Shown: piece by piece, positions 1-64,000 of the stretch
Position numbering within the stretch: the first letter of the stretch is position 1
Layout of the letters: every line of letters begins with the position of its first letter
The notes under the pieces: generated by a model
What the model saw: the letters and a program-made list of their open reading frames with translations, nothing else
The model's database searches: none
What the model was told of the DNA's origin: nothing
Position numbers and translations under genes: made by a program
DNA from: Escherichia phage SmurfNell
Sequence record: OR896824.1
DNA length: 64,000 nt
Reading direction: 5' to 3' (one strand)

Positions 1-1317
1 ATGAAAGTCTCTAGAGACTATATTAACACCACAGATGTTATTGACTTTGGTATTGACAAACGATTCTTCCGTCTGCCAGTCTCTAGCATTCTAGCTCAAG
101 AGGGGATTACACCTAATGCCCCTCAGATTGCAATCATTAATGCGCTGGAAGACCCAAGACACCGCTTCGTGACTGCATGTGTATCACGTCGTGTAGGTAA
201 GTCATTCATCGCATATACACTTGGGTTCCTAAAACTTCTGGAACCCAATGTGAAGGTGCTGGTAGTTGCACCTAACTACTCACTGGCTAACATAGGTTGG
301 TCACAGATTCGTGGTCTTATTAAGAAGTATGGATTACAGACTGAACGTGAGAACGCAAAAGATAAAGAGATTGAACTAGCGAATGGTTCTCTCTTTAAGC
401 TGGCTTCTGCGGCGCAGGCTGACTCCGCGGTTGGTCGTTCATATGACTTCATCATTTTTGACGAAGCAGCGATTTCCGACGTTGGTGGTGCAGCTTTCGA
501 TATTCAGTTACGTCCTACTCTAGATAAGCCAAACTCTAAAGCTCTGTTTATTTCCACACCTCGTGGTGGTAACTGGTTTAAAGAGTTCTATGAGAAAGGA
601 TTTAACGAAACGCTACCTAACTGGGTATCTATTCATGGTACATATCGTGATAACCCACGTGCTGATCTGAACGATATCGAAGAAGCGCGTCGTACTGTTA
701 GTAAAAACTACTTCCGTCAAGAATATGAGGCTGACTTCTCTGTATTCGAAGGTCAGATCTTTGACACCTTCAATGCTATCGAACATGTTAAAGACCTCAA
801 AGGTATGCGTCACTTCTTTAAAGATGATGAGGCTTTCGAAACATTACTTGGTATCGACGTTGGTTATCGTGATCCTACAGCAGTTCTTACTATTAAGTAT
901 CACTACGATGAAGATGTTTATTACGTGCTGGAAGAATATCAGCAAGCTGAAAAGACTACAGCTCAACACGCTGCTTATATCCAACACTGCATAGATCGTT
1001 ATAATGTTGATCGTATATTTGTAGACTCCGCTGCTGCTCAGTTCCGTCAGGACTTAGCATATGAACATGAGATCGCTTCTGCACCCGCTAAGAAATCTGT
1101 CCTAGATGGTTTGGCATGTCTGCAAGCACTGTTCCAGCAAGGTAAGATCATCGTAGATGCTTCATGTACTTCATTGATCCATGCCCTAGCGAACTACAAG
1201 TGGGACTTCCAGGAAGGCGAAGAGAAATTATCACGTGAAAAACCACGTCATGATGCGAACTCTCACCTTTGTGACGCACTGCGCTATGGGATTTACTCAA
1301 TTTCCCGTGGGAAATAA
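1..1317 (+). CDS. terL: Terminase large subunit
   Basis: 438-aa ORF with Walker A-like VSRRVGKS and Walker B-like DFIIFDEAA motifs; sits at the head of a colinear head/tail module; start coincides with window edge. Confidence 0.85.
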   Translation: MKVSRDYINTTDVIDFGIDKRFFRLPVSSILAQEGITPNAPQIAIINALEDPRHRFVTACVSRRVGKSFIAYTLGFLKLLEPNVKVLVVAPNYSLANIGWSQIRGLIKKYGLQTERENAKDKEIELANGSLFKLASAAQADSAVGRSYDFIIFDEAAISDVGGAAFDIQLRPTLDKPNSKALFISTPRGGNWFKEFYEKGFNETLPNWVSIHGTYRDNPRADLNDIEEARRTVSKNYFRQEYEADFSVFEGQIFDTFNAIEHVKDLKGMRHFFKDDEAFETLLGIDVGYRDPTAVLTIKYHYDEDVYYVLEEYQQAEKTTAQHAAYIQHCIDRYNVDRIFVDSAAAQFRQDLAYEHEIASAPAKKSVLDGLACLQALFQQGKIIVDASCTSLIHALANYKWDFQEGEEKLSREKPRHDANSHLCDALRYGIYSISRGK

Positions 1318-1431
1318 ATAAGTATAGGATGGGATACTACTCAGTTGGTATCCCATTCCTGCATTTTAAAATCCCCTTTACAAATTCGACATGATTATGT
1401 ATACTATATTCATACAGTTGAGGAGAATACT

Positions 1432-1869
1432 GTGGCAGGAAATGTAAAATATAAACGTGATGCTATATCACTCATGCGAGACGGTATAAAAAGTCAATAT
1501 AAAAAAGCCGATCGCTGCGAAATCTGTGGTTGTGGTGAAGAATTAGAGCTTCATCATTACCATACAGTGTCTCTACTAGTTAAAAAATTTGCTAAAGAAC
1601 TCCAATTGGATTTCACTGACGAAGAAACAGTCCTCTCAAATAGGACGGCATTCTATGAAAGATATAGGCATGAGCTAGTAGATGACACTGTTACCCTTTG
1701 TGTCCACCATCACCAACTATTACATAAGGTGTACACTAAGGAACCTCCCCTTTTTTCTGCTAATAAGCAGAAGGCATGGGTTCTTAAACAAAAGGAAAAG
1801 CTACAGAATCCTCAAGAAAAGACACAAGTCAAGACTGAAACTAAATCAGGATTCGCAAGGTTCTTATAA
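1432..1869 (+). CDS. HNH (His-Me finger) endonuclease
   Basis: CEICGCG...HHYH...CVHHHQLLH zinc/HNH motifs; start moved to GTG at 1432 because GAGGAG lies 6 nt upstream and the longer ORF has no SD; inserted between terminase and portal. Confidence 0.6.
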   Translation: MAGNVKYKRDAISLMRDGIKSQYKKADRCEICGCGEELELHHYHTVSLLVKKFAKELQLDFTDEETVLSNRTAFYERYRHELVDDTVTLCVHHHQLLHKVYTKEPPLFSANKQKAWVLKQKEKLQNPQEKTQVKTETKSGFARFL

Positions 1870-3086
1870 TGGGTTTAAAAAGCTGGATTACTGAAAAGCT
1901 AAATCCGGGTCAACGTATTATAAGAGACATGGAACCAGTTAGTCATCGCACTAACCGTAAGCCATTTACCACTGGACAAGCCTACAGTAAGATTGAGATT
2001 CTCAACCGAACTGCTAACATGGTTATCGATAGTGCGGCGGAGTGTTCTTATACTGTCGGAGATAAATATAATATTGTCACGTACGCTAATGGCGTCAAGG
2101 CAAAGACTCTAGACACTCTCTTAAATGTACGACCTAATCCATTCATGGATATAAGCACATTCCGTAGACTTGTAGTCACTGACCTACTTTTTGAGGGTTG
2201 TGCATACATCTATTGGGATGGCACAGCACTTTACCATGTCCCTGCTGCACTAATGCAAGTAGAGGCAGATGCCAATAAGTTTATCAAAAAATTCATATTT
2301 AATAACCAGATAGACTATCGCGTAGATGAGATTATCTTTATAAAGGATAACAGTTACGTGTGTGGCACAAACTCCCAAATTTCTGGACAATCTCGTGTTG
2401 CTACAGTTATTGACTCTCTTGAGAAGCGTTCTAAAATGCTTAACTTTAAAGAGAAGTTCCTCGATAACGGCACTGTGATTGGTCTTATTCTTGAGACGGA
2501 TGAAATCCTGAACAAGAAATTGCGTGAGCGTAAACAAGAAGAATTACAACTCGATTATAATCCTAGTACGGGTCAGTCTACTGTCCTGATTCTAGATGGT
2601 GGTATGAAAGCAAAACCGTACTCCCAAATATCCTCTTTTAAAGATCTAGACTTCAAGGAAGATATCGAAGGATTTAATAAATCCATCTGTCTTGCCTTTG
2701 GTGTTCCGCAAGTGTTACTTGATGGAGGTAATAATGCTAACATTCGACCAAACATCGAATTGTTCTATTATATGACTATCATTCCTATGCTGAACAAGCT
2801 GACTAGTTCTCTTACTTTCTTCTTTGGCTACAAGGTTACTCCTAATACTAAGGAAGTAGCTGCACTGACGCCAGATAAAGAAGCTGAGGCTAAACATTTA
2901 ACCTCTTTGGTTAATAACGGTATCATGACTGGTAACGAAGCTCGTGAAGAGCTTAACCTTGAACCTTTAGATGATGAGCAGATGAATAAGATTCGTATTC
3001 CTGCTAACGTTGCTGGTTCTGCAACAGGTGTATCTGGTCAAGAAGGTGGTAGACCGCAAGGCACTGCCGATGGGGATAAAGAATGA
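1869..3086 (+). CDS. Portal protein
   Basis: 405-aa ORF directly after terminase, start overlaps upstream stop (ATAATG); size and position match the T5 portal as I recall it. Confidence 0.75.
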   Translation: MGLKSWITEKLNPGQRIIRDMEPVSHRTNRKPFTTGQAYSKIEILNRTANMVIDSAAECSYTVGDKYNIVTYANGVKAKTLDTLLNVRPNPFMDISTFRRLVVTDLLFEGCAYIYWDGTALYHVPAALMQVEADANKFIKKFIFNNQIDYRVDEIIFIKDNSYVCGTNSQISGQSRVATVIDSLEKRSKMLNFKEKFLDNGTVIGLILETDEILNKKLRERKQEELQLDYNPSTGQSTVLILDGGMKAKPYSQISSFKDLDFKEDIEGFNKSICLAFGVPQVLLDGGNNANIRPNIELFYYMTIIPMLNKLTSSLTFFFGYKVTPNTKEVAALTPDKEAEAKHLTSLVNNGIMTGNEAREELNLEPLDDEQMNKIRIPANVAGSATGVSGQEGGRPQGTADGDKE

Positions 3087-3565
3087 TTGATTATGATGGT
3101 CTAAAGGCCATTTTTGGTGAAAAGCTACCAGAATCTCATATCTTCTTTGCTACGGTTGCAGCACATAAGTTTGTTCCAAACTACGCTACTCTACGTAAAG
3201 AGTTTGGAATGACCACTGCACATACCAACCGCAAGGTTTGGAATAAGTTCAAAGAAGCATACGAAGTTACTGCTCCGGTTGTTCCGGCTCTAGCTTTCAC
3301 AAAGAATCTGGCTAAAACTTTAGCTGTTGATACTGGTGCGGCAATTAATCTGGGCGTAACAGTTACTGGTGGTACTGCACCATATACTTATGCTTGGACT
3401 AAGGACGGTTCTCCACTAAGTGGTGTTACTGGCCCTAATTTCAACAAAGCTACAGCTGCTGCAGAAGATGCTGGTACTTACAAAGTTGTTGTAACGGATA
3501 GTAAATCTACTTCTATTACTTCTAACGAGTGCGTAACAACTATCAACCCTGCGCCGGAGGCTTAA
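3083..3565 (+). CDS. Capsid decoration protein with C-terminal Ig-like domain
   Basis: 160 aa; C-terminal TVTGGTAPYTYAWTKDGSPLSG...GTYKVVVTDSKS is an Ig-like beta-sandwich signature; lies between portal and prohead protease. Confidence 0.6.
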   Translation: MIDYDGLKAIFGEKLPESHIFFATVAAHKFVPNYATLRKEFGMTTAHTNRKVWNKFKEAYEVTAPVVPALAFTKNLAKTLAVDTGAAINLGVTVTGGTAPYTYAWTKDGSPLSGVTGPNFNKATAAAEDAGTYKVVVTDSKSTSITSNECVTTINPAPEA

Positions 3566-3568
3566 TAA

Positions 3569-4201
3569 ATGACAAATGCTGCTATTGACTATAACAAGTT
3601 AAAATCAGCACCGGTTCATTTAGACGCTTACATTAAGTCTATTGATAGCGAATCCAAAGAGGGTGTTGTAAAAATCCGTGGATTCGCTAATACAATTAGT
3701 AAAGATCGCGCTGGTGACGTAATTCCTGCTTCGGCATGGAAAACGTCTAATGCACTTGCTAACTACATGAAAAACCCGATTATTCTTTTCGGCCACGACC
3801 ATCGTCGTCCAATCGGCAAGTGTATTGATCTTAATCCTACTGAAATGGGTCTCGAAATTGAATGTGAGATTTATGAAAGTTCTGATCCAGCTATCTTCTC
3901 ACTAATTAAAAACGGTGTACTGAAAACCTTCAGTATCGGATTCCGCTGCCTAGATGCAGAATGGGATGAAGCTACTGACATATTTATTATTAAAGATTTA
4001 GAACTATACGAAGTCTCGGTAGTTTCTGTACCTTGTAATCAGGACTCAACGTTCAACCTTGCTAAGAGTATGAATGGCCACGATTACACTGAATGGCGCA
4101 AATCTTTTACTGCAACAAGTTCTAAAGCTGTCCCAGCCCAAGAACGTAAACTTTCTGAATTAGAAAAACTAGCGATAGCCTTAGGCTGCGTTAAAGAATA
4201 A
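3569..4201 (+). CDS. Prohead maturation protease
   Basis: 210 aa immediately upstream of the major capsid gene; ILFGHDHRRPIGK matches phage prohead serine-protease family motifs. Confidence 0.7.
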   Translation: MTNAAIDYNKLKSAPVHLDAYIKSIDSESKEGVVKIRGFANTISKDRAGDVIPASAWKTSNALANYMKNPIILFGHDHRRPIGKCIDLNPTEMGLEIECEIYESSDPAIFSLIKNGVLKTFSIGFRCLDAEWDEATDIFIIKDLELYEVSVVSVPCNQDSTFNLAKSMNGHDYTEWRKSFTATSSKAVPAQERKLSELEKLAIALGCVKE

Positions 4202-4216
4202 CGGAGAAATATTTAA

Positions 4217-5599
4217 ATGTCTGATACTAACATTGATTTTGGAAAACTGCGTGAGCAACTGGGCCTAAGTGAACTGGCTAAGTCTGTAGAAGGTCTGACT
4301 GCTGCTCAGAAAGCTGCGGAAGCTAAGCGTCTGCGTGAAGAGCAGGAAGAAAAAGAACTAGCTCGTATGAACGACCTGGTATCTAAAGCTGTTGGCGAAG
4401 ATCGTCAGAAGCTGGAGCAGGCTCTGGAACTGGTTAAGAACCTGGACGAGAAGTCTAAGAAGAGCGCAGAACTGTTTGCACAGACTGTAGAAAAGCAACA
4501 GGAAACCATCGTTGGTCTTCAGGACGAAATCAAGTCTCTGTTGGCAGCTCGTGAAGGTCGTTCCTTCGTTGGTGATAGCGTAGCTAAAGCTCTTTATGGC
4601 ACTCAGGATGCTTTCGAAGATGAAGTTGAGAAACTGGTTCTTCTGTCTTATATGATGGAGAAGGACGTATTCGAAACTGAACATGGTAAGGCTCACGTTA
4701 AAGCTGTTAACGGTTCTTCTTCCGTTTCCATGTCTAGCGAAGCATATGAAACTATCTTCTCTACCCGTATTATCCGTGACCTGCAGAAGGAACTGGTAGT
4801 TGGTGCACTGTTCGATGAACTGCCAATGTCCAGCAAAATCCTTACTATGCTCGTTGAACCAGAAGCTGGTCGTGCTACTTGGGTAGACGCTTCCAAATTT
4901 GGTACTGACGAAACTGTTGGTGACGAAGTTAAGGGTCAACTGACTGAAATCAGCTTTAAAACTTACAAGCTGGCTGCTAAGTCCTTCATCACTGATGAAA
5001 CTGAAGAAGATGCAATCTTCTCTCTACTGCCTCTACTACGTAAGCGTCTGATCGAAGCACATGCTGTTTCTATCGAAGAAGCTTTCATGAACGGTACTGG
5101 TACTGGTCAGCCTAAGGGTCTTCTGAAACTGGCTTCCGATGATGGTGCTAAGGTTGTTACCGAAGCTAAAGCGGACGGTTCTGTTCTGGTAACTGCTAAG
5201 ACTATCTCTAAGCTGCGTCGTAAACTGGGCCGTCACGGTCTGAAACTGAGCAAACTGGTACTGATTGTATCTATGGATGCTTACTACGATCTGCTGGAAG
5301 ATGAAGAGTGGCAGGATGTTGCCCAGGTTGGTAACGATGCTGTTAAACTGCAGGGTCAGGTTGGTCGTATTTACGGTCTACCGGTTGTAGTTTCTGAGTA
5401 CTTCCCAGCTAAAGCTGCTTCCGCTGAATTCGCAGTTATTGTTTACAAAGATAACTTCGTAATGCCGCGTCAGCGTGCTGTTACTGTTGAACGTGAGCGC
5501 CAAGCTGGAAAACAGCGTGACGCATACTACGTTACTCAGCGTGTTAACCTGCAACGTTACTTCGAAAACGGCGTTGTATCTGGTGCTTACGCTGCTTAA
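4217..5599 (+). CDS. Major capsid protein precursor with N-terminal scaffolding (delta) domain
   Basis: 460 aa; first ~150 aa are coiled-coil and charged (AQKAAEAKRLREEQEEKELARM), typical of a fused scaffold; strongly host-optimal codon usage; SD GGAGAAAT upstream. Confidence 0.85.
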   Translation: MSDTNIDFGKLREQLGLSELAKSVEGLTAAQKAAEAKRLREEQEEKELARMNDLVSKAVGEDRQKLEQALELVKNLDEKSKKSAELFAQTVEKQQETIVGLQDEIKSLLAAREGRSFVGDSVAKALYGTQDAFEDEVEKLVLLSYMMEKDVFETEHGKAHVKAVNGSSSVSMSSEAYETIFSTRIIRDLQKELVVGALFDELPMSSKILTMLVEPEAGRATWVDASKFGTDETVGDEVKGQLTEISFKTYKLAAKSFITDETEEDAIFSLLPLLRKRLIEAHAVSIEEAFMNGTGTGQPKGLLKLASDDGAKVVTEAKADGSVLVTAKTISKLRRKLGRHGLKLSKLVLIVSMDAYYDLLEDEEWQDVAQVGNDAVKLQGQVGRIYGLPVVVSEYFPAKAASAEFAVIVYKDNFVMPRQRAVTVERERQAGKQRDAYYVTQRVNLQRYFENGVVSGAYAA

Positions 5600-5620
5600 T
5601 ACAGGCTTTTCAGCCGATAA

Positions 5621-5646
5621 GGAGAGCTTCGGCTCTCCTTTTTTAT
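5621..5646 (+). terminator. Rho-independent terminator after capsid gene
   Basis: GGAGAGC-TTCG-GCTCTCC hairpin followed by TTTTTTATT. Confidence 0.75.
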
Positions 5647-5658
5647 TGGGAAAAATAA

Positions 5659-6171
5659 ATGCAAATCATCACTGTTGAAGATTATAAACTATATGGGAAT
5701 TTAAAACGTCCTGATATGGAAACTCAGGTTGAGATGATGATTAAAGCTGCCAATACGCTGATTACAAGCCTTCTAGGTATGGATGATGCAGATGCGGTAG
5801 ATCAATTAATCACCACAAAACCTAGCCGTAGGAAATATTTCCTGAGTTCTCCCTCAGCCACATCTATTACAAAGATGACTATTAACGAGAATGAAATAGA
5901 CCCGGAACAGTTTAAACTGTATCCTGATGGTGTTATTCTCCTTAAGTTTAATCCTCCTGAAGGATATATGGATGTAGAGTATACCCAAGGTGGTTTCAAT
6001 CCAATGCCTGAAGATCTTAAACTGGCAGCATGTCTGTTAGTAGATCATTGGCATAAGCAAGATTATCGTCAAGCCAAGACTATTGGTGGTGAGACAGTTA
6101 CGTTTAATAATACTAAGTCTGGTATTCCAGAGCATATACGTACAATCATTGAAGTCTACAGGAGAGTATAA
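5659..6171 (+). CDS. Head completion / head-tail adaptor protein (by position)
   Basis: 170-aa ORF right after capsid terminator; function from synteny only. Confidence 0.45.
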   Translation: MQIITVEDYKLYGNLKRPDMETQVEMMIKAANTLITSLLGMDDADAVDQLITTKPSRRKYFLSSPSATSITKMTINENEIDPEQFKLYPDGVILLKFNPPEGYMDVEYTQGGFNPMPEDLKLAACLLVDHWHKQDYRQAKTIGGETVTFNNTKSGIPEHIRTIIEVYRRV

Positions 6172-6938
6172 TGGCTCTTTCCGATCTAGCTAGACAAATT
6201 ATTAAAGAGCAGCTAGATACCGCAGGACGATCTGAGAATAATAAGAATACTGTTGTATATACAGTTGAGACTGGTTTGAAAGATCCTACAAGAGATGGTA
6301 CAGTTGCACAGGTATCTTTCAAATTCTCAAAACCAGTATCACAAGACTTATTAAATGTTAGGACAGCATCTATACTGAAGGCTGTTTCTTCTAACTTAGA
6401 TCTTTCCGGTGATTTAGGCGCTCTAGAGAATTTAATTCAAGCAACCGCAGGTAAACGTTCTGCTGTTGGTAAAAAACGTTCTACCGGTAGAGTTCAGGTA
6501 AACTTTGGAGATCCTAGAGATACTGAAGATGGCTATTCAGGTGCAGTAACAGGTGCTTCCGGTCGTTTCGTATCAAATAGTAACATGCGTGCTATTCTTG
6601 AGATAGTAGCTAAGGAATATTTAATCAAGGATATGAAAAAAGCAGGGGCACCATTGAAGTTCAGAACTGGTCGCTTTGCTAACTCCTTAAAGATTAAAGA
6701 TGTTATGTTACGTGATGCAGAAACTAGTAAAGGTGCTCCAGAGATGAATGTGACGTATAACTATATGGTTCGTCCTTACTCTGTGTTCAACCCCGCAGTT
6801 TCTACATATCGAAGACTTTCTCTACGACCTTACCCTGGCGCTCGAAACCCTCAAAAACTTATTGGGGAAGCAATCGCAAAAGCTGCAAGAGACCTGATTC
6901 ACTCTAGATATAAAATCAAGGTTAATCAAGGAACCTAA
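6171..6938 (+). CDS. Neck / tail completion protein (by position)
   Basis: 255-aa ORF, start overlaps upstream stop; synteny only. Confidence 0.4.
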   Translation: MALSDLARQIIKEQLDTAGRSENNKNTVVYTVETGLKDPTRDGTVAQVSFKFSKPVSQDLLNVRTASILKAVSSNLDLSGDLGALENLIQATAGKRSAVGKKRSTGRVQVNFGDPRDTEDGYSGAVTGASGRFVSNSNMRAILEIVAKEYLIKDMKKAGAPLKFRTGRFANSLKIKDVMLRDAETSKGAPEMNVTYNYMVRPYSVFNPAVSTYRRLSLRPYPGARNPQKLIGEAIAKAARDLIHSRYKIKVNQGT

Positions 6939-6941
6939 TAA

Positions 6942-7427
6942 ATGGATCACAGAACAAGTATTGCACAAGCAGTGGTTGACCGAATCGCCACACAAATGGA
7001 TGGTTCACAACCTGACGAGTATTTCAATAACCTTTATGGAAACGTTTCTCGTCAAACTTATAAATTCGAGGAAATCCGAGAATTTCCTTATGTGGCAGTC
7101 CATATCGGAACTGAAACTGGGCAGTATCTTCCCTCAGGCCAACAGTGGATGTTTTTAGAACTTCCAATCCTCGTGTATGACAAAGAGAAAACAGATATTC
7201 AAGAGCAACTTGAAAAACTCGTAGCTGACATAAAAACCGTCATTGACACAGGTGGAAATTTAGAATATACTGTTAGTAAACCTAATGGATCGACCTTCCC
7301 ATGTGAGGCAACTGATATGAGCATCACCTCAGTAGCTACAGATGAGGGTCTACTGGCCCCATATGGTTTAGCGGAAATAAATGTAACAGTGAGGTATCAG
7401 CCACCTCGTAGGGCACTTCGCAGATAA
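6942..7427 (+). CDS. Tail terminator-like protein (by position)
   Basis: 161-aa ORF immediately upstream of the tail tube gene; synteny only. Confidence 0.4.
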   Translation: MDHRTSIAQAVVDRIATQMDGSQPDEYFNNLYGNVSRQTYKFEEIREFPYVAVHIGTETGQYLPSGQQWMFLELPILVYDKEKTDIQEQLEKLVADIKTVIDTGGNLEYTVSKPNGSTFPCEATDMSITSVATDEGLLAPYGLAEINVTVRYQPPRRALRR

Positions 7428-7453
7428 GTTACAGATTAGGAGAATATAAATAA

Positions 7454-8863
7454 ATGTCTTTACAACTATTACGTAATACTCGAATCTTCGTGTCTACGGT
7501 TAAGACTGGTCACGATAAGACCAACACGCAGGAGATTCTAGTTCAAGATGATATTTCTTGGGGTCAGGACAGTAACTCAACCGATATTACTGTTAACGAA
7601 GCTGGTCCGCGTCCAACTCGTGGTTCAAAACGTTTCAACGACTCCCTGAACGCAGCTGAGTGGAGTTTCTCTACTTACATCCTGCCTTACTTAGATAAGA
7701 CTACTAGTAAGCAGATCGTTCCGGACTACATGCTGTGGCATGCTCTTTCTAGTGGTAAGCCTATCAACCTAGATGGTGATACAGGTGCTCACACTAACGA
7801 AACTAACTTCATGGTTAACTTTAAGGATAACGCATACCACGAGCTGGCAATGCTACATATTTACATCCTTACTGATAAAGCATGGAGCTACATCGATTCC
7901 TGTCAGATCAACCAGGCTGAAGTAAACGTTGATATCGAAGATATCGGTCGTGTAACTTGGTCAGGTAATGGTAACCAGCTGATCCCTCTGGACGCTGCTC
8001 CCTTTGATCCTGATACTGTGGGTATTGATGATGAAACTTACATGACTATCCAGGGTTCTTACATCAAGAACAAACTGACTATCCTCAAAATTAAGGATAT
8101 GGATACTGGTAAGGCATATGACATTCCGATCACTGGTGGTAGCTTTACAATTAACAACAACATCACCTATCTGACTCCTAACGTCATGTCCCGTGTTAAC
8201 ATCCCAATCGGTTCATTTACTGGTGCATTCGAATTAACTGGTTCTCTGACCGCTTATCTTAACGATAAAGCTCTAGGTTCTATGGATCTGTATAAAGATC
8301 TGATTAAGACCCTGAAGGTAGTTAACCGTTTCGAAATCGCTCTAGTACTTGGCGGTGAATATGATGATGAGCGCCCAGCCGCTGTTCTAGTTGCTAAGCA
8401 AGCTCACGTTAACATCCCAACTATTGAGACTGACGATGTACTTGGTACTTCTGTAGAGTTCAAAGCAATTCCTACTGATCTGGATACTGGTGATGAAGGT
8501 TATCTTGGTTTCTCTAATAAGTACACCAAAACTACTATTGCAAATCTGATTGCAACTGGTGACGGTGGTAAAGCAGCTCCGGTTAAGGTAACAGGTATTA
8601 CTGTTAAATCCGCGGGTGATGCAGCTTCCGTTGATAATAGTGCAACTCTTCAGATGACTGTAGATGTTTTGCCTGCTGAAGCTACTAATAAGGAAGTAAC
8701 TTGGTCTATTTCCTCCGGTACTGCTGCTACTATTGATGCAACTTCTGGTTTACTGACCGCTGATGCTTCTAAGACTGGTGCAGTTACTGTGAAAGCCGTA
8801 GCTAAAGATGGTTCTGGTGTAGAAGGTACTAAGAGCATTACAGTTACTGCTTCTGGTGGCTAA
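7454..8863 (+). CDS. Major tail tube protein with C-terminal Ig-like (Big_2-type) domain
   Basis: 469 aa; C-terminal ITVKSAGDAASVDNSATLQMTVDVLPAEATNKEVTWSISSG...VTVKAVAKDGSG is a Big_2-like signature; SD TAGGAG upstream; high-expression codon usage. Confidence 0.75.
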   Translation: MSLQLLRNTRIFVSTVKTGHDKTNTQEILVQDDISWGQDSNSTDITVNEAGPRPTRGSKRFNDSLNAAEWSFSTYILPYLDKTTSKQIVPDYMLWHALSSGKPINLDGDTGAHTNETNFMVNFKDNAYHELAMLHIYILTDKAWSYIDSCQINQAEVNVDIEDIGRVTWSGNGNQLIPLDAAPFDPDTVGIDDETYMTIQGSYIKNKLTILKIKDMDTGKAYDIPITGGSFTINNNITYLTPNVMSRVNIPIGSFTGAFELTGSLTAYLNDKALGSMDLYKDLIKTLKVVNRFEIALVLGGEYDDERPAAVLVAKQAHVNIPTIETDDVLGTSVEFKAIPTDLDTGDEGYLGFSNKYTKTTIANLIATGDGGKAAPVKVTGITVKSAGDAASVDNSATLQMTVDVLPAEATNKEVTWSISSGTAATIDATSGLLTADASKTGAVTVKAVAKDGSGVEGTKSITVTASGG

Positions 8864-8867
8864 TTAA

Positions 8868-9767
8868 ATGTACTACTCTCTAATGAGGGAGTCAAAAGTT
8901 ATAGTTGAGTATGATGGCAGGGCTTATCATTTTGATGCCCTGTCAAATTACGATATCAATACGTCCTATGAGGAATTTAAAACTCTTCGTAGGACTATCC
9001 ATCGTAGAACCAACTATGCTGACTCTATTATTAATGCACAAACTCCATCTTCAATATCGCTGGCTATAAATTTTAGTAATACCCTTACTGAAGCTAACTT
9101 CTTTGAATGGATGGGCTTTGACCGAGAGGGTAACACATTCTTACTACCACTTTATAGTACAAATATTGAGCCAACAATGTTTAATATATACATAGTTAAT
9201 AAAGATAATAACTGTGTATACTTTGAGAATTGCTATGTATCTACTGTAGACTTTTCTCTAGATAAAAGCGTTCCTATCCTAAACGTAGGAATTGAATCTG
9301 GTAAGTTCTCTGAGGTGTCTACTTTTACTCCTGCTGGTTCTATTGTTCAGGGTGAAGTTATGTCATATAGTCCTCCTAGAGTATCTACCAACAGTAATGT
9401 TTTACCAGCTCTTTTATCCGCTTCTATGTCATTCCAGCAACAATGTTCTTGGAGAGAAGATAAAAGCGTATTTGACATAAACAAAATATATAATAATAAG
9501 AGAGCTTATGTTAATGAAATGAATGCTTCGGCAACAATTGCATTTTACTACACCAAGCGATTTGCTGGTGATATATTTTATAATATTGAACCCGAAACTG
9601 ACATACCATTAACCATCAGAAATGAACATATTTCGATTGATTTTCCTTCAGCACGTATAACAAAACGCCTACAATTCTCGGATATATACAGAGTTGAATG
9701 GGATGTAATCCCTACTGCAGACTCTGATCCGGTAAGAATCGACTTCTTTGGAGAAATAAAGAAATGA
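8868..9767 (+). CDS. Minor tail / collar-associated protein (by position)
   Basis: 299-aa ORF after tail tube gene; synteny only. Confidence 0.4.
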   Translation: MYYSLMRESKVIVEYDGRAYHFDALSNYDINTSYEEFKTLRRTIHRRTNYADSIINAQTPSSISLAINFSNTLTEANFFEWMGFDREGNTFLLPLYSTNIEPTMFNIYIVNKDNNCVYFENCYVSTVDFSLDKSVPILNVGIESGKFSEVSTFTPAGSIVQGEVMSYSPPRVSTNSNVLPALLSASMSFQQQCSWREDKSVFDINKIYNNKRAYVNEMNASATIAFYYTKRFAGDIFYNIEPETDIPLTIRNEHISIDFPSARITKRLQFSDIYRVEWDVIPTADSDPVRIDFFGEIKK

Positions 9768-10168
9768 TCAATTTAAAAGATATTACCCTTGAAACTCGTA
9801 CTATTGAGCTGGCTTACCCAGGTATGCCTAACTTCAAGCTGCAACTGAACTACATGTCTCGTGCTGCATCTAAGCGTGTTATCTCTTCCGCTAAGCGTGA
9901 TGAGTGGGTTAACGGTACTATGATTCAGGTTCAGGATGATGATAAGTTTATTGAAGCTTTCGTTGATACTGCAATTGCTGGCTGGACTGGCTTGACGATT
10001 GGAGATGTTGAGAAGCTGATGCTTATCGAAACTGAAGCTGATCCTACTACTGAAGTTCCATTTAGCCGCGATAATGCTATCATGCTTATGCAGAACTCTG
10101 CTGCGTTTGATTCTTGGATCAACCAGACAGTGTTCCACTTAGACACTTTTCGTAGCTCAAAAGCGTAA
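9764..10168 (+). CDS. Putative tape-measure assembly chaperone (G-like)
   Basis: 134-aa ORF directly upstream of tape measure gene region. Confidence 0.4.
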   Translation: MINLKDITLETRTIELAYPGMPNFKLQLNYMSRAASKRVISSAKRDEWVNGTMIQVQDDDKFIEAFVDTAIAGWTGLTIGDVEKLMLIETEADPTTEVPFSRDNAIMLMQNSAAFDSWINQTVFHLDTFRSSKA

Positions 10169-10229
10169 GCAGTTACTAGATGCTGTTGCCGATTTTGCAG
10201 ATAAATGCATTAAATCCTCAGCATCTAAA

Positions 10230-10598
10230 ATGACAAAACAACAATATTTAATGCTTTGTGAGTCACTAGGTATTGAACCTGATCCTAAGGCAATGCCTGT
10301 TGAACTCGAAGATTTTCCACCTATTGTATCTACTAGTATGAATATTTATAACAGTCTTATTGACTGTTTCATACCAGGTGACTTTCCTATCTTTATAGGA
10401 AAAGACAAAAGTGCACTAGGTGTTTTATTTGATATCTATGGGATTACTGATCCTATAGAGAAAGAGTTTGTTCTACACATCATCAATATATTTGATTCGA
10501 AAGCTGTAGATGCAGCTCGTAAGAGAGCCGAGAAGCATAGTAAACCTAATGGTCGTACTCCGAACATTAAACCGCATGCTAGATCTCGAGCTCAGTAA
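10230..10598 (+). CDS. Putative tape-measure chaperone partner (T-like) or independent small protein
   Basis: 122-aa ORF with no SD; its frame is open back to 10143 and overlaps the end of the previous ORF in a different frame. Confidence 0.35.
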   Translation: MTKQQYLMLCESLGIEPDPKAMPVELEDFPPIVSTSMNIYNSLIDCFIPGDFPIFIGKDKSALGVLFDIYGITDPIEKEFVLHIINIFDSKAVDAARKRAEKHSKPNGRTPNIKPHARSRAQ

Positions 10599-10633
10599 AA
10601 GTTTCCTCCAATGGGCGTTCCACGATGAGGCTT

Positions 10634-10664
10634 GGCTCTGGGTGATTTGCCCAGAGCCTTTTTT
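10634..10664 (+). terminator. Rho-independent terminator
   Basis: GGCTCTGGG-TGATTTG-CCCAGAGCC hairpin followed by TTTTTTATT. Confidence 0.7.
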
Positions 10665-10678
10665 ATTGGGAAAAATAA

Positions 10679-13600
10679 ATGACTGATAAGCTAATACGAG
10701 AACTACTTATAGATGTAAAGCAGAAAGGGGCAACCCGTACTGCAAAATCTATTGAGAACGTTTCCGATGCGTTAGAAAATGCTGCTGCCGCTTCCGAACT
10801 GACTAACGAGCAGTTGGGAAAAATGCCCAAAACTCTTTACTCCATTGAGAGGGCGGCGGATAGAGCAGCTAAAAGTCTAACAAAAATGCAGGCTAGCAGA
10901 GGTATGATGGGTATCACCAAATCTATGGATAGTATTGGTGCTAAGTTAGATGACCTTGCTATTGCTATGATTGAGGTATCCGATAAGCTAGAGTCTGGAT
11001 TTACACATGTTGGTAAATCTGTTAAGGCGATGGGTAACGATGTAGCTGCTGCAACTGAAAAAGTTCAAGATAGATTATATGATACTAACCGAGCACTAGG
11101 TAATACTGCTAGGGGCTTTAATGATACGACTACTGCAGCAGGACGTGCTAGTCGTGCAATTGGTAATACTTCTGGTTCAGCACGTGGTGCTACTCGTGAT
11201 TTCGCAGCTATGGCTAAAGTGGGCGGTAGTTTGCCTCTTATGTATGCTGCTATCGCATCTAACGTGTTCGTTCTACAATCTGCCTTCGAACAACTTAAGA
11301 TGGGGGATCAGTTAAACCGTCTTGAGAAGTTTGGTACTATTGTTGGTACTCAAACAGGTACTCCGGTACAAACTCTAGCTAGATCTCTACAAGAGGCTGC
11401 TGGTTATGCAATCTCCTTCGAAGAAGCAATGAGACAGGCATCCTCTGCTTCTGCATATGGATTTGATGCTGAACAACTTAATAAGTTTGGTCTAGTAGCT
11501 CGTCGTGCTGCTGCTGTTCTTGGTGTTGATATGACTGATGCACTTAACCGTGTAATCAAAGGTGTATCTAAACAAGAAATCGAACTTCTGGACGAACTTG
11601 GTGTTACTATTCGTCTTAACGATGCATATGCTGACTACGTTAAACAGTTAAATGCCGCTAACACAGGTATTACGTATAACGTCAATAGTCTTTCTACTTT
11701 CCAAAAGCAACAAGCATATGCTAACGCAGTAATCGCTGAATCTACTAAACGTTTCGGCTATCTGGATGACGTACTTCGTGCAACTCCGTGGGAACAGTTT
11801 GCTGCTAACGCTGATGCTGCACTGAGAAAAGTTCAACAGGCTGCTGCTAAGTATTTAGGGCCGGTAATTGATTCTATCAACGCAGTATTCTATACTTCTC
11901 AAGCGTCTATCTCGGCTTCTGCTGCTAGAGCACAAGAAGAAACTAACCGTCAGATTGATCCCACTAACGTTGGTGCTGTAGCTTTAAGTCTCTCCGCTTC
12001 TGAGGAAGGATATAATAAAGCTCTTGATATGTATAAAGAATCTCTAGAAAAGCGTAATAAGTTAAAAGCTGATCTAGATAAGCGTATGGAACAGGCTGAC
12101 TTCTTTACCGCAGGTGCAATTCGTTCCGTGGCTCAAGGTGTCCCTGTGAGCGCAGCGGCTCTTGGTGCTTCGGAAGAGAACAAGAAGTTCGTAGCTGAAA
12201 CCGCGGCTATGGCACTCCAAGTAGAACGTTTGGATAAGGAAGTTACTGATTCAACTGGCAATCTTAATGCATGGAAATCTGCATATCAAGCTGCTGGTGC
12301 TGCAGCTGCTAAGGCTAATCCAGAATTCCAGAAGCAAATTAATCTGCAGAAGGATATGAATGACCCTGATGCGGTTTATGACTTTAACTCTGCAACTCTG
12401 AAAGGACTAACAGAACAGCAGAAAGCATATGATCAGGCTAAGAAAACTGCTAGTGACCTAGCTAACGATATCCAGAATATCGCTCAGAATACTAATACTG
12501 CGGCTAAAACTAGTGCATCTCTATCAGATACGATTAAAACTATTGAGTCTCTATCTGCTGGTACTGGTAAGAATGCTGATGAGTATGTTAAGAGCCTGAA
12601 CTTAGGATATAATACTCTTAGTGAGATGAAGACTGCTTCACAAGCTCTTGCTGGTTACGTAAAATTAACTGGTAATGAAACTAAGAATCAGTTAGAAGTT
12701 CAACAGAAGATTGCCGAAGTATACAACCAGACTAAGGATAAAGAGAAAGCACAGGAAGCTGGTAGACGTCTGGAAATCCAACAGTTAGAAGAACAGGAAG
12801 CAGCTCTTAAGCGTGTCCTAGAAACTAACAAAGGTAACAAAGCAATCGAAGGTGAGATAGCTAAGATTCAGTTAGAACGTATCAAGATCACTAACCAGGG
12901 TATGGAAGCTCAGAAGAAGGTTAAGGATTATACGGATAAGATTCTTGGTGTTGATCGTGAAATTGCTCTCCTGAATAATCGTACTATGACAGATACTCAG
13001 TATCGTTTAGCTCAGTTGAACCTTGAACTGACTATCGAGAAAGAGAAGTATGAATGGTACTCCAAACAGGTTGATAAGCACAAAGAAGCTGAACAATCAA
13101 GACGTGCTCAGGCACAAATTGAACGTGAAATCTGGAAGTTCCGTCAGGATCAGCAAAGGGAAATGGCTGCTGGCAGGGAAGAGGAGCAACAAAGGAAGTT
13201 TACCGCAAATCCTTTAATTGGAGCTGCGGAACGTATCAAGGAGCAAATCCAGCTATTTGAAGACCTTAAGCAAAAAACTTTAGGGAATGCTGCTGCTCAG
13301 CTAGAGTATAACAAAAAGCTGGCAGAAACTAGAGCCCAGCTCGCAGCTTTAAGAGTACAGCGTGATGCAGAAATGCAGTCTTCTGTAGGTGCAGCTGTAG
13401 GGGCTACTTATACTCCAACTACTGGATTGACTGGAGAAGATAAAAACTTCGCAGATATGCAGAATAGAATGGCATCTTATGACCAGGCTATTTCTAAGCT
13501 GTCTGAACTGAACTCCGAAGCAACCGCTGTAGCACAAAGCATGGGTAACCTAACTAATGCTATGATCCAATTCTCCCAAGGATCTTTGGATACTACCTCT

Positions 13601-14359
13601 CTAGTAGCGGCTGGTATGCAAACTGTGTCTTCAATGATTCAGTATAGTGTTGGACAGCAGGTAAGTGCTATTGATGCAGCTATTGCAGCAGAACAGAAGC
13701 GTGATGGTAAATCTGAGCAATCTAAAGCTAAGATCAAGAAGTTAGAGGCTGAGAAGCTCAAGATCCAGCAAGATGCAGCTAAAAAGCAAATCATTATCCA
13801 GACAGCAGTAGCGGTGATGCAGGCAGCAACAGCTGTTCCGTATCCATTCTCTATTCCTCTGATGGTTGCGGCTGGTTTAGCAGGTGCTATGGCTCTTGCT
13901 CAAGCATCCTCTGCATCTGGTATGTCTTCTATTGGGGACTCTGGTGCTGAGACAGCTGGTTACTTAACTCTTGGAGAGCGCCAGAAGAACGTAGACGTTT
14001 CTATGTCGGCTAACGCAGGTGAGCTTTCTTATATTCGAGGAGATCAAGGGATTGGTAATGCGAACTCTTTCGTACCTCGTGCAGAAGGTGGTAATATGTA
14101 TCCTGGAGTTAGTTACCAGATGGGTGAGCACGGTACCGAAGTAATCACTCCTATGGTTCCAATGAAGGCTACTCCTACTGATGAACTCAAAGGATCTTCA
14201 AAAGGTACATCGGGTAGACCTATTGTGCTGAACATTAGTACGATGGATGCGGCTAGCTTCCGAGATTTTGCTTCGAGCAACAGTGCTGCTTTCAGGGATG
14301 CCGTGGAACAGGCTCTTAATGAGAATGGAACCACCCTGAAATCACTTGGTAATTCTTAA
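10679..14359 (+). CDS. Tail tape measure protein
   Basis: 1226-aa ORF, long alpha-helical/coiled-coil body and C-terminal hydrophobic segment; canonical position upstream of Dit. Confidence 0.85.
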   Translation: MTDKLIRELLIDVKQKGATRTAKSIENVSDALENAAAASELTNEQLGKMPKTLYSIERAADRAAKSLTKMQASRGMMGITKSMDSIGAKLDDLAIAMIEVSDKLESGFTHVGKSVKAMGNDVAAATEKVQDRLYDTNRALGNTARGFNDTTTAAGRASRAIGNTSGSARGATRDFAAMAKVGGSLPLMYAAIASNVFVLQSAFEQLKMGDQLNRLEKFGTIVGTQTGTPVQTLARSLQEAAGYAISFEEAMRQASSASAYGFDAEQLNKFGLVARRAAAVLGVDMTDALNRVIKGVSKQEIELLDELGVTIRLNDAYADYVKQLNAANTGITYNVNSLSTFQKQQAYANAVIAESTKRFGYLDDVLRATPWEQFAANADAALRKVQQAAAKYLGPVIDSINAVFYTSQASISASAARAQEETNRQIDPTNVGAVALSLSASEEGYNKALDMYKESLEKRNKLKADLDKRMEQADFFTAGAIRSVAQGVPVSAAALGASEENKKFVAETAAMALQVERLDKEVTDSTGNLNAWKSAYQAAGAAAAKANPEFQKQINLQKDMNDPDAVYDFNSATLKGLTEQQKAYDQAKKTASDLANDIQNIAQNTNTAAKTSASLSDTIKTIESLSAGTGKNADEYVKSLNLGYNTLSEMKTASQALAGYVKLTGNETKNQLEVQQKIAEVYNQTKDKEKAQEAGRRLEIQQLEEQEAALKRVLETNKGNKAIEGEIAKIQLERIKITNQGMEAQKKVKDYTDKILGVDREIALLNNRTMTDTQYRLAQLNLELTIEKEKYEWYSKQVDKHKEAEQSRRAQAQIEREIWKFRQDQQREMAAGREEEQQRKFTANPLIGAAERIKEQIQLFEDLKQKTLGNAAAQLEYNKKLAETRAQLAALRVQRDAEMQSSVGAAVGATYTPTTGLTGEDKNFADMQNRMASYDQAISKLSELNSEATAVAQSMGNLTNAMIQFSQGSLDTTSLVAAGMQTVSSMIQYSVGQQVSAIDAAIAAEQKRDGKSEQSKAKIKKLEAEKLKIQQDAAKKQIIIQTAVAVMQAATAVPYPFSIPLMVAAGLAGAMALAQASSASGMSSIGDSGAETAGYLTLGERQKNVDVSMSANAGELSYIRGDQGIGNANSFVPRAEGGNMYPGVSYQMGEHGTEVITPMVPMKATPTDELKGSSKGTSGRPIVLNISTMDAASFRDFASSNSAAFRDAVEQALNENGTTLKSLGNS

Positions 14360-14363
14360 TACT

Positions 14364-14395
14364 GGAGGAGGACTTTATGTCCTCCTTTTCTTTAT
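14364..14395 (+). terminator. Rho-independent terminator
   Basis: GGAGGAC-TTTAT-GTCCTCC hairpin followed by TTTTCTTTAT. Confidence 0.65.
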
Positions 14396-14413
14396 GGAAA
14401 AATAAAAATTTCT

Positions 14414-14442
14414 TGATAAAATTTTCCAATCCTATTATAATA
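14414..14442 (+). promoter_or_regulatory. Sigma70-type promoter
   Basis: TTGATA, 17-nt spacer, TATAAT; SD AAGAGGAGA then ATG at 14468. Confidence 0.55.
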
Positions 14443-14467
14443 TTGTTATTAAGAGGAGAAATTAACT

Positions 14468-15082
14468 ATGAGACTACCAGACCCATACACGAACCCAGAG
14501 CTATCAGGGTTAGGTTTTGAAAGCGTTAACTTAGTAGACAATGACCCTATGATTCGTGATGAATTACCTAATGGTAAAGTTAGGGAGGTTAAGGTGTCTG
14601 CTCAATATTGGGGTATTAATATCTCTTATCCAGAATTATTCCCAGATGAATTTGCTAAATTAGACTCATTCATCCTAGATTATAAAAGAACAGGTAGCTA
14701 TATTGATGTACTATTACCACAATATGAAGCTTTCCGAGTTCGTGGTGATACTAGTGCTGTAAATATTCCTGCTGGACAAAAAGGTTCAACAGTTATTATG
14801 GACACTAAGGGTACACTTCGTGGATTGCCTAAACCAGGCGATTTATTTAAATTGTCCAACCACCCAAAAGTGTACAAAATCACTTCTATCAACACAGCAG
14901 GAAATACTTGGAATATAAGTGTTTACCCTGATCTATTCATTACTACTACGGGTAGTGAGAAACCGGTATTTAATGGTATTCTATTTAGAACCAAATTAAT
15001 GAACGGAGACAGCTTCGGCTCTACGTTAAATAGCAATGGTACATATACTGGTATTTCACTTTCCTTGAGGGAAAGTCTATGA
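14468..15082 (+). CDS. Distal tail protein (Dit)
   Basis: 204-aa ORF directly after tape measure gene; size and position match T5 Dit as I recall it. Confidence 0.7.
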   Translation: MRLPDPYTNPELSGLGFESVNLVDNDPMIRDELPNGKVREVKVSAQYWGINISYPELFPDEFAKLDSFILDYKRTGSYIDVLLPQYEAFRVRGDTSAVNIPAGQKGSTVIMDTKGTLRGLPKPGDLFKLSNHPKVYKITSINTAGNTWNISVYPDLFITTTGSEKPVFNGILFRTKLMNGDSFGSTLNSNGTYTGISLSLRESL

Positions 15083-17928
15083 AGAAAATTCTTGACAGTG
15101 CAAGAGAGTATTTAAGAACTCATAATAAAATAAAAACTGCATGTCTTATTACTCTTGAATTGCCTGGCTCTACTGGATCAAGTTCTGCCTACATATATCT
15201 TACAGATTACTTTAGAGATGTAATTTATAATGGTATTCTTTACACATCCGGTAAGGTTAAGTCTATAACAACGCATAAACAAAATAGAGACCTTTCCATT
15301 GGTAGCCTTTCTTTTACTATCACAGGTACTGCTGAGGATGAAGTATTAAAACTAGTCCAAAATGGTGTATCCTTCCTAGATAGATCTATCTCAATCCATC
15401 AAGCGGTTATTGATGAAGAAGGTAATATTCTTCCTGTAGATCCAGACACTAATGGTCCTTTACTTTACTTCCGTGGTAAAATCACTGGTGGTGGTATCAA
15501 GGATAATATTGGTACTTCTGGGATTAGCACATCTATTATTACATGGAACTGTTCGAACCAATTCTATGACTTTGATAGAGTAAATGGACGTTTCACAGAT
15601 GATGCTGACCATAGAGGGCTTGAGATTGTTGCTGGCCAACTAGTTCCATCTAATGGTGCTAAGCGACCTGAATACCAAGAGGACTACGGATTCTTCCACG
15701 CTAACAAGAGTATTTCTATCCTTGCTAAGTATCAGGTTCAGGAAGAACGTTATAAGTTACAATCTAAGAAAAAGTTATTTGGTCTTTCTAGAAGCTATAG
15801 CCTAAAGAAATACTATGAGACTGTAACTAAGGAAGTAGATCTTGATTTTAACTTAGCAGCTAAATTCCTTCCAGTAGTGTACGGAGTTCAGAAAATTCCT
15901 GGAATCCCAGTATTTGCAGATACTGAACTACATAACCCTAATATAGTATATGTAGTATACGCTTTCTGTGAGGGTGAGATTGATGGATTCCTAGATTTTT
16001 ACTTTGGTGATGTACCAATGATCTGTATTGATCCTAATGATAGTAAGTCTCGTACTTGCTTTGGTACTAAGAAAGTAGCTGGTGATACCATGCAACGTAT
16101 TGCTTCTGGTCAACCAAGCTCTGAACCTTCTGTTCATGGACAGGAATATAAGTATAATGATGGTAATGGCGATATCCGTATCTGGACTTATCATGGTAAG
16201 GCTGATCAATCTGCTGCGGATGTTCTAGTTAACATTGCAAAAGAGAAAGGTTTCTATCTACAGAACATGAATGAGAATGGACCGGAATACTGGGACTCTC
16301 GTTATAAACTGTTAGATACTGCTTATGCTATTGTTCGCTTTACTATTAATGAAAACAGAACAGAAATTCCAGAAGTTAGCGCTGAAGTTCAAGGTAAGAA
16401 GATTAAGATCTATCATTCAGATGGTAGAGTAACTGCTGATAAGACTAGCTTAAATGGTATCTGGCAAACTCTGGACTACCTAACCTCTGACCGCTACGGT
16501 GCTAATATCACTATTGATCAGTTCCCTCTCCAGCAACTTATTCAAGAAGCAGCTATCCTGGATATCATTGATGAATCCTATCAGGTTTCTTGGCAACCCT
16601 ACTGGAGATACGTTGGATGGACTGATGCTGTAGGAGAGAATAGACAAATAGTTCAAATGAATACTATTCTCGATACCTCTGAGTCAGTATTTAAAAACGT
16701 GCAGGGATTAATAGAGTCTTATGGAGGTGCTATCAACAACTTATCTGGTCAGTATAGAATAACTGTTGAGAAGTTCTCGAATACTCCACTGGAGATTGAC
16801 TTCTTAGATACCTATGGTGATCTGGAGCTATCAGATACTACTGGTAGAAATAAGTTTAACTCAGTACAGGCCTCTATACTAGATCCCGCATTAAGCTGGA
16901 AAACTAACTCCATTACATTCTTTAACTCTATATTTAAGGAGCAAGATAAAGGGTTAGATAAAAAACTTCAGCTTTCTTTTGCAAACATCACTAACTACTA
17001 TACTGCGCGTAGCTTTGCAGATAGAGAACTGAAAAAGTCTCGTTACTCACGAACTCTCACATTCTCATTACCATATCATTTCATAGGCATTGAGCCTAAC
17101 GATCCGATTGCTTTTACATACGGTCGTTATGGTTGGGACAAGAAATACTTCCTAGTTGATGAAGTTGAAAACTCTAGAGAAGGTAAGATTAATATTACAC
17201 TGCAAGAGTATGGTGAGGATGTATTCATTAACTCCGAGCAGGTTGATAATAGCGGTAACGATATCCCTGATGTTAGTAATAACGTACTGCCTCCTAGAGA
17301 CTTTATGTATACACCAACACCAGGTGGACAAGTAGGGTCTATTGGTAAGAATGGCGAGCTATCTTGGCTTCCCAGCTTAACTAATAACGTTGTTTACTAC
17401 TCTATCGTTCACTCTGGACATGCTGATCCTTACATCGTACAGCAATTAGAAACTAATCCAAATCTACGAATGATCCAAGAAATTATTGGAGAACCTGCTG
17501 GTTTAACAGTCTTTGAGATTAGAGCTGTAGATATTAATGGTAGACGAAGTTCTCCTGTAACACTATCGGTAGAACTTAACTCTGCTAAAAACTTAAGCGT
17601 CGTTAGTAATTTCAGGGTTACTAATACAGCTTCAGGAGATGCATCGGAGTTTGTAGGACCAGACGTTAAGTTGGCCTGGGATAGAATTCCAGAAGAAGAT
17701 ATCATTGATGGAATCTTCTACACTCTCGAAATCTACGATAACCTAGATCGTTTATTAAGAAGTGTACGAATTGAAGATCAGTATGTCTACGATTATCTAC
17801 TGATATACAATAAGGCAGACTATGCTCTTCATAACGAGGATGCTCTAGGTATTAATAGGAAGTTACGCTTCCGTATAAGAGCAGAAGGTGATAATGGCGA
17901 GCAATCTGTGGATTGGGCATCTATTTAA
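15079..17928 (+). CDS. Baseplate hub / tail-tip protein
   Basis: 949-aa ORF following Dit, start overlaps upstream stop. Confidence 0.7.
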   Translation: MKKILDSAREYLRTHNKIKTACLITLELPGSTGSSSAYIYLTDYFRDVIYNGILYTSGKVKSITTHKQNRDLSIGSLSFTITGTAEDEVLKLVQNGVSFLDRSISIHQAVIDEEGNILPVDPDTNGPLLYFRGKITGGGIKDNIGTSGISTSIITWNCSNQFYDFDRVNGRFTDDADHRGLEIVAGQLVPSNGAKRPEYQEDYGFFHANKSISILAKYQVQEERYKLQSKKKLFGLSRSYSLKKYYETVTKEVDLDFNLAAKFLPVVYGVQKIPGIPVFADTELHNPNIVYVVYAFCEGEIDGFLDFYFGDVPMICIDPNDSKSRTCFGTKKVAGDTMQRIASGQPSSEPSVHGQEYKYNDGNGDIRIWTYHGKADQSAADVLVNIAKEKGFYLQNMNENGPEYWDSRYKLLDTAYAIVRFTINENRTEIPEVSAEVQGKKIKIYHSDGRVTADKTSLNGIWQTLDYLTSDRYGANITIDQFPLQQLIQEAAILDIIDESYQVSWQPYWRYVGWTDAVGENRQIVQMNTILDTSESVFKNVQGLIESYGGAINNLSGQYRITVEKFSNTPLEIDFLDTYGDLELSDTTGRNKFNSVQASILDPALSWKTNSITFFNSIFKEQDKGLDKKLQLSFANITNYYTARSFADRELKKSRYSRTLTFSLPYHFIGIEPNDPIAFTYGRYGWDKKYFLVDEVENSREGKINITLQEYGEDVFINSEQVDNSGNDIPDVSNNVLPPRDFMYTPTPGGQVGSIGKNGELSWLPSLTNNVVYYSIVHSGHADPYIVQQLETNPNLRMIQEIIGEPAGLTVFEIRAVDINGRRSSPVTLSVELNSAKNLSVVSNFRVTNTASGDASEFVGPDVKLAWDRIPEEDIIDGIFYTLEIYDNLDRLLRSVRIEDQYVYDYLLIYNKADYALHNEDALGINRKLRFRIRAEGDNGEQSVDWASI

Positions 17929-19986
17929 ATGGTTTCGAATAATGCACCAGCCAAGATGGTCTTAAATAGTATTATGACTGGATATACTATGGCGTATATC
18001 CAGCATTCTATCTATACCGACTACGATGTTATCGGTAGATCATTCTGGCTTAAACTTGGCGAAGAAGTGGATAGAAGAGATTTCACTGGAATCGACACTT
18101 TCTTTGTTATGATCAATAACTTAACTCCCTCAACTACCTATCAGGTTCAAGGAGCTTTTTATGACTCAATTATTGACTCAGAACTTTTAAATGCAAAAAT
18201 TGGTATTAACCTCTCTAATGAAACTAACTTTAAAACAAAAGAGAAGCCAATAATTGTTACAGCAAGGTCTGAGTCAGAACCAGTGGATGTTGGGGTGGGC
18301 GCACCGATAGTTGTTGTGGAAACTACTGGTGAAGCAAGTTACTGTACTATTGAGTTAAAAAGTACAGCCACGGAAGATAGTCCTTGGACTAAGTATTACA
18401 TTGGGGCTTTAGGTTCTACTATTAAATTTGGTGGAGTTCCTATCGGAGATTATAAGATCAGAATATCTGGTCAAGTAACTATGCCTGATGGTGTTACAGT
18501 TGATTCTTCTGGTTACTATGAGTTCCCTAGTATTCTAACTGTAGCTTATAATTTTGTTCCTCCTACTGCACCTATCGATATTGTTTTTAAAGCTGCACGA
18601 ATTGCTGATGGTAAAGAACGATATGATGTTAGAATTGAGTGGGATTGGGAACGCGGTGCTGGTGCTAATGTTCGTGAGTTCTTGGTTACTTATATAAACT
18701 CCGAAGAATACGCTAAGACTGGCTGGGCTAAAGCTCAAAAGATAAACGTGGGTGCCGCTAGAGCTGCAACGATTATATCATTCCCATGGAAAGTTGAACA
18801 TACCTTTAAGGTTTCATCAATTGCCTGGGGACCAAATAAGCAAGATATAACAGAATCAGCTCCTGTAACATTTATATTGAATGAAGATACTCCTCTAGAT
18901 AATAGTTTTGTCAATGAGACTGGTATTGATGTTAACTATGCCTTTATTAAGGGTAGTATGAAAGATGGAGAAATCTGGAGACAGACATTCTTAATTGATG
19001 CAGCTACTGGTGCTATTAACATTGGTCTGCTAGATGAAGAAGGAAAAGCACCTATTTCTTTCGACCCTATAAATCGTGTTGTTAACGTCGATGGTAAAGT
19101 AATTACTAGAGATATTAATGCTGCGAACTTTATCATGACTAACTTATCTGGTAAAGATAATCCAGCAATTTATACTCAAGGTAAATCTTGGGGAGATAAT
19201 AACTCTGGTATTTGGATGGGTATGGATAATACCTCTGCCAAAGCTAAGTTAGACATTGGTAATGCTACACAATGGATACGTTATGATGGTACTACTCTGC
19301 GTATTTCTAGTGGTGTAGTAATTGGAACACCAAATGGTGACGTAGATATTGGAACTGGTTTACAAGGTAAGCAAACAGTATTTGTTTATAAGTTAGCAAC
19401 ATCTTTACCGGCCAAACCGTTAGAACAAGATTATCCACCTCCTGGTTGGTCAAAAACTCCACCTAATCGTACAGATATGACACAAAATATCTATGCGACT
19501 ACAGGTACACTTGATCCAGTTACTAACAAACTTCTTGAAGGTACTAGCTGGTCTGATGTAGTTCAATGGAGTGGTACTGAAGGTACTATAGGACATGATG
19601 GACAGCGTGGTCCTGGGATGTACTCCATGGGTATTCCTGGATTAGGCGGTTGGGATGATGGACAAGCTAACGCATTCTTTCAAAATAACTTTGGAAAACC
19701 TCCGGTTAAATACGATGTTCTAACACAATTTAACAGTAATGCTCCACAAACAGCATTTACCCGTCAATGGAACGGGGCTGGATGGATTAACCCTGCAATG
19801 GTTCTTCATGGCAACATGATTGTTAATGGAACTGTAACTGCTGATAAGATTGTGGCAGGAAATGCCTTCTTATCACAAATAGGTGTTAATATAATCTACG
19901 ATAGAAATGCTGCGTTATCAGGAAACCCTGAAGCATACTACAAGATGAAGATAGACCTAAATAGTGGGTATATCCATATAAGGTAA
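17929..19986 (+). CDS. Central tail fibre / tip protein
   Basis: 685-aa beta-rich ORF following the baseplate hub gene. Confidence 0.6.
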
Positions 19987-19991
19987 TTATA

Positions 19992-20414
19992 ATGAGTACA
20001 GAAAACCGAGTTATTGATATTGTTGTTGATGAGAAAGTGCCTTATAGTCTTATCATGCAATTTATGGATGTTGATGATAGCGTATATCCGCCAACAGAAT
20101 TTCCTGTTAACTTGACAGGGTATTCACTCAGAGGAACTATTAAATCTAGTTTAGATGAGAACGCCGAGGTTCTAGCTAATTTTAAAACTCATGTTATTGA
20201 TGCTGCTCAAGGTGCTGCTGCAATTAGTCTTTCCATTGCAGACACTACTAATATTGGTGAAAAAGCATCTAAAGAACGTGATAAGTATAACCCAAGACAA
20301 CGTTTTGCTGGTTATTATGATATCCTAATGACTCGTGATGTAATTGGCTCTGAAGTCAATTCTTTCCGTATTATGGAAGGTAAAGTATACATCAGCGATG
20401 GAGTAACTCAATAA
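19992..20414 (+). CDS. Collar protein (tail-fibre attachment)
   Basis: 140-aa ORF immediately upstream of the tail fibre gene. Confidence 0.5.
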
Positions 20415-23365
20415 TGGCACTTAAAACTAAAATTATTGTACAGCAGATTCTGAACATAGACGACACTACAACTACTGCTAGTAAATATCCTAAGTATACG
20501 GTAGTTTTAGGTACTTCTATTAGTTCTATTACTGCTAGTGAACTAACAGGGGCTGTTGAGGCCTCTGCTGCTTCTGCTGCGGCAGCAAAAGATTCTGAAA
20601 TTGCAGCAAAAGAATCTGAAACAAATGCTAAGGACTCGGAGAACCTAGCTGCAATTTACGCTAACTCTTCAGAAACTTCTGCAACTCAATCTGCTGCTTC
20701 TGCTACTGAAGCGGAGAGACAAGCTGGTTTATCTAAAGATAGTGCTGATGCCTCTGCTACGTCAGCTGAGGAATCCAAAGGATTCCGTGATTCTGCTGAA
20801 CTTGCTGCACAAAATGCTGAACAGAGTCGTCTATTAGCTGAACAAGCTAAGAAGGACGCTGAGGCTGCTAAGACTGCTGCTGCTACTTCTGAGCAAAATG
20901 CTGCTACATCTGCTACTGAATCTACCAATCAGGCTATTGCTGCTGCTGGTTCTGCTACAGAGGCGGGAGAATACGCTACTACTGCAAAAGACTCCGAGAT
21001 AGCTGCTAAGACTTCAGAACTTAATGCTAAGAATTCTGAGAATGAATCTGCTATTTCTGCTGAAGCTTCAGAAGCTTCTGCTTCTCAGTCTGCTATTTCT
21101 GCTTCTCAATCTGCTGCATCCGCTACTAAAGCTGCAGAATCATCAGCTGCAGCAAAAATTAGTGAAACTACTGCTATAGAATCATCAGCTGCAGCAAAAA
21201 CTAGTGAGATTAATGCAAAAACTAGTGAGACTAATGCAAAAACTAGTGAGACTAATGCAGCAGCATATGCAGCAGCAGCAAAAACTAGTGAGACTAATGC
21301 TGCTGATTCCGCTGCCTCTGCTTCTGACTCCAAAGGATTCAGGGATGAAGCAGAAGCATTCGCTGCACAAGCCTCCACATCAGCATTAGCAGCAAAAAAC
21401 TCAGAAACTAATACAAAGACTAGTGAAATTAACTCAAAAGCTAGTGAAGACGCTGCTAAGCTAGCTCAGCAAAGTGCATCAGGTAGTGCGAATACAGCTA
21501 CGCAAGCGATGACCACAACCAAAGGCTACAGAGACGAAGCAGAGGTATTTAAAAATACCGCCACTACTGCTGCAACGACAGCAACAGACAAGGCCCTGGA
21601 GGCCGCTGGTAGCGCTACAATAGCAGGAGAGAAAGCTACTAATGCCACCAGTGCAGCAGATAGAGCGGAGACAGCGGCTGCATCAGCAGAACAGGTTATG
21701 CAAGCGTCGTTAAAGAAGGATCAAAACCTTAATGATCTTGCAAACAAAGACCTTGCAAGGGAGGCGCTAAAAGTTGAGGCTGTTAATTCTGTAAAAGATC
21801 AATATGCTGGCGCTTATAATTCTTTTCGTAATCCTGCATGGACTTATGAATTACGGATCGCTAACAATGGGGAATGGCGCGTTGCGCGTAATAACAATAA
21901 CAGCACATCTGCGCTTTCTATTGGTGCTGGCGGTACTGGTGCTGAAAACGTTGAGGGCGCAAAAATAAACTTTGGCATTGATCGTTTAAAGCAAACAGAA
22001 ACAGAAACTATGATGTATGCACCAGGGAGTAACTCACCTTATCGAATCACAATTAGACCTGATGCGGCGTGGGGTGTTTGGACTGATGAAACTGGAAGAT
22101 GGATTCCTCTTTCAATTGATGCTGGCGGCACTGGATCTAATACTGAAGTTGGAGCAAGAAAGAACTTAAATACTCCTGTTGGTGGTCAAGCAATTATTAT
22201 TCCTGATAATTCAAACATTCTTGGGTTTATGTCAACATACGCAGAAAGCGGTTATTACTCAAGCGGAGAACTTGTTACATATCAACCACCTGAAGCCTCT
22301 GGTTGGTGGATGTATGAATTGCATGTTCACCGTGAAAATGCAAACGGTCATGTTGAGTATGGAAATATTGTTGCAACCGCAATGAACGGTAATAAATGGG
22401 GTATCATTTGCAGTGCTGGCTCTTGGGGTGGATGGTACAGGATAGCAAGATCTGATAGGCAATTGATGTTATTAAGTCCTGATGCTCAATCGGCTCTTGG
22501 TGATTACTCTATAGCAATTGTGGATCATGATTCAGGTCTTAAATGGGATCGTGATGGTCACATAAGCGCGTTTGCTGATTCAGCGAGAATATTTGCATGG
22601 ACTCCATCAGGAATAAACACTTACAGGGTCATATCATCTTATGTTGATGATAACGCAAGGGGTATGTATGTAAATGGAGTTAGGCGCGGTGATCCAAACG
22701 CTCTTATTGCTGGTCAAGTTGAGGGTGGTTTATTTGCCGACTGGCGTAGTCGTGCGTCTGGATTGCTTGTTGAGCACACTGGATTTGATTCTGCGGTTGC
22801 CATATTTAAATCTGTTTATTGGGGGAAAGATTGGATAGCTGGCATGGATGTTGTTCCGTGGACTTCTGGCGGCGCTGAAACACATCTTCATGTTAAGGGC
22901 GCTGAATTTATTTTTGATAGTGCTGGAAATGGTAGCGCATCAAATTGGGTTAGCAGGTCTGACATTAGATTAAAAGCACATCTAAAAGAGATCGAAACGG
23001 CATCCGACAAAATTGATTATCTAACTGGTTATACTTACTACAAGCGCAACAATCTAATTGAAGATGAAAACAGCGTTTATAGTATTGAGGCTGGATTGAT
23101 CGCACAAGATGTTGAAAGGGTTTTGCCGGAAGCGGTTCATTCTTTGAATAACGATGGTCAGCTAGACCCAAAAGGCGAGGCAATCAAAGGCATTAACTAT
23201 AATGGTGTTGTCGCACTTCTTGTTAACGCATTCAAAGAGCAAAAAGCAAAGATTGATAATCAACAGGAGGAAATTAACGTATTACGCAATGAGTTATATG
23301 AACTGAAAAACCTTGTAAAATCAATGCTTAACGGAAATGCTCCAACAATTACAGAACTACCGTAA
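20414..23365 (+). CDS. ltf: L-shaped tail fibre with C-terminal intramolecular chaperone (S74-type) domain
   Basis: 983 aa; Ala/Ser/Glu-rich repetitive shaft; C-terminal ~135 aa carries SDIRLK (nt 22958-22975) then ...YNGVVALLVNAFKEQ...coiled coil, the signature of self-cleaving chaperone domains. Confidence 0.8.
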   Translation: MALKTKIIVQQILNIDDTTTTASKYPKYTVVLGTSISSITASELTGAVEASAASAAAAKDSEIAAKESETNAKDSENLAAIYANSSETSATQSAASATEAERQAGLSKDSADASATSAEESKGFRDSAELAAQNAEQSRLLAEQAKKDAEAAKTAAATSEQNAATSATESTNQAIAAAGSATEAGEYATTAKDSEIAAKTSELNAKNSENESAISAEASEASASQSAISASQSAASATKAAESSAAAKISETTAIESSAAAKTSEINAKTSETNAKTSETNAAAYAAAAKTSETNAADSAASASDSKGFRDEAEAFAAQASTSALAAKNSETNTKTSEINSKASEDAAKLAQQSASGSANTATQAMTTTKGYRDEAEVFKNTATTAATTATDKALEAAGSATIAGEKATNATSAADRAETAAASAEQVMQASLKKDQNLNDLANKDLAREALKVEAVNSVKDQYAGAYNSFRNPAWTYELRIANNGEWRVARNNNNSTSALSIGAGGTGAENVEGAKINFGIDRLKQTETETMMYAPGSNSPYRITIRPDAAWGVWTDETGRWIPLSIDAGGTGSNTEVGARKNLNTPVGGQAIIIPDNSNILGFMSTYAESGYYSSGELVTYQPPEASGWWMYELHVHRENANGHVEYGNIVATAMNGNKWGIICSAGSWGGWYRIARSDRQLMLLSPDAQSALGDYSIAIVDHDSGLKWDRDGHISAFADSARIFAWTPSGINTYRVISSYVDDNARGMYVNGVRRGDPNALIAGQVEGGLFADWRSRASGLLVEHTGFDSAVAIFKSVYWGKDWIAGMDVVPWTSGGAETHLHVKGAEFIFDSAGNGSASNWVSRSDIRLKAHLKEIETASDKIDYLTGYTYYKRNNLIEDENSVYSIEAGLIAQDVERVLPEAVHSLNNDGQLDPKGEAIKGINYNGVVALLVNAFKEQKAKIDNQQEEINVLRNELYELKNLVKSMLNGNAPTITELP
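21137..21300 (+). repeat. Tandem 21-bp direct repeats inside tail fibre gene
   Basis: GCAAAAACTAGTGAGACTAAT repeated at 21215, 21236 and 21278, with a diverged copy at 21194, encoding AKTSETN units. Confidence 0.8.
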
Positions 23366-23504
23366 TATAAGTGGAGTGCAATCTGTCACTGAAAAATATT
23401 GCTGCGAAACAAGCCTGAACATTGATTATCCTAGCAACGCAACGCGTGTTCTGCTATGTTAACAGTTCGCTGATTCTTAGGCTGTTCTTATGTACAATAT
23501 GAAA

Positions 23505-23570
23505 ACGCAAAATGCAAAATGCAAAATGCAAGAGGTTCGTTTTGCACCCTCTCAAAAAAAAAAAAAAAGA
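23505..23570 (+). repeat. (GCAAAAT)x4 tandem heptamer plus A15 homopolymer in noncoding spacer
   Basis: ACGCAAAATGCAAAATGCAAAATGCAAGAGG then 15 consecutive A at about 23555-23570. Confidence 0.8.
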
Positions 23571-23617
23571 TTAATAAAATAAAGGAATTAGTAAAACAAC
23601 TCCTTACTAAATAAGAG

Positions 23618-23653
23618 AAAACCCCAGTGGACAATCCACTGGGGTTTATTATT
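23618..23653. terminator. Bidirectional rho-independent terminator between convergent modules
   Basis: Perfect CCCCAGTGGA-CAA-TCCACTGGGG hairpin with AAAA upstream and TTTATTATT downstream. Confidence 0.8.
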
Positions 23654-23918
23654 ATCTACTACCTGCAATACTACCTAAGTTATATACTGCTAGCATGGCT
23701 TTAAGCATATGATCTTGAGATTCAGTGCAAAGTGCGATAAATCCTTCTTCATCCCACTGTTCTACTACACCAGATGCACCAACTCTCAGTACTATTTTCT
23801 CAGGTTCAACGTATTTAACGTCAATCTTGTAAAAGTTAGATTGATCTACGCCTACTCCTACCATAGTAGGACCAACAAAATTACTTACTTCCTGAGCTTC
23901 CAAAGCCGCCTTCTCCAC
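23652..23918 (-). CDS. Hypothetical small protein overlapping dut 3' end
   Basis: 88 codons from GTG at 23918 with GAGGAG 7 nt upstream; fills the gap between dut stop and terminator. Confidence 0.35.
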   Translation of the reverse strand: MEKAALEAQEVSNFVGPTMVGVGVDQSNFYKIDVKYVEPEKIVLRVGASGVVEQWDEEGFIALCTESQDHMLKAMLAVYNLGSIAGSR

Positions 23919-24327
23919 GATCAGTCTCCTCTAGTTCGTCAACGATTTCAAAATGATGAGTTGAGTAGTGTGGTAGTACCACTAACTGACAAAGTCTCTC
24001 GAAATTCTCCAGAGTTTGCATTTCAGAACCGTAGTTATAAAGGTTCATCTTAATAGTACCACGGTAGTCTGAGTCGATCACTCCTGCGGTGTTTGCGATC
24101 ATCAGTTTACGCTTACCTAAAGAGCTGCGAGGAACTACCAAACCAAACCAACCTCGCGGAATTTCCACCGCGACACCGGTGTCAATCATAAGGGATTTGC
24201 CTGGTGCAATAGCACGTAAATCTGCTGCAAGGTTAGTACCGAAGAATGCACGCAGATCCATACCTGCGGCATCATCAGAACCAATCTTCGGCATGCAATC
24301 TGGATGAGTTAGTTTAATTTTAATCAT
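23881..24327 (-). CDS. dut: dUTP diphosphatase
   Basis: AGMDLRA, RSSLG, GVIDSDYRG and C-terminal GGFGSSG match the five dUTPase motifs. Confidence 0.9.
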   Translation of the reverse strand: MIKIKLTHPDCMPKIGSDDAAGMDLRAFFGTNLAADLRAIAPGKSLMIDTGVAVEIPRGWFGLVVPRSSLGKRKLMIANTAGVIDSDYRGTIKMNLYNYGSEMQTLENFERLCQLVVLPHYSTHHFEIVDELEETDRGEGGFGSSGSK

Positions 24328-25199
24328 TGTCCTGCGATCTCCAAAATATCTTTCGTAAACTTATCTAATACGTCTTGACCTACAGCAGCAATAGCATCTA
24401 CACAATAGGTCGGTAAATCAACCAGAATCAAGTTTCGGAAAAGCAACTCCTCCGATGCGTTCAGATTCTGTATATATTTCTGTTTCCCAGGCAACGGGAG
24501 TTGATCAATAATATCCAGAACATTACCAAATTCACGTATAATATTATAACCACGTTTCGCACCAATTCCTTCAACACCACGGATGTTATCGCCTAGATCT
24601 CCCATAATTGCTTTCAGAGAGATAAACTGGTCAACATCATCAACGTTGTGATGTTCATACATATCACGAAGATGATATTCACGACGTGTGGTAAAGGAGA
24701 AGCGAGAAACTCGATCGGTTAATAGAGTATCCCAGTCACCATCGGTAGAAATCAGCCAAACGTGATCGTATAAATGACCAATGAGCTTAACAATATAAGC
24801 TGCCATATCATCTGCTTCTACACCACGAATAGTAAAGGTTGGAAATGTGGTTTCACACAATTCGAAAGCATCACGAAGATATTCGAAGAACTGTTCATCT
24901 AGTGCTTTCTCTTCTTCTGTACGTTGAGCATACTTTTCATCACGATTTCCTTTATAATCAGGAAGATGCTCCAAACGGAATGCAGACTTTCCTTTATCAC
25001 CTAGAACGATTGTAGTTCTAGCAGAATAAGATTTTGCTAGAGATTGAATTGTAGAAACATAACTTGATGCGAATGGTTTCTTACTATTATTATGCTTGAA
25101 GCGGAAGCCTAAGTTAGTTCCGTCAACAATCATTAGGTTGCGACGAGAAGCCAGCTCAGCTTCTTCCTCTTCAATAAATTTTCCCCAGGATTTACTCAT
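24324..25199 (-). CDS. Flap endonuclease / 5'-3' exonuclease
   Basis: 291 aa; N-terminal LMIVDGTNLGFR and acidic clusters of FEN/5' nuclease domain; size equals T5 5' exonuclease as I recall it. Confidence 0.85.
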   Translation of the reverse strand: MSKSWGKFIEEEEAELASRRNLMIVDGTNLGFRFKHNNSKKPFASSYVSTIQSLAKSYSARTTIVLGDKGKSAFRLEHLPDYKGNRDEKYAQRTEEEKALDEQFFEYLRDAFELCETTFPTFTIRGVEADDMAAYIVKLIGHLYDHVWLISTDGDWDTLLTDRVSRFSFTTRREYHLRDMYEHHNVDDVDQFISLKAIMGDLGDNIRGVEGIGAKRGYNIIREFGNVLDIIDQLPLPGKQKYIQNLNASEELLFRNLILVDLPTYCVDAIAAVGQDVLDKFTKDILEIAGQ

Positions 25200-25681
25200 T
25201 ATTTAATTAAGTCCTCAACAGATACGTGATGTAACCATGGTTCGAATAACCCGATTACGATTTCCATGTCTTTCTTATGTAACACCATATGGGTACGACT
25301 CATTAAGTCATCTACCATCGGGTCTGAGCTATCCAAAGCAATTAACCACTGTCCTCTGTCTTTCTTGAATATTAAAGCTGGTTTGGAGTTCATCTGCTCA
25401 CCTTCACGTGAGCACTGCTGCCACCACTTCTCTAGAGTGGATTCACCAACATTAAATAAGTTACTTGAAATGCTATCATCTTTATACCACTTAACTTCGA
25501 AGCAGTATTTACTAATGTGTCCGCTTTGTGGTGGAAGGTAGATGTCACCCTTCAGTCCATGGCTCTGGCCAAAAGCACCAGAGCCTGGAACACGTTCCCA
25601 CTCAAGACCTGTACGTTCACGCAGTATATCTCTTACCTGATATTCACCACGTTTACCTTTCTCTCTACTATCTACGGCCAT
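25199..25681 (-). CDS. Putative PD-(D/E)xK nuclease (resolvase-like)
   Basis: 160 aa; GKRGEYQVRDIL...GDIYL...FEVKWYK resembles the E...D...E-x-K arrangement of Hjc-type resolvases. Confidence 0.4.
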   Translation of the reverse strand: MAVDSREKGKRGEYQVRDILRERTGLEWERVPGSGAFGQSHGLKGDIYLPPQSGHISKYCFEVKWYKDDSISSNLFNVGESTLEKWWQQCSREGEQMNSKPALIFKKDRGQWLIALDSSDPMVDDLMSRTHMVLHKKDMEIVIGLFEPWLHHVSVEDLIK

Positions 25682-25684
25682 GTT

Positions 25685-27523
25685 TTATTCTAAGTAGGAA
25701 AATCCTTCTGCATCTTTTTTGACAGTAATCTTATGGGCTAATGGATGCGTATGCCCATGAGAAACAATGATAGAATTCAGACTATCTTCCTCATTTAATA
25801 ATTCAACTAGAGTATCAAGTCCTTTCGTATCAATAAAGCTAATAACTTCATCAAGGAACAGAAGATTAATATTAACTTTACTAATAGATGTTAACAGCAT
25901 TCGAATTGCTAGCAGAGTTGCTAGGTTAATTCTACTTTGCTGACCAGTAGAACAGTTCTCCATACTGGTACGGTTTCCATCATTGAAGATTACTACTTGT
26001 AATTTCGTTTCATCAAGCTCAAATCCAAGTGCGAACTTACCACCAGTCATAATAGAAAGATATTTATTAATTAATTCCTCAAATACTTTCACACTATGTT
26101 CTAGTTTATATCCTACTAGATTTTTCAATGCGGCAATCAGAATATCAAGATCAGCGACAGCTTCTGATACTCCATCCAGTTTGGACGTTATCTCAGACAT
26201 TTCTGCCTCAGCTTTCTCAATCTGTTCTAGTTTCGCTTTATACTTTGCATTGGCTAACTCGACATTTGCATTATGCTCTTTGGCAATTGCAACTTTAGAA
26301 CGTCCATCTGCGATTTCCTGTTCTAATTGTCGGATTTGCACCTGTAGGATTTGCACATTGAGTTCTTCAAAAGAAGCATCACTCATTGAATTTTTGAACT
26401 CGTCCCTAGCTGCTATTGCCTTATCCAAAGCATCCTTAGCTCTAGTATACGCAGTGTACTCGACTTGTTCTTTCTTCAACTGCTCTAGCGTAGCTTCAAG
26501 AGATTGCTTCTCTTTAAATAGAGGATCATACTCTGTTCTAGCCATATCCATTGCTTTTTGAGCAGCAGTTGTATCAAGATGAGTGCCACAAGTAGGACAT
26601 TCAGTATTTGAAGCCTCTTGCTTGAACTTCTGATAACGTTTCTTGACTTCTCCCGCACGTGAGGTAACAATCGTTAGGTCACGCGTAACACTTGAGATCT
26701 CTTCAGATTGGTCAGTGGGCGCAGGGAAATTTTTGAAAGGCTCGAAAGATTGTTCGGCAACTTGTACAGCTTTGTCCAAATTACGGAGTTTAGTAATATT
26801 AGCCTCTTGTGACTTGGCTAATGCCGCCTTAATTTTCGATTCAGTAAGTTCTTGTGCTAACGGTTCTTCATCAAACTCTGGAACTTCGACTGGCTCCTGT
26901 AAACTTCCGAGATTACCTTTTCCATTAAGGATCTTCGTAATTACGGCCATCTGGCCTTGCAAGTTACTTAACGTACTTGCCACTTCTTTACGATCAGCCT
27001 TAATAGTTTCTGACATCTCTTTATACTGTTCCTGATTGAACAGATTAACAAGAAAAGCTTTACGCGTTGCATCAGTTGCTTTGAGGAAGTCTAGATTGGA
27101 ACCAACAGATTGATAGATCAGTTTAGTGAATGTTTGGAAGTCACCACCCATAATCTCTTCAATCATCTTGTACGTTTGAGTTGCTGTGTGCCCACTGATA
27201 TCTTCTCCGTTCTTAATCAGCGTAACCTTAGCAGTTGATTTAACTACTTTATGCAATTCATACTCATCTTCATCTTTCGAGAAGTAAGCGTGCATATCAT
27301 ACTCTTTCTTCGGAGAACCCCAAGAGAATAGAGCGTCCTTCTTGATACCACGTGAGTTCTTGTTATAAAACAATTCCTCAATAACAGTAGCAATAGTGGA
27401 CTTCCCTAGACCGTTTCCTCCTATTAACTGAGTAACTGTATTCTTATCGAAATGAATTACGATATCCTTACCGTAAGACATAACGTTGCTGAATTTTAGT
27501 GTCTTAATTGTAATCTTTGACAT
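25685..27523 (-). CDS. SbcC/Rad50-like recombination ATPase
   Basis: Walker A GGNGLGKST, long coiled coil with CPTCGT zinc hook, C-terminal LLFLDEVISFID; start placed at internal ATG 27523. Confidence 0.8.
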   Translation of the reverse strand: MSKITIKTLKFSNVMSYGKDIVIHFDKNTVTQLIGGNGLGKSTIATVIEELFYNKNSRGIKKDALFSWGSPKKEYDMHAYFSKDEDEYELHKVVKSTAKVTLIKNGEDISGHTATQTYKMIEEIMGGDFQTFTKLIYQSVGSNLDFLKATDATRKAFLVNLFNQEQYKEMSETIKADRKEVASTLSNLQGQMAVITKILNGKGNLGSLQEPVEVPEFDEEPLAQELTESKIKAALAKSQEANITKLRNLDKAVQVAEQSFEPFKNFPAPTDQSEEISSVTRDLTIVTSRAGEVKKRYQKFKQEASNTECPTCGTHLDTTAAQKAMDMARTEYDPLFKEKQSLEATLEQLKKEQVEYTAYTRAKDALDKAIAARDEFKNSMSDASFEELNVQILQVQIRQLEQEIADGRSKVAIAKEHNANVELANAKYKAKLEQIEKAEAEMSEITSKLDGVSEAVADLDILIAALKNLVGYKLEHSVKVFEELINKYLSIMTGGKFALGFELDETKLQVVIFNDGNRTSMENCSTGQQSRINLATLLAIRMLLTSISKVNINLLFLDEVISFIDTKGLDTLVELLNEEDSLNSIIVSHGHTHPLAHKITVKKDAEGFSYLE

Positions 27524-28481
27524 ATTTAGCAGCTCTAGCCAAGATTCTATCAATGTCGTCCTGAGACAGCTTTTCAACTTCACGGAAGTAAAGTTCAAGT
27601 TCGCCTAGCATATCAAGATCAACAAGATTTAACTTAGCATCTTTAGTAACTCGATGGTTAATCTTTTTATCTAAGAGATCGGAATCTTTAATAGATTTTA
27701 ACTGAACGACGTCACCAGTGACTTCATAGATTACACGGTCATAGTCACTAGGCTCCATTTCCTCACCAACTCCGATTGTTTTACGAATCAGTTGGGGTAA
27801 GTCACCAAGTTCAATCCATTCTACTTTTAATGTATCGGTATCAATGATAAAACAACCATTTGTACCTTTTGTGCGTTCTCTGTGGAACGATGTAGTTAAT
27901 GGAGATCCTGGATAAAGAAGTCTAGTAGAACCAACAGTTTGACTATTAGTATAAGAATGTAAATCGCCAGCAATTACAGTGTCATAACAGTTATACCTCG
28001 TTAGATCAATCTCTGGTTTTACATGTGGAGGGATTTCACCACGAACATGCGTGAAACATAATTTTGATTCAGATGGTTTCCACTTTGGTTTGTGAATTTC
28101 ATCGTAAGGGATAATATCAAATTCAGGAGAACGATATGGTTTAGTAATGACTTCCCAATTTCCGTTTGTTACTTTATTAATAACTCCTGCATAATGATAC
28201 AGACATGAAATAGTTTTAGTTAACATTTCATGGTTCCCAGTGAAGATCTTGCCTGGATGGTCAAGTCTTGACATGAACTGTTCAAGAAGTTCTATTTCTT
28301 CCGACGATGGGTCGGCAACATCAAGAATATCACCACCAGCAATATGCAGATCACAGTTATGATTATGGAATATGTCATTTAACCGTTCTCCTAACATCAG
28401 GAAGCGACGCTTCTGCCATTCCTTTGGAACTTTATCTTGTCCTAATTTGATATGATGATCAGCACTAAATAATATTCTCAT
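27504..28481 (-). CDS. SbcD/Mre11-like nuclease
   Basis: N-terminal MRILFSADHH and GDILD, GNHE phosphoesterase motifs; adjacent to SbcC-like gene. Confidence 0.8.
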   Translation of the reverse strand: MRILFSADHHIKLGQDKVPKEWQKRRFLMLGERLNDIFHNHNCDLHIAGGDILDVADPSSEEIELLEQFMSRLDHPGKIFTGNHEMLTKTISCLYHYAGVINKVTNGNWEVITKPYRSPEFDIIPYDEIHKPKWKPSESKLCFTHVRGEIPPHVKPEIDLTRYNCYDTVIAGDLHSYTNSQTVGSTRLLYPGSPLTTSFHRERTKGTNGCFIIDTDTLKVEWIELGDLPQLIRKTIGVGEEMEPSDYDRVIYEVTGDVVQLKSIKDSDLLDKKINHRVTKDAKLNLVDLDMLGELELYFREVEKLSQDDIDRILARAAKYVKDYN

Positions 28482-28520
28482 AAGTTAAAAAGAAAGGGAG
28501 CCGTAGCTCCCCTTGGTTTA

Positions 28521-29294
28521 TTAGTCGTCCAGATCGCTAGCAGCTTCAGCGTCGATGCCTTTCTGAGAACCAGCATCACCACCAGACTTAGCGTCACCGC
28601 CGTCTTGCTTCTCACGACCTTCCATGAAGGCGAGAATAGCTTCTTTCTGCTCTTCGTAGGACGGAACCGGGTAGGTTTCTTCCAGAGAAGGAACTTTTTC
28701 AAACTTGATGAACTCACCAGTATCATCACACATAGCTTCACCGAGAATATCGGCATCTGCGGCGTGCAGTTTAGCTTCTGCGCTAGTAGGATCTTTCAGA
28801 GCCATCTGGAACTGCATTGCTGCGATCTGCTGTACATCGTACTCAGTATCGAAGCCTTTACCTTTCTTCTCGATAGAAATATCGATATCGAACGGGTCGG
28901 ACAGTTTCAGCTGCTTCATGATAGACTGGATGCCTTTCAGGATAGTAGCTTTAACTTCCATAACTTTCAGTTTGTTATCAGAACGGTCGATAACGAAAGC
29001 GATGTAGTTTTTCTTCGGTTTCAGCGGAACACGATTACCATCTTTGTCCAGCTCTTTCTCGAAGAAACCCATTTCGTGAATCGGGTCAGCTTTACCGCGA
29101 ACGAAGCTCTCTTTAGTACGGTTAAAACGCAGGCACTCAAACGGAGCCGCATTACCATCTTTGTTAGTCAGCCAGTAGACATAACGCGGAAGAACACCAG
29201 AAACGATACGAACACGAGTTACACCGTTGTTGAATTTCAGGAAGTCGATTTTATCGTTAGAACCGCCAGTAGTTTCGCCCCAAGACTTAGCCAT
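28521..29294 (-). CDS. Hypothetical protein with acidic C-terminal tail
   Basis: 257 aa ending DGGDAKSGGDAGSQKGIDAEAASDLDD; SD upstream; sits within replication/recombination cluster. Confidence 0.5.
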   Translation of the reverse strand: MAKSWGETTGGSNDKIDFLKFNNGVTRVRIVSGVLPRYVYWLTNKDGNAAPFECLRFNRTKESFVRGKADPIHEMGFFEKELDKDGNRVPLKPKKNYIAFVIDRSDNKLKVMEVKATILKGIQSIMKQLKLSDPFDIDISIEKKGKGFDTEYDVQQIAAMQFQMALKDPTSAEAKLHAADADILGEAMCDDTGEFIKFEKVPSLEETYPVPSYEEQKEAILAFMEGREKQDGGDAKSGGDAGSQKGIDAEAASDLDD

Positions 29295-29649
29295 ATTTTA
29301 TTTCCTCTTTAAAGATTATCTTCGATTTATTGATTGCAATTAGTGGGTTAGTGTCGATTACAGAACGTGGTATCCATATGGGAACATATTGCATGTCCAA
29401 ACTCGGATCGTTTGTAAACTTATATTCGGCATAATTTCGTAGACTTAGAATTCCTAGATATTCTGCCAGTTGTCTATTAGACAATTTGTAAGGGTTATCA
29501 ACAATAGTTGATTCATTCAAGATGAATGAAGAACCGACCAGTAACTGGTGAGCATCAGGCTCTGCAAGCATTCTATTAAATAGCTTGACAATCAGGTCGG
29601 AGTTTCCTCTAGCTAAGAGGTAAATTCTCTCGTAATCAAAGAATTTCAT
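29287..29649 (-). CDS. Hypothetical protein with possible HTH
   Basis: 120 aa; YKLSNRQLAEYLGILSLRNY resembles a helix-turn-helix; own promoters upstream. Confidence 0.45.
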   Translation of the reverse strand: MKFFDYERIYLLARGNSDLIVKLFNRMLAEPDAHQLLVGSSFILNESTIVDNPYKLSNRQLAEYLGILSLRNYAEYKFTNDPSLDMQYVPIWIPRSVIDTNPLIAINKSKIIFKEEIKYG

Positions 29650-29676
29650 TTTTGTCTCTCATCAATTTATGTATAT

Positions 29677-29706
29677 ATTATACATTAAATCGGGAGGATT
29701 TGACAA
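29677..29706 (-). promoter_or_regulatory. Sigma70-type promoter (proximal)
   Basis: Minus strand reads TTGTCA, 18-nt spacer, TATAAT, then leader ATATACATAAATTGATGAGAGACAAAAATG. Confidence 0.55.
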
Positions 29707-29777
29707 GTACAATTTTTATTTTTCTGCTTCGGACTTTCTTATCAATCCGAAACTTTCTCTCTCAAATTTATGTGTAT

Positions 29778-29806
29778 ATTATACAATAATTATGAGCAGT
29801 TGCCAA
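29778..29806 (-). promoter_or_regulatory. Sigma70-type promoter (distal, tandem)
   Basis: Minus strand reads TTGGCA, 17-nt spacer, TATAAT, followed by ACATAAATTTGAGAGAG leader box; overlaps 3' end of helicase ORF. Confidence 0.45.
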
Positions 29807-31142
29807 ATGCAATTTTAGCTAATTGTACTGCTTTCTCCGGAGTCATAGTAATAGTTTTCCATGCATTATTGCGATACACGGCCATACGTCCAGAAGCCTG
29901 TCTTAAACCAGTACCTCCTTTCATAATTAAATCTACAACAATCGGATCTAGCTTTCCGTCAACAATACGTTGAACGCGGCCTGCTAACTGTTCTATGAGA
30001 GATTCATTATTAATGAGACTTCCCATTATTAAACAAGACAGCTCGTTAAGAGAAATACCTTCTGAGAAGATACTCTGAGCTGCTGCAAGCACACAGGGTC
30101 CGCCCTCCGCTACATCTTTCTGGATTCTCAATCGATCATCCAAAGGAGTTGCACCTATAATCTCATAGGTTGTAACACCACGTTGTGCGAGAGCTTCTAG
30201 TATTGTTTGGATTAGTTCCGTCCTATCACTTACAAAGAGAACCTTATGTCCCATAGACACATATAAATGTGCTAGGTTTATAATAGTTTCTCGATACTCA
30301 GGATGATTATACACATCGTTAGCACGTAATGCCCACGGTACATTCTGGTTTCCTGATAACTCAACAGGCACGGAGTACCTATGGATTGTAGGTGGAACAG
30401 TATTATTAACGGGTGGACTAAAGATCTTATATCCGAAGAAGTCTTTGAACATAACTTGCAGGCCATCCTTACGCTTTAACGTACCAGATAGACCAATCTT
30501 ATAGCGAGCACATGAGATCTCTAGGAAATTAGTGAAAGTTGTAGCCACACAGTGGTGTACTTCATCAACTATAACAGTACCGAACACTTTAGAAAGATTA
30601 TTCGCATGTTTATTCACTGTTTGTATATTACTGACCACGATTGGTGGATCAATATTATACTTCCCAGAGCCTATAATACCAGGTTCAAACCCAAACCATT
30701 TACGAACTTCTGCCGCCCACATTTCACGAATGGATGTGTTAGTGCAGATTACCAGAGTTTTCTGGCCAAACTTATATGCAAGAGCAAGAGCTAGGATAGT
30801 TTTACCAAACCCAGGCTTACCATTAATAATACAGGTATCATCACACTCTTCATATATAGGAAGCTGATCTTCTTCACGTAGCTTGAACTTAGGTTCTGGT
30901 ATTTCTACCGGAGCTAACGTGCGTTTATCAACTAATTCGTATTTTACTCCCTTAGCATCTAGTAAATCCAGACGCGTAATGGGAATCCATTTAATCTCTT
31001 TAGCAACAACACCACTATTCTTATACATAATAGGGTATTTACTAGTCATTGTCTCGATGTGATAAGTGGTTTGCTTACTACAATAATCCCAGAGTTCATC
31101 ATCGGGCTTGAAATAGGCTTTATTAGATATAACAACCTTCAT
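29790..31142 (-). CDS. SF2-type DNA helicase
   Basis: 450 aa; motif I GKPGFGKT, motif II VIVDEVHH, further helicase motifs. Confidence 0.8.
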   Translation of the reverse strand: MKVVISNKAYFKPDDELWDYCSKQTTYHIETMTSKYPIMYKNSGVVAKEIKWIPITRLDLLDAKGVKYELVDKRTLAPVEIPEPKFKLREEDQLPIYEECDDTCIINGKPGFGKTILALALAYKFGQKTLVICTNTSIREMWAAEVRKWFGFEPGIIGSGKYNIDPPIVVSNIQTVNKHANNLSKVFGTVIVDEVHHCVATTFTNFLEISCARYKIGLSGTLKRKDGLQVMFKDFFGYKIFSPPVNNTVPPTIHRYSVPVELSGNQNVPWALRANDVYNHPEYRETIINLAHLYVSMGHKVLFVSDRTELIQTILEALAQRGVTTYEIIGATPLDDRLRIQKDVAEGGPCVLAAAQSIFSEGISLNELSCLIMGSLINNESLIEQLAGRVQRIVDGKLDPIVVDLIMKGGTGLRQASGRMAVYRNNAWKTITMTPEKAVQLAKIAFGNCS

Positions 31143-31636
31143 AATTTTATTCTAAGTCTAGGAATTTCAGGCTCCTCTTGATGGACTTGATAAATAACAG
31201 GGCTATTATTTACCAGAATATAACTTATATAAGCTGGAACATAGGATAGCACGAATGGATATGGGACTTTAGCCACATAACATTGGTACTTTCCATTATA
31301 AATTCTTGCAGAATGCAGAACTTTAGACGTGATAACATCATAGAACGTAGTTTTCTTCCAGTTAATAAGATTTCCATCAGAATCTATGAACTGGCTACGC
31401 TTTGACCCAACTAATTGGGACAACATCGATATTCTACCACGAATAGGGTAGAGCTTATATGGTAATTCCTTCCGCTTCTCAAATAGGGCTAACCTACGCT
31501 GAGAGAATGTGCCGGGCAACTTCCTGTTATCTAGCACATATTTATTATATTTTGTTGTAATTACGGAATAATCACCTTCCTGCTCAATTGATACAAATGC
31601 CCGTAAAGCATATACGGGCAATTTGAAATCAAGCAC
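31139..31636 (-). CDS. Hypothetical protein
   Basis: 165-aa ORF between polymerase and helicase, overlapping stops/starts on both sides. Confidence 0.45.
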   Translation of the reverse strand: MLDFKLPVYALRAFVSIEQEGDYSVITTKYNKYVLDNRKLPGTFSQRRLALFEKRKELPYKLYPIRGRISMLSQLVGSKRSQFIDSDGNLINWKKTTFYDVITSKVLHSARIYNGKYQCYVAKVPYPFVLSYVPAYISYILVNNSPVIYQVHQEEPEIPRLRIKL

Positions 31637-34196
31637 CTAAAATCCTTTTCACATTATCCAGATCTTTACATACAGCAATAAACTTATCATCCTTGTACTT
31701 GCTGTGGTCTGGATGCTCTTTATCCATTGCAGCTAACTTCTTATACTCGAAATCTGCATCGAGTAATACACCTTTAACGTAACGAGTATACTCATCATCA
31801 TCAATACAAGCGATTGATGGGTGCTGTTTCTTCATCTTACCACAAGAGTAGTCACGAGAACCACCTTTCTCAGAATCAGAATCAATACCGATTGGGCAGC
31901 CAGGGATACTAATACCACGATCCTTCTGGATGTTACGAATCAGAATCTCGTTATACTGATCAATCAGATCTTCACGTACAATGGCAACCACGGAGTCGTG
32001 AACCAACATGACGATCTTCATCTCTTTTCCTAGACCCAGGGACAGGATTTCTTCATCAGCATCAATAGCACCTAACAGGAGACTGTCAGAAGATGCAGAC
32101 TGAATGATTGCGTTAAATCCAGAACGGATTTCTTCACCCTGAACACCACGATCTTCAGAATGGATATTGTGCAGACGACGCTTACGACCAAAGTGACTGT
32201 AGATGAATCCAAAGTTCTTGATCTGATCGTGGCACTTATCAATCCAACGCTTAAGCTGAGGGAATTGACCGAAGTAAGTTTCGATATAGTCCTTCGCATC
32301 TGCAACGGTACATTCAACAAACGGTTCGCCTGTCTTAGCGGCCTGTTCCAGAAGAGCTTCATTAACAGAATGAGCAACTTTAGCTGGGCCAGAACCATAC
32401 AAAATACCGAAGGTAATTGCCTTAGCAGCCTGACGCAGAGCTGGGAACAGCTTCTTAACATCACGTGGCTCACAGGTCAGTTTAAATACCATGTGTGCGA
32501 TGTTAGAGTGGAAGTCAGGGTATTTATCCGGCTCATTCTTCATGTTGATAAATACTTGTTGCATGTTTCTGTCACCAGACAGTACAGCAGCGTAATAAAC
32601 TTCCGCAGTTGTTAAGTCCCATGCGATTACACGGTATCCAGGAGGAGCTACTACACAACCCTTGATAATAGATTCATCACGTGGTAACTGTTGCAGGTTC
32701 AGCTTACCAGAAGAACTCAGACGACCAGAAGTAGTCATATGTTCATGGAAACCAGTACGAATGCAACCATCTGCATCAATGCTCAGAAGAATCTTCTCAA
32801 CATAAGTAGAGATCAGCTTAGTCAGCTTACGAATCTCTAGCAGAGTCTTAGCAATTGGATGCTGAGTAGCCAGTTCGTTCAGAGCTTCTGCGTTTGTAGA
32901 ATCTGCACCTGTATCCGTCAGTTTACCAGTTGGAGTCAAACCAACATAATCAAACAGAAGAACACGGAGTTGCTTAACAGAGTTCGGGTTAAACGCTTCG
33001 TTCTGATCCTTCTCCAGCTGAACGACTTCTGGATAAGTATACAGCTTCTCACGAGCCTTGTTCAGGTTGTGAGTTAACTGATACTGAGCTTCTTTCAAGC
33101 GATCAACAGAAATTGGTACACCACGATCTTCAACACGTTGCAGGAATACGCAACCAGGCATCAGAACATCATAGTATAGACTGCGAAGTTTTTCATTCTT
33201 CTCAATTTTCGGTAAGAAGAAGTTATGCAGACGCAGAGTAGCATCGGTATCTTTTGCAGCATAAGGCCACATAATATCAAATGGAATCAGATCATAGCTG
33301 AAATCTTCTTTCTTGATTTTATGTGCTTTGCAATAATCATCCTTGAACTTATCCAGTTCAAAGTCGTAATCGCCCATGTCAGTATACTTCATAGCCAGAG
33401 ATTTCAAGCCGTGAGTACCACGACGTTCATCGAGAACATAGTGTTGTAACATGGTATCATGAAGTCTACGCTCTTTATGTGCTTTCTCGAAGGAAAGTCC
33501 TAGATGATAGGAGTAAAAGTGCATATCAAACTTCAAGTTATGAAAAACGATCTGATGATTCTTGCTATCCAGAATTTTCTGGAGATAATGTACAGCTACT
33601 TCGGTGATACTGTCAGAGTCAATATAGACACCCTGATACTCTTGGTGAGACATAGAAACACCAAGCAGATAACCATCACGAGCATACAGAGCCGAGGTTT
33701 CGGAGTCGAATGCGATAGGCCCGATAACCATGTTATACACCATCTTGATGTATTCTTCAGCTTCATCTGGATCAGTAATAGGACGATAGTCACCGGCTTT
33801 TGCAATCTTCTCGCGACCATTAATAATGTCGTGAATACTTTCTACAGTTGCTTCAAAGACCGGTTTCATTTCAGGCTTAAAGTGTAGCTGAGCTGGACTG
33901 ATACTTGCAATCCAGTTGGCGTAGCCACCATGCTCTACACGTTTACCAGTATAATCACCGATACCTTTCTTACCTGCGAAATACAGGAAAGGTTCAGCAC
34001 CAACTAGTACCACAAAATCGTAATCGTTCGGATCGAACGGGTTATCTGGAGTTCCGATTGTAATATGCTTTTTCAGCAAACGACCAGATAACTTCTCGTT
34101 ACACATATGGAATACATCAACTTCCTCACCATAAAGCTGGAAGTGTTTATCATAACGAGTGTTATTTAGAGCTTTATCAACTACTGCAATTTTCAA
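31629..34196 (-). CDS. DNA polymerase, family A with 3'-5' exonuclease domain
   Basis: 855 aa; exo motifs FDSETSAL, HNLKFD, YAAKDTD; pol motifs DLTTAEV, RQAAKAITFGILYGSG, LVHDSVV. Confidence 0.9.
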   Translation of the reverse strand: MKIAVVDKALNNTRYDKHFQLYGEEVDVFHMCNEKLSGRLLKKHITIGTPDNPFDPNDYDFVVLVGAEPFLYFAGKKGIGDYTGKRVEHGGYANWIASISPAQLHFKPEMKPVFEATVESIHDIINGREKIAKAGDYRPITDPDEAEEYIKMVYNMVIGPIAFDSETSALYARDGYLLGVSMSHQEYQGVYIDSDSITEVAVHYLQKILDSKNHQIVFHNLKFDMHFYSYHLGLSFEKAHKERRLHDTMLQHYVLDERRGTHGLKSLAMKYTDMGDYDFELDKFKDDYCKAHKIKKEDFSYDLIPFDIMWPYAAKDTDATLRLHNFFLPKIEKNEKLRSLYYDVLMPGCVFLQRVEDRGVPISVDRLKEAQYQLTHNLNKAREKLYTYPEVVQLEKDQNEAFNPNSVKQLRVLLFDYVGLTPTGKLTDTGADSTNAEALNELATQHPIAKTLLEIRKLTKLISTYVEKILLSIDADGCIRTGFHEHMTTSGRLSSSGKLNLQQLPRDESIIKGCVVAPPGYRVIAWDLTTAEVYYAAVLSGDRNMQQVFINMKNEPDKYPDFHSNIAHMVFKLTCEPRDVKKLFPALRQAAKAITFGILYGSGPAKVAHSVNEALLEQAAKTGEPFVECTVADAKDYIETYFGQFPQLKRWIDKCHDQIKNFGFIYSHFGRKRRLHNIHSEDRGVQGEEIRSGFNAIIQSASSDSLLLGAIDADEEILSLGLGKEMKIVMLVHDSVVAIVREDLIDQYNEILIRNIQKDRGISIPGCPIGIDSDSEKGGSRDYSCGKMKKQHPSIACIDDDEYTRYVKGVLLDADFEYKKLAAMDKEHPDHSKYKDDKFIAVCKDLDNVKRILGA

Positions 34197-34258
34197 ATTT
34201 AGTCTCCTTTTGGTAAGTAAGTATAACTTCAGTGTTTCTTCTCTAACTTACCAATATA

Positions 34259-35149
34259 TTATACCAAATCTTTGAGCGATTCGGCAACTAAAATTTCAAT
34301 ACGTTGAGCCAACATATCGATCTCTTCTTTATTTAAATCACCCGGGTCTTTACCTTCTGGAAGAAGGAAGTTACCAATTACAGGTGTTAAACGTGTTTTT
34401 GTACGAATTAGCTTCGCCAATGCTTGCGCAGCTTTATTACCAGAAGCATCGTTATCTAGCAAGATAACTACTACTCTTACTCCAGCAATAATGTAAGGAC
34501 TGAACTTATCGGCAATGTTATCAGATGTAAACTGATGTGTACCAAAGCAGCAAGAAGCATAATCCACACCGTTATCTTCTAGATTTAACATATCAAAGAT
34601 ACCTTCAACTAGAACAAGAACTGGTGTATTATATCGTACAGGGAAAATCGGTGGTGAAACTTGTTTTGGTTTTACTAAGTATTTAGGAGGGGCAGAACTG
34701 TTTATAGAACGTCCCAGGAATAGGATATTGCGTCCAACAGCATCTGTTATTGGGAATACAATTCTGCCTTCCCAGTCTGCTTGATGTTGGAAAGCAAAAT
34801 ATTTCTTCAAGGTCTTAGAACTGATACCTCGGAAATCACCTTCGAAAAGGTAAGCAGATTCAGGAATTGCAAGATTCGTAGATCCATTCCTAATCTCTGA
34901 AATCTTTTTACGTACTTGTGACAATCTTGGGGACTGTCTGTACTGAGTCTCATTAAAATAATGGTAAATGCTCGGTATTCCTCTACCGAAGCCACAGCTC
35001 AAGCAATGCATAATACCTGATTCAGGATCAATACGCAAGCTTGGGTGTTTATCATCATGATCTGGATTGAGACAACAGATGAGGATGTCCCCACCTGTGT
35101 CTTTGTATTCAATGCCTTTCAGATCAAGTAGTTCTGTTATTCTACTCAT
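34259..35149 (-). CDS. DNA primase (DnaG-like zinc finger + TOPRIM)
   Basis: CCLNPDHDDKHPS...HCLSCGFGRG zinc ribbon; acidic TOPRIM-type motifs VVILLDNDASG. Confidence 0.75.
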   Translation of the reverse strand: MSRITELLDLKGIEYKDTGGDILICCLNPDHDDKHPSLRIDPESGIMHCLSCGFGRGIPSIYHYFNETQYRQSPRLSQVRKKISEIRNGSTNLAIPESAYLFEGDFRGISSKTLKKYFAFQHQADWEGRIVFPITDAVGRNILFLGRSINSSAPPKYLVKPKQVSPPIFPVRYNTPVLVLVEGIFDMLNLEDNGVDYASCCFGTHQFTSDNIADKFSPYIIAGVRVVVILLDNDASGNKAAQALAKLIRTKTRLTPVIGNFLLPEGKDPGDLNKEEIDMLAQRIEILVAESLKDLV

Positions 35150-36669
35150 ATATCGCTGGCCTGTTCACCTGTTGAATTTTCAGCTTTGTCTTTCTTAGCA
35201 CGTTTAGGTTGAGCTGGTTTATCCTTTTCAATAGGAATAACGAACTCAGCTTCCATTTGCGCAATATCTTCCATTGCTAGGTTGGTAGTGTTATCCATTC
35301 GCAGAGTTTCCCAGTTCATCTTAGGCATAAACTTCACACTATCAGAGGAACGAGTCTTAACGAAGTCAAACATAATAGCACCTTGACCATTATCAGCTTT
35401 TGCAGCATTAAGATTAGCAGCCATATCTGCGGAATCAAGAATCCCTTTAGACATACGCGTTCTACCATCTTGGTCAATCTGGTAAGGAGCAACACCAGCC
35501 ACGTTATGTTTCTGGCAGATAGATTTGAAAGACGAACTAACAACCATCTGTTCTTTCCAGTCATACATGTCAATGGTCTTTGAATCTGGAAGTCTTGTTT
35601 GGTTAATATAGTCTAGAAGAGCTACAGTAACCTTATCACCATACTTAGCAACTAGTTTATTTAATTCTACGTCAACCGTCGTAATAGACAGTTCAGGATC
35701 GTAAACGATGATCATAGGAGTGTGAAGCTCATAGCCTTCAAGGAGTTTACTTTCCATATCATAGAAGTCACTCATTTTAGCCATAGTGTATTGCTTAACG
35801 AAGTTATCGAAAAGCTCTTCACCACCATTAAACATCCTAGCCCTAGTTCTAGCTAATCTCAACAGAGCAGCACCTTCAAGAGTGTTATTACGCATTGCTA
35901 ATGCAGATACTCCAGCTAACATAGCCAGATTACGTCTAAACACTTCGTGCTCTTTCATCTCAATTGAGAAATATGGAGCAATGTCTCCATTCAAATATTG
36001 CTGAACCTGTATGTTTGAACAGATAATGGATTTACCAGTACCACGCCAACCACCAAGCAGTAACGTTTCTGTGCGAGCTAAACCAATTTGAGCGTCGAAC
36101 TCATTACAAATACCAAGAGCGATCAAGTTCAGTTTGGTATCTTCTTCTCTCTGGAAAATACGCATTGTGTCTGCGTTGAATACCTTTCCAGTATTCGTTA
36201 CTTTCTCTTCTAATTTTAAGTGAAGGGAGGCAACTCGGTTGAGAATTTCTCCCTGATCCAGCATTGTTAAATCTTGAAGCACGTCTGTTTCTAGAAGTTT
36301 CAGGAATAGATCCTGTGTATATTCGGCTTCTAGGACTTCAAGCGCCTGTTCCATGCTCACTTCTGGAATTTGAGTGTTAGCTAAGACGACAAGAGCTTGA
36401 GAAAGGCGGGCGTTCCTATTGGCCTCAAGCATCAGTGCGTCAATGGACGGCATTGCGTTATATTTCTTATAATAATTCTGGACGGCTTGGTAAATTGAGG
36501 AGAAAGCGTCATTAAAATGATCTTTATGCAGTTTTGAGAATGTTTCCAATGCTTCTTGCTTCTGTTCAGAAGCAAGAAGCATCTTCAACACTACAGCTTG
36601 CACGTTAAACAAGGTCATTCTCCTTTGCACGCTTTCGTGCCTTCTAAATGCAAAAAGGGGAAGGAGCAT
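35146..36669 (-). CDS. Replicative helicase-like ATPase (DnaB/RecA fold)
   Basis: 507 aa; Walker A LLLGGWRGTGKS; adjacent to and translationally coupled with primase. Confidence 0.65.
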   Translation of the reverse strand: MLLPLFAFRRHESVQRRMTLFNVQAVVLKMLLASEQKQEALETFSKLHKDHFNDAFSSIYQAVQNYYKKYNAMPSIDALMLEANRNARLSQALVVLANTQIPEVSMEQALEVLEAEYTQDLFLKLLETDVLQDLTMLDQGEILNRVASLHLKLEEKVTNTGKVFNADTMRIFQREEDTKLNLIALGICNEFDAQIGLARTETLLLGGWRGTGKSIICSNIQVQQYLNGDIAPYFSIEMKEHEVFRRNLAMLAGVSALAMRNNTLEGAALLRLARTRARMFNGGEELFDNFVKQYTMAKMSDFYDMESKLLEGYELHTPMIIVYDPELSITTVDVELNKLVAKYGDKVTVALLDYINQTRLPDSKTIDMYDWKEQMVVSSSFKSICQKHNVAGVAPYQIDQDGRTRMSKGILDSADMAANLNAAKADNGQGAIMFDFVKTRSSDSVKFMPKMNWETLRMDNTTNLAMEDIAQMEAEFVIPIEKDKPAQPKRAKKDKAENSTGEQASDI

Positions 36670-36700
36670 AGCCCCCTCCCCTTAGGTTTAATTTACCAGA

Positions 36701-37468
36701 TTATTCAGCAGCCGCAGCTTTTGCATCCAGTTTAGCACGCTTAGCGGCACCATCATAGTCCTTAGCAACCAGACCACGACGAGACAGCATAGATTTAACA
36801 CCGCGCTCAGACTTACCAGTTTTCTCAGCGATCTCAGCAACAGTCATGTTAGCCAGATCCAGACCTTCTAACAGATCTTCACGAGTTTTAGCACTTGAAG
36901 TTTCCTGTACCGGCATAGCAGCGATACGACCTTCACGAAGCAGACTCAGAGCTTTACCACGGATCTGCTTAATATTGCGACCGAAGTGAGCAGCGATAGC
37001 TTCAATAGTAGCACCAGCAACAACCTGATTAACGAAATCAGTTTCTTCGTCAGGAGTGAAGGAACGAACAGCAGCAGCTTTTTCGGTTGGCTTAACAGAA
37101 GCAGTCATTTCCAGACTCAGGATCTTACCCTGTACCTGCTTAGCACCGAACTGACCACCAGCTACAGCAGCAGCGATTTCAGCGTAAGTATACTGACCAG
37201 CATGAGCGTTCAGGAAATCAACCAGTTCAGCTTCCTGCTCAGGAGTCCACGGGGATTTCTGTACTTCGTTAGCTTTCTGTACTTCGAAACCTTCTTTACG
37301 CAGCTTAGATCCAACAGAGCGAGCGGTAACGTCTTTACCAGTCTCGGTAGCCAGTTCAGCAGCGATAGCAGCTACTTGTTCTTGAGAGATTACAGCAACA
37401 CCCAGAGCAGTGGCTTTTGCTTTCAGAGACTCGGTTACACCTTCTACGTTCCAGTTCAGTTTAGACAT
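36701..37468 (-). CDS. Abundant early DNA-binding protein with repeated helix-hairpin motifs
   Basis: 255 aa; four repeats of the type ...GK(I/A)LSL...G; extreme host-optimal codon usage implies high expression. Confidence 0.5.
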   Translation of the reverse strand: MSKLNWNVEGVTESLKAKATALGVAVISQEQVAAIAAELATETGKDVTARSVGSKLRKEGFEVQKANEVQKSPWTPEQEAELVDFLNAHAGQYTYAEIAAAVAGGQFGAKQVQGKILSLEMTASVKPTEKAAAVRSFTPDEETDFVNQVVAGATIEAIAAHFGRNIKQIRGKALSLLREGRIAAMPVQETSSAKTREDLLEGLDLANMTVAEIAEKTGKSERGVKSMLSRRGLVAKDYDGAAKRAKLDAKAAAAE

Positions 37469-38243
37469 TATTATTTTTCTCCAATAGTTCTTTAATCGAC
37501 AGGATTTCTATCCCATTCGTTTCGGCTTTCTTATAAGATGAGGAAGAACGTTTTGATTCATCCTCACAGATTAGGTATTTGACGTCTTTGGTAACGGACT
37601 TCTTAACCGTATATCCTAGACTTTCTAAATAGTTTGTTGCATCCGTTCGATTTGCAAAATCTTGCAAAGATCCGGTAATACAGACCGTGATTCCATTTGG
37701 CTGGGCAACTAAATCATCTGTAATGATGATATCCGCTTTAGCACCTCGAATACCCGTTGAGAATTTCCACGGTAATTCAATAACATCCTTGCCTTGTGGG
37801 GAATTTAGCCAGGTTTTGTAATTTTCTCCAGCCTTGCCGTCAGCCTTCACATCGTGGAAGCTAGTGCAATTTTGGGACAGTTTCTTTGCTGCAACCTCTC
37901 CAATAAGAGGAATTCCTAAAGAACCGAGAACTGAACCAAAGTCAATGTCTCCGCGAACCTTAGTATTTAACTCGCTAATCAATTTAGCGGCAACCTTGCT
38001 ACCCACAGCTCCGACCAAATCTTCTTCGGTCAGGTAAAACAGTTCTGAGATCTTAGTCAGCTCCAGCTTCTCAATAGTTTTCGGGCCAAAGCCCTTTAAC
38101 TTCATTTTTGTGCAGAAGTTCTCGATTAACTTACTTGATTGCGCTGGACAGTTGGACTTATTCCTACAGAATAATTGCCCGTTGACAAGATCTAGCTTAG
38201 AACCACAAGAGGGACATTGTGTTGGAATTTCGATTTTCATCAA
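37461..38243 (-). CDS. NAD-dependent DNA ligase, C-terminal subunit (Zn finger, HhH, BRCT)
   Basis: CPSCGSKLDLVNGQLFCRNKSNCPAQ zinc finger; C-terminal ITVCITGSL...KDVKYLICEDES BRCT-like; separate ORF from adenylation part. Confidence 0.8.
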   Translation of the reverse strand: MMKIEIPTQCPSCGSKLDLVNGQLFCRNKSNCPAQSSKLIENFCTKMKLKGFGPKTIEKLELTKISELFYLTEEDLVGAVGSKVAAKLISELNTKVRGDIDFGSVLGSLGIPLIGEVAAKKLSQNCTSFHDVKADGKAGENYKTWLNSPQGKDVIELPWKFSTGIRGAKADIIITDDLVAQPNGITVCITGSLQDFANRTDATNYLESLGYTVKKSVTKDVKYLICEDESKRSSSSYKKAETNGIEILSIKELLEKNNNV

Positions 38244-38270
38244 ATTTCTTCCTTATCAATTTATATAAAT

Positions 38271-38299
38271 ATTATAGCAAGTATTTAAGCATTTAGCAA
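38271..38299 (-). promoter_or_regulatory. Sigma70-type promoter inside the split-ligase gap
   Basis: Minus strand TTGCTA, 17-nt spacer, TATAAT, then ATTTATATAAATTGATAAGGAAGAAATTTGATG. Confidence 0.6.
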
Positions 38300-38442
38300 C
38301 TACAATTTTAACTAACTTTGCTTACCCTCGCCATAACTTTCTATCCCTCAACTGAATGATAATAGTATATACCTAAGCGGCGAAAATGTCAATAACCACT
38401 TTATAATTCCGACATGGTAAACGGGTAGCAAAGGGTTACGAA

Positions 38443-39414
38443 TTAGTCGTATACTCGCTCTACTATACAAGGGATTACACCACCAGCACGAATCACTCGA
38501 ATCTGGCAACCGATCTCTAAATCGAGAGCGTTAATATAATCAACGTTATTAAGAGTTGCTTTAACAATTGTGGCATCATCAATAATCACCGGCTCGAAAT
38601 AACCAACTGGAGTTACTTTACCAGAAGCCCCTACTTGCCATTCAACTTTAACAAGTGTGGTAATTTCGCCTTCTTCATCCTCTTTAATAGCAAATGCACC
38701 ACGAGGAAATTTATTAGTCCAACCTTCGCGATAGAATTTGTTGTTGTCATTAATACGAACAACTTTACCATCCGTCGGAATCCACTTAAAGAAGGAACGC
38801 ACGTTAACAACTGTTAAGAAGTTCTCATTCTCTAACCAAAGCATATCTTTTAAATAGGCTTCTGTAATACCGACTGTTTCCGCTGAACACTGGATACCAT
38901 ATGCAACGAAGATTAACCCACCTTCACCAATACGTTGCATGAAATCATCACTGTCTTTCAGGTTAATAGCACCAGAAGCGTAGTTACGCTTGTTCTCTAC
39001 TTCTTTAGTAATGAGAACTTCACCAGTGATTTGAGTTGGTACTTTTTGGGAAATAGTTTTGGGGATGTTCAGCATTTTAACATTATTCGTTACATCATTC
39101 CCTAGAATACCGTTACCACGAGTTAACGCTTGAACAAATTCACCATTAATGTATAATAGAGAAATCGCACAACCATCTAACTTATCAGTTTCAACCTGAC
39201 CTAATGGATTAAACGGAGCTTTATCACCACGATCGTAATAGACTTTCTGTAAAGAATACATACGATACAAATGAGGAATATCACCTTTCGGCCCGATTTC
39301 TTCCTCTAACGGGAATCTTTTAATCAGACGATCATATTCTTCATCGGAAATAAGACTCATTCCCTGGTAGTACGCTTCTTGACAACGTTTGATAAAGTCT
39401 TTTACATTATTCAT
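38443..39414 (-). CDS. NAD-dependent DNA ligase, N-terminal adenylation subunit
   Basis: KxDG adenylation motif TDKLDGCAISL; N-terminal NAD-binding Ia-like region; OB-fold region at C-terminus. Confidence 0.8.
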   Translation of the reverse strand: MNNVKDFIKRCQEAYYQGMSLISDEEYDRLIKRFPLEEEIGPKGDIPHLYRMYSLQKVYYDRGDKAPFNPLGQVETDKLDGCAISLLYINGEFVQALTRGNGILGNDVTNNVKMLNIPKTISQKVPTQITGEVLITKEVENKRNYASGAINLKDSDDFMQRIGEGGLIFVAYGIQCSAETVGITEAYLKDMLWLENENFLTVVNVRSFFKWIPTDGKVVRINDNNKFYREGWTNKFPRGAFAIKEDEEGEITTLVKVEWQVGASGKVTPVGYFEPVIIDDATIVKATLNNVDYINALDLEIGCQIRVIRAGGVIPCIVERVYD

Positions 39415-39607
39415 CGTCTGCTATTTCCATTTTGAGTTCTTTATTATACTGAGCAGCCATACCAGCTAAATCAGCAGCTTCTTTCAACCACGCATCTTTG
39501 TACGCTTTCTGGTTTGGAGTGCCGATACTATCCTGGTAATTGATTCTTGCTATGGAGAGCAAATTAAGTTTTGCTTGAATCTTTGGAAGTGTTATTGTCA
39601 TTGCCAT
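39407..39607 (-). CDS. Hypothetical small protein
   Basis: 66 codons from ATG at 39607 with GAGAGGA SD 6 nt upstream; translationally coupled to ligase A. Confidence 0.45.
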   Translation of the reverse strand: MAMTITLPKIQAKLNLLSIARINYQDSIGTPNQKAYKDAWLKEAADLAGMAAQYNKELKMEIADDE

Positions 39608-39636
39608 AATTGATCCTCTCATCAATTTATATAAAT

Positions 39637-39665
39637 ATTATATATGAAAACTGAGTCGAAAGCAA
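39637..39665 (-). promoter_or_regulatory. Sigma70-type promoter
   Basis: Minus strand TTGCTT, 17-nt spacer, TATAAT, leader ATTTATATAAATTGATGAGAGG. Confidence 0.6.
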
Positions 39666-39673
39666 GTACATTT

Positions 39674-39707
39674 ATAAAGAAAAAGCCAAGAACTAGGCAT
39701 TCTTGGC
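39674..39707 (-). terminator. Rho-independent terminator
   Basis: GCCAAGAA-loop-TTCTTGGC hairpin; minus strand followed by TTTTTCTTTAT. Confidence 0.6.
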
Positions 39708-40001
39708 TTTGAGTTCTTCAGCTCGTTTCTGTACTTCATGCAAGACCTCGGATTCACTGAGGATTTGCGTAAAAGCGTAGAATAGCTGTGATGTAGTTTC
39801 TAGGGTATAAGGAAAAGAGAAGCCGGATTTCGTTGGAAACCACTCTCCAGTAATATCTTGGAGCCAGTAACGAATTCCCATGTATAGATTCCCACGAAAT
39901 TCAGATACGGTTAGTCTTACTTGTTCCCCCTCCTTCTCCCAAAGCATGATGGACTGGTCGTCAACGTGTCCTTCATAGTTTTGATTTACCTGATCGCTCA
40001 T
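39693..40001 (-). CDS. PC4/YdbC-like ssDNA-binding protein
   Basis: RLTVSEFRGNLYMGIRYWLQDITGEWFPTKSGFSF matches the PC4-type ssDNA-binding fold signature. Confidence 0.6.
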   Translation of the reverse strand: MSDQVNQNYEGHVDDQSIMLWEKEGEQVRLTVSEFRGNLYMGIRYWLQDITGEWFPTKSGFSFPYTLETTSQLFYAFTQILSESEVLHEVQKRAEELKAKNA

Positions 40002-40013
40002 TTACATATCCCA

Positions 40014-40042
40014 AATACACAAAAAGCCCCCTATAGGGGGCT
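40014..40042 (-). terminator. Rho-independent terminator
   Basis: Perfect AGCCCCC-TATA-GGGGGCT hairpin; minus strand followed by TTTTTGTGTATTT. Confidence 0.65.
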
Positions 40043-40052
40043 AATTGGTTTC

Positions 40053-40349
40053 TTATCGGCCTACTGGAGAAGCACGATCTAACTCTGACTGGAGGCTCGT
40101 CACACGGCGAACTTTCGCAACAGGAATGAAACGGAAGCTATCGTTAGTACGAGAGAAAACGAGGATTTCATCTTCTTTCGGCTTACGGATGCGCTCACGT
40201 TTAATACGCTCAGCCAGGTATTTATCCTGAGCTGGATCAAATTCCATAGTACCCTGAAGGTATGTAGTTCCTTTCTGACGAAGTTTTTCGTAATGAAGAT
40301 AAAACTCACCAAATTTTTCGCATTGAGCAATAATTTCAGCTTTATTCAT
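40053..40349 (-). CDS. Hypothetical protein
   Basis: 98-aa ORF. Confidence 0.45.
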   Translation of the reverse strand: MNKAEIIAQCEKFGEFYLHYEKLRQKGTTYLQGTMEFDPAQDKYLAERIKRERIRKPKEDEILVFSRTNDSFRFIPVAKVRRVTSLQSELDRASPVGR

Positions 40350-40385
40350 AACTGTATTCCTTGTGTTGGTGGATTTATCTAAGAA

Positions 40386-40796
40386 TTACTTAGTGATAGC
40401 TCGGATAGCTTCTGCCAGATGAGCAGCTGCTTTACCGGTCAGCTTGTCGATGATTGCGTCGTCCAGGAAGTCCGGTGCTAAGCCAGCATCAGAGAATGCA
40501 GAGCGAAGATCGGAGTGAGCCTGAGCTTTGGAAGTACGAGAACCACCAGAAGCTTTTTCTCCAGTAGATGCGTTTGATTTAGAAGTAGAGCCAGCAGCTT
40601 TCTTGATATACAGACCTGCTTTGGTCAGCTTCATACGGAAACCGTTCGGAGTTACACCATTTTCCTGAGCAATTTCGCTAACAATTTCCATGCTAACGCC
40701 CGGACGCTCATCTTCTGGGAATTGCTCCATACGAGCAACGTAGTCGGAAGACATTTTTTCGAACAGTTCATCAGTCCACTGAGTTGGAGTAGTCAT
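40386..40796 (-). CDS. Hypothetical highly expressed early protein
   Basis: 136 aa; host-optimal codon usage; SD AAGGAAAT upstream. Confidence 0.5.
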   Translation of the reverse strand: MTTPTQWTDELFEKMSSDYVARMEQFPEDERPGVSMEIVSEIAQENGVTPNGFRMKLTKAGLYIKKAAGSTSKSNASTGEKASGGSRTSKAQAHSDLRSAFSDAGLAPDFLDDAIIDKLTGKAAAHLAEAIRAITK

Positions 40797-40854
40797 ATTT
40801 TTCGATTTCCTTAATTAAGAATTAAACAGAATAGTTCTTTCAAACTATGAGAAT

Positions 40855-40883
40855 ATTATATCAAGAATTACAGGATTAAGCAA
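40855..40883 (-). promoter_or_regulatory. Sigma70-type promoter
   Basis: Minus strand TTGCTT, 17-nt spacer, TATAAT. Confidence 0.55.
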
Positions 40884-40903
40884 CTGAAATTTTTCAGTAA
40901 CTG

Positions 40904-41158
40904 CTACACATCTAGTTCAACGATCTCCCAATCGTCGGCCAGAGCTTCGTCTAGAGTTAGCTCAGTGGTTTTCCACGATGCATCGTCTAGCGTGAGTTTA
41001 GTACGCCCATCTTTAGACCACCACCAAGTAAATTCTATAATGTCGTTATTATCAACATCTACTTTGATGATAGTGGTAGAATAAGTATTATTTTCCCAGC
41101 TATCTCGCTGGAGATATTTTACGTCTCCAGCTTTTAACAGACCAGTTAGTTTACTCAC
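40904..41158 (-). CDS. Hypothetical small protein
   Basis: 84 codons from GTG with AAGGAAAA SD upstream. Confidence 0.4.
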   Translation of the reverse strand: MSKLTGLLKAGDVKYLQRDSWENNTYSTTIIKVDVDNNDIIEFTWWWSKDGRTKLTLDDASWKTTELTLDEALADDWEIVELDV

Positions 41159-41855
41159 GGCGTTTTCCTTTCTCTTTATCGAGTTTCAAGGCAGCTTTAA
41201 CAGCTTCATTAACCAATGTGATAACTTCTTCACGGCTCCACTTAAAGCCCAGAGCCTTAACATCAACTCCCAGCTTTTCCAGATGTTTAACAGAAGCTAA
41301 TTCGTAGTGCATATAGTGAACGTTCTGTTGTTTACCTTCTGATAACAACCAAACACGATAGCAACCAACTGGGTTAGTCATTGCTTTCTTGATTTCACCA
41401 ATACACTGATAGCCAGGAACCCAAACAAGTTCACCAACTTCAAATTCCTCTGCCATTGCATCATCAGGAATCAATGGAGGATTCAATGGATCAACAATAT
41501 CATTTAAACGAAGCAGAGCACCGTAACGTTCCAGGACAGATTTAATCATCGCTACAGAACGATAATTACGATCAGCAATTTCTTCAAAAGAATCACCAGA
41601 AAGATACTGTTCAATTACGTTTGCAAGCTCAACACCTTCAATCAGTGTTCCACGCTTCTTCTTTTTCATTTCCGCAACTTGAACCTGACGATCTCTCCAT
41701 TCCTCGATCATTCGTTCCATAGTTGGGTTAGAAGAAACACCGAGCATTTCACATGCTACTTTCTTAGTACCACCATTCTCCAGATGTTCAATGACCTTTT
41801 TAAAGGTTTCATCAGGGATTTCATGGATAAGTTTCTTTCTACGAGAACCAGCCAT
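41151..41855 (-). CDS. Putative HTH DNA-binding protein
   Basis: 234 aa; TKKVACEMLGVSSNPTMERMIEEW helix-turn-helix-like N-terminus; SD GAGAGGAG. Confidence 0.5.
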   Translation of the reverse strand: MAGSRRKKLIHEIPDETFKKVIEHLENGGTKKVACEMLGVSSNPTMERMIEEWRDRQVQVAEMKKKKRGTLIEGVELANVIEQYLSGDSFEEIADRNYRSVAMIKSVLERYGALLRLNDIVDPLNPPLIPDDAMAEEFEVGELVWVPGYQCIGEIKKAMTNPVGCYRVWLLSEGKQQNVHYMHYELASVKHLEKLGVDVKALGFKWSREEVITLVNEAVKAALKLDKEKGKRRE

Positions 41856-41886
41856 ATTTAAACTCCTCTCTCAAATTTATGAATCT

Positions 41887-41915
41887 ATTATACAGAAAAT
41901 TTTTCCTGAAAGCAA
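41887..41915 (-). promoter_or_regulatory. Sigma70-type promoter
   Basis: Minus strand TTGCTT, 17-nt spacer, TATAAT, leader AGATTCATAAATTTGAGAGAGGAG. Confidence 0.6.
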
Positions 41916-41923
41916 ATAAATTT

Positions 41924-42382
41924 TTAAGCTGGATATAGCTCGGCTTTGAAAGCAGCTCTAACTTCTATTGCCTCTTCTAACGAATTGCATTGTTGGTACT
42001 TACGAGTATTTCCTTTTTGCATAAGTACACAGTATTTTTCACCGCGCATATAGATATTAGATTCTCCTAACTTATTGTCCTTTCTCACATCTATATTATG
42101 CATTTGATCAGATCTATTGGAATCTTCTAGATTCTCTATGAAATTACAATCCTTAATTCTGTTCTTGTGGTCTATCTCCTCAGGAATATATCCTTTATGA
42201 TACAGAAAGACTAACTGATGTTCTCCCCATTTCTTGCCTTTGAAACCAATCCTGATATACCCTTTGTGCTTCCCACCCGCAAACTGCCCTATTAACCTCT
42301 TTTGGTTAGTTTTCCTCCATTTGAGGTGGCCAGTTTCTGGATCATATTCAAAGGCTTCTCTAACCTCTTCTTGAGTTATCAT
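41924..42382 (-). CDS. HNH-AP2 homing endonuclease
   Basis: YDPETGHLKWR...GYIRIGFKGKKWGEHQLVFLYHKGYIPEEIDHKNRIKDCNFIENL; paralogous to 51331 and 55539 ORFs. Confidence 0.75.
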   Translation of the reverse strand: MITQEEVREAFEYDPETGHLKWRKTNQKRLIGQFAGGKHKGYIRIGFKGKKWGEHQLVFLYHKGYIPEEIDHKNRIKDCNFIENLEDSNRSDQMHNIDVRKDNKLGESNIYMRGEKYCVLMQKGNTRKYQQCNSLEEAIEVRAAFKAELYPA

Positions 42383-42611
42383 CTTCTTTAATTAATTCTC
42401 CTAATTCCTTATAAACACGTTCTAACTCAAAAGGGATACGTAAGGATACTCGTACCTTACGTTGTTTTAATAGCCATATAGATACGTTCGGAATACCAGC
42501 CAATCTGGGAGGGACCACTCGGCATAGTTTCTCCGCAGTATCGTAAACAGAAGTTTTACGTTCTTTTACGTAAAACTTCCTTGTTTCCCACTTTTTATTC
42601 TTCGCTGTCAT
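42360..42611 (-). CDS. Hypothetical small basic protein
   Basis: 83 codons from ATG at 42611; overlaps the 3' end of the upstream helicase gene. Confidence 0.35.
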   Translation of the reverse strand: MTAKNKKWETRKFYVKERKTSVYDTAEKLCRVVPPRLAGIPNVSIWLLKQRKVRVSLRIPFELERVYKELGELIKEDDNSRRG

Positions 42612-45384
42612 TTCTAGCCCCCAATTCAGCAAGAGCTTCCTCATGCATCTGACGTTCTTCATCTGTCATAAACTTAACTGGAATCGGCATACATTCGATC
42701 TTACAGTAAGTTCTGTACCAGTCCACAATCTTTTCCGTATCCAGATCTTTACCGATACCCATCATGCCAAGATACATACGAGCATATTTTGGGTTAGCGC
42801 TCTGACCTGTCTTAAGGAAGAAATCCTTCTTCTTATTCTTAAGAGCTTCGATAAACGGTTTGATTGTTACGTTTGAACACTTTTTAATATCTTCCCAGAA
42901 CATGTCGTGCATCTTATGGAAGAATGCAGCTCTATCGTTTGGTTTATCCTTGATATACTGTTCAACGTGTTCCACTGTTACATCTTTAATAGAATCCAGA
43001 TGATAATAGCGAACCAGAAGCAATTTAGCTTCATAGGCATCTGCATGACGTGGTGCGCAATATTCAGGAGTTGAGTGCAAAATAGCTTTGATTCGCTCTT
43101 CTGTATACTCTTTGCCTGCACCTTCGATAGTTCCCCAGCTTTCACTGAAAATATCAATAGTTGCACCCTGATCAAGCAGATAATAACGCAAAGTACTAGT
43201 ATAGTTTCTGGACTCCAGTTCACGACGACGTGCATACAGCTGCTGAGCTAACTCAACCCAACCCTCATCAATATTATATTGCTCGGAACCCGCAGAAAAT
43301 CCACTCGTAGATTTATCAATAAAATAATAAATGTTCTGAGCACCACGGTCGCGCCTGATTGCTTGGAAACGCATGTTTGGCGCTTGGTTTGAGGTTCTAG
43401 TGATAACAAATACGTTATCAAAATAGTTAAAGTCAACGCCACTCGTTACAGATGGACTACATAACAAACAATCAATCTGTTGATCAATTAGCTCATTAGT
43501 AGTGTAATCCAGAATACGTCGGATATCTACATCAGACGTAGAGTTTGAGTGAATTTCTTTAACTAACGCACCAGTGTTACGACGTAACGCCATCCCCTTT
43601 TCATTCAGTTCATCTGGCCCACAGTCAGATACTAGGATTGATTTCTCCCCCATCTCTAGTGAAGTCTGGAGTGCGACCCAAATACTGGATTCATCAGGGA
43701 ACTCATATGCATGAGCTTTTGCCAGCATTTTACGGTGATGATTATAGAACGCGACCGGTTTATCAAAATCAATCAAAGAACCATAGGCTTCAATCGTTTC
43801 TGCACTGATATCACCATCAGATAAGATAACCGTTTTTGCAGTAATAAGAATATCGCGAAGAACCTGAATACATTCACGACGGTTTTTAACAACCGGGGCG
43901 AATAACAGATCATTCATTACTGCGTCACATTCATCAATAAAGATCGTATCAATCTGACCCACAAAGCTCTTGAACTTATGGATAGAGTGAATAGTTGAAG
44001 ACATACGATCAATAGCACCACGTTTGAAGTTCAGCATATCAACTGACTTATCATACTGACCAGCACCGAATTTCTTCGCGTTTGAAGATACAAGTGCCCT
44101 AGTATTCGTGATTGCAATAAAGTTTCCTGGAAGAACACCTGCATCTAGCCACTTAGTTACTGCTGTGGTTTTACCTGTACCAAGACTTGCCTTAACAAAT
44201 GTTAAATGTCCTTTTGGGGGTACAATGTTAATCTTCAAGTATGGAACTTCTGGCGGTGAATCTGTGTCCAGACGCTTTAGTGGTACACCTTTTAAGTTGG
44301 GTGGAATCTCACGTTTGGAGTTATTCACAAAGGCTTTTAGAGCCTGCTTACGACCGTTATTAAAGTAATCTTGAATATTACGACTATTATCTTTAGTTGC
44401 AATATATTCAGATAAAGCTGGTTTAATCTCACGTTCTAACCACGTAAAGTCAACACCATCTTCTAACGCTCTGTGATAAAGTTTTGGGATAATACGCAGG
44501 TACACCCCATCCTCAGCTTCTTCTAGTTCGCTGATGGTTTCTTCCACTTTATCAGATGCAGCCTTCTTGCCTTTAATTTGGTCAAGTAAGGAGTAGAATT
44601 CTTCTTTAAACTCACCTCTAGTTGTTTCAAAGTCAACTAGGTTATTGGGTAGATTCACTTTCGAACCCTTAACATACACAAGACGTGGTTTATTCTCCGC
44701 TTTAAACGGATCGACTATACCATCATCAAATAAGGGATCTGCGAAATAGTGAAGCTGAACAGAAGAATAATAAGCTAAGTCAGCAATATCAAAGCCATAC
44801 TTTTGCTTACTACTGTCATTGATGGATGTAAATAAGAATTTTAATTGCCCCTGCGTTACCTTGACATTAGATTCTAGCATTAAGTGCATTCGGATACCTG
44901 GTTTTAATCCAGCCGAAGACGATGCATGAGCAATAAACCCTGCATCAAGAGGAAACATATCCTCACTAATACTATTCAACATCTTAATAATATGACGTGC
45001 CATGCCAACAAGATTAAACTTGTCATAGCCACCAGTATCTACAATACCATCCACGTCCATAGCAATAATATGACTAGGATTGGATACGTTAAAGTTTCCC
45101 CTGGTACGACGCACATTATCTTTTGGAGCTAAACATTTACCACGAATAGCTACAATATGCGGGTCTTTGGTAAGACGACGCATGATAGGTAACATTTCAG
45201 CAAGGTTTTGCGGGTCAAGTTCTTCAAGTACATCAAATTTGAAGGGCATGGAAGCTGGTTTACCTTCTGGATGCTCTTTAGAGAATCGCTTTGCAAAGGT
45301 GTAATCTTCCACTTTGATCTCTTTCCAGATGCCAGTGGCTTTATCTCTGGAAAATCCTGCGTGACCTTGTAGGATTGAGAACAC
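42595..45384 (-). CDS. Origin-binding-type helicase with N-terminal primase-like region
   Basis: Walker A ASLGTGKTT, DExD box IFIDECDAV, QAIRRDRG; N-terminal HIIAMDVDG acidic motif; start set at GTG 45384 (AGGAG 8 nt upstream), ORF track extends to 45507. Confidence 0.6.
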   Translation of the reverse strand: MFSILQGHAGFSRDKATGIWKEIKVEDYTFAKRFSKEHPEGKPASMPFKFDVLEELDPQNLAEMLPIMRRLTKDPHIVAIRGKCLAPKDNVRRTRGNFNVSNPSHIIAMDVDGIVDTGGYDKFNLVGMARHIIKMLNSISEDMFPLDAGFIAHASSSAGLKPGIRMHLMLESNVKVTQGQLKFLFTSINDSSKQKYGFDIADLAYYSSVQLHYFADPLFDDGIVDPFKAENKPRLVYVKGSKVNLPNNLVDFETTRGEFKEEFYSLLDQIKGKKAASDKVEETISELEEAEDGVYLRIIPKLYHRALEDGVDFTWLEREIKPALSEYIATKDNSRNIQDYFNNGRKQALKAFVNNSKREIPPNLKGVPLKRLDTDSPPEVPYLKINIVPPKGHLTFVKASLGTGKTTAVTKWLDAGVLPGNFIAITNTRALVSSNAKKFGAGQYDKSVDMLNFKRGAIDRMSSTIHSIHKFKSFVGQIDTIFIDECDAVMNDLLFAPVVKNRRECIQVLRDILITAKTVILSDGDISAETIEAYGSLIDFDKPVAFYNHHRKMLAKAHAYEFPDESSIWVALQTSLEMGEKSILVSDCGPDELNEKGMALRRNTGALVKEIHSNSTSDVDIRRILDYTTNELIDQQIDCLLCSPSVTSGVDFNYFDNVFVITRTSNQAPNMRFQAIRRDRGAQNIYYFIDKSTSGFSAGSEQYNIDEGWVELAQQLYARRRELESRNYTSTLRYYLLDQGATIDIFSESWGTIEGAGKEYTEERIKAILHSTPEYCAPRHADAYEAKLLLVRYYHLDSIKDVTVEHVEQYIKDKPNDRAAFFHKMHDMFWEDIKKCSNVTIKPFIEALKNKKKDFFLKTGQSANPKYARMYLGMMGIGKDLDTEKIVDWYRTYCKIECMPIPVKFMTDEERQMHEEALAELGARNDSEE

Positions 45385-45880
45385 AACAATACTCCTATGT
45401 TGGTTATTCGGATATCTTTCTTTAGGACTATTCAAAAGAATAGAACAACTATTACTACCATTTACACAAACATTAATCATCATCAAGCAGTATGAATAAG
45501 TTATCATACCTCAGTGCTGCGCTCTCTTAACTCTTATCCAGATCAGAACCTAGGTCATTGGCCGCTAAGCCGATTCTGATTGCCCTCACTATCCTATTGG
45601 TAGGTGGCTACTGGACGTGTCACCATTCGCTGCTCTTTTCGTTCGCACCCCCATATAAAGCTCTGCCTATATAACGAGCTAAATATGCACGGTTTGGATT
45701 TACCTTTCCGAATTCAGGGTACGCAGATCACTTAATTGATAATTAACTAATGCAGTATAAACACTAGTAATAGTTAAAACAACCCTTAATGGGGCAGCCT
45801 AACTGTTCCGTATTGCGGATTGTAAACAAGAAAAATTAGCAAAATCAATTTTTACTAATGTCTCTCAATTCAATATAAAT

Positions 45881-45909
45881 ATTATATCAAGATTTTGAGC
45901 ATCCTGCAA
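45881..45909 (-). promoter_or_regulatory. Sigma70-type promoter with long leader
   Basis: Minus strand TTGCAG, 17-nt spacer, TATAAT, then ATTTATATTGAATTGAGAGAC; about 500 nt untranslated before helicase start. Confidence 0.5.
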
Positions 45910-45949
45910 GTAAAATTTTTCCGAAGGTGCTATCAGTGTCCTTGAGCAC

Positions 45950-45976
45950 AGAGAAAACCGAGTCATTTTGACTCGG
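45950..45976 (-). terminator. Rho-independent terminator
   Basis: CCGAGTCA-loop-TGACTCGG hairpin; minus strand followed by TTTTCTCTGTG. Confidence 0.6.
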
Positions 45977-46000
45977 TAATCAGGATTGAGCTAATGAAAA

Positions 46001-46396
46001 TCAATCATCATTTAGGCCTGGGACATAGATTCCAATGCGATTTAATTGACCTTTAGCTTCTTCGAGAATATCTTCGGTGTACTCCCAAATATCATCTTCT
46101 ACTTGCAAAAGATAAGGGGATTCACCAGTTTCGGGGTCACGTGTAATGGCTAAGCCACGTGGATGGAATATAGAGAAGTTGAGGGCAACAATCAAGCCCA
46201 TGCTGGACAATTCATTCCAGTCAGCTTCCCAACCATCATCTTCATCTTCGTCCACAAAGACACCTACACTAGGGTCTGTTACAGAAGTAAACGGAAATGT
46301 TACACTAACCTTGTCAACCCCCAACCAACGTGCAAGGAGCCCTTCAGCACGCTCTACCAAACTAGGATCTATCTGACGCCAAAATACTTGTTCCAT
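46001..46396 (-). CDS. Hypothetical protein, paralog B of tandem pair
   Basis: 131 aa; strong SD TAAGGAGG; core MGLIVALNFSIFHPRGLAITRDPETGESPYLLQV...IGIYVPGL aligns with upstream paralog. Confidence 0.6.
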   Translation of the reverse strand: MEQVFWRQIDPSLVERAEGLLARWLGVDKVSVTFPFTSVTDPSVGVFVDEDEDDGWEADWNELSSMGLIVALNFSIFHPRGLAITRDPETGESPYLLQVEDDIWEYTEDILEEAKGQLNRIGIYVPGLNDD

Positions 46397-46405
46397 TCTG
46401 CCTCC

Positions 46406-46834
46406 TTAAGCAGTTAAACCTGGGATCATATACCCGAAACGACGAAGTTTCTGAATCCCCTCATTTACTTCTTCGGGCGAATATGACCAGCCCTCACGTT
46501 CATTTACCTGGAAAGCAGGAGCTTCACCAGTGCGATAGTTTACAATAAGACGGTGATTTGCAGGCATAAACAGCTTATGGTTCAAGGCAAAAACCAGACC
46601 CATTTCATCTAGTTCTTTCCAGTCTACAATTTCTTCTACTCTCTCACCTAAATCCACGCTAACTCCAATACATGGAGCTTCCTCTAGTGGGCCTTTAAAG
46701 GATAGGAAGATATCGTTATTCTCACACCAAATCTTAAGCAGATTGATGGTTTCATTATACATACCATTAGGGAGAGAACGCCAGAAGTTGAGGAGCATAG
46801 GGTTTACCTCTTTCATGAAAAGATTATCGAACAT
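46406..46834 (-). CDS. Hypothetical protein, paralog A of tandem pair
   Basis: 142 aa; core MGLVFALNHKLFMPANHRLIVNYRTGEAPAFQV...FGYMIPGL; SD AAGGTG. Confidence 0.6.
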   Translation of the reverse strand: MFDNLFMKEVNPMLLNFWRSLPNGMYNETINLLKIWCENNDIFLSFKGPLEEAPCIGVSVDLGERVEEIVDWKELDEMGLVFALNHKLFMPANHRLIVNYRTGEAPAFQVNEREGWSYSPEEVNEGIQKLRRFGYMIPGLTA

Positions 46835-46836
46835 AT

Positions 46837-47376
46837 TTACACCTTAAGTTTCTGAAGAGCCTTACACATTTCAAGATCTGGACTAAACTCCAGCATATAG
46901 CTGATAGCATTTAAATCTTGAAGGTTTATTCCAGTCCTGCCATTTACAATAACAGTAGGGAATTGGTACATCATAGCACCAGCATCATCTAGGACACACC
47001 AATGCTTGAGCTTATATTTTTCGACGAAACGTAAAACAGAATTACCCCGAGATAAACCACCTCCAGTAAAATCTGTTGTACCAAGGAAACGATCGATCAA
47101 ACCGAGCCCGGTCATAATCTGAACGTTCTCCATCTCATTTCGTACAGAAAACCATGAAGATACCCCAACAATCATTATTGGGGATGGCTTAAGAAAGTTC
47201 TGAAAAGCCTGGAGTAATGGCTTGTAAACCCAATCACCACCAAAGAATAGCTTCTCACTATCTGGAGCATGATGGTGAGAGATGCTCGAATTGAGCACCC
47301 CATCAATATCCAGGAAAATCACAGGAGTATTACTTATTTCCACCAGTAGCATCCCACGTCCAGACTTTAACTTCAT
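46837..47376 (-). CDS. HAD-superfamily phosphatase
   Basis: Motif I VIFLDIDGVLN (DxDG), motif IV CVLDDAG; start may be internal ATG at 47352. Confidence 0.7.
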   Translation of the reverse strand: MKLKSGRGMLLVEISNTPVIFLDIDGVLNSSISHHHAPDSEKLFFGGDWVYKPLLQAFQNFLKPSPIMIVGVSSWFSVRNEMENVQIMTGLGLIDRFLGTTDFTGGGLSRGNSVLRFVEKYKLKHWCVLDDAGAMMYQFPTVIVNGRTGINLQDLNAISYMLEFSPDLEMCKALQKLKV

Positions 47377-47515
47377 CAGTAAAAGGAACTGGAACCTTCA
47401 ATTCACCTTTACCCCACATAACAGATAGGAACAGAGAATAAATGGTAATCATACCGATTAGGTTGACAAACCATACTAGACCTTTCCAGATACCCTTAAA
47501 AATCTTCTTCACCAT
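47330..47515 (-). CDS. Small membrane protein
   Basis: 62 codons from ATG 47515 with AAGGAGGGAG SD; single TM segment GLVWFVNLIGMITIYSLFLSVMW. Confidence 0.5.
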   Translation of the reverse strand: MVKKIFKGIWKGLVWFVNLIGMITIYSLFLSVMWGKGELKVPVPFTDEVKVWTWDATGGNK

Positions 47516-47678
47516 ATTCTCCCTCCTTAATAAGGAACTCTTTCCATTCTGCTGTATCCTCATAGATAACGCAGAAATCATCACTCTTCCATGAGAAGTC
47601 ATCAGTAGCAAATTCGAAACGGTAGCACCAACTACCATCTGGCCATACTAAAAGATCACACATGCTTTTCTGGGACAT
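47496..47678 (-). CDS. Hypothetical small acidic protein
   Basis: 60 codons from ATG 47678 with GGAGGG SD 8 nt upstream. Confidence 0.45.
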   Translation of the reverse strand: MSQKSMCDLLVWPDGSWCYRFEFATDDFSWKSDDFCVIYEDTAEWKEFLIKEGEYGEEDF

Positions 47679-48507
47679 AAATATTTCCCTCCATAAAAGC
47701 TTCAACTTGATCAATAAAGTGTTTATTACCAAAAACTTCGGCAGCTCCAGCACGCCATACAGTAACACCACGTTTCTCATACTCAAGCTGTTCGTCATAA
47801 CGAACTTGTGGGTTAACAACCATCATCTTAGTTCCACGACATACAGCAGGAAATAATTCCCAGTTGAAGTTGATAACTTGGTTACTACAACCCACCACAA
47901 TAACCATGTCATTGCTAGTAAGAGTATCAAACAGGTTGATTTGACCCATGTACCACGGAGCTGTCTCACCAAAGAACACCACGTTTGGTTTTACCCATTC
48001 GTAATCTTCAGGGGCAATCGCAGTATACCCAACATCTTCGATGATTTGATTGCGACCCTGATGATAGATCACCTCTTTCAAGTACCCGTGAGCGTGAATG
48101 ATTTCATCACGAGGGATACCAGCACGTTCCAGAAGGTCATCAACGTTAGTAGTGAAGTTCTTCACGCTACCCGCATCATAACGCTGGAACCATTCTGCAA
48201 TTCGCAGATGGGCAATGTTAGGCTCAACAGTCTGTAGTTCCTGACGACGCATGTTGTAGAACTCATGAGTCTTGAGATACAGATCGTTACCATCTTCATC
48301 AATGCCAGGGAAACGAGCGCTGAAGTAGTTAGGATCATCTTCACCACAGAAGCGACGGAAGCCAGCTTCAAAGTTAGGCAAGCTACATACTTCCTCTAGA
48401 TCGTACTCATCCCACAAAGATTTTCCACTAGCAGTATCAGTACGGAAAGCACGAACACCACTATCTACACTCAAACCTGCACCACTAACAACAATTAGTC
48501 TACGCAT
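47656..48507 (-). CDS. Sir2 (sirtuin)-family protein lacking zinc ribbon
   Basis: VSGAGLSVDSGVRAFR, TTNVDDL, IIHAHG, PNVVFFGE, VIVVGCS motifs; no CxxC pairs between HG and VVFFGE; SD AAGGAA. Confidence 0.75.
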   Translation of the reverse strand: MRRLIVVSGAGLSVDSGVRAFRTDTASGKSLWDEYDLEEVCSLPNFEAGFRRFCGEDDPNYFSARFPGIDEDGNDLYLKTHEFYNMRRQELQTVEPNIAHLRIAEWFQRYDAGSVKNFTTNVDDLLERAGIPRDEIIHAHGYLKEVIYHQGRNQIIEDVGYTAIAPEDYEWVKPNVVFFGETAPWYMGQINLFDTLTSNDMVIVVGCSNQVINFNWELFPAVCRGTKMMVVNPQVRYDEQLEYEKRGVTVWRAGAAEVFGNKHFIDQVEAFMEGNIYVPEKHV

Positions 48508-48701
48508 TATACGATTCCTTGCTTGAATCCTTCGATGATATTTTGGAGCAGAATTGCTTCTTCTGGGCGAACCTTCTCTTGCTTAATAAGCATATCCAAA
48601 CCAGCAATACAGGTAGCTACTCCAGCATTATACCCAGCATTCCACTGCTCCATAAGCATATTTTCTAAATTACTTTTTAGATTCTGATTCAAGAAGTCCA
48701 T
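48507..48701 (-). CDS. Hypothetical small protein
   Basis: 64 codons from ATG 48701 with GGAGG SD; stop overlaps Sir2 start (ATAATG). Confidence 0.45.
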   Translation of the reverse strand: MDFLNQNLKSNLENMLMEQWNAGYNAGVATCIAGLDMLIKQEKVRPEEAILLQNIIEGFKQGIV

Positions 48702-48873
48702 AAAGTTTTTCCTCCAATTCCATAATACGATTTTCGTAAGAAGCACGCAGCTTCTCGATGGACAAAGCACGAACTGTAACTTCATCTGAATTGATCGCTA
48801 GCTGAGCTAGATCTTCTGTTTCCATACGTCCGTTGTAAATTAAGCGATATTTAAGATGTTTTACGTTTTTCAT
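48670..48873 (-). CDS. Hypothetical small protein
   Basis: 67 aa; SD AAGGAA upstream. Confidence 0.45.
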   Translation of the reverse strand: MKNVKHLKYRLIYNGRMETEDLAQLAINSDEVTVRALSIEKLRASYENRIMELEEKLYGLLESESKK

Positions 48874-48882
48874 TCTTGTTCC

Positions 48883-49164
48883 TTAGTTCTGTACTGTAAA
48901 TTCATTCTTATCACAGTGAGCATAATAATATCCATACATACGATAAATTTTCACAGCCTTAGTAGACCCCTTCGATTCTTCATAATCAATCCAGAGCCAC
49001 TTGTCTTTACCTACATAATGTACCCGAAACTTCTTAACTTTCTTATCATTCCATGTTGCAACAACACGACGATAATCAAATCCGCCCAACCAATCTAGAG
49101 CCTTACGTTCTTCACTAGGCTCTCCAAGATAGGAAACATCTACTTTCGGAAGCAATTCGCTCAT
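48883..49164 (-). CDS. Hypothetical protein, first gene of accessory operon
   Basis: 93 aa; SD GAGAGGAG; promoter immediately upstream. Confidence 0.5.
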   Translation of the reverse strand: MSELLPKVDVSYLGEPSEERKALDWLGGFDYRRVVATWNDKKVKKFRVHYVGKDKWLWIDYEESKGSTKAVKIYRMYGYYYAHCDKNEFTVQN

Positions 49165-49192
49165 AGCTTTCTCCTCTCAAATTTATAAATCA

Positions 49193-49221
49193 ATTATACA
49201 TAAGTTTTAGCTCGAAAGCAA
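49193..49221 (-). promoter_or_regulatory. Sigma70-type promoter of accessory operon
   Basis: Minus strand TTGCTT, 17-nt spacer, TATAAT, leader TGATTTATAAATTTGAGAGGAG. Confidence 0.6.
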
Positions 49222-49255
49222 ATAAAATAAAAGCCAGGTCGACTAGCAACCTGGC
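49219..49255 (-). terminator. Rho-independent terminator after nrdD
   Basis: GCCAGGT-loop-ACCTGGC hairpin; minus strand followed by TTTTATTTTATTTG that overlaps the next -35. Confidence 0.65.
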
Positions 49256-49262
49256 TGATTCA

Positions 49263-51137
49263 TTATTTAGCGCGAATGTCCTGATGTTTCACTCGACCCA
49301 TAACCTCATGTTGTTTACCTGGGTTAAATGGACGAGCACCTGGATTTCCGAGATATCCACAAACTCGACGAGTTACCTCAAGAGTCTCAGGATCATGGTT
49401 GCCACAAATTGGGCATTTGAAACCATCCTCAGAAGCTATAGTTTCACCCAAGAACCCACATTCCCCACAAGAGTCTACTGGAGTATTAATACCAAAGTAA
49501 TGAACTTTACTTGCGGCATAGTTAATAACCCATTCCAGTGCATCTGGGAATCGTTTCATATCCGGCAATTCCACATAGGAAATGCATCCACCAGAAGCAA
49601 TTGGAGTAAAGTTAGACTCATAATCGAACTTCACGTTTGGAGCAACCTTACGTTCTACATCAAGGTGATGGGAATTAGTGTAATATCCTTTAGCCAGAAT
49701 ATCTTCATGCTCTGGAAAATACTCACGGTCTAGGCGACAGAAGCGATCACATAGAGATTCAGATGGTGTAGCATATAGACTATACCCTAATTGAGTCTCT
49801 TCCTTCTTCTGATCAGCACGATCACGCATGTATTGTAGCACACGTTGAACGAACTTGACACAAGACTCAGACATTGTATCTACATCTTTACCAAACATGA
49901 ACTGCAACATTTCGTGGCAGCCTATATATCCTAGAGATACAGAAGCACGCTTGTAGAAATGATCAAACACATATTCATCTGGCCCCAGACGTAATCCAAA
50001 GGCTCCTGACATATAGAGGATGGGTGCAGCTTTAGCTTGGATGTATTTTAAGCGATCAACCCTCCACTCCAATGCTTTTAACGCGGTATCCACACGCAGC
50101 TCAAGTAGATCGAAGAATAGATCAATATTTCCTTCCGCTTCGATAGCGATTCGAGGAAGGTTTACGGAAACAACACCTAAGTTATTACGGCCAGAAGTTT
50201 CACCATCTTCCGCAGCAGCTAGGAATGATCGACAGCCCATAGAGACTTTGTAGTCTCCCGTAACTTCTACAACCTTATCATAACTGATGTAGTCAGGATA
50301 CATACGTTCAGCAGTACATTTCATAGCTAACTTCTTGATATCATAGTTAACATCACCAGGTTTCATATTTACGCCATCACGCAAAACAAATACCAGTTTA
50401 GGGAAGATAGCTGTACGTTTATTGATACCCAAACCATCCATACGCACTTCTAAGATTGCTTTCTGTACAAGACGTGCTTCCCAGGAAGTTCCTAGACCAA
50501 AACCAAAGGTAATAAATGGACTCTGACCATTAGAGTTGAACATCGTATTGATTTCATACTCTAGACCTTGACAGGCATCGTAAACTTCTTTCTCAGTCAT
50601 TTCCGTAGCCATTACAGATGCTTTGGCTTCATCCTTAGTCCAACGCTTTGCAAACGCATGATTCTTATCATAAGACTTACGAACATAAGGAGCCAGTACT
50701 TCATCTAATCGGTCTACAGAAGTACCACCATATTGATGGGAGCTAACCTGAGTAATAATCTGAGCTGTAATAGCAGCCGCAGTAGTAATGGAGTTTGGCG
50801 TACTGATTTCAGCATTACCAACCTTCATACCGTTTTTCAACATATCTTCCAAAGCAACCAGGCAACAGTTAGTCATACCTAACACAGCGTAATCAGCATC
50901 ATGGAAGTGAATATCACCAATCATGTGAGCATTTCGAATCTGGATTGGCATTTCTTCCAGAATCAGATATTTACTCAATTCCCCTGCAAGCATGTCCCTT
51001 TGTGTAGGGAAACGTTCTGAGGGCTTATTGGCATTATTAAACAGCAGCTCTTCATCTGCTGACCCTTCGATAATCTCTTTGCAGTTTCTAATTAACGCCT
51101 GCATTTCTTTATACTTTAGTTCTTCATTGCGATTCAT
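49263..51137 (-). CDS. nrdD: Anaerobic ribonucleoside-triphosphate reductase (class III)
   Basis: C-terminal glycyl-radical motif TRRVCGYLG and Cys cluster CGECGF...CPICGNHD. Confidence 0.85.
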   Translation of the reverse strand: MNRNEELKYKEMQALIRNCKEIIEGSADEELLFNNANKPSERFPTQRDMLAGELSKYLILEEMPIQIRNAHMIGDIHFHDADYAVLGMTNCCLVALEDMLKNGMKVGNAEISTPNSITTAAAITAQIITQVSSHQYGGTSVDRLDEVLAPYVRKSYDKNHAFAKRWTKDEAKASVMATEMTEKEVYDACQGLEYEINTMFNSNGQSPFITFGFGLGTSWEARLVQKAILEVRMDGLGINKRTAIFPKLVFVLRDGVNMKPGDVNYDIKKLAMKCTAERMYPDYISYDKVVEVTGDYKVSMGCRSFLAAAEDGETSGRNNLGVVSVNLPRIAIEAEGNIDLFFDLLELRVDTALKALEWRVDRLKYIQAKAAPILYMSGAFGLRLGPDEYVFDHFYKRASVSLGYIGCHEMLQFMFGKDVDTMSESCVKFVQRVLQYMRDRADQKKEETQLGYSLYATPSESLCDRFCRLDREYFPEHEDILAKGYYTNSHHLDVERKVAPNVKFDYESNFTPIASGGCISYVELPDMKRFPDALEWVINYAASKVHYFGINTPVDSCGECGFLGETIASEDGFKCPICGNHDPETLEVTRRVCGYLGNPGARPFNPGKQHEVMGRVKHQDIRAK

Positions 51138-51166
51138 TATACTCTCCTTCTCTAACTAAGACTACT

Positions 51167-51195
51167 ATTATAACTCATTCGAGGGCGGATGTCAA
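51167..51195 (-). promoter_or_regulatory. Consensus sigma70 promoter for nrdD
   Basis: Minus strand TTGACA, 17-nt spacer, TATAAT, then AGGAG SD and ATG. Confidence 0.7.
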
Positions 51196-51264
51196 TATAA
51201 TTTTTCTCTTAGACATTGTATTTTGATCTGTGCTAAGAAAATTGATCAGAATGTCAAAATTTTA

Positions 51265-51293
51265 TTGACACCACCATAACTTTTGTATAAGAT
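51265..51293 (+). promoter_or_regulatory. Sigma70-type promoter (divergent from nrdD promoter)
   Basis: TTGACA, 17-nt spacer, TAAGAT; SD AAGGAAAT before ATG 51331. Confidence 0.55.
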
Positions 51294-51330
51294 ATACACA
51301 TAACTTAAAAATTTTGACAAGGAAATAAAA

Positions 51331-51822
51331 ATGAATACTGAAATAACACAAGACCTACTAAGAACCTACTTTGACTATAAAGATGGAGAATTGTTTTACA
51401 AACCAACCTATAAAACCCCTGCGGGAAGAATATCCAAAAAAGCAGGTAAATCTGCCAGACTAACTCCGTGTAACGGGTACTATCGTATAAATGTACCAAG
51501 AATAGGTGTACAGAAAGAACATAGGATGATTTTCCTATATCATGAAGGATACCTACCAGAAGTAGTAGATCATATTGATAGGGATAAAGAAAATAATAGG
51601 ATAGAGAACCTTAGGGCATCTAATCTTCAGGATAACGCTATTAATCGCTCCATAAGTAAGAGTAATACCTCTGGTATTGTGGGTGTACATTATGATGAAT
51701 CATATGGTAAGTGGGTTGTAACGTATAGGGGTAAGTACTTTGGAAGATTCGATACTAAAGAAGAAGCTGCCGAAGTTAATGCTAATGTTCGTGCCCTTGA
51801 TCAAACCCGTATAAATAGTTGA
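51331..51822 (+). CDS. HNH-AP2 homing endonuclease
   Basis: FDYKDGELFYK...GYYRINV...HRMIFLYHEGYLPEVVDHIDRDKENNRIENLR plus C-terminal GVHYDESYGKWVVTYRGKYFGRFDTKEEAA AP2-like domain. Confidence 0.75.
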   Translation: MNTEITQDLLRTYFDYKDGELFYKPTYKTPAGRISKKAGKSARLTPCNGYYRINVPRIGVQKEHRMIFLYHEGYLPEVVDHIDRDKENNRIENLRASNLQDNAINRSISKSNTSGIVGVHYDESYGKWVVTYRGKYFGRFDTKEEAAEVNANVRALDQTRINS

Positions 51823-51905
51823 GTATCTAGTACCACACATCTCCCAATAAAAGCAAGCAAATTTTTTATTTAAAAGCAATATCATAGGCTTATTTAAAAT
51901 TGTAG

Positions 51906-51934
51906 TTGCTTTCTCCCGTATATATTGGTATAAT
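51906..51934 (+). promoter_or_regulatory. Sigma70-type promoter
   Basis: TTGCTT, 17-nt spacer, TATAAT. Confidence 0.6.
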
Positions 51935-52007
51935 ATATTTGTAAGTTGATAAACAAGATCTTTTTGTTGATCCTCTGTTAGCGAAGTACACTATAGGAGT
52001 GTTATTT

Positions 52008-52760
52008 ATGGGAAAAGCACGTCAAAAAAGAGAGAACCGCAATGGTTCAAGAAAGCGTGGCAACAAGTACGAGAGCAACGTAATTCAAGCAGATTTCTCT
52101 GGTGATTACGCCAATCCAGTTGCTAAACCCCTAGTTGGTAAAAACCGTGAGCAAAAATCATATATCAATATGATCAAGAACAACACAGTGACTGTGGGTA
52201 TTGGTGAACCAGGTACTGGTAAAACCTTTATTCCATCCGTTCTTGCAGCTCAGGAACTCGTAGACATTCACTCAGATATTGAGCAAGTGATCCTCGTGCG
52301 TCCGAACGAACCTCTAGGTAAATCTCTTGGTATGCTCCCAGGTGATCTGGCAGAAAAGCTAGAGCCTTGGTTAGAGCCAATAGCTGATGGCATGAAATGG
52401 GCAATCGGTGATCACGCCTACAAAGGATATGTCGAACGTCAGAAAATTAAATTCCTGGCTATCGAACATGCCCGTGGCCGAACTTTCAACAACTCCTATG
52501 TAATTGTCGATGAAGCTCAGAATATCTCCGTTGAAGCAATGATCTGTCTCCTGACTCGTGTAGGACAAGATTGTCGTTTAATTATCTGTGGGGATATAGC
52601 GCAGAAAGACATCAAGGGTGATTCAGGTCTAGCACTTCTTATGGAAGTCTATGAGAAGTATGAAAACTCTCCTTTCTCTATGATCGAACTGATCGACAAC
52701 GTTCGCTCACCAGAGTCTAAAGCATTCTACGATATCTTTAAGGATATGGGGAAGGTGTAA
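52008..52760 (+). CDS. phoH: PhoH-like ATPase
   Basis: Walker A GEPGTGKT, Walker B YVIVDEAQN; start set at ATG 52008 (AGGAG 8-9 nt upstream) rather than 51999. Confidence 0.8.
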   Translation: MGKARQKRENRNGSRKRGNKYESNVIQADFSGDYANPVAKPLVGKNREQKSYINMIKNNTVTVGIGEPGTGKTFIPSVLAAQELVDIHSDIEQVILVRPNEPLGKSLGMLPGDLAEKLEPWLEPIADGMKWAIGDHAYKGYVERQKIKFLAIEHARGRTFNNSYVIVDEAQNISVEAMICLLTRVGQDCRLIICGDIAQKDIKGDSGLALLMEVYEKYENSPFSMIELIDNVRSPESKAFYDIFKDMGKV

Positions 52761-52761
52761 T

Positions 52762-53004
52762 ATGGGAAACGTCGTACATCTGCACCGCAAAACTAAGATC
52801 CACCGTACTTCACTGAGTGCTGCTAATATGATTACACGTAAGGAAGGGGAAGAAAGTCCTAAGACTACCCTAGCGTGGAAAATTGTAGCCTCTAATCCAA
52901 ATCGGCCTTTTAATTATAATGAACTTTCAACATCAGTAGATATTCTTCTGAGGGCGAATGCGAAAGCAAAAGTAATTAATCAAGCCGAAAAACTAGACTG
53001 GTAA
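52762..53004 (+). CDS. Hypothetical small protein
   Basis: 80-aa ORF coupled to phoH stop. Confidence 0.4.
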   Translation: MGNVVHLHRKTKIHRTSLSAANMITRKEGEESPKTTLAWKIVASNPNRPFNYNELSTSVDILLRANAKAKVINQAEKLDW

Positions 53005-53011
53005 TATAGAA

Positions 53012-53047
53012 GGCCTGGGTATGAAAATATCCGGGCTCTTTTTATCT
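53012..53047 (+). terminator. Rho-independent terminator (with G-U pair)
   Basis: GCCTGGGTAT...ATATCCGGGC hairpin followed by TCTTTTTATCTG. Confidence 0.45.
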
Positions 53048-53059
53048 GTAAAATTGTAC

Positions 53060-53088
53060 TTGCAAAATGACCCAAAACAAAGTAGAAT
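53060..53088 (+). promoter_or_regulatory. Sigma70-type promoter for nrdA
   Basis: TTGCAA, 17-nt spacer, TAGAAT; the ATG at 53067 lies inside the spacer. Confidence 0.55.
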
Positions 53089-53126
53089 ATTTCCTAAATC
53101 CTGATAACTACAAAAAGGAAAGCCAA

Positions 53127-55457
53127 ATGAGCCATCGCATAGAAAAAGTAATTAAACGTGACGGTACTGTAGAAGACTTTGCTCCTGAAAAACTCAATGG
53201 TTGGGCAGTGTATGGCTGCAAAACAGTTGATGTAAGCTGGTCATCCATCACTATGGCTGCTCAAAAAACTCTACCTAAAGGTGTTGTAGACTCCGACACC
53301 CTAATGGATGCGTTAATTAAAGCCGCTGAAGGTCTTATCAAAGATAACCCAGCATATGACGTGCCGGCTAAGGAATTACGTCTTGCGCAGATGCGTAAAC
53401 GTCTATATGATTCCTTCGAGCCTCCTTCTCTGCGTTTCTTCCACGATCATATGGTTAGTGTTGGAGCTTGGGAAGACATGAGTGCATGGATTACTGATGA
53501 ACAATTTGAAGCTCTGAATCAAGTTATCGACCATGATCGTGATCGTTTATTCACCAGTGGTGGACTGAAACAGTTCTTCGACAAGTATTCCCGTCGTAAT
53601 ATTGCAACTGGTGAAATTTATGAAACTCCGCAGTTTGCCTACATGGGTATGGCAATGGCGATGCTATCTCAACCTAACTGGACAATTCTAGATGCAATCG
53701 ACCTCTACAATGCAATGTCGCTCCACAAAATCAACGTTCCTACGCCGCCACTGGTTGGCCTGCGCTCTAGTGACCGTGGATTTGCTAGTTGCTGCCTCGT
53801 GGATTCCACTGACACGCTGGATTCAATCGACACAGCCGAGCACATCGTCTTCAAAATGGTCGCAGCCAGAGCGGGAATCGGGTATCATCTTGAAAGCCGA
53901 TCAATTGCTGATCCGGTGCGAAATGGGGCATTCCCGCATTCCGGAAAACTGCCATATTATAGACACATTGACCGATCAGTAAAAGCTAACACTCAGCAAA
54001 CCCGTGGTGGTTCTGCTACTGTGTCTTACCCATACTTCGATCCTGAAATCATTCAGTTGATGCAGGTTAAACAGCAACGTGCTACAGACGAGAATAAAAT
54101 CGATAAGATGGATTACTCTCTGAGCTTTAACAACCTTCTGTTAAAACGTTACCTGAAAAACGAAGATATTACGCTAATGTCCTACTTCTACGCACCAGAA
54201 GTTCATAAAGCGTTTTATGGTGAAGATGAGGCTAAGTTTGAAGAAATCTACGTGGCAGCGGAGAAACGTGTGGCATCTCTTACAAAGATCGACCACGAAG
54301 GAAAAACAATTCCAGCAGCTCCTAGAATCTCTGCAAAAGAAATCCTAGATACTTGGTTACGTATCCGTATGGAAACAGGGCGTATGTATGCTCATCACAT
54401 TGGTGAATCTAACCGTCATGGTAACTTCCTTGACCCGATTCGTATGACCAACCTTTGTGTTGAAATTACTCAGCCAACCCGTCCATTCCATCACATTACG
54501 GAACTGTATAAGACCCAAGATCAGTTAGACGATATGCGTCCAGAAGATATTGGTGAAGTATCTTTGTGTAACTTAGGTGGTGTTGTACTAGGTCGCATGG
54601 AATCTCTAGCTGAATGGGAGAAAACTTGCTACATCCTTCTGAAATTCGTTGATACAATCATCGAGATTCAGGACTACCCATTCCCAACCATGGAATACAC
54701 GGCTAAGAAACGTCGTAACGTTGGTATTGGTCTGATGAACGCGGCAGGTGCAATGGCAGCAGAAGGTTTGGCTTACGAAGGTGTTGAAGCCCGTAACTGG
54801 ATTCACCGTGAAGCTGAAAAGCTGTCCTACTTCCTGCACAAAGCCTCTGTACGTCTGGCTAAAGAACAAGGTGCATGTGACTGGTTTAATCGTACTAAAC
54901 CATCCAAAGGAACTCTGGTAATCGACACGTACAAGAAAACTGTTGATGAACTGGTAACTGTAGGTCTAGAAATGGATTGGGAATCTCTGCGTGCAGATAT
55001 TCTGAAATATGGTATGCGCAACTCTGTTCTGACTGCTCAGATGCCGGGAGAAAGTTCCTCTGTACTGCTAGGTGTTACTAACTCTATCGAGCCGCCTCGT
55101 AAGATTGTATCTATCAAGGGTAGTGCAGTGAATAAAGTAATTGCAATTGCTCCAGGTGCAACCGATTGGGATACATTAATGAGTTATAAACTGGCTTATG
55201 ATGTAGATCGTATCGAGTGGATCAAATGGGTAGCAACCATGCAGAAATTCTTCAGTCAGTCTATCAGTACGAATATGTACTATGACTACACCAAGTTTGA
55301 GAATGAAATCATTCCTGGTCCAGTAGTAGTTCGTGATTTCATGACTGCTGTTAAGTACGGCTGGAAAACTTGGTACTACGCTAACTTCAACACTGAAAAT
55401 GGTGGTGGAGCTGGTGAAGAAGCAGCAGGTTGTGCATCAGGTGGTTGTACTATTTAA
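53127..55457 (+). CDS. nrdA: Ribonucleoside-diphosphate reductase large subunit (class I)
   Basis: N-terminal ATP-cone (HRIEKVIKRDGTVEDF); catalytic-core motifs NLCVEI, SLCNLG; start set at ATG 53127 with AAAGGAAAG SD. Confidence 0.85.
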   Translation: MSHRIEKVIKRDGTVEDFAPEKLNGWAVYGCKTVDVSWSSITMAAQKTLPKGVVDSDTLMDALIKAAEGLIKDNPAYDVPAKELRLAQMRKRLYDSFEPPSLRFFHDHMVSVGAWEDMSAWITDEQFEALNQVIDHDRDRLFTSGGLKQFFDKYSRRNIATGEIYETPQFAYMGMAMAMLSQPNWTILDAIDLYNAMSLHKINVPTPPLVGLRSSDRGFASCCLVDSTDTLDSIDTAEHIVFKMVAARAGIGYHLESRSIADPVRNGAFPHSGKLPYYRHIDRSVKANTQQTRGGSATVSYPYFDPEIIQLMQVKQQRATDENKIDKMDYSLSFNNLLLKRYLKNEDITLMSYFYAPEVHKAFYGEDEAKFEEIYVAAEKRVASLTKIDHEGKTIPAAPRISAKEILDTWLRIRMETGRMYAHHIGESNRHGNFLDPIRMTNLCVEITQPTRPFHHITELYKTQDQLDDMRPEDIGEVSLCNLGGVVLGRMESLAEWEKTCYILLKFVDTIIEIQDYPFPTMEYTAKKRRNVGIGLMNAAGAMAAEGLAYEGVEARNWIHREAEKLSYFLHKASVRLAKEQGACDWFNRTKPSKGTLVIDTYKKTVDELVTVGLEMDWESLRADILKYGMRNSVLTAQMPGESSSVLLGVTNSIEPPRKIVSIKGSAVNKVIAIAPGATDWDTLMSYKLAYDVDRIEWIKWVATMQKFFSQSISTNMYYDYTKFENEIIPGPVVVRDFMTAVKYGWKTWYYANFNTENGGGAGEEAAGCASGGCTI

Positions 55458-55466
55458 TAAAAACAA

Positions 55467-55493
55467 GGAGATCTTCGGGTCTCCTTTTTCTTT
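55467..55493 (+). terminator. Rho-independent terminator after nrdA
   Basis: GGAGATC-TTCG-GGTCTCC hairpin followed by TTTTTCTTT. Confidence 0.6.
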
Positions 55494-55503
55494 GAAATTT
55501 TAC

Positions 55504-55532
55504 TTGCTAATCGCTACCAGATTTGCTATAAT
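55504..55532 (+). promoter_or_regulatory. Sigma70-type promoter
   Basis: TTGCTA, 17-nt spacer, TATAAT; ATG of HNH gene only 6 nt downstream of the -10. Confidence 0.55.
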
Positions 55533-55538
55533 ATCTAT

Positions 55539-56036
55539 ATGAAATTAACACAGAGTAGATTAAAAGAGCTAATCTCCTATGACCCTGAAACTGGCGAATT
55601 TACCTGGCTCCCAAGAAAAACTTTAGCAAAGCATTTATGGAACGCTAAAGCAGGAACCTATGATAAATTAGGGTATCTTCGTATAAAAGTTGAAGGAGTT
55701 CAATATTTAGCTCATCGCCTAGCCTTCTTGTATATGACTGGAGAAATACCAGAAGGAAAAATTGACCATAAAGATACTAATCCGTCTAATTGCGCCTGGG
55801 ATAATCTCCGTGAAGCCACGAGTTCTCAAAATTCTATGAACTCGTGTGCAAGATCGGATAACCAGCTTGGAATGAAAAATATTCGTGTAAAAGGCACTTC
55901 ATTTCAGGTTAGGATAGGCAAAGACGGCAAATCTTATACAAAAACTTTTAAAACCCTAGAAGAAGCTATAGAATGGAGAGACACCAAACTACTAGAACTT
56001 CATGGGGACTTTGCAAACAACGGAGAAGCTAAATGA
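55539..56036 (+). CDS. HNH-AP2 homing endonuclease inserted between nrdA and nrdB
   Basis: YDPETGEFTWL...GYLRIKVEGVQYLAHRLAFLYMTGEIPEGKIDHKDTNPSNCAWDNLREA plus AP2-like C-terminus. Confidence 0.75.
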   Translation: MKLTQSRLKELISYDPETGEFTWLPRKTLAKHLWNAKAGTYDKLGYLRIKVEGVQYLAHRLAFLYMTGEIPEGKIDHKDTNPSNCAWDNLREATSSQNSMNSCARSDNQLGMKNIRVKGTSFQVRIGKDGKSYTKTFKTLEEAIEWRDTKLLELHGDFANNGEAK

Positions 56037-57178
56037 CTACTTTACTTAACTTAGAATGGGAACATACTAACGCTGATCTTTTCCTCGGTGATTCTTTGGG
56101 TATCGCAGATTATGTGCGTGTGGCACACCCCGAACTAGAGCGATTAGCTCTGTTGCAGCGTTCCCAGTTCTGGACTGAAACTGAAATTAGTCTTGAAGCT
56201 GATAAAAAGCAGTGGGGTAATCTCCCGCGTGATATTCAGGAAATTACTCTCCTGAACTTAGCATGGCAAACCCAAACAGATTCTTTCATTAGTCGTGCTC
56301 CTGAAGCAGCTATTATGCCACTTGTAAGCCGTCCTGAACTGGAAGGTATGCTCAAGCAGTGGAGCTACTTCGAAGATCTGCACAGCCGTGCGTATAGTAA
56401 TATTATTCGTAACGTTCTGACTGATCCAGCAGAATTTATTGATTCTGTAACTAAAAACCAAGAAGCATTTGCACGTATCGCAGATTCTGTTGAACTGTTT
56501 GATGAATTGTATCTGTTAGGTCAGTATTTCCTTGCAGTACGTGATCATCGTGGTGATAATACTTATCCAGAAACTGAGTTCCCTGAAGTTAAACGTGAAA
56601 CTCAGGCTAAGCTGTTAGATGCTTACTTTGCAATCTACGGTCTGGAAGCAATGCAGTTCTACGCATCCTTTGCATGTACCTTTGCTCTAGCAGAGAACGA
56701 TATTCTGCAAGGTATTGCCAAGAACCTGCAACTAATTGCTAAAGATGAAGCTCTGCACACTCAAATGTCTAAAGCTATCATCCAGATTATGTTTCAGCAA
56801 TTTGATAAAGATCTGGTAGATGAAGCATTAGCTAAAGCACCAGCACAACTCCTAAAAACTCTGAAAACTGAGATTGAATGGGGTCACTTTATCTTTAAAG
56901 GCCGTAGTCTGATTGGTTTGAACGCAGAACTGCTTGAAGAATATCTTTACTTTGTAGGACGTAACGCATTTATGCACATTGGTGTAGAATGGCCAAGCCA
57001 CTTACCTGTAATTACTAAGAACCCTATTCCGTGGATTATGAACTGGTTGGATACTACATCTTTACAACCTGCTCCGCAAGAGATTCAGATTGGTGCAGCA
57101 TATCGTGTAGGTCAGGTAACTGAAACCTCTGCTGATACTCTGAAAGATCTTGGCAACGAATTTGAGGGTATGTTCTAA
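56033..57178 (+). CDS. nrdB: Ribonucleoside-diphosphate reductase small subunit
   Basis: 381 aa; ferritin-like di-iron helices with E/H ligand pairs (DEALHTQ); directly follows nrdA/HNH. Confidence 0.8.
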   Translation: MTTLLNLEWEHTNADLFLGDSLGIADYVRVAHPELERLALLQRSQFWTETEISLEADKKQWGNLPRDIQEITLLNLAWQTQTDSFISRAPEAAIMPLVSRPELEGMLKQWSYFEDLHSRAYSNIIRNVLTDPAEFIDSVTKNQEAFARIADSVELFDELYLLGQYFLAVRDHRGDNTYPETEFPEVKRETQAKLLDAYFAIYGLEAMQFYASFACTFALAENDILQGIAKNLQLIAKDEALHTQMSKAIIQIMFQQFDKDLVDEALAKAPAQLLKTLKTEIEWGHFIFKGRSLIGLNAELLEEYLYFVGRNAFMHIGVEWPSHLPVITKNPIPWIMNWLDTTSLQPAPQEIQIGAAYRVGQVTETSADTLKDLGNEFEGMF

Positions 57179-57708
57179 TGATAGCAGCAATCTATGCAAC
57201 TGGGCCGAATGGGGAGTTCGGCCTCAATGGTAAACTCCCTTGGGGTTCTTTCAAAGAAGAACTAGATATCTTCTATGCTACTTTGGATTCTCTAGCACCT
57301 GACAATATTATTGTAGGAGCAGGAACTTGGTTAGCATTCCCTGAGACTCTGCAAAAAAGAATACTAGGAGATTCTGACCTATTTATTTATGCAAATAGAC
57401 CACTACCTAACTCTGTAGGATCAGCCACACGCATAAGTAACATTGGATACAGTCTACCTGATTTCCTCAAGGAAGAAGTAACTGTAGTATTAGGGGGAGC
57501 AACTCTGCTTCTTGAAATGTATGTCAAAAATCATCTAGATATGGCGTATATCTCTACTATTACTTCAGCTACACCATTATCTGCTGATGTACATCTGCAT
57601 CATCACATTACTTTAACTAATTCAATGGCAACTAGAATGGACTATGTGGCAGGACAGAATGCAGATAAAACGCTTTCATTCTTACAAGAATTGGTGATAT
57701 TTAAATGA
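57178..57708 (+). CDS. Dihydrofolate reductase
   Basis: [23 protein letters not shown]-terminal DHFR signature; coupled to thyA. Confidence 0.75.
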
Positions 57709-58559
57709 AGCAATATATTGAAACTGGAAAACGTATTCTTGAAGAGGGTGTATGGGTAACGAATCCTAGAACAGGGGTTCGTTGCCTAACCATTATTGAT
57801 GCAGACTTTACCTTTAACGTAGGAGCAGGAGAACTGCCGCTAGTAACTACTCGTAAAGCATTTGCTAAACAAGCAATAATGGAAATGATCGGATATCTCC
57901 GTGGGTACGACTCAGCAGCACAATTCCGCGCTATTGGTGTTAATACATGGAATGCTAATGCAAATGAAAATATTGCCTGGCTAGGTAATCCATTCCGTAA
58001 AGGCGAGGATGATATGGGACGAGTCTATGGTGTTCAAGGACGTCATTGGACTAATTCTGATGGTATGGTATTTGATCAGTTAGCCAAAGTCTATCATAAT
58101 TTGAAAAGAGGGATTGACGATCGTGGAGAAATTTTAACTTTTTGGAACCCTGGGGAATTTCGTAGAGGATGCCTACGTCCGTGTATGCATACCCATCAAT
58201 TCTCTATTTTAGGTGATACACTATACCTAAACTCTTTCCAGAGGTCTAATGATTTCTTGCTGGGCCAAGTATTTAATATGGTGCAATGCTATGCACTTCT
58301 AGCTATTATGGCACAGATTACAGGTCTTAAGCCAGGTATTGCTCGTCAAAAGATTATTAATCTTCATATCTATGAAGATCAGTATAATGTTCTGATGGAG
58401 CACAAGCAATTCGATCGTGAACCTTTTGCACCTCCTACTTTAGAAATCAATCCAAATATTAGAACTTTGGATGATGTATTAACGTGGGTAAGTAAGGATG
58501 ATTTTACTGTTCGTGGCTATGAACACCATCCTGCTATTGCATACCCATTCACAGTCTAA
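57705..58559 (+). CDS. thyA: Thymidylate synthase
   Basis: 284 aa; active-site region [12 protein letters not shown] and substrate-binding motifs; follows DHFR. Confidence 0.8.
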
Positions 58560-58565
58560 TTCAAA

Positions 58566-58590
58566 TAGCCCTTCGGGGCTATTATATTTA
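58566..58590 (+). terminator. Rho-independent terminator
   Basis: TAGCCC-TTCG-GGGCTA hairpin followed by TTATATTTAAATTT. Confidence 0.6.
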
Positions 58591-58598
58591 AATTTCAT

Positions 58599-58627
58599 TT
58601 GCTTACTGAGTGAAATTCAAATATAAT
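58599..58627 (+). promoter_or_regulatory. Sigma70-type promoter
   Basis: TTGCTT, 17-nt spacer, TATAAT. Confidence 0.6.
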
Positions 58628-58657
58628 ATACTTCTAATTTGACAGAAGGATTTAATA

Positions 58658-59236
58658 ATGACAGCCATAGTAGCATTTAAATATAAAGATAAAGTATACT
58701 TAGCTGGTGATCGTATGGGTTCTAATGGCTATACGAAACTGCTGGTTAAAAATCCGAAAGTATTCAAAATCTCTGATGATTTGTACTTCGGATACACTAG
58801 TTCCTTCTACATGGGACAATTACTAGAGCATAGCTTTACTGTACCACCACGTTTAGCAGATATTTCCGATGATAAATATTTATATACGGAAATAGTACCT
58901 AAATTACGTGATATGTTTAACCAGAAAGACTTTGGCGAAAAGAAAAATGAAAAATATGCTGAACCTAATCTGGGACAATTTATTATGCTCTACAAAGGAA
59001 GAATCTTTATTTTCCAATCTAATGCTTCTATTCTAGAAGTTGAATATGCCGGTGTAGGCTGTGGAGGAGAAGATGTACTTTCCAGTATTCGTACAGGTTT
59101 AGCTATTGCGGATTGTCGAGCCACAGATTTAGATGTAGATGATATATTTGAAATCATTGATCTGGCTTTTACGCATTGTGCAGATTATATGTGTGGTGTA
59201 TCTTCCCAACATGATGTTTTAGTAATTGGAGAATAA
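58658..59236 (+). CDS. HslV/proteasome beta-like Ntn-hydrolase peptidase
   Basis: M-T-AIVAF...LAGD...K at position 33 of mature chain...GVGCGG reproduces HslV Thr1, Asp17, Lys33 and GSGG spacing; SD AGAAGGA. Confidence 0.7.
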   Translation: MTAIVAFKYKDKVYLAGDRMGSNGYTKLLVKNPKVFKISDDLYFGYTSSFYMGQLLEHSFTVPPRLADISDDKYLYTEIVPKLRDMFNQKDFGEKKNEKYAEPNLGQFIMLYKGRIFIFQSNASILEVEYAGVGCGGEDVLSSIRTGLAIADCRATDLDVDDIFEIIDLAFTHCADYMCGVSSQHDVLVIGE

Positions 59237-59238
59237 AT

Positions 59239-59508
59239 ATGTCTATTCTTTTATCTGCTTTAGAAGCAAAACAAAATACTATTGCTAGTATTAAAAAGGA
59301 AGTAATTGACTTAGAGTCACTTATTGCCGTAGAGATTGACAAAGCCATCAAAGATAAAGAATTTAATTGCCACATCCAGGGACTGACTGAATACTCAGAA
59401 AACGCTAGAAATAGCGTTATGCAAAAACTTAGCAAACTAGGTTATGTTGTGGAAGCTAAGTATGAACAGCGTGAAGGTTTTTGGCTTGAAATTGATTGGA
59501 GCAAATAA
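59239..59508 (+). CDS. Hypothetical small protein
   Basis: 89-aa ORF coupled between HslV-like gene and RNase H. Confidence 0.45.
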   Translation: MSILLSALEAKQNTIASIKKEVIDLESLIAVEIDKAIKDKEFNCHIQGLTEYSENARNSVMQKLSKLGYVVEAKYEQREGFWLEIDWSK

Positions 59509-59984
59509 TGTCGGTTTTCCACATATATACAGATGGTGCATGTAAAGGCAATCCTGGTTTAGGTGCGTGGGGATTCGTTGTCTATAATGATAATGATGAT
59601 CGTATTGGCTCTAAATCTGGCTTCAGCCCTAAAACTACTAATAACGAAATGGAACTTACTGCAATTGTAGAAGTTCTTCGTTGGTCTACTAAGAAAGATA
59701 ATCGTCCAGTAATTATCTACACTGATTCTGCTTACTGCAAAAATGGTATGGAAAGCTGGATGTGGTCTTGGCAGAAGAAAGGCTGGAAGAAGGGAGATGG
59801 TGAAACTCCTCTTAATCTAGAACTCTGGCAAGAAGCATTTAAACTAACTCAACAGTATATTAACTTCCATGATACCAATCCAACCTTTGTTAAGGTTAAA
59901 GGTCACTCAGGTATTCGTGGTAATGAAGAAGTTGATGCTCTATGCAATACTGTAATTACTGAGCAAGAACTTGCTGAGATGTAA
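59508..59984 (+). CDS. rnh: Ribonuclease H
   Basis: YTDGAC, NNEMEL, YTDSAY, GHSGIRGNEEVDAL DEDD motifs; start at ATG 59508 overlapping upstream stop. Confidence 0.85.
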   Translation: MSVFHIYTDGACKGNPGLGAWGFVVYNDNDDRIGSKSGFSPKTTNNEMELTAIVEVLRWSTKKDNRPVIIYTDSAYCKNGMESWMWSWQKKGWKKGDGETPLNLELWQEAFKLTQQYINFHDTNPTFVKVKGHSGIRGNEEVDALCNTVITEQELAEM

Positions 59985-60004
59985 TAAATAATTTAAAAAT
60001 TCAC

Positions 60005-60033
60005 TTACTTAAAGCCCTCGAATTTAGTATAAT
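60005..60033 (+). promoter_or_regulatory. Sigma70-type promoter framed by 9-bp inverted repeat
   Basis: TTACTT, 17-nt spacer, TATAAT; AAAGCCCTC (60011-60019) and GAGGGCTTT (60052-60060) flank -10 and SD. Confidence 0.5.
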
Positions 60034-60060
60034 ATTCGTATTGAAAGTGAGGAGGGCTTT

Positions 60061-60339
60061 ATGCGAATTTACAACTCAAATTCATTAGGATTTAAACCTT
60101 TGAGAAAACGCGCACAATCTCCGCGTCAGATCAGAAAGGCAAATATTGGTGAGCCAGAAACTAGGCTTCCACCACCTCCGGAGCAGCGTCTAGTTTATCT
60201 AGATGAAGAATTAGCCGAAAGGGAACGCAAAGCTCAAGAAGAAATTGAGCGTAAGAAACTGTGTACTGCTCCTGCATATAACAAGGGTGGTTATCAGTAC
60301 GTTTCCAGTGAGGAACAAGCTAAGATGATCGGCAGATAA
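60061..60339 (+). CDS. Hypothetical basic protein
   Basis: 92 aa; SD GAGGAGGG. Confidence 0.5.
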   Translation: MRIYNSNSLGFKPLRKRAQSPRQIRKANIGEPETRLPPPPEQRLVYLDEELAERERKAQEEIERKKLCTAPAYNKGGYQYVSSEEQAKMIGR

Positions 60340-60355
60340 TTTTTAAAAAATTCAT

Positions 60356-60384
60356 TTGCTAAACGCTTCAAAATTTCGTATAAT
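60356..60384 (+). promoter_or_regulatory. Sigma70-type promoter
   Basis: TTGCTA, 17-nt spacer, TATAAT, then ATATCTCATAAATTGA leader box. Confidence 0.6.
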
Positions 60385-60422
60385 ATATCTCATAAATTGA
60401 TCAACAAAAAGGAAAACAAATA

Positions 60423-60938
60423 ATGGCTAAGCAGAAAAACGCAAAAACTCAGGCAGCTCCGGCAGTTAAAACTTTCGCTCAGACCGAAGCCAATCGTAAG
60501 GCTCGTCTGGAACGTCATCTGCGTAAGCATCCTACTGATGCTCAGGCTCAGACTGCCCTGAAGTCTGCGGCTCCGGTTCGCCAGAAGCCGAAGGCCAAGA
60601 ACTCTACTCGCGCAACTGCTAAGCAGGTTGTGTTCATCAAGGGTGAAGGTCATAAGTCTGTACCGGTAACTCTGAGCTTTAACGGCGGTGCTGAGATGTT
60701 CGCCCGCAACGGTATGGCTCTGAAAGACTACGAAAAAGCAGTCAATCAGAAGCGTAAGCCAATGGCTGACGTAATGCGTGAATCCCGTGGACAGTTTGGC
60801 TCCGTTAAACCGAATATTTTCGGTGTAGAGTATAGCCGTGACAACGTTCGCGCTCTGTGCTACGGTATCGGTATTAAGTTTACTGGTGCTTCTGATCGTA
60901 AATCCGCTAAACCTACTCGTAAGCGTAAAGCGAAGTAA
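60423..60938 (+). CDS. Hypothetical basic, highly expressed protein
   Basis: 171 aa, Lys/Arg-rich termini, host-optimal codons. Confidence 0.55.
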   Translation: MAKQKNAKTQAAPAVKTFAQTEANRKARLERHLRKHPTDAQAQTALKSAAPVRQKPKAKNSTRATAKQVVFIKGEGHKSVPVTLSFNGGAEMFARNGMALKDYEKAVNQKRKPMADVMRESRGQFGSVKPNIFGVEYSRDNVRALCYGIGIKFTGASDRKSAKPTRKRKAK

Positions 60939-60944
60939 TGATTG

Positions 60945-60962
60945 ATGGGGCGAAAGCCCCAT
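60945..60962 (+). other. GNRA-tetraloop hairpin (ATGGGGC-GAAA-GCCCCAT)
   Basis: Perfect 7-bp stem with GAAA loop right after stop; no T-run. Confidence 0.5.
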
Positions 60963-60999
60963 ATACTAACTCTTTCTCTGACTAATTAAGGATATTTTT

Positions 61000-61215
61000 A
61001 TGTTCTCTAAGAAACCACGTTCCGTTACTGAAATCGTTGCTTCCTTTACCACTATTACTGATGAACTTCAAGCTCGTATTGAAGCTGACCAGAAAACTGC
61101 TGCTGATATTCAGAAACAGCAGGAAGAACTCGCTCTGAAACTGGCTGAAACCAATAAGAGTGAAAAATCTGCTCAAACTATTAAGGAAAATATCCTTAAA
61201 CTGCTGGGCAAGTAA
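61000..61215 (+). CDS. Hypothetical small coiled-coil protein
   Basis: 71 aa; SD AAGGA. Confidence 0.45.
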   Translation: MFSKKPRSVTEIVASFTTITDELQARIEADQKTAADIQKQQEELALKLAETNKSEKSAQTIKENILKLLGK

Positions 61216-61223
61216 TTTAAATC

Positions 61224-61240
61224 AGGGGGCGAAAGCCCCT
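61224..61240 (+). other. GNRA-tetraloop hairpin (GGGGGC-GAAA-GCCCCT)
   Basis: Second copy of the GGGGCGAAAGCCCC element, followed by CTTATTTGG. Confidence 0.5.
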
Positions 61241-61256
61241 CTTATTTGGAGAAACT

Positions 61257-61469
61257 ATGCGTAACTTCGTTGCAAAGAATGATTTTAACCGTGCTAGCAC
61301 TCACAAGTCTGCTAGAGACTACACTCGTCTTTCTAAACATGAGCTTCTAGAAGAAATCATGGAAGAAAACTGGGATGTTAGTGAAAATGGAACAGACCTG
61401 TTTGAAGAAGAGGAACTTCCTCTGAAAGACCCCAAACAGTGGGAGTCTATTAAAGAGACAGCTCTTTAA
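61257..61469 (+). CDS. Hypothetical small acidic protein
   Basis: 70 aa; SD GGAG. Confidence 0.45.
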   Translation: MRNFVAKNDFNRASTHKSARDYTRLSKHELLEEIMEENWDVSENGTDLFEEEELPLKDPKQWESIKETAL

Positions 61470-61499
61470 TAGTTTTCTACAACAATAAAGGACATAATT

Positions 61500-62201
61500 A
61501 TGAAATTCAAGCCCTTTGGTATGCTGGACATTGAATCTCTAGGTACTCCAGGAAATTGCGGTACTACTCATATTGCAATGCCTTCTTTCGCTTTTGTAGC
61601 GATGCACGGAATTGATAAAGATCCTGATCTGGTATTCGTTACTCTAGACGTTCAAGATCAGCTTAATGCGGGTGCTAAGGTAACTGCCTCTACTATTGCA
61701 TTCTGGATGGATCAAGCTAAAAACAGTCCATCTGCGCTCCATATTATGGAGGCTCTAAATGGTCGTAATCCTAAGCTGATTGCCTTCCGTGATGGTAAGC
61801 ATCACTGCACTAATGACGTAGGCTCTAATTATGCTGCCTTCTCTATGGCTCAGAACATTATGGAATTGTCTCTAGGAGATAATGCTCTGTATTACGGCAA
61901 TGGCCCAGAGTTTGATATGACAATCTACTCTGCAAATACGTTCCATGCCGGAACCCATGAAGAAATAGTTCCGTGGAAATTCTGGAACTTAGGTAACGTT
62001 CGATCTTTCCGTAATCAGTGGATGCAAGCTGGTTATAGCTATAAAGATCTAGAAGCCGAAGGTGCTAGCTGGGCAAAAGCTAAAATGGAAAAGATGGACA
62101 CCATTCGTTATGGAATCTATCCTGTGAAGCATGATCCAGCATTCGATGCTTTAGTTGAAAGTTATTGTGTAGCCGTCATGATCGAAAAAATCAAAATTTG
62201 A
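61500..62201 (+). CDS. DEDDh-family 3'-5' exonuclease (DnaQ-like fold)
   Basis: Exo I MLDIESLG, Exo II-like GNGPEFDM, Exo III HDPAFDA (H-x4-D). Confidence 0.65.
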   Translation: MKFKPFGMLDIESLGTPGNCGTTHIAMPSFAFVAMHGIDKDPDLVFVTLDVQDQLNAGAKVTASTIAFWMDQAKNSPSALHIMEALNGRNPKLIAFRDGKHHCTNDVGSNYAAFSMAQNIMELSLGDNALYYGNGPEFDMTIYSANTFHAGTHEEIVPWKFWNLGNVRSFRNQWMQAGYSYKDLEAEGASWAKAKMEKMDTIRYGIYPVKHDPAFDALVESYCVAVMIEKIKI

Positions 62202-62202
62202 T

Positions 62203-62231
62203 TTGCTTTCAGCTCCAAAATTCTGTATAAT
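62203..62231 (+). promoter_or_regulatory. Sigma70-type promoter
   Basis: TTGCTT, 17-nt spacer, TATAAT, then ATATTCATAAATTTGAGAGAAC. Confidence 0.6.
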
Positions 62232-62271
62232 ATATTCATAAATTTGAGAGAACAACAAAAGGAAAATAATT

Positions 62272-62454
62272 ATGCCAGTATCTAAAAACGTCCGTAAAAA
62301 TGGTAAAGTAGCAAAACGTAACCTGGGTCTGCGTCGTATGGCTGAGCGTCAGTCCGGCATCCAGAAAATCTTTAATGTACTGAATCGCGCCAACCCGAAT
62401 ATTGATAACAGTTCTGATACTGTTCTGCGCACTCTGCTGGCAATCGGTCTGTAA
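62272..62454 (+). CDS. Hypothetical small basic protein
   Basis: 60 aa; SD AAAGGAAAAT. Confidence 0.45.
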   Translation: MPVSKNVRKNGKVAKRNLGLRRMAERQSGIQKIFNVLNRANPNIDNSSDTVLRTLLAIGL

Positions 62455-62508
62455 TAGGCCGTTTTTAAAACAAATTCAAATCTCAAACTTCATATAAGGA
62501 AGCAAATA

Positions 62509-63147
62509 ATGACTACTCGTATCTCTAAAACTCGTGCTCTGGCAACTATCAAGTCTCTGGAAGCTAAAATCCGTAAAGCTACTGAACAACAGCTTTTGAT
62601 CGCTGTTGGTGAAGGTAAGGACAAGAACCAAGTTGTCGTTGGCGCTGCAATCGAAGTAGATGCTCTGTCTACTCGTATTAAGACTGATTTCCAGTCTCTG
62701 CTGGATATGATGTCCCAGCGTGATCAGCTGAAAGCTGCGCTGATCAAGAGCAATGCTGAAACTGTTGTAGAGATCGGTTCTCGCTCTATGACTGTTGCGG
62801 AAGCAATCGAAGCTAAGCGTTCTATGGAACTCAAAGCTCAGTTGCTGGCTAACATGCGTAAGCAGTTCCATGCTGCTACTGTTAAGTTTAACACTCAGAA
62901 GGCTCAGTTTGACGCCAAGTATGAGCGTCTGCAGGATACCATGGCTACCCGCGACAAGAAGACTTCCGAGGATGAAGTTAAGATGCAGCTTAACCTGCTG
63001 GAACTCAAGAACACTCCGTTCCTGATCGATCCGCTGGAGCTAGAAAAGCTGATCAAGCAACACGACGAAGAATACCAGGACTTTGCAACTAACGTTGACT
63101 TTGTTCTGTCTGAGTCCAACGCCTCTACTTTCATCGAAGTAGAGTAA
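62509..63147 (+). CDS. Hypothetical highly expressed early protein
   Basis: 212 aa, helical, host-optimal codon usage; SD AAGGAAG. Confidence 0.55.
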   Translation: MTTRISKTRALATIKSLEAKIRKATEQQLLIAVGEGKDKNQVVVGAAIEVDALSTRIKTDFQSLLDMMSQRDQLKAALIKSNAETVVEIGSRSMTVAEAIEAKRSMELKAQLLANMRKQFHAATVKFNTQKAQFDAKYERLQDTMATRDKKTSEDEVKMQLNLLELKNTPFLIDPLELEKLIKQHDEEYQDFATNVDFVLSESNASTFIEVE

Positions 63148-63527
63148 TAATTTAAAAGACTAGTAAATCGGTAGACGAAAGCCCAAGCATCTTACCTCGC
63201 AGCAGCGGTTGAAATACGAGGTTAAATAAGACCGCTGACCATACTATAAAGTATAATCTATTGGAGATTATGTTTATTACACCAGCCTCTTAAGCTGAAC
63301 TGTAAAAACGGTCGTTGGTAGTACCAACACAACTTCAAAGATCAACGCTCAAGTATGAAAGCTGAAAAGTTAAAAGAACTCAAACTTCTAACCTTCTAAA
63401 GCTAAAAGATGCAAAGTATTCGTTGATGATTCAAACCCTAGATCAAAGGTACATGGCTCATAAGATATGGCCTGTGGCGCCTCTAGGCTGTTTATCGGTT
63501 CACTAGTCTCTCAATTTAAAAATGTAT

Positions 63528-63556
63528 TTGCTAATTAGTTTAGTTTTCTATATAAT
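63528..63556 (+). promoter_or_regulatory. Sigma70-type promoter
   Basis: TTGCTA, 17-nt spacer, TATAAT, then ATATTTTTAAATTGATGAGACGAGG. Confidence 0.6.
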
Positions 63557-63586
63557 ATATTTTTAAATTGATGAGACGAGGCTATT

Positions 63587-63904
63587 ATGATTTTTCATAT
63601 TCTGATTGATGATGTTCGTGACCTGCATGGGATGGATATTATCATTCGAACCCCCGAAGCCGCTATTGAGTTTCTGAATACAACCGATACCACCGGACAT
63701 TTCGTTTATATGGATAATGATCTGGCTGTAGATGGTATGGAAGGTTATCAAATTCTTCGTTTACTCCTAGAATTTGGACAGAGACCCAAGAAAGTGGTAC
63801 TAGTAACCTCGAACCCTGTAGCTAAGCAGAACATGCGTAATGATTTGCTTGACGAAGGGTATCAAGAAAGCCCTAATCGTATTGAGTACGATTGGCCGGA
63901 GTAA
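63587..63904 (+). CDS. Stand-alone receiver (REC/CheY-like) domain protein
   Basis: HILIDDV (acidic pocket), FVYMDNDLAVDGMEGYQILRLL (phospho-Asp plus MDG-type motif), KVVLVTSNP (Thr-switch-like) in CheY order; conserved Lys not obvious. Confidence 0.45.
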   Translation: MIFHILIDDVRDLHGMDIIIRTPEAAIEFLNTTDTTGHFVYMDNDLAVDGMEGYQILRLLLEFGQRPKKVVLVTSNPVAKQNMRNDLLDEGYQESPNRIEYDWPE

Positions 63905-63909
63905 ATAAA

Positions 63910-64000
63910 ATGAAGGCAGCTTTGCTTCTAATAGCTGCCCTAACCTATAGCTTCAATAGTCATGCTACCTACGACTCAAAGCAGATTGATTGCATTGCAA
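63910..64000 (+). CDS. Secreted/periplasmic protein, 5' partial (signal peptide)
   Basis: MKAALLLIAALTYSFNSHA-TYDS reads as a Sec signal peptide with AxA-like cleavage site; ORF runs off window end. Confidence 0.3.
   Translation, partial: MKAALLLIAALTYSFNSHATYDSKQIDCIA

What the first reader, a model, noticed from the sequence alone, without database searches (positions are those of the whole stretch)
46001..49221. Promoter-to-terminator accessory operon: zinc-less Sir2-like protein, HAD phosphatase, membrane peptide and tandem paralogs
A single consensus promoter (49193-49221) and terminator (45950-45976) bracket nine tightly coupled minus-strand genes, each with its own SD. The Sir2-family member (47656-48507) keeps the NAD-binding and catalytic motifs (GAGLSxxSG, TTNVDDL, HG, VVFFGE) but has no CxxC zinc ribbon, an architecture seen in NAD-cleaving rather than deacetylating Sir2 enzymes. 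It is flanked by a HAD phosphatase, a 62-aa single-pass membrane protein, four small proteins and two paralogs. The same phage carries an NAD-dependent ligase, so a phage-encoded NAD-consuming or NAD/ADP-ribose-processing module is biologically plausible (anti-defence, host NAD manipulation or superinfection exclusion). I cannot tell from sequence which, and I do not know whether close homologs have been characterised.
Basis: partly seen in the sequence, partly recalled or inferred. Interest (0 to 1): 0.75.

Follow-up and report, generated by a model that had tools for sequence, protein, structure and literature searches.

The report
T5-like phage zinc-less sirtuin–phosphatase operon
This is a real nine-gene early operon of a T5-like phage built around a zinc-less sirtuin and a HAD phosphatase, but the genes, the missing zinc site and the sirtuin–phosphatase pairing are already published, and only the biochemical function remains untested.

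Summary
Window 46001-49164 (minus strand) carries nine tightly packed genes between a T5-type early promoter and a hairpin terminator. The window is 99.9% identical here to Escherichia phage SuperGirl/Bas29, a T5-like Epseptimavirus. The operon corresponds to T5.100-T5.107 and is conserved in hundreds of T5-like phages.

Prior work exists. Skliros 2016 noted the zinc loss in phage Sir2/CobB. Iyer et al. 2022 described this Sir2 plus "Swiss-army-knife" HAD neighbourhood in T5-like phage SP15 and predicted KptA-like removal of RNA 2'-phosphates.

I confirmed and extended the context. Orthologous Sir2 sits next to an Rnl1 RNA ligase and cREC in Vequintavirus. The HAD family sits near Rnl1 in an Aeromonas phage. 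This window also encodes an unannotated cREC.

No experimental characterisation was found. Verdict: already known, interest about 0.3.

The parts
49193..49221 (-). Early promoter TTGCTT-N17-TATAAT of the operon
   Evidence: Read directly from the sequence. It matches the T5 promoter consensus annotated at the equivalent site in AKFV33. The -35 hexamer matches sigma-70 TTGACA at only 3 of 6 positions, so the scan did not list it.
49232..49256 (-). Terminator hairpin of the upstream nrdD gene, abutting the promoter
   Evidence: 10 pairs, 6 GC, T-run. A terminator is annotated at the same place in AKFV33.
48883..49164 (-). g1, 93 aa, unknown function (phrog_7953)
   Evidence: Replaced by the unrelated T5.100 family in Tequintavirus.
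48670..48873 (-). g2, 67 aa, unknown function (phrog_5236)
   Evidence: 92% identical in AKFV33.
48507..48701 (-). g3, 64 aa, unknown function (phrog_5827); overlaps g2 by 32 nt, and its stop overlaps the Sir2 start
   Evidence: GGAGG lies upstream of ATG 48701.
47656..48507 (-). Zinc-less phage sirtuin (Sir2 family), 283 aa. Catalytic N121 and H140 (His codon at 48090-48088). Anion-binding-type Y84/R87. Variable insert at residues 48-76.
47992..48087 (-). Residues 141-172: a Cys-free beta-hairpin in the place of the sirtuin zinc ribbon
   Evidence: No Cys in the alignment with CobB. 0 of 120 homologs have CxxC. DSSP strands at 141-150 and 153-158.
47496..47678 (-). g5, 60 aa, acidic (pI 4.05), translationally coupled to Sir2 by a 23-nt overlap
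   Evidence: Also directly downstream of Sir2 in Klebsiella phage Sugarland (46% identity, E 9e-15).
47330..47515 (-). g6, 61 aa, predicted single-pass membrane peptide
   Evidence: KD19 maximum 1.93 at residues 14-32, the only TM-grade segment in the operon. phrog_11166.
46837..47343 (-). HAD phosphatase of the HAD_SAK_2 family, 168 aa (GTG start, weak SD; alternative ATG at 47352 or 47376)
   Evidence: PF18143 8e-18. Invariant DxDGVLNS, SSW, TGGG..R and D120. 90% identical in Tequintavirus.
46406..46834 (-). DUF7415 paralog a, 142 aa
   Evidence: PF24187 1.8e-36. Paralogy E 1e-20.
46001..46396 (-). DUF7415 paralog b, 131 aa, very acidic (pI 4.05)
45957..45977 (-). Intrinsic terminator hairpin ending the operon (T-run follows to about 45947)
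   Evidence: 9 pairs, 5 GC, tail TTTTCTCTG.
63587..63904 (+). Unlinked candidate partner: cREC (cyclic-phosphate-processing receiver) domain protein, 105 aa, annotated 'hypothetical'
   Evidence: PF20274 1e-15. 30% identical to the cREC encoded between the RNA ligase and Sir2 in Vequintavirus YP-6.

Best explanation
Shown. This is an early-transcribed accessory operon of a T5-like phage, the equivalent of T5.100-T5.107. Its conserved core is a standalone phage sirtuin with a complete NAD+ site and catalytic Asn/His. The zinc ribbon is replaced by a Cys-free hairpin. The sirtuin is paired with an intact HAD phosphatase of the 'Swiss-army-knife RNA repair' type.

Inferred mechanism (as first proposed by Iyer et al. 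2022). The sirtuin uses NAD+ as an ADP-ribosyl donor to an anionic acceptor, most likely a 2'-phosphate left on RNA (tRNA) ends after cleavage by metal-independent host nucleases. This would work in the manner of KptA/Tpt1, releasing nicotinamide and ADP-ribose cyclic phosphate. The HAD, and the unlinked cREC protein, would clear terminal or cyclic phosphates on the RNA or on the ADP-ribose product. The overall effect would be to heal tRNA damage inflicted by anticodon-nuclease defences.

Unassigned parts. No role can yet be assigned to the four small proteins, the membrane peptide or the two DUF7415 paralogs.
For: Sirtuin active site.
- Intact and invariant across 45 diverse homologs: G9 A10 G11 S13 F21 R22 N121 D123 H140 G141 F178 F179 E181.
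- Y84 and R87, invariant in the family, align with CobB Y92 and R95. Those are the class III sirtuin residues that bind a negatively charged acyl group (established knowledge for SIRT5/CobB). An anion pocket next to NAD C1' would suit a phosphate acceptor.

Context triangle tested here.
- (a) In Vequintavirus YP-6 the 48%-identical ortholog is the third gene of a run Rnl1 RNA ligase (PF09511), cREC (PF20274), Sir2. A divergent AAA_33 kinase and a calcineurin-like phosphoesterase sit alongside, next to a tRNA cluster.
- (b) The standalone HAD_SAK_2 homolog of Aeromonas phage phiWae14 lies about 650 bp upstream of a full Rnl1.
- (c) In T5-likes, Sir2 and HAD are in one operon. In Erwinia phage KEY the HAD (39% identity, PF18143 7e-15) is still adjacent to Sir2 but upstream of it, so linkage survives rearrangement.

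Other support.
- The HAD catalytic motifs are invariant.
- The same window encodes a cREC protein.
- The near-identical SuperGirl record carries about 30 tRNAs, a NadR-like NMNAT and PnuC, so NAD is supplied rather than depleted.
- The prediction is published independently (PMC9503650 section 3.7.3).
Against: - All of the evidence is contextual. No enzyme of this clade has been assayed (literature searches).
- No RNA ligase was found in the SuperGirl genome by tblastn or in its annotation, so sealing would need a host enzyme.
- The sirtuin is acidic (pI 4.8), unlike typical RNA-binding enzymes.
- It keeps the FGE loop and the acyl-pocket residues of peptide deacylases.
- Klebsiella phage Sugarland keeps Sir2 but lacks the HAD.
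- HAD homologs in T4-like phages sit beside thymidylate synthase or a dCTPase, so they could be nucleotidases.
Confidence: 0.4

Rival explanations
1. The sirtuin is a CobB/SIRT5-like protein lysine deacylase (deacetylase or desuccinylase). It would reprogramme host or phage proteins during infection, for example by activating acetyl-CoA synthetase as Skliros et al. 2016 proposed. The HAD would be unrelated, or would process O-acyl-ADP-ribose products.
For: - Best sequence hits are CobB 1s5p/6rxj at 5e-16. NCBIfam deacylase models are the only named hits.
- Counterparts of the CobB acyl-pocket positions A76, Y92, R95, I131 and V187 are kept as C41, Y84, R87, V122 and V176. The FGE loop is invariant.
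- The proposal is published in PMC5107563.
Against: - The zinc module, which in canonical sirtuins forms half of the peptide cleft, is lost in the entire clade.
- Scores lie far below every NCBIfam deacylase cut-off, for example 92 against 243 bits.
- Three independent genomic contexts point to RNA-end or phosphate chemistry rather than protein modification (PMC9503650).
- No acetyltransferase or Macro partner is present.
Confidence: 0.25
2. The operon is a nucleotide or NAD-metabolite module. The sirtuin would transfer (ADP-)ribosyl or phosphoribosyl groups to a small-molecule acceptor, in the way reported for CobB substituting for CobT. The HAD would dephosphorylate the product, like CobC or a nucleotidase. 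The DUF7415 proteins would be accessory subunits of nucleotide enzymes.
For: - The operon sits inside the nucleotide-metabolism block: nrdD directly upstream, and phoH, nrdA, nrdB, frd and td on the other strand.
- HAD homologs in T4-like phages abut thymidylate synthase or a dCTP pyrophosphatase.
- The DUF7415 core is fused to thymidylate kinase (P0206) and to dATP/dGTP pyrophosphohydrolase PF04447 (P0265, P0267) in other proteins.
- The CobB phosphoribosyl-transfer activity is cited in PMC9503650 section 3.3.2.
Against: - No acceptor is identifiable.
- The HAD belongs to the RNA-repair-associated PF18143 family rather than to a nucleotidase family.
- The Vequintavirus context is an RNA ligase cassette.
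- The DUF7415 genes are absent from most Sir2 contexts.
Confidence: 0.2
3. The zinc-less sirtuin is an NADase. It would deplete or reshape host NAD+ for superinfection exclusion, host shut-off or anti-defence.
For: - The zinc ribbon is lost, as in the Sir2 domains of ThsA and DSR2 (general knowledge, not tested here).
- The catalytic Asn and His are shared with NADases.
- Phage NadR and PnuC could compensate for NAD loss.
Against: - No PADLOC model is matched at E <= 0.1.
- The acceptor-pocket residues are invariant.
- The phage needs NAD+ for its own ligase.
- The gene is transcribed from a strong early promoter with no visible inhibitor or antitoxin logic.
Confidence: 0.07

Closest known systems
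[quoted passage not shown]
   Same: Same operon in a sister T5-like phage. SP15 proteins appear among the DUF7415 homologs (P0154). It has the same Sir2 plus HAD_SAK_2 pairing and the same predicted KptA-like role.
   Different: Nothing essential differs. Added here:
- family-wide zinc loss
- structural ranking against solved sirtuins
- an unlinked cREC in the same genome
- mosaic replacement of the Sir2 body
- the accessory genes (DUF7415 pair, membrane peptide)
E. coli CobB and class III/U sirtuin deacylases (1S5P, 6RXJ; Af1-Sir2 1ICI; SIRT5)
   Same: - Rossmann fold, GAGxS, catalytic N and H, FGE loop, YxxR anion-binding pair.
- Best sequence and structure matches.
   Different: - No zinc-binding cysteines; a Cys-free hairpin replaces the ribbon.
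- QNID becomes TNVD.
- A 29-residue variable insert is present.
- Scores fall far below the equivalog cut-offs.
- The genomic context is RNA-end or phosphate chemistry.
KptA/Tpt1 RNA 2'-phosphotransferase
   Same: The proposed chemistry is the same: NAD+-dependent ADP-ribosyl transfer to an RNA 2'-phosphate. The association with RNA ligase, cyclic-phosphate and phosphatase genes in phages is also shared.
   Different: The fold is unrelated (ART fold versus sirtuin Rossmann fold). The analogy is functional and inferred only.
Defence-associated Sir2 NADases (ThsA, DSR1/2, Sir2-HerA, SPARSA, Avs5-Sir2)
   Same: Sir2 fold with catalytic Asn and His. They also lack a canonical zinc ribbon (general knowledge).
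   Different: - No PADLOC match.
- No sensor or effector partner domain.
- Phage-encoded and expressed early.
Zinc-less Sir2/CobB of Vibrio schizoT4-like phages (phiSt2, phiGrn1, KVP40; Skliros et al. 2016, PMC5107563)
   Same: Same family (about 32% identity to Vibrio phage nt-1). The same absence of zinc ligands was noted in print, and T5 is listed as a carrier.
   Different: The gene neighbourhood differs, with no HAD adjacent. The authors proposed a deacetylase function.

Membership tests
Sir2/sirtuin superfamily (PF02146) | Pfam model matched above the gathering score | tested here: met
   78.4 bits against a cut-off of 24, E 8.4e-22.
Sir2/sirtuin superfamily (PF02146) | Rossmann NAD site (GAGxS...FR) plus catalytic Asn (xNxD) and His (HG) | tested here: met
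   G9 A10 G11 S13 F21 R22 N121 D123 H140 G141 are invariant in 45 homologs. The model has the sirtuin fold.
Canonical sirtuin deacylases (classes I-IV, U; CobB equivalogs) | Four-Cys zinc-binding module in the small domain | tested here: not met
   No Cys at residues 141-172. 0 of 120 homologs have CxxC.
Canonical sirtuin deacylases (classes I-IV, U; CobB equivalogs) | NCBIfam equivalog or subfamily score above the curated cut-off | tested here: not met
   Best score is 92 bits against a cut-off of 243. All seven models fall far below their cut-offs.
Canonical sirtuin deacylases (classes I-IV, U; CobB equivalogs) | NAD+-dependent lysine deacylase activity | not testable with these tools
   Needs an enzyme assay.
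Defence-type Sir2 NADases (ThsA/DSR/Sir2-HerA/SPARSA/Avs5) | Match to a defence-system Sir2 profile, or closest structural similarity to such proteins | tested here: not met
Phage RNA-repair-associated sirtuin clade (Iyer et al. 2022) | Standalone phage sirtuin in a conserved neighbourhood with a SAK-type HAD (type 3) or with RNA ligase and cREC (type 2) | tested here: met
   - Sir2 and PF18143 HAD share one operon.
- The pair is conserved in T5-likes and is adjacent but reordered in Erwinia phage KEY.
- The ortholog in YP-6 follows Rnl1 and cREC.
Phage RNA-repair-associated sirtuin clade (Iyer et al. 2022) | ADP-ribosyl transfer to an RNA 2'-phosphate | not testable with these tools
   This is a prediction only. 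No experimental paper was found.
HAD_SAK_2 (PF18143) HAD phosphatases | Pfam match above cut-off and intact HAD motifs I-IV | tested here: met
   65.5 bits against 27.5. D12-x-D14, S62/S63, R99 and D120 are invariant in 5 divergent homologs.
DUF7415 (PF24187) | Pfam match above cut-off | tested here: met
   124.6 and 98.2 bits against 27. The fold has no solved relative.
Single transcription unit (operon) | One promoter, one terminator, no internal strong terminator, co-conservation | tested here: inconclusive
   The sequence signals and tight coupling fit, and synteny is conserved in at least 174 phage records. No transcript data were available.

The most novel reading that the evidence does not exclude
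The zinc-less phage sirtuin is a sirtuin-fold enzyme whose physiological acceptor is a phosphate rather than an acyl-lysine. It would ADP-ribosylate 2'-phosphates on cleaved tRNA. Together with the HAD and the unlinked cREC it would form a ligase-independent RNA end-healing pathway that T5-like phages use against anticodon-nuclease defences. The rapid, mosaic replacement of the Sir2 body would then reflect an arms race with host factors. This would be a new catalytic activity for the sirtuin fold. The idea itself is already in print.
Probability: 0.35. Interest if true: 0.65.

Novelty: already known. Interest (0 to 1): 0.3.

Why it matters
This sirtuin family occurs in 979 of 50,697 sequenced phage records. 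Carriers include T5-like, rV5-like, KVP40-like and jumbo phages, some of which are used as models or in therapy. Its function has never been tested.

If it removes RNA 2'-phosphates, it would be a new activity for the sirtuin fold and a new phage counter-measure to tRNA-cleaving immunity. If it is a deacylase, phages would be rewriting the host acylome.

Either result is reachable with simple assays on a well-behaved 283-residue protein and a genetically tractable BASEL phage (Bas29). As a scan finding, however, it adds little. The genes are annotated, and both the unusual architecture and the gene linkage are already described.

Tried and rejected
- **PADLOC.** A scan of all nine proteins gave no hit. 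That rejects a close relation to known defence-system proteins.
- **HAD against PDB sequences.** The only matches were to His-tag and TEV-site artefacts caused by the protein's own 'HHH...LFFGGD' stretch. These were discarded.
- **Small proteins.** Pfam and NCBIfam gave nothing for g1, g2, g3, g5 and g6.
- **RNA-repair genes elsewhere in the phage.** I ran tblastn of an Rnl1 ligase, a PNK-like kinase and a phosphoesterase from other phages against the whole SuperGirl genome. No ligase was found, and only the cREC hit survived. The annotated 'putative polynucleotide kinase' has no Pfam support.
- **Rfam.** The region 45400-49400 gave no RNA family.
- **SirTM as a zinc-less precedent.** I considered SirTM as a zinc-less ADP-ribosylating sirtuin. 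I rejected this after reading that it keeps a zinc domain (PMC4518038).
- **Cryptic zinc site.** I considered this and rejected it. Only one invariant Cys (C41) exists, and it aligns with a CobB acyl-pocket position rather than a metal site.
- **Literature.** Searches for experimental work on phage sirtuins or T5 Sir2 found none. The Burroughs & Aravind 2016 RNA-repair paper could not be retrieved.

Full report
**Identity of the window**

The 3.4-kb region is 99.9% identical to Escherichia phage SuperGirl (Bas29, MZ501105; Demerecviridae, Epseptimavirus). It is 98% identical to many Salmonella T5-like phages. In all, 471 phage records match it and 174 of them cover at least 80% of it. In SuperGirl the nine genes are bas29_0056 to bas29_0048. 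One is annotated 'Sir2-like protein' and eight are 'hypothetical'. In Tequintavirus AKFV33 the syntenic genes are cross-referenced to T5.100-T5.107, with T5's 'putative Sir2-like protein' in the middle. The locus has therefore been sequenced and annotated since the T5 genome paper.

**Check of the observation**

- ORF listing, sequence reading and a coupling script confirm nine minus-strand genes. Intergenic distances are +9, -32, -1, -23, -20, -14, +2 and +9 nt.
- Eight genes have clear SD sequences. The HAD gene starts at a GTG (47343) with a weak SD, and in-frame ATGs lie at 47352 and 47376.
- The membrane peptide is 61 aa, not 62. It is the only product with a TM-grade hydrophobic stretch.
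- The promoter TTGCTT-N17-TATAAT (49221-49193) is real. It matches the T5 promoter consensus annotated at the same position in AKFV33. The generic sigma-70 scan missed it because the -35 hexamer matches TTGACA at only three positions.
- Hairpin terminators flank the unit at 49256-49232, which ends nrdD, and at 45977-45957.
- The only internal terminator-like site is a weak 5-bp stem. Promoter-like and terminator-like sites overall are no more frequent than in shuffled sequence.
- No Rfam family matches the region.
- The two 3' genes are true paralogs, with 31% identity and E 1e-20.
- NAD-dependent ligase subunits A and B are in the window at 38443-39414 and 37461-38243.

**The sirtuin**

Family membership:
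- Pfam Sir2 is matched at 8e-22.
- The nearest solved sequences are E. coli CobB entries at 5e-16.

Distribution:
- A database search found 505 relatives.
- The family is present in 979 phage records. These include Epseptimavirus (96-100% identity), other Demerecviridae (52-68%), Vequintavirinae (47-60%), KVP40-like Vibrio phages and jumbo phages (30-35%).

Conserved residues:
- In a 45-sequence alignment the NAD-binding and catalytic residues are invariant: G9 A10 G11 S13 F21 R22 N121 D123 H140 G141 F178 F179 E181.
- Y84 and R87 are also invariant.

Zinc site:
- The stretch between HG and KPNVVFFGE holds the zinc cysteines in CobB. Here it has no cysteine.
- None of 120 homologs contains a CxxC.
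- The AlphaFold model (pLDDT 87.3, pTM 0.86) puts a beta-hairpin at residues 141-158 in that place.
- The zinc-less architecture is therefore real and family-wide, and there is no cryptic site.

Acyl-pocket positions:
- I mapped the CobB pocket positions using the engineered variants named in the PDB entry titles (A76, Y92, I131, V187) and the phmmer alignment.
- Their phage counterparts are C41 (invariant), Y84, V122 and V176. R87 corresponds to CobB R95.
- Y/R is the class III sirtuin pair that binds anionic acyl groups (established knowledge for SIRT5 and CobB).
- A conserved acceptor pocket argues for a transferase with a defined, probably anionic, acceptor.

**Is it an NADase-type Sir2?**

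- Foldseek against the PDB returns only canonical sirtuins in the top 50. CobB is best, with E 1e-15 and TM 0.82.
  - ADP-ribosylating SirTM: 14.8 and 14.5.
  - Defence proteins: PsSIR2 13.3, Sir2-HerA 12.1 and 11.4, ThsA 11.7, Avs5 10.1 and 9.4.
- No PADLOC model is matched.
- The protein is also not a CobB equivalog. Every NCBIfam deacylase model scores far below its cut-off.
- SirTM, which I had recalled as zinc-less, keeps its zinc domain (PMC4518038).

**The HAD**

- It matches PF18143, 'HAD domain in Swiss Army Knife RNA repair proteins', at 8e-18.
- Five homologs at 31-90% identity share invariant DxDGVLNS, SSW, TGGG..R and a motif-IV Asp, so it looks catalytically competent.
- Homologs occur in 498 phage records.

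**Prior literature**

- Skliros et al. 2016 modelled the Sir2/CobB of Vibrio phages phiSt2, phiGrn1 and KVP40. They noted the missing zinc ligands, listed T5 as a carrier and proposed a deacetylase role (PMC5107563).
- Iyer et al. 2022 defined a distinct phage sirtuin clade with three conserved neighbourhoods. [quoted passage not shown] They proposed that the sirtuin removes RNA 2'-phosphates in the manner of KptA (PMC9503650 section 3.7.3).
- SP15 is a T5-like phage with this same operon. Its DUF7415 protein is hit P0154.
- Six targeted searches found no experimental study.

**Independent tests of the context argument**

1. In Vequintavirus YP-6 the ortholog (48% identity) follows an Rnl1-type RNA ligase (PF09511) and a cREC protein (PF20274) on the same strand. 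A divergent AAA_33 kinase and a calcineurin-like phosphoesterase sit alongside, next to a tRNA cluster.
2. In Aeromonas phage phiWae14 a standalone HAD_SAK_2 homolog lies about 650 bp upstream of a complete Rnl1. That position also falls in the td-to-gene-63 interval of T4-like genomes, so chance synteny cannot be excluded.
3. In Erwinia phage KEY the HAD (39% identity, PF18143 7e-15) sits upstream of Sir2 instead of downstream, so the pair stays adjacent despite rearrangement. Klebsiella phage Sugarland keeps Sir2, g5 and both DUF7415 genes but has no HAD.
4. The window itself encodes an unannotated cREC protein at 63587-63904 (PF20274, 1e-15). T5-likes therefore carry three of the component types that accompany this sirtuin elsewhere.
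5. No RNA ligase was detected in the SuperGirl genome. This is the main gap in the RNA-repair model.
6. The near-identical SuperGirl record has a NadR-like NMNAT/kinase and PnuC just beyond the window, and about 30 tRNAs. This fits NAD supply and pressure on tRNA.

**Evolution of the operon**

- Against AKFV33, protein identities are g2 92%, g3 89%, Sir2 52%, g5 98%, g6 100%, HAD 90%, DUF7415a 75% and DUF7415b 70%. g1 has no counterpart.
- At the DNA level the Sir2 body (48400-47700) is 22-67% identical. Its first 100 nt are 85% identical, and the downstream 300 nt are 97-100% identical.
- The Sir2 body has therefore been exchanged as a cassette.
- This window's Sir2 is closer to some Vequintavirinae-like sequences (56-59%) than to the Tequintavirus one (52%). 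That indicates horizontal exchange between phage families.

**DUF7415 and the small genes**

- An exhaustive profile search found only 167 clusters among 1.8 billion representatives. Most share a core of about 55 residues.
- In a few proteins that core is fused to thymidylate kinase or to a dATP/dGTP pyrophosphohydrolase.
- Both paralogs are very acidic.
- Together with the operon's position among nrdD, phoH, nrdAB, frd and td, this keeps a nucleotide-metabolism reading alive.
- g5 is translationally coupled to Sir2 and is conserved directly downstream of it in Sugarland, so it may be a partner.
- g1, g2, g3 and g6 have only PHROG families of unknown function.

**Verdict**

An NAD/ADP-ribose-linked module is likely, but the NADase inference is not supported.
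- The most likely mechanism, at about 0.4, is the published RNA 2'-phosphate end-healing model.
- Rivals are a CobB-like deacylase (0.25), a small-molecule or nucleotide role (0.2) and an NADase (0.07).
- Novelty: already known as genes, architecture and prediction.
- Interest is about 0.3. The open point is purely experimental.

Noticed in passing
window 63587-63904 (+): A 105-aa ORF annotated 'hypothetical protein' in SuperGirl is a cREC (cyclic-phosphate-processing receiver) domain protein (PF20274, 1e-15). It is 30% identical to the cREC encoded between the RNA ligase and Sir2 in Vequintavirus YP-6.
   Followed up: partly
window 47700-48400 (-) compared with L006 (AKFV33) and L010 (TrudiGerster): The body of the Sir2 gene is a mosaic patch of 22-67% nucleotide identity. 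It is flanked by DNA that is 85-100% identical (g5 and g6 are 97-100%). Sir2 protein is 52% identical to AKFV33 while the neighbouring genes are 70-100%. This indicates cassette-like replacement of the sirtuin.
   Followed up: yes
window 46837-47343 (-) and public annotations: Annotation errors propagate in public records:
- phrog_18062, labelled 'Sir2 (NAD-dependent deacetylase)', is really the C-terminal half of the HAD, so RefSeq records show two 'Sir2' genes.
- Sir2 homologs are called 'tail assembly protein' in Klebsiella phage vB_Kpn_3 and Pectobacterium phage DU_PP_V.
- DUF7415 proteins are called 'exonuclease' or 'tail tube protein' in several records.
   Followed up: partly
P0206, P0265, P0267 (hits of the DUF7415 profile): The roughly 55-residue DUF7415 core is fused to thymidylate kinase (P0206) and to dATP/dGTP pyrophosphohydrolase PF04447 (P0265, P0267). 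This hints at a nucleotide-metabolism accessory role.
   Followed up: partly
L015 (Aeromonas phage phiWae14) 3968-6278: A standalone HAD_SAK_2 phosphatase lies between thymidylate synthase and a full-length T4-type RNA ligase 1. It is separated from the ligase by a small ORF and a GIY-YIG endonuclease.
   Followed up: partly
L009 43283-45017 (SuperGirl record 67282-69016, about 3 kb beyond the window end): The near-identical SuperGirl record encodes a NadR-like bifunctional NMN adenylyltransferase/kinase (CTP_transf_like plus AAA_28) and a PnuC NMN transporter (PF04973, 2e-43). This is an NAD+ salvage pair alongside the NAD-using ligase and sirtuin.
   Followed up: partly
window 61500-62201 (+): The ORF annotated 'putative metallopeptidase' weakly matches the Rv2179c-like 3'-5' exoribonuclease domain (PF16473, 31.9 bits against a cut-off of 27).
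   Followed up: no
window 45508-46000: A 493-nt non-coding gap lies between the operon terminator and the D2/primase gene. AKFV33 carries a homing endonuclease gene at the equivalent place. No Rfam match was found here.
   Followed up: partly
L002/L003 (Vequintavirinae-like phage nepoznato) 542-1514: About 5 kb upstream of the Sir2 ortholog there is a small protein with a precomputed Acb2/Tad1-hairpin family hit (PF24729), an anti-CBASS/anti-Thoeris sponge family. In that phage the sirtuin therefore sits in an accessory, counter-defence gene region.
   Followed up: no
window about 39400-45900 compared with MZ501105: The coordinate offset between the window and the SuperGirl record changes by 76 nt across this stretch (434 at the operon, 510 at ligase A). 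ORF sizes around the homing endonuclease (41924-42662) also differ. The window is therefore a very close relative of the deposited SuperGirl sequence rather than an exact copy.
   Followed up: no

What the first reader, a model, noticed from the sequence alone, without database searches (positions are those of the whole stretch)
46001..46834. Tandem paralogous genes of unknown function at the operon end
The 142-aa and 131-aa products align over their C-terminal two-thirds (W/VDWxEL...MGLxxALN...F.P...L.....TGE.P...V......W.Y..E...E....L.R.G..xPGL) but diverge at the N-terminus. Tandem duplication with divergence in a phage accessory operon is a common signature of host-interaction or specificity factors.
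Basis: seen in the sequence. Interest (0 to 1): 0.5.

Follow-up and report, generated by a model that had tools for sequence, protein, structure and literature searches.

The report
Paired T5 early genes, DUF7415 family
Two neighbouring small acidic genes of a T5-like phage are real, ancient paralogues of an uncharacterised phage-only family (DUF7415) that keeps turning up beside or fused to DNA- and nucleotide-handling enzymes, so they look like helpers of phage DNA/nucleotide metabolism, not host-range factors.

Summary
On the minus strand, 46406..46834 (142 aa, "A") and 46001..46396 (131 aa, "B") are paralogues: 31% identity over 124 ungapped residues, E 1e-20, z = 27.7 against shuffles. 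The N-termini also align (z = 8.1).

The window is a T5-like phage (99.8% to Escherichia phage SuperGirl), and the genes are orthologues of T5.106 and T5.107. Both belong to Pfam DUF7415 and phrog_2502, which have no known function. Each protein holds two DUF7415 modules.

The pair is old, fixed at two copies, in conserved order, under purifying selection, and nearly core in Markadamsvirinae. B keeps the family's canonical motif; A has lost it.

The family is small, acidic and phage- or prophage-borne. Relatives are fused to MazG-like NTP pyrophosphatases, thymidylate kinase, a DnaQ-like exonuclease and ASCH domains. Others sit inside ribonucleotide reductase operons or beside P2 gpA and DNA methylases.

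My best reading, which is inferred, is a co-expressed acidic protein-binding pair serving phage DNA/nucleotide metabolism. An anti-host inhibitor role is not excluded. The host-specificity reading is not supported. The genes are catalogued but uncharacterised; interest is modest.

The parts
46406..46834 (-). Gene A, 142 aa, pI 4.8; orthologue of T5.106; DUF7415 x2; the 'degenerate' paralogue
   Evidence: ORF found. Pfam DUF7415 at 124.6 bits (cut-off 27) with two stretches; phrog_2502 E 1e-59. 72% identical to T5.106. The AF2 model has pLDDT 86.5 and pTM 0.82; residues 1-12 are disordered. The ATG lies 2 nt after the HAD gene's stop, with AAGGTG upstream (sequence). The N-terminus MF[DN]N is conserved in homologues.
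46001..46396 (-). Gene B, 131 aa, pI 4.05 (net charge about -20); orthologue of T5.107; DUF7415 x2; keeps the canonical family motif
   Evidence: ORF found. Pfam DUF7415 at 98.2 bits; phrog_2502 E 2e-58. 69% identical to T5.107. Charge. A BFVD model of a 131-aa DUF7415 protein of a T5-like phage (31% identical to A, as B is) superposes on the A model with TM 0.86/0.92.
46646..46792 (-). A, N-terminal DUF7415 module (residues 15-63)
   Evidence: The Pfam HMM matches this half alone at 72.3 bits. Predicted strand-helix-hairpin.
46499..46630 (-). A, second DUF7415 module (residues 69-112); the canonical His, Ser and G-L-A are replaced (FMP, GEAP, HRL)
   Evidence: The Pfam HMM matches this half alone at 56.5 bits. 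Comparison with the family consensus.
46244..46390 (-). B, N-terminal DUF7415 module (residues 3-51)
   Evidence: The Pfam HMM matches this half alone at 44.6 bits. Profile-profile alignment of N modules to the single-domain profile is in register, P = 0.0025, which is suggestive only.
46100..46222 (-). B, second DUF7415 module (residues 59-99): DWNELSSMGLIVALNFSIFHPRGLAITRDPETGESP, the canonical core
   Evidence: Pfam 57.8 bits. hhalign against the single-domain profile gives E 4e-23. The AF2 model of residues 55-131 has pLDDT 95.3.
46401..46405 (-). GGAGG ribosome-binding site for B, directly after A's TAA stop (TAAGGAGGCAGAATG); 9-nt gap between the genes
   Evidence: Read from the sequence. 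In the Klebsiella T5-like phage the two genes overlap by 4 nt. Both arrangements suggest coupled expression.
45957..45977 (-). Terminator-like hairpin ending the transcription unit
   Evidence: 9-bp stem with 5 G-C pairs, then a T-run. T5 annotates a terminator after T5.107.
46837..47376 (-). Upstream gene in the same unit: HAD-family phosphatase-like protein (T5.105 orthologue)
   Evidence: Pfam HAD_SAK_2 E 8e-18. 90% identical to T5.105.
47656..48507 (-). Upstream gene in the same unit: Sir2-like protein (T5.102 orthologue)
   Evidence: Pfam SIR2 E 8e-22; phrog_2162 E 2e-107.
49232..49256 (-). Terminator-like hairpin after nrdD (49263..51137); probable upstream boundary of the unit that ends with A and B
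   Evidence: 10-bp stem with 6 G-C pairs, then a T-run. T5 annotates a terminator and a promoter at the same place.

Best explanation
SHOWN.
- The two genes are orthologues of T5.106 and T5.107. They are ancient tandem paralogues of the phage-restricted DUF7415 family.
- They close an early transcription unit: (nrdD terminator) - small ORFs - Sir2-like - HAD - A - B - terminator.
- Each protein is built from two DUF7415 modules (strand/short helix - long helix - beta-hairpin) plus a C-terminal helix.
- Of the four modules in the pair, only B's second module keeps the family's near-invariant motif (N, H-P, G-L-A, R, T-G-x-S, D). A is a degenerate copy.
- Both proteins are acidic and under purifying selection.

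INFERRED.
- A and B are made together, because the RBS abuts A's stop codon here and the genes overlap by 4 nt in a relative.
- They act as one small acidic hetero-oligomer, equivalent to the dimer or tetramer that single-module relatives would form.
- They work by binding proteins, not nucleic acid.
- The DUF7415 module is a docking or regulatory unit of phage DNA/nucleotide metabolism. It would tie nucleotide-pool and DNA-processing enzymes (ribonucleotide reductase, NTP pyrophosphatase, dTMP kinase, exonuclease) to a common partner, possibly the replication/dNTP-supply machinery or a conserved host protein.
- In T5-like phages the free-standing pair would do this job at the boundary between the nucleotide-metabolism block and the replication block.
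For: Identity and paralogy.

Two modules per protein: the Pfam HMM scores each half separately (72/56 bits in A, 45/58 bits in B). An in-register profile alignment gives P = 0.0025. The secondary structure repeats.

Ancient, ordered, fixed duplication: A is 35-39% identical to Klebsiella gene 1 and B is 36-37% identical to gene 2, against 26-31% for the cross pairs. Two copies are seen in all T5-like rows. Counts of 522 against 541 records make it near-core.

Purifying selection: dN/dS 0.08 and 0.20.

Canonical versus degenerate copy.

Acidity of the family: median core charge -4.3; 86% of members have pI < 6.

Fusions in relatives:
- PF04447 dATP/dGTP pyrophosphohydrolase and thymidylate kinase.
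- 173-185-aa proteins whose N-terminal part looks MazG-like by eye; database names include 'MazG-like family protein'.
- A 299-aa protein with an N-terminal region that looks like a DnaQ-type 3'-5' exonuclease by eye (L084).
- ASCH/DUF3850-like fusions read by eye (P0082, P0188), and DUF3850 as a neighbour.

Neighbourhoods:
- Between nrdD and nrdG in two T4-like genera.
- Between nrdA and nrdB (L065) and upstream of RNR genes (L045).
- Beside nucleoside deoxyribosyltransferase and DHFR in a 203-kb phage.
- Two genes after the NudE nudix hydrolase in RB43 and Matisse.
- Beside P2-type gpA and Dam/Dcm methylases in prophages: GPA in 10 and D12 methylase in 8 of 115 neighbours taken from 32 dereplicated loci.

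Co-expression: sequence read; 4-nt gene overlap.
Against: - No experiment or characterised homologue exists. No paper mentions DUF7415 or T5.106/107.
- The neighbourhood signal is partly generic. Small unknown ORFs are common in phage early regions, which also hold the replication and nucleotide genes. No formal background rate was computed.
- Some contexts are uninformative.
- The hetero-oligomer idea is untested, because no multimer prediction was possible.
- Near-invariant polar residues (N, H, R, S, D) could mark a ligand or catalytic site instead of a protein interface.
- A and B evolve faster than neighbouring metabolic genes, as antagonists of host proteins often do.
- Phages carrying the domain have unrelated replisomes (T4-like, T5-like, P2-like), so a common phage-encoded partner is unlikely.
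Confidence: 0.4

Rival explanations
1. Host-takeover or anti-defence inhibitor. The acidic pair binds and blocks a host protein early in infection. Candidate targets are a nucleotide-depleting or NAD-depleting defence enzyme, a restriction or nuclease system, or RNA polymerase. Functional analogues from general knowledge are T7 gp1.2 (dGTPase inhibitor), Ocr and other small acidic early proteins.
For: - Small, strongly acidic, phage-only and early-expressed.
- No enzymatic domain.
- Evolves faster than neighbours, at 69-72% identity against 90-98%.
- Shares a unit with a Sir2-like and a HAD protein.
- In prophages it sits next to orphan DNA methylases, which are typical anti-restriction genes.
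- Carriers named in the genome scan are mostly Gammaproteobacteria (19 of 21 loci, 2 Bacteroidota), which fits a conserved host target.
- An unidentified 15-kDa T5 early protein co-purifies with host RNAP (PMC7472727). This is only a coincidence of size.
Against: - Nearly core and fixed in copy number in Markadamsvirinae, whereas known anti-defence genes are usually patchy.
- Fusion to housekeeping-type enzymes (Tmk, MazG-like, exonuclease) is hard to explain for a pure inhibitor.
- No hit in PADLOC or in solved anti-defence structures.
Confidence: 0.3
2. Ligand-binding or catalytic domain. The near-invariant Asn, His-Pro, Arg, Thr-Gly-x-Ser and Asp of the canonical module form a small-molecule (nucleotide) binding or hydrolytic site. 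B is the active subunit and A is a pseudo-subunit.
For: - Unusually strong conservation of polar residues for a module of about 55 residues: invariant N and S; H, R and D at 90% or more.
- All of these are retained in B and lost in A, and in the A-type copy of the Klebsiella phage.
- Association with nucleotide enzymes.
Against: - The domain is very small.
- The second Gly of the apparent GxSxG is not conserved.
Confidence: 0.15
3. One reading: a recently diversifying tandem duplicate that sets host range or specificity.
For: Tandem paralogues with a diverged N-terminus; moderately fast evolution.
Against: - The duplication predates the split of the Escherichia/Salmonella and Klebsiella T5-like lineages, with the order conserved.
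- Copy number is constant.
- The pair is present regardless of host species.
- dN/dS is well below 1.
- The genes are early and cytoplasmic in context, not among the tail or receptor-binding genes.
Confidence: 0.05
4. The database labels are right: a virion 'tail tube protein' or an 'exonuclease'.
For: Names attached to some homologues.
Against: - No exonuclease or tail-tube Pfam or PHROG match.
- No structural match to tail tube proteins above noise.
- Located in the early region.
- The 'exonuclease' name may come from fusion proteins that carry what looks, by eye, like a separate DnaQ-type domain (L084).
Confidence: 0.02

Closest known systems
Phage T5 genes T5.106 and T5.107 (hypothetical proteins, NC_005859)
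   Same: Orthologues, 72% and 69% identical. Same order, same position after the Sir2-like gene (T5.102) and the HAD gene (T5.105) and before the origin-binding protein gene, with a terminator after the second gene.
   Different: Nothing functional is known for the T5 genes either, and no paper in the searchable library names them.
Pfam DUF7415 (PF24187) / PHROG 2502, 3954, 33705, 1812
   Same: Both window proteins match far above threshold, and B carries the canonical motif.
   Different: Most family members have a single module (65-100 aa) or are fused to an enzyme. The T5-like proteins are two-module proteins present as a pair, with three of the four modules degenerate.
Single-module DUF7415 genes of T4-like phages (for example RB43 ORF184c, and the PKO111 and PM2 genes between nrdD and nrdG)
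   Same: Same core domain, 40-46% identical to B residues 63-121. Early, nucleotide-metabolism neighbourhood.
   Different: One module and one copy, with no N-terminal degenerate module.
T7 gp1.2 and similar small acidic early phage proteins (functional analogy only, from general knowledge)
   Same: Small, acidic, early, linked to the nucleotide pool, and acting by binding a protein.
   Different: No sequence or structural relationship was detected, and no target is known for DUF7415.
T4 dNTP-synthetase complex (functional analogy only, from general knowledge)
   Same: The idea that phage nucleotide enzymes are held together and coupled to replication by protein-protein contacts.
   Different: No T4 component is homologous to DUF7415 (not tested), and the complex has not been shown for T5.

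Membership tests
Pfam DUF7415 (PF24187) | Whole-protein score above the gathering cut-off of 27 bits | tested here: met
   A scores 124.6 bits and B 98.2 bits. Each half scores above the cut-off on its own: 72.3, 56.5, 44.6 and 57.8 bits.
Pfam DUF7415 (PF24187) | Canonical core motif W-N-x-L-S-x-x-G-L-x4-I/L-N-x3-hydrophobic-x-H-P-x-G-L-A-x2-R-x-P-x-T-G-x-S | tested here: met
   Met by B's second module (DWNELSSMGLIVALNFSIFHPRGLAITRDPETGESP). A's second module keeps W, G-L and L-N but has lost H, G-L-A and S. Both N-terminal modules keep only W and the hydrophobic pattern.
PHROG phrog_2502 (unknown function) | Full-length match to the 134-position profile | tested here: met
   A: E 1.1e-59 over profile positions 2-134. 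B: E 2.3e-58 over positions 4-134.
DnaQ-like 3'-5' exonuclease (label 'exonuclease' on some homologues) | Presence of an exonuclease domain | tested here: not met
   No exonuclease family matches at E <= 1 in Pfam or E <= 0.1 in PHROGs. An N-terminal region that looks exonuclease-like (by eye; not scanned against Pfam) is seen only in a 299-aa fusion relative, L084.
Phage tail tube protein (label on some homologues) | Tail-tube fold or family match, and a position in the late structural module | tested here: not met
KH or winged-helix nucleic-acid-binding domains (topology resemblance: helix-helix-hairpin) | Significant structural similarity and a basic binding surface | tested here: not met
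MazG-like / PF04447 NTP pyrophosphohydrolases | All-alpha NTP-PPase domain | tested here: not met
   Absent from A and B. It is present only as a separate fused domain in relatives.
Known anti-phage-defence or anti-defence proteins | Sequence or fold match to a catalogued member | tested here: not met
   PADLOC gave no meaningful hit. Searches of solved structures by sequence, profile and fold gave none. Function as an inhibitor cannot be tested with these tools.

The most novel reading that the evidence does not exclude
DUF7415 is a previously unrecognised fold that works as a portable docking module. It recruits nucleotide-pool and DNA-processing enzymes (RNR, MazG-like pyrophosphatase, dTMP kinase, proofreading-type exonuclease) to one conserved partner in infected Gammaproteobacteria. 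The T5 A/B pair would be a free-standing heteromeric version that organises, or blocks, that hub. Equally novel, it could be a new family of inhibitors of a host nucleotide-directed defence.
Probability: 0.2. Interest if true: 0.6.

Novelty: already known. Interest (0 to 1): 0.3.

Why it matters
As sequences, the genes are already catalogued: they are T5.106/T5.107 orthologues, Pfam DUF7415 and PHROG 2502. The finding is therefore not a discovery of a new element.

What is new here is a set of leads for a family with no assigned function:
- a two-module architecture, with one canonical and three degenerate modules per gene pair;
- an ancient, fixed duplication;
- a confident predicted structure with no solved counterpart;
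- a repeated link to ribonucleotide reductase operons, NTP pyrophosphatases, dTMP kinase and replication genes in unrelated phage groups.

If the docking or regulator idea is right, it would give a handle on how T5-like and other phages couple dNTP supply to replication. If the inhibitor idea is right, it would add a near-core counter-defence gene pair to a model phage. Either way, the pair is a tractable deletion and pull-down target in T5.

Tried and rejected
- Solved-structure sequence searches with A, B and two family profiles found nothing real. The LRR and repebody hits to A residues 2-49 are low-complexity Leu/Asn matches.
- Foldseek against BFVD returned only DUF7415 proteins.
- The AFDB library was unavailable.
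- The internal repeat was tested with my own profiles. N against M modules of the two-module family was not significant (E 0.05). N module against the deeper single-domain profile was suggestive and in register (P 0.0025). The claim rests mainly on the Pfam HMM scoring both halves.
- A third 'W-x-Y + helix' repeat at the C-terminus was considered and is not supported.
- The long multi-stretch hits of the deep search (P0053, P0067 and proteins above 1000 aa) were rejected as repeat artefacts after reading their sequences.
- HAD-DUF7415 linkage was rejected as a general rule. The HAD gene is missing from Klebsiella T5-like phages, which keep the pair.
- A Ser-His-Asp triad or GxSxG nucleophile elbow was considered but is not supported, for two reasons. 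The second Gly is not conserved, and from the hairpin topology Ser and His probably lie at opposite ends.
- A link to the Dam/SeqA clade of hosts was rejected, because Pseudomonas and two Bacteroidota genomes carry the domain.
- Literature searches for DUF7415, T5.105-107 and T5 Sir2/anti-defence found nothing relevant.
- A scan of the 490-bp gap downstream of B found no notable repeats or composition shift.

Full report
**What is there.** The window is a T5-like phage. The 2.2 kb around the finding is 99.8% identical to Escherichia phage SuperGirl and 98-99% identical to many Salmonella Epseptimavirus genomes. The finding's coordinates hold two complete minus-strand ORFs: A = 46406..46834 (142 aa) and B = 46001..46396 (131 aa).

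The genes are tightly packed. A's ATG lies 2 nt after the stop of the upstream HAD gene. B's ATG lies 9 nt after A's stop, and a GGAGG follows that stop directly. A terminator-like hairpin at 45977..45957 follows B. After it, about 490 bp of non-coding DNA precede the origin-binding protein gene (42595..45507).

Upstream on the same strand lie several genes:
- a HAD-family protein (46837..47376);
- small ORFs;
- a Sir2-like protein (47656..48507);
- three more small ORFs;
- nrdD (49263..51137), which has its own consensus promoter and a strong terminator.

In phage T5 the same layout is annotated as T5.099 (nrdD), terminator plus promoter, T5.100-T5.107, terminator. A and B are the orthologues of T5.106 (72% identity) and T5.107 (69%).

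**Is the paralogy real?** Yes.
- BLASTP gives 31% identity over 124 ungapped residues, E 1e-20.
- The Smith-Waterman score is 27.7 standard deviations above 2000 shuffles.

**Family.** Both proteins match Pfam DUF7415 (124.6 and 98.2 bits; cut-off 27) and PHROG 2502 (E about 1e-59). Both families are of unknown function.

The 53-position Pfam model matches twice in each protein. Each half scores above threshold on its own: 72 and 56 bits in A, 45 and 58 bits in B. My own profile comparison of the N-terminal module with a 55-sequence profile of single-module relatives is in register but only suggestive (P = 0.0025). An earlier, shallower comparison was not significant. The predicted secondary structure repeats: strand, helix, hairpin, twice, followed by a C-terminal helix. 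I therefore treat each protein as two DUF7415 modules, which gives the gene pair four modules.

**How big and how old is the family?** An exhaustive HMM search of 1.84 billion cluster representatives found only 161 proteins at E <= 1e-3. A few of these are repeat artefacts. The conserved core is the second module. Its consensus is DWNxLSxxGLIxRINxEILHPLGLAxxRDPxTGxSxGxLVxDDGxWEY. G, L, N, G and S are invariant, and I, H, P, L, A, R, G and D are at 90% or more.

B keeps this motif. A has lost the His, the G-L-A and the Ser.

The same split is seen in a Klebsiella T5-like phage, whose first gene is A-type and degenerate and whose second is B-type and canonical. Each is closer to its counterpart in the window (35-39% and 36-37%) than to the other paralogue (26-31%). 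The duplication therefore predates the divergence of these T5-like lineages, and gene order has been kept.

Several results argue against a dynamic, host-specific gene:
- Every Markadamsvirinae row listed shows two copies, and T5 itself and a Klebsiella T5-like phage each carry two genes.
- A full-length B-type copy is in 522 phage records, against 541 records with an origin-binding protein at 60% identity or more. This makes it nearly core in Markadamsvirinae.
- Vibrio, whose phages account for 357 of the origin-binding-protein matches, is not among the ten commonest genera in the DUF7415 tblastn search, so most of them appear to lack a detectable homologue.
- dN/dS against T5 is 0.08 for A (dS saturated) and 0.20 for B.

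The pair does evolve faster than its neighbours. NrdD is 98% identical to T5, the origin-binding protein 94% and HAD 90%. Sir2, at 62%, is similar to the pair.

**Structure.** AlphaFold2 models are confident:
- A: pLDDT 86.5, pTM 0.82, with only residues 1-12 disordered.
- B residues 55-131 with a 55-sequence alignment: pLDDT 95.3.

The family is also acidic. The median core charge is -4.3 and 86% of members have pI < 6. B has pI 4.05 and a net charge of about -20. Nucleic-acid binding is therefore unlikely.

**What the relatives say.** All database names are 'hypothetical', 'DUF7415' or, for fusions, 'MazG-like'. Stray labels such as 'exonuclease' and 'tail tube protein' have no support.

Domain fusions in relatives:
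- PF04447 dATP/dGTP pyrophosphohydrolase + DUF7415;
- DUF7415 + thymidylate kinase;
- many 173-185-aa prophage proteins whose N-terminal part looks MazG-like by eye + DUF7415; database names include 'MazG-like family protein';
- a 299-aa protein whose N-terminal region looks like a DnaQ-type exonuclease by eye, + DUF7415 (L084);
- ASCH/DUF3850-like domains, read by eye (P0082, P0188);
- a 157-aa type whose N-terminal part is unidentified and was not tested.

Neighbourhoods:
- In T4-like Jiaodavirus PKO111 and Bragavirus PM2, the single-module gene lies between nrdD and nrdG.
- In one IMG/VR contig it lies between nrdA and nrdB, and in another just upstream of RNR genes.
- In a 203-kb phage it precedes a nucleoside deoxyribosyltransferase and DHFR.
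- In RB43 and Matisse it lies two genes after the NudE nudix hydrolase.
- In the many P2-like prophages it lies beside the gpA replication initiator and Dam/Dcm methylases. Among 115 neighbours from 32 dereplicated loci, there were 10 GPA, 8 D12 methylase, 3 C5 methylase, 3 DUF3850 and 2 RNR large subunit.
- P2 itself has DUF5405 (Orf83) and DUF3850 (Orf91) flanking gene A.
- Other contexts were uninformative.
- Hosts of prophage copies are mostly Gammaproteobacteria, with two Bacteroidota.

**Interpretation.**

Shown:
- A and B are ancient, fixed, co-transcribed paralogues of a small, acidic, phage-borne family.
- The predicted structure is confident and has no solved counterpart.
- One of the four modules is canonical.

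Inferred from fusions and neighbourhoods: the module works in phage DNA/nucleotide metabolism, probably by protein binding. It may dock or regulate enzymes such as RNR, NTP pyrophosphatases and kinases, and A and B may act together as a heteromer. I give this about 0.4.

Rivals:
- A host-takeover or anti-defence inhibitor, about 0.3. The proteins are small, acidic and early, evolve fairly fast, and share a unit with Sir2-like and HAD genes. An old report describes an unidentified 15-kDa T5 early protein on host RNAP (PMC7472727), but that is only a size coincidence.
- A ligand-binding or catalytic site formed by the conserved N/H/R/S/D residues, about 0.15.

**Caveats.**
- No background rate was computed for the neighbourhood signal, and early regions are rich in both small unknown ORFs and metabolism genes.
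- Gene calls in the IMG/VR loci came from a crude ORF picker.
- No multimer prediction could be run.

**Verdict.** The element is already catalogued (T5.106/T5.107, DUF7415) but uncharacterised. The specificity-factor interpretation is not supported. The most useful outcome is a concrete, testable link between this orphan domain and phage nucleotide/DNA metabolism.

Noticed in passing
window 46837..47376 (-): This gene matches Pfam HAD_SAK_2 (E 8e-18). PHROG-derived RefSeq annotations of the orthologues, including T5.105, call it 'Sir2 (NAD-dependent deacetylase)' through phrog_18062. The label looks wrong, because the real Sir2-like gene is 47656..48507.
   Followed up: partly
window 49232..49256 (-) and 51167..51195 (-): nrdD (49263..51137) is bracketed by a perfect sigma-70 consensus promoter (TTGACA-17-TATAAT) and a strong 10-bp-stem terminator. 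It looks like a separate transcription unit from the Sir2-HAD-DUF7415 genes downstream.
   Followed up: partly
L006 4977..5195 (PKO111), L007 4941..5207 (PM2), L065 1872..2285: In unrelated phages, single-module DUF7415 genes sit inside ribonucleotide reductase operons: between nrdD and nrdG, or between nrdA and nrdB.
   Followed up: partly
L084, 299-aa focal protein; homologues P0003, P0021, P0022, P0027: Some T5-like DUF7415 proteins are labelled 'exonuclease', 'Phage exonuclease (ACLAME 70)' or 'tail tube protein', with no supporting domain. The exonuclease name may come from rare fusions that carry what looks, by eye, like a DnaQ-type exonuclease domain ahead of DUF7415, such as L084.
   Followed up: partly
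L090 (phage P2) 3270..3545 and 5817..6146: P2 Orf83 (DUF5405) and Orf91 (DUF3850/ASCH) flank replication gene A. In other P2-like prophages, DUF7415 genes, alone or fused to other domains, lie next to gpA. DUF3850 occurs both as a neighbour of DUF7415 and, by eye, fused to it in other proteins (P0082, P0188), which suggests domain shuffling among small replication-operon ORFs.
   Followed up: no
window 45508..46000: A non-coding gap of about 490 bp (GC down to 0.34) lies between B's terminator and the origin-binding protein gene. Only short weak repeats and one promoter-like site were found. T5 annotates a promoter here. No role as an origin was examined.
   Followed up: partly
window 47656..48507 (-): The Sir2-like protein is only 62% identical to its T5 orthologue, while the flanking NrdD, HAD and origin-binding proteins are 90-98% identical. 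This early block therefore mixes fast- and slow-evolving genes.
   Followed up: no
literature (PMC7472727, introduction): A 15-kDa T5 early protein that co-purifies with host RNA polymerase is not assigned to a gene in the passage read. T5.107 (14.8 kDa) and T5.106 (16.5 kDa) are early proteins of that size, but so are other T5 ORFs. This is only a lead.
   Followed up: no

What the first reader, a model, noticed from the sequence alone, without database searches (positions are those of the whole stretch)
58658..59236. Phage-encoded HslV/proteasome-like Ntn hydrolase with no HslU partner in the window
After Met removal the chain starts with Thr and keeps Asp17, Lys33 and a GxGG loop at HslV-like positions (TAIVAF...LAGD...K33...GVGCGG), so it is probably a catalytically competent threonine peptidase. 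It is the first gene after a strong early promoter and is co-transcribed with an 89-aa protein and RNase H. No AAA+ unfoldase gene is visible, so it may act alone, use a host unfoldase, or target specific host or defence proteins.
Basis: partly seen in the sequence, partly recalled or inferred. Interest (0 to 1): 0.7.

Follow-up and report, generated by a model that had tools for sequence, protein, structure and literature searches.

The report
Orphan proteasome-like peptidase of T5-like phage
This is a real early gene of a T5-like (Epseptimavirus) phage that encodes a small proteasome-family threonine peptidase with no unfoldase partner; it is already in the databases under that label and belongs to a large phage family described in 2021, but nobody knows what it cuts.

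Summary

It is not an HslV orthologue. No NCBIfam HslV model matches, there is no hslU gene, most mapped HslU-pocket residues are replaced across the family, and the pore loop differs.

It belongs to a very large phage and prophage clade (6,680 clusters at 50% identity) with invariant catalytic residues and a GYTSSF[RY]MGQLL signature.

No HslU/ClpX-like gene lies in the window, in the whole EPS7 genome, or within 6 kb of 80 viral homologues.

The gene is an optional cassette placed directly after a conserved early promoter. T5 lacks it, and phage 1-29 carries an unrelated 84-aa gene there. The 89-aa neighbour is not a partner.

The identical protein is deposited for over 100 phages as 'peptidase HslV family'. 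Orphan phage proteasome homologues were catalogued by Fuchs, Alva and Lupas (2021). The most likely function is an ATPase-independent Thr1 peptidase with an unknown target.

Verdict: already known, modest interest.

The parts
58564..58589 (+). Rho-independent terminator-like hairpin after thymidylate synthase (AATAGCCC-TTCG-GGGCTATT, then ATATTT)
   Evidence: Read from the sequence. Conserved in phage 1-29 and T5. Missed by the simple scan.
58599..58627 (+). Early promoter: -35 TTGCTT (58599-58604), 17-nt spacer, -10 TATAAT (58622-58627)
   Evidence: Conserved base for base in phage 1-29 and T5. T5's record annotates a promoter at the homologous place upstream of rnh. Sequence similarity between the phages ends just downstream of the -10 element.
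58645..58650 (+). Ribosome-binding site GAAGGA, 7 nt before the ATG
   Evidence: Read from the sequence. An RBS is annotated at the same place in phage Seafire.
58658..59236 (+). Proteasome-like (MEROPS T1-type) N-terminal-threonine hydrolase, 192 aa. Identical to EPS7 AGC_0103 / ACB97546.1.
59239..59508 (+). 89-aa protein of unknown function (phrog_13270). Same transcription unit, but an independent cassette rather than a partner.
   Evidence: Found in 223 phage records against about 125 with a close copy (at least 90% identical) of the peptidase. Absent next to the peptidase in the S124-like phage. Present without the peptidase in phage 1-29.
59508..59984 (+). RNase H (T5.091 homologue). Its start overlaps the stop of the 89-aa ORF by 1 nt.
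   Evidence: Pfam PF00075 E=1e-30. phrog_531. Annotations.

Best explanation
The gene encodes a stand-alone proteasome-superfamily threonine peptidase. It belongs to a large clade carried by phages and prophages. That clade is related to HslV and BPH ('group I' proteasome homologues of Fuchs et al. 2021) but is not orthologous to HslV.

Shown here:
- The gene is intact.
- It sits directly behind a conserved T5-type early promoter.
- It folds with high confidence as a proteasome beta-type alpha-beta-beta-alpha sandwich.
- It has no propeptide.
- It keeps every residue of the T1 catalytic set.

Inferred:
- Host methionine aminopeptidase removes Met1, since Thr is a permitted second residue. This happens for E. 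coli HslV (established knowledge).
- The free amino group and hydroxyl of Thr1, with Lys33 and Asp17 and the backbone NH of the conserved Gly, hydrolyse peptide bonds.
- The protein probably assembles into rings like its relatives. It probably works without a dedicated AAA+ unfoldase, as proposed for BPH, acting on unfolded polypeptides, peptides or one specific target.
- It is an optional accessory function made early in infection, because sister phages lack it. A role against a host or defence protein is therefore possible, but nothing here supports it directly.
- The rigidly conserved motif next to the active site suggests a defined, shared substrate rather than bulk proteolysis.

The substrate is unknown.
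For: - Catalytic set: T2, D18, K34, G45, G134 and G136 are invariant. Position 135 is Cys in 64, Ser in 12 and Gly in 1 of 77. The motif G-Y-T-S-S-F-[RY]-M-G-Q-L-L is nearly invariant.
- No propeptide: nearly all of the 150 best representatives align from residue 1. 75 of 77 aligned homologues start MTC, MTA or MTV.
- No partner: there is no AAA+ unfoldase in the window or in all of EPS7. None lies within 6 kb in 80 IMG/VR loci or in three prophage contexts. Fuchs et al. found the same for their phage-borne families (PMC8665760).
- Not built for HslU: HslV K28 aligns with a hydrophobic residue, R35 with an invariant Phe, and F57 with an invariant Gly. Only F54 is kept (pocket residues F54/F57 from PMC6429459; K28 and R35 from my own knowledge).
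- Accessory early gene: divergence between phages begins right after the shared promoter. T5 has nothing there, phage 1-29 has an unrelated 84-aa ORF, and S124 has the peptidase alone.
Against: - No activity has been measured for this protein or, to my knowledge, for any member of this clade. BPH itself showed no activity on standard substrates although it bound epoxomicin (PMC5777263).
- The oligomeric state could not be predicted here.
- Cys replaces the Ser129-equivalent, with unknown consequence.
- In about 20 of 80 viral loci the homologue sits in the head-morphogenesis module between terminase and portal. That placement argues against a single universal 'early' role.
- Use of a host unfoldase through a non-canonical interface is not excluded.
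Confidence: 0.55

Rival explanations
1. The phage subunit hijacks a host unfoldase. It assembles into a ring that docks onto host HslU (or ClpX, ClpA or another AAA+ ring). The host motor then feeds it chosen host or phage proteins.
For: - The fold is close to HslV, and no phage ATPase is available.
- Enterobacteria, the hosts of the T5-like phages, have HslUV (established knowledge).
- T5-like phages also carry an orphan ClpP-like gene (EPS7 AGC_0045, PF00574 E=3.4e-7). Jumbo phage 121Q has a ClpP-like and a proteasome-like gene two genes apart. This fits a theme of borrowed motors.
Against: - HslU-pocket residues are not kept: K28 becomes hydrophobic, F57 becomes an invariant Gly, R35 becomes an invariant Phe.
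- The HslV basic pore cluster R86/R89/K90 is absent, and the loop is 9-16 residues long instead of a short linker (PMC5777263).
- The family is as close to BPH and 20S beta as to HslV.
- ClpP-like genes do not generally accompany the family.
Confidence: 0.13
2. It is not a degradative protease. Instead it is a sequence-specific processing enzyme, transpeptidase or ligase, or an amidase acting on a small molecule. The proteasome homologue connectase is a precedent.
For: - Connectase shows that the T1 fold can become a specific ligase (PMC7980362, listed; PMC8665760).
- The motif GYTSSF[RY]MGQLL directly after the oxyanion Gly is nearly invariant across very different phages. This suggests one defined substrate.
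- There is no unfoldase partner.
Against: - The protein keeps helices H1-H4 and lacks the S3/S4 lid insertion that defines connectase (PMC8665760).
- There is no candidate substrate gene in a conserved neighbourhood.
Confidence: 0.12
3. It serves virion morphogenesis, for example by processing a head or packaging protein, rather than acting on the host.
For: In about 20 of 80 IMG/VR loci and in a Devosia prophage, the homologue lies beside or inside the head-morphogenesis genes (terminase large subunit, portal, prohead protease, capsid). In six loci the terminase large subunit is the adjacent upstream gene.
Against: - In this phage the gene is in the early nucleotide-metabolism and replication region behind an early promoter.
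- The phage has its own head maturation protease.
- T5 and phage 1-29 build similar virions without it.
- The 20 loci may represent one related lineage.
Confidence: 0.05
4. It is a catalytically irrelevant decoy or binder that titrates a host factor, or a decaying passenger gene.
For: The gene is dispensable within the genus. No activity is known.
Against: Thr1, Asp17, Lys33 and the glycines are invariant over 77 sequences at 35% mean column identity. The protein is 100% identical in more than 100 phage records. This pattern indicates selection on catalysis.
Confidence: 0.04

Closest known systems
BPH (Betaproteobacteria proteasome homologue; PDB 5OVS, 5OVU)
   Different: Only 13-19% identity, and the profile E-value is only 4e-5. 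The BPH loop is strongly acidic, whereas here the net charge is about -1. BPH is a chromosomal bacterial gene, whereas this one is carried by phages. The family-specific GYTSSF[RY]MGQLL motif and the Cys at the Ser129 position were not compared with BPH.
HslV (ClpQ), the peptidase of the HslUV protease
   Different: No hslU gene. No match to NCBIfam HslV models. Most mapped HslU-docking residues and the basic pore cluster are replaced. About 16 residues longer. 15-19% identity.
Phage-associated proteasome homologues PPH and AAH of Fuchs, Alva and Lupas 2021 (PMC8665760)
   Same: Group I proteasome-like proteins radiating from BPH and HslV. They are carried by tailed phages and prophages, keep the catalytic residues, and have no AAA+ partner and no informative gene context. 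This is exactly the picture found here.
   Different: PPH is described as about 140 residues and lacking helix H2. This protein has 192 residues and a predicted H2 at 71-89. The second proteasome-like gene of Aeromonas phage 4L372XY (gp206) looks more like the PPH or RPC type. Whether this clade is AAH could not be tested because the reference sequence was not retrievable. The clade seen here (6,680 clusters at 50% identity) is far larger than the counts given in 2021.
20S proteasome beta subunits
   Different: No propeptide, no alpha-subunit partner, no C-terminal helix H5. Cys replaces Ser129.

Membership tests
Proteasome / MEROPS T1 superfamily (Pfam PF00227) | Profile match above the curated threshold | tested here: met
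   38.5 bits against a gathering score of 22.4, E=1.2e-9, covering residues 2-189.
Proteasome / MEROPS T1 superfamily (Pfam PF00227) | Proteasome-type alpha-beta-beta-alpha Ntn sandwich with helices H1-H4 | tested here: met
Proteasome / MEROPS T1 superfamily (Pfam PF00227) | N-terminal Thr nucleophile with Asp17, Lys33 and the oxyanion Gly | tested here: met
   Present in the window protein and invariant in 77 homologues. Exposure of Thr1 by Met removal is inferred.
Proteasome / MEROPS T1 superfamily (Pfam PF00227) | Ser129 in the G-S-G-G loop | tested here: inconclusive
   The loop is kept, but the residue is Cys here and in 64 of 77 homologues, Ser in 12 and Gly in 1. The effect is unknown.
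Proteasome / MEROPS T1 superfamily (Pfam PF00227) | Peptidase activity | not testable with these tools
   Needs biochemistry.
HslV (ClpQ) orthologues | Match to the curated HslV family model | tested here: not met
   The NCBIfam scan at E up to 1 lists only 20S_bact_beta (14.7 bits against a cut-off of 191.9) and arc_protsome_B. No HslV model appears.
HslV (ClpQ) orthologues | Partner hslU gene in the same operon or genome | tested here: not met
   None in the window, in the whole EPS7 genome, or beside 80 viral homologues.
HslV (ClpQ) orthologues | Residues forming the pocket for the HslU C-terminus (F54 and F57 from PMC6429459; K28 and R35 from my own knowledge) | tested here: not met
   F54 is kept. 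F57 aligns with an invariant Gly, K28 with V/I/T/L, and R35 with an invariant Phe. This is alignment-based, and Q114 and K80 were not mapped.
HslV (ClpQ) orthologues | Short pore linker with the basic cluster R86/R89/K90 (PMC5777263) | tested here: not met
   The loop is 16 residues here (9-16 in the family) with net charge about -1.
HslV (ClpQ) orthologues | Dodecamer of two hexameric rings | not testable with these tools
   Only monomer prediction was available.
BPH | Elongated, highly acidic pore loop; tetradecamer | tested here: inconclusive
   The loop is elongated but not highly acidic. Ring symmetry is not testable. Sequence similarity is only at profile level (E=4e-5).
PPH (Fuchs et al. 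2021) | About 140 residues, lacking helix H2 | tested here: not met
   192 residues with H2 predicted at 71-89. Family median length is 185.
AAH (Fuchs et al. 2021) | Clusters with the AAH reference WP_035979212 | not testable with these tools
   The reference sequence and cluster map could not be fetched. The distribution (alphaproteobacterial prophages, many phages) is compatible.
Connectase | Lacks H1/H2 and has a two-helix lid inserted between S3 and S4; monomeric ligase | tested here: not met

The most novel reading that the evidence does not exclude
This widespread, rigidly conserved phage clade may be a dedicated weapon. It could be a self-sufficient mini-proteasome, or a subunit that captures a host AAA+ motor through a new interface. 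In either case it would destroy one specific, conserved host or anti-phage defence protein early in infection. Its presence or absence in the cassette slot behind the early promoter would then help set the host range of T5-like phages.
Probability: 0.15. Interest if true: 0.75.

Novelty: already known. Interest (0 to 1): 0.33.

Why it matters
The family is very large. The searches here found thousands of sequence clusters and at least 476 IMG/VR loci from a single motif scan. It occurs in T5-like, jumbo and temperate phages, and its active site is strictly conserved. Yet I found no report of an activity, a structure or a target for any member. If the substrate were found, it would show what a virus does with its own proteasome-like enzyme. 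It would also give the first function for the 'orphan' group I proteasome homologues. Natural sister phages with and without the gene offer a ready-made test system. As a database finding it adds nothing new, because the gene is already annotated this way.

Tried and rejected
- **The 89-aa downstream protein as a partner.** Rejected. It occurs in 223 phage records against about 125 with a close copy (at least 90% identical) of the peptidase. All four combinations exist: both (window), peptidase only (S124-like, L015), 89-aa only (phage 1-29), neither (T5).
- **Linkage to the ClpP-like orphan protease.** It holds in 121Q and is genome-wide in EPS7. No ClpP-like gene lay next to the homologue in the 80 viral loci, apart from the 121Q contig itself and one weak partial match at a locus edge.
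- **Conserved-neighbour clustering of 80 IMG/VR loci.** The only recurrent neighbours are terminase, portal, prohead protease and capsid, in about 20 loci. No AAA+ appears.
- This found only a P-loop match to a NadR-like gene.
- **PADLOC defence models.** No hit.
- **Deciding between the PPH, AAH and CPH families of Fuchs et al.** PPH was excluded by length and by the presence of H2. AAH is untestable because the reference sequences were not retrievable.
- **AFDB50 fold search.** The library was unavailable.
- **Literature on the HslV K28 / HslU contacts.** The searches found no paper naming K28, and the PNAS 2002 paper is not held. F54 and F57 were taken from PMC6429459 instead.
- **phiR2-01 proteomics for expression of its g082 homologue.** The supplementary tables are not held.

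Full report
**What is there.** The window comes from a T5-like phage of the genus Epseptimavirus (Demerecviridae).
- The stretch 58000-60400 is 99.2% identical to Salmonella phages SE3, Seafire and OSY-STA and to Escherichia phage SuperGirl.
- The ORF at 58658-59236 (+) is real, 192 aa, and begins MTAIVAF.
- Gene order is nrdB, dihydrofolate reductase, thymidylate synthase, this gene, an 89-aa ORF, RNase H.
- The exact protein is already deposited (ACB97546.1 of phage EPS7; UniRef 'ATP-dependent protease', n=31). More than 100 phage records carry a 99-100% identical copy.
- It is variously annotated 'peptidase HslV family', 'protease', 'proteasome subunit-like protein' or 'hypothetical'.

**Is the similarity real?** Yes.
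- Pfam Proteasome (PF00227) matches end to end with 38.5 bits against a cut-off of 22.4.
- PHROG 1040, 'peptidase HslV family', gives E=1.9e-21.
- An AlphaFold2 model built on 77 homologues has mean pLDDT 95.3 and the expected strand and helix order with four helices.
- Foldseek against the PDB returns HslV and BPH first (E about 1e-10).

**Catalytic residues.** The alignment has 77 family members with 35% mean column identity. All numbering in this paragraph counts Met1 as residue 1.
- T2, D18, K34, G45, G134 and G136 are invariant.
- Residue 135, the equivalent of proteasome Ser129, is Cys in 64, Ser in 12 and Gly in 1.
- A family signature G45-Y-T-S-S-F-[RY]-M-G-Q-L-L directly follows the oxyanion glycine and is almost invariant.
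- 75 of the 77 aligned homologues begin MTC, MTA or MTV. Nearly all of the 150 best library representatives align from residue 1. There is therefore no propeptide.
- Removal of Met1 by methionine aminopeptidase is inferred from the small second residue and from the precedent of E. coli HslV (established knowledge).

**It is not HslV proper.**
- A profile of the family hits HslV (1e-7), 20S beta (4e-6) and BPH (4e-5) with similar, weak scores.
- No NCBIfam HslV model matches.
- In the hhalign alignment with E. coli HslV (94% probability), HslV K28 aligns with a hydrophobic position. K28 is known to me as the salt-bridge partner of the HslU C-terminus. R35 aligns with an invariant Phe and F57 with an invariant Gly. 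Only F54 is kept. F54 and F57 are given as pocket residues in PMC6429459.
- The linker after helix H2 is short and carries R86/R89/K90 in HslV (PMC5777263). Here it is 16 residues (9-16 in the family) with net charge about -1.
- The family thus resembles BPH in lacking a propeptide, lacking the HslU interface and having a longer loop. It lacks BPH's strongly acidic loop.

**How big is the family and who has it?**
- A profile search found 5,014 clusters at 90% identity. A full HMMER scan found 6,680 representatives at 50% identity with E up to 1e-3, of which 816 are below 1e-30.
- In GenBank phages it occurs in Epseptimavirus and other Demerecviridae (Erwinia phage KEY), in Aeromonas and Vibrio phages, in the jumbo phages 121Q and PBECO4, and in XacN1, Geobacillus virus E3 and others.
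- One motif scan of IMG/VR gave at least 476 confirmed loci, on contigs from 30 kb to 360 kb.
- BFVD holds 27 viral cluster representatives with this fold.
- The bacterial copies I looked at lie in a prophage or among mobile elements: Spongiibacter next to an integrase, Devosia just before the terminase, and a Rhizobium plasmid among transposases.
- Some marine members carry an acidic linker and a small Rho_N/HeH-like C-terminal tail.

**Partners and context.**
- No AAA+ unfoldase is annotated anywhere in EPS7, which carries the identical protein.
- I clustered all ORFs within 6 kb of 80 viral homologues. The only recurrent neighbours are head-morphogenesis genes (terminase large subunit, portal, S78-type prohead protease, capsid), in about 20 loci. 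In those loci the gene lies beside or within this module.
- The 89-aa downstream protein is not a partner. It is found in 223 records, many without the peptidase. The S124-like phage has the peptidase followed directly by RNase H.

**A cassette slot.**
- Aligning the window with phage 1-29 (same genus) and T5 shows that the terminator hairpin and the promoter TTGCTT-17-TATAAT are conserved base for base. Similarity stops a few bases after the -10 element.
- T5 goes straight into rnh and annotates a promoter there.
- Phage 1-29 has an unrelated 84-aa ORF in the slot, followed by the 89-aa ORF.
- The window has the peptidase plus the 89-aa ORF.
- The gene is therefore an optional cargo expressed from an early promoter. 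This proves it is dispensable for the basic T5-type life cycle and fits an accessory, host-directed role. That last step is inference.

**What is already published.**
- Fuchs, Alva and Lupas (Bioinformatics 2021, PMC8665760) catalogued 22 new proteasome homologues. Several are associated with phages: PPH, 'the first true viral member', about 140 residues and lacking H2; AAH; and CPH.
- These lie in a group around BPH and HslV. The authors stated that they found no informative gene context and no co-occurring AAA+ partner.
- The present protein has H2 and 192 residues, so it is not of the PPH type. The second proteasome-like gene of Aeromonas phage 4L372XY (gp206) fits that type better.
- Whether this clade equals AAH could not be tested.
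- A jumbo-phage paper had also remarked on HslV genes without HslU (PMC7823757).
- I found no experimental study of any member.

**Mechanism and verdict.**
- Most likely (about 0.55) this is an active Thr1 peptidase that works without a dedicated unfoldase, as proposed for BPH. It is made early, and its substrate is unknown but probably defined.
- Rivals: capture of a host AAA+ motor (0.13); a specific processing, ligase or amidase activity like connectase (0.12); a morphogenetic role (0.05); a non-catalytic decoy or decaying gene (0.04).
The feature is already known as an annotation and as a class, so it rates modest interest. Its function remains a real open question.

Noticed in passing
window 58628-58660 (junction after the promoter); compare L009 1747-2001 and L008 2880-3040: The site directly after a conserved terminator and early promoter is a hot spot for gene-cassette exchange in T5-like phages. 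Four arrangements exist: peptidase plus 89-aa ORF (window), peptidase only (S124-like, L015), an unrelated 84-aa ORF plus the 89-aa ORF (phage 1-29), or nothing (T5). The 84-aa ORF, which has a Pro-rich tail, is distantly similar to Erwinia phage KEY key_058 (E=8e-5).
   Followed up: partly
window 58560-58657, versus L001 3564-3917: The window lacks a 117-aa 'membrane protein' (DUF3307 in one record). In Seafire, EPS7 and most close relatives this gene sits between thymidylate synthase and the peptidase gene. The 357-bp difference shows as a two-piece match.
   Followed up: partly
L010 22918-23517 (EPS7 AGC_0045; outside the window) and L014 2065-2673 (121Q gp473): T5-like phages also carry a divergent orphan ClpP-like gene (PF00574 E=3.4e-7) with no Clp ATPase. 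In jumbo phage 121Q a gene annotated as ClpP-like lies two genes upstream of its proteasome-like gene, near Sir2-like and PhoH-like genes that T5-like phages also have. No general linkage was found in the 80 viral loci.
   Followed up: partly
L003 4001-4552 and 4570-5397 (Aeromonas phage 4L372XY gp205, gp206): Two different proteasome-like genes lie side by side. gp205 belongs to the clade studied here. gp206 (275 aa) has a shorter core (PF00227 E=1.7e-5) plus an acidic linker and a Rho_N/HeH-like tail. A hetero-oligomer is conceivable. Metagenomic members of the main clade (P0084, P0096, P0109, P0133 and others) have similar tails.
   Followed up: partly
L037, L068, L083, L094 and about 16 other IMG/VR loci; L005/L006 (Devosia prophage): In about a quarter of the sampled viral loci, the proteasome-like gene lies beside or inside the head-morphogenesis module, often with the terminase large subunit just upstream and the portal just downstream. 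This is a very different setting from the early region of T5-like phages.
   Followed up: partly
window 55539-56036: A 165-aa HNH homing-endonuclease-like ORF sits just upstream of the ribonucleotide reductase small-subunit (nrdB) gene. T5 (hegH) and Seafire have the same arrangement, with the endonuclease between nrdA and nrdB.
   Followed up: no
GenBank MG065642.1 (hit H17/H31): A record named 'Campylobacter phage A148' (host given as C. jejuni) is 99.1% identical to this Salmonella/E. coli Epseptimavirus region and encodes the identical peptidase. The host label looks doubtful.
   Followed up: no
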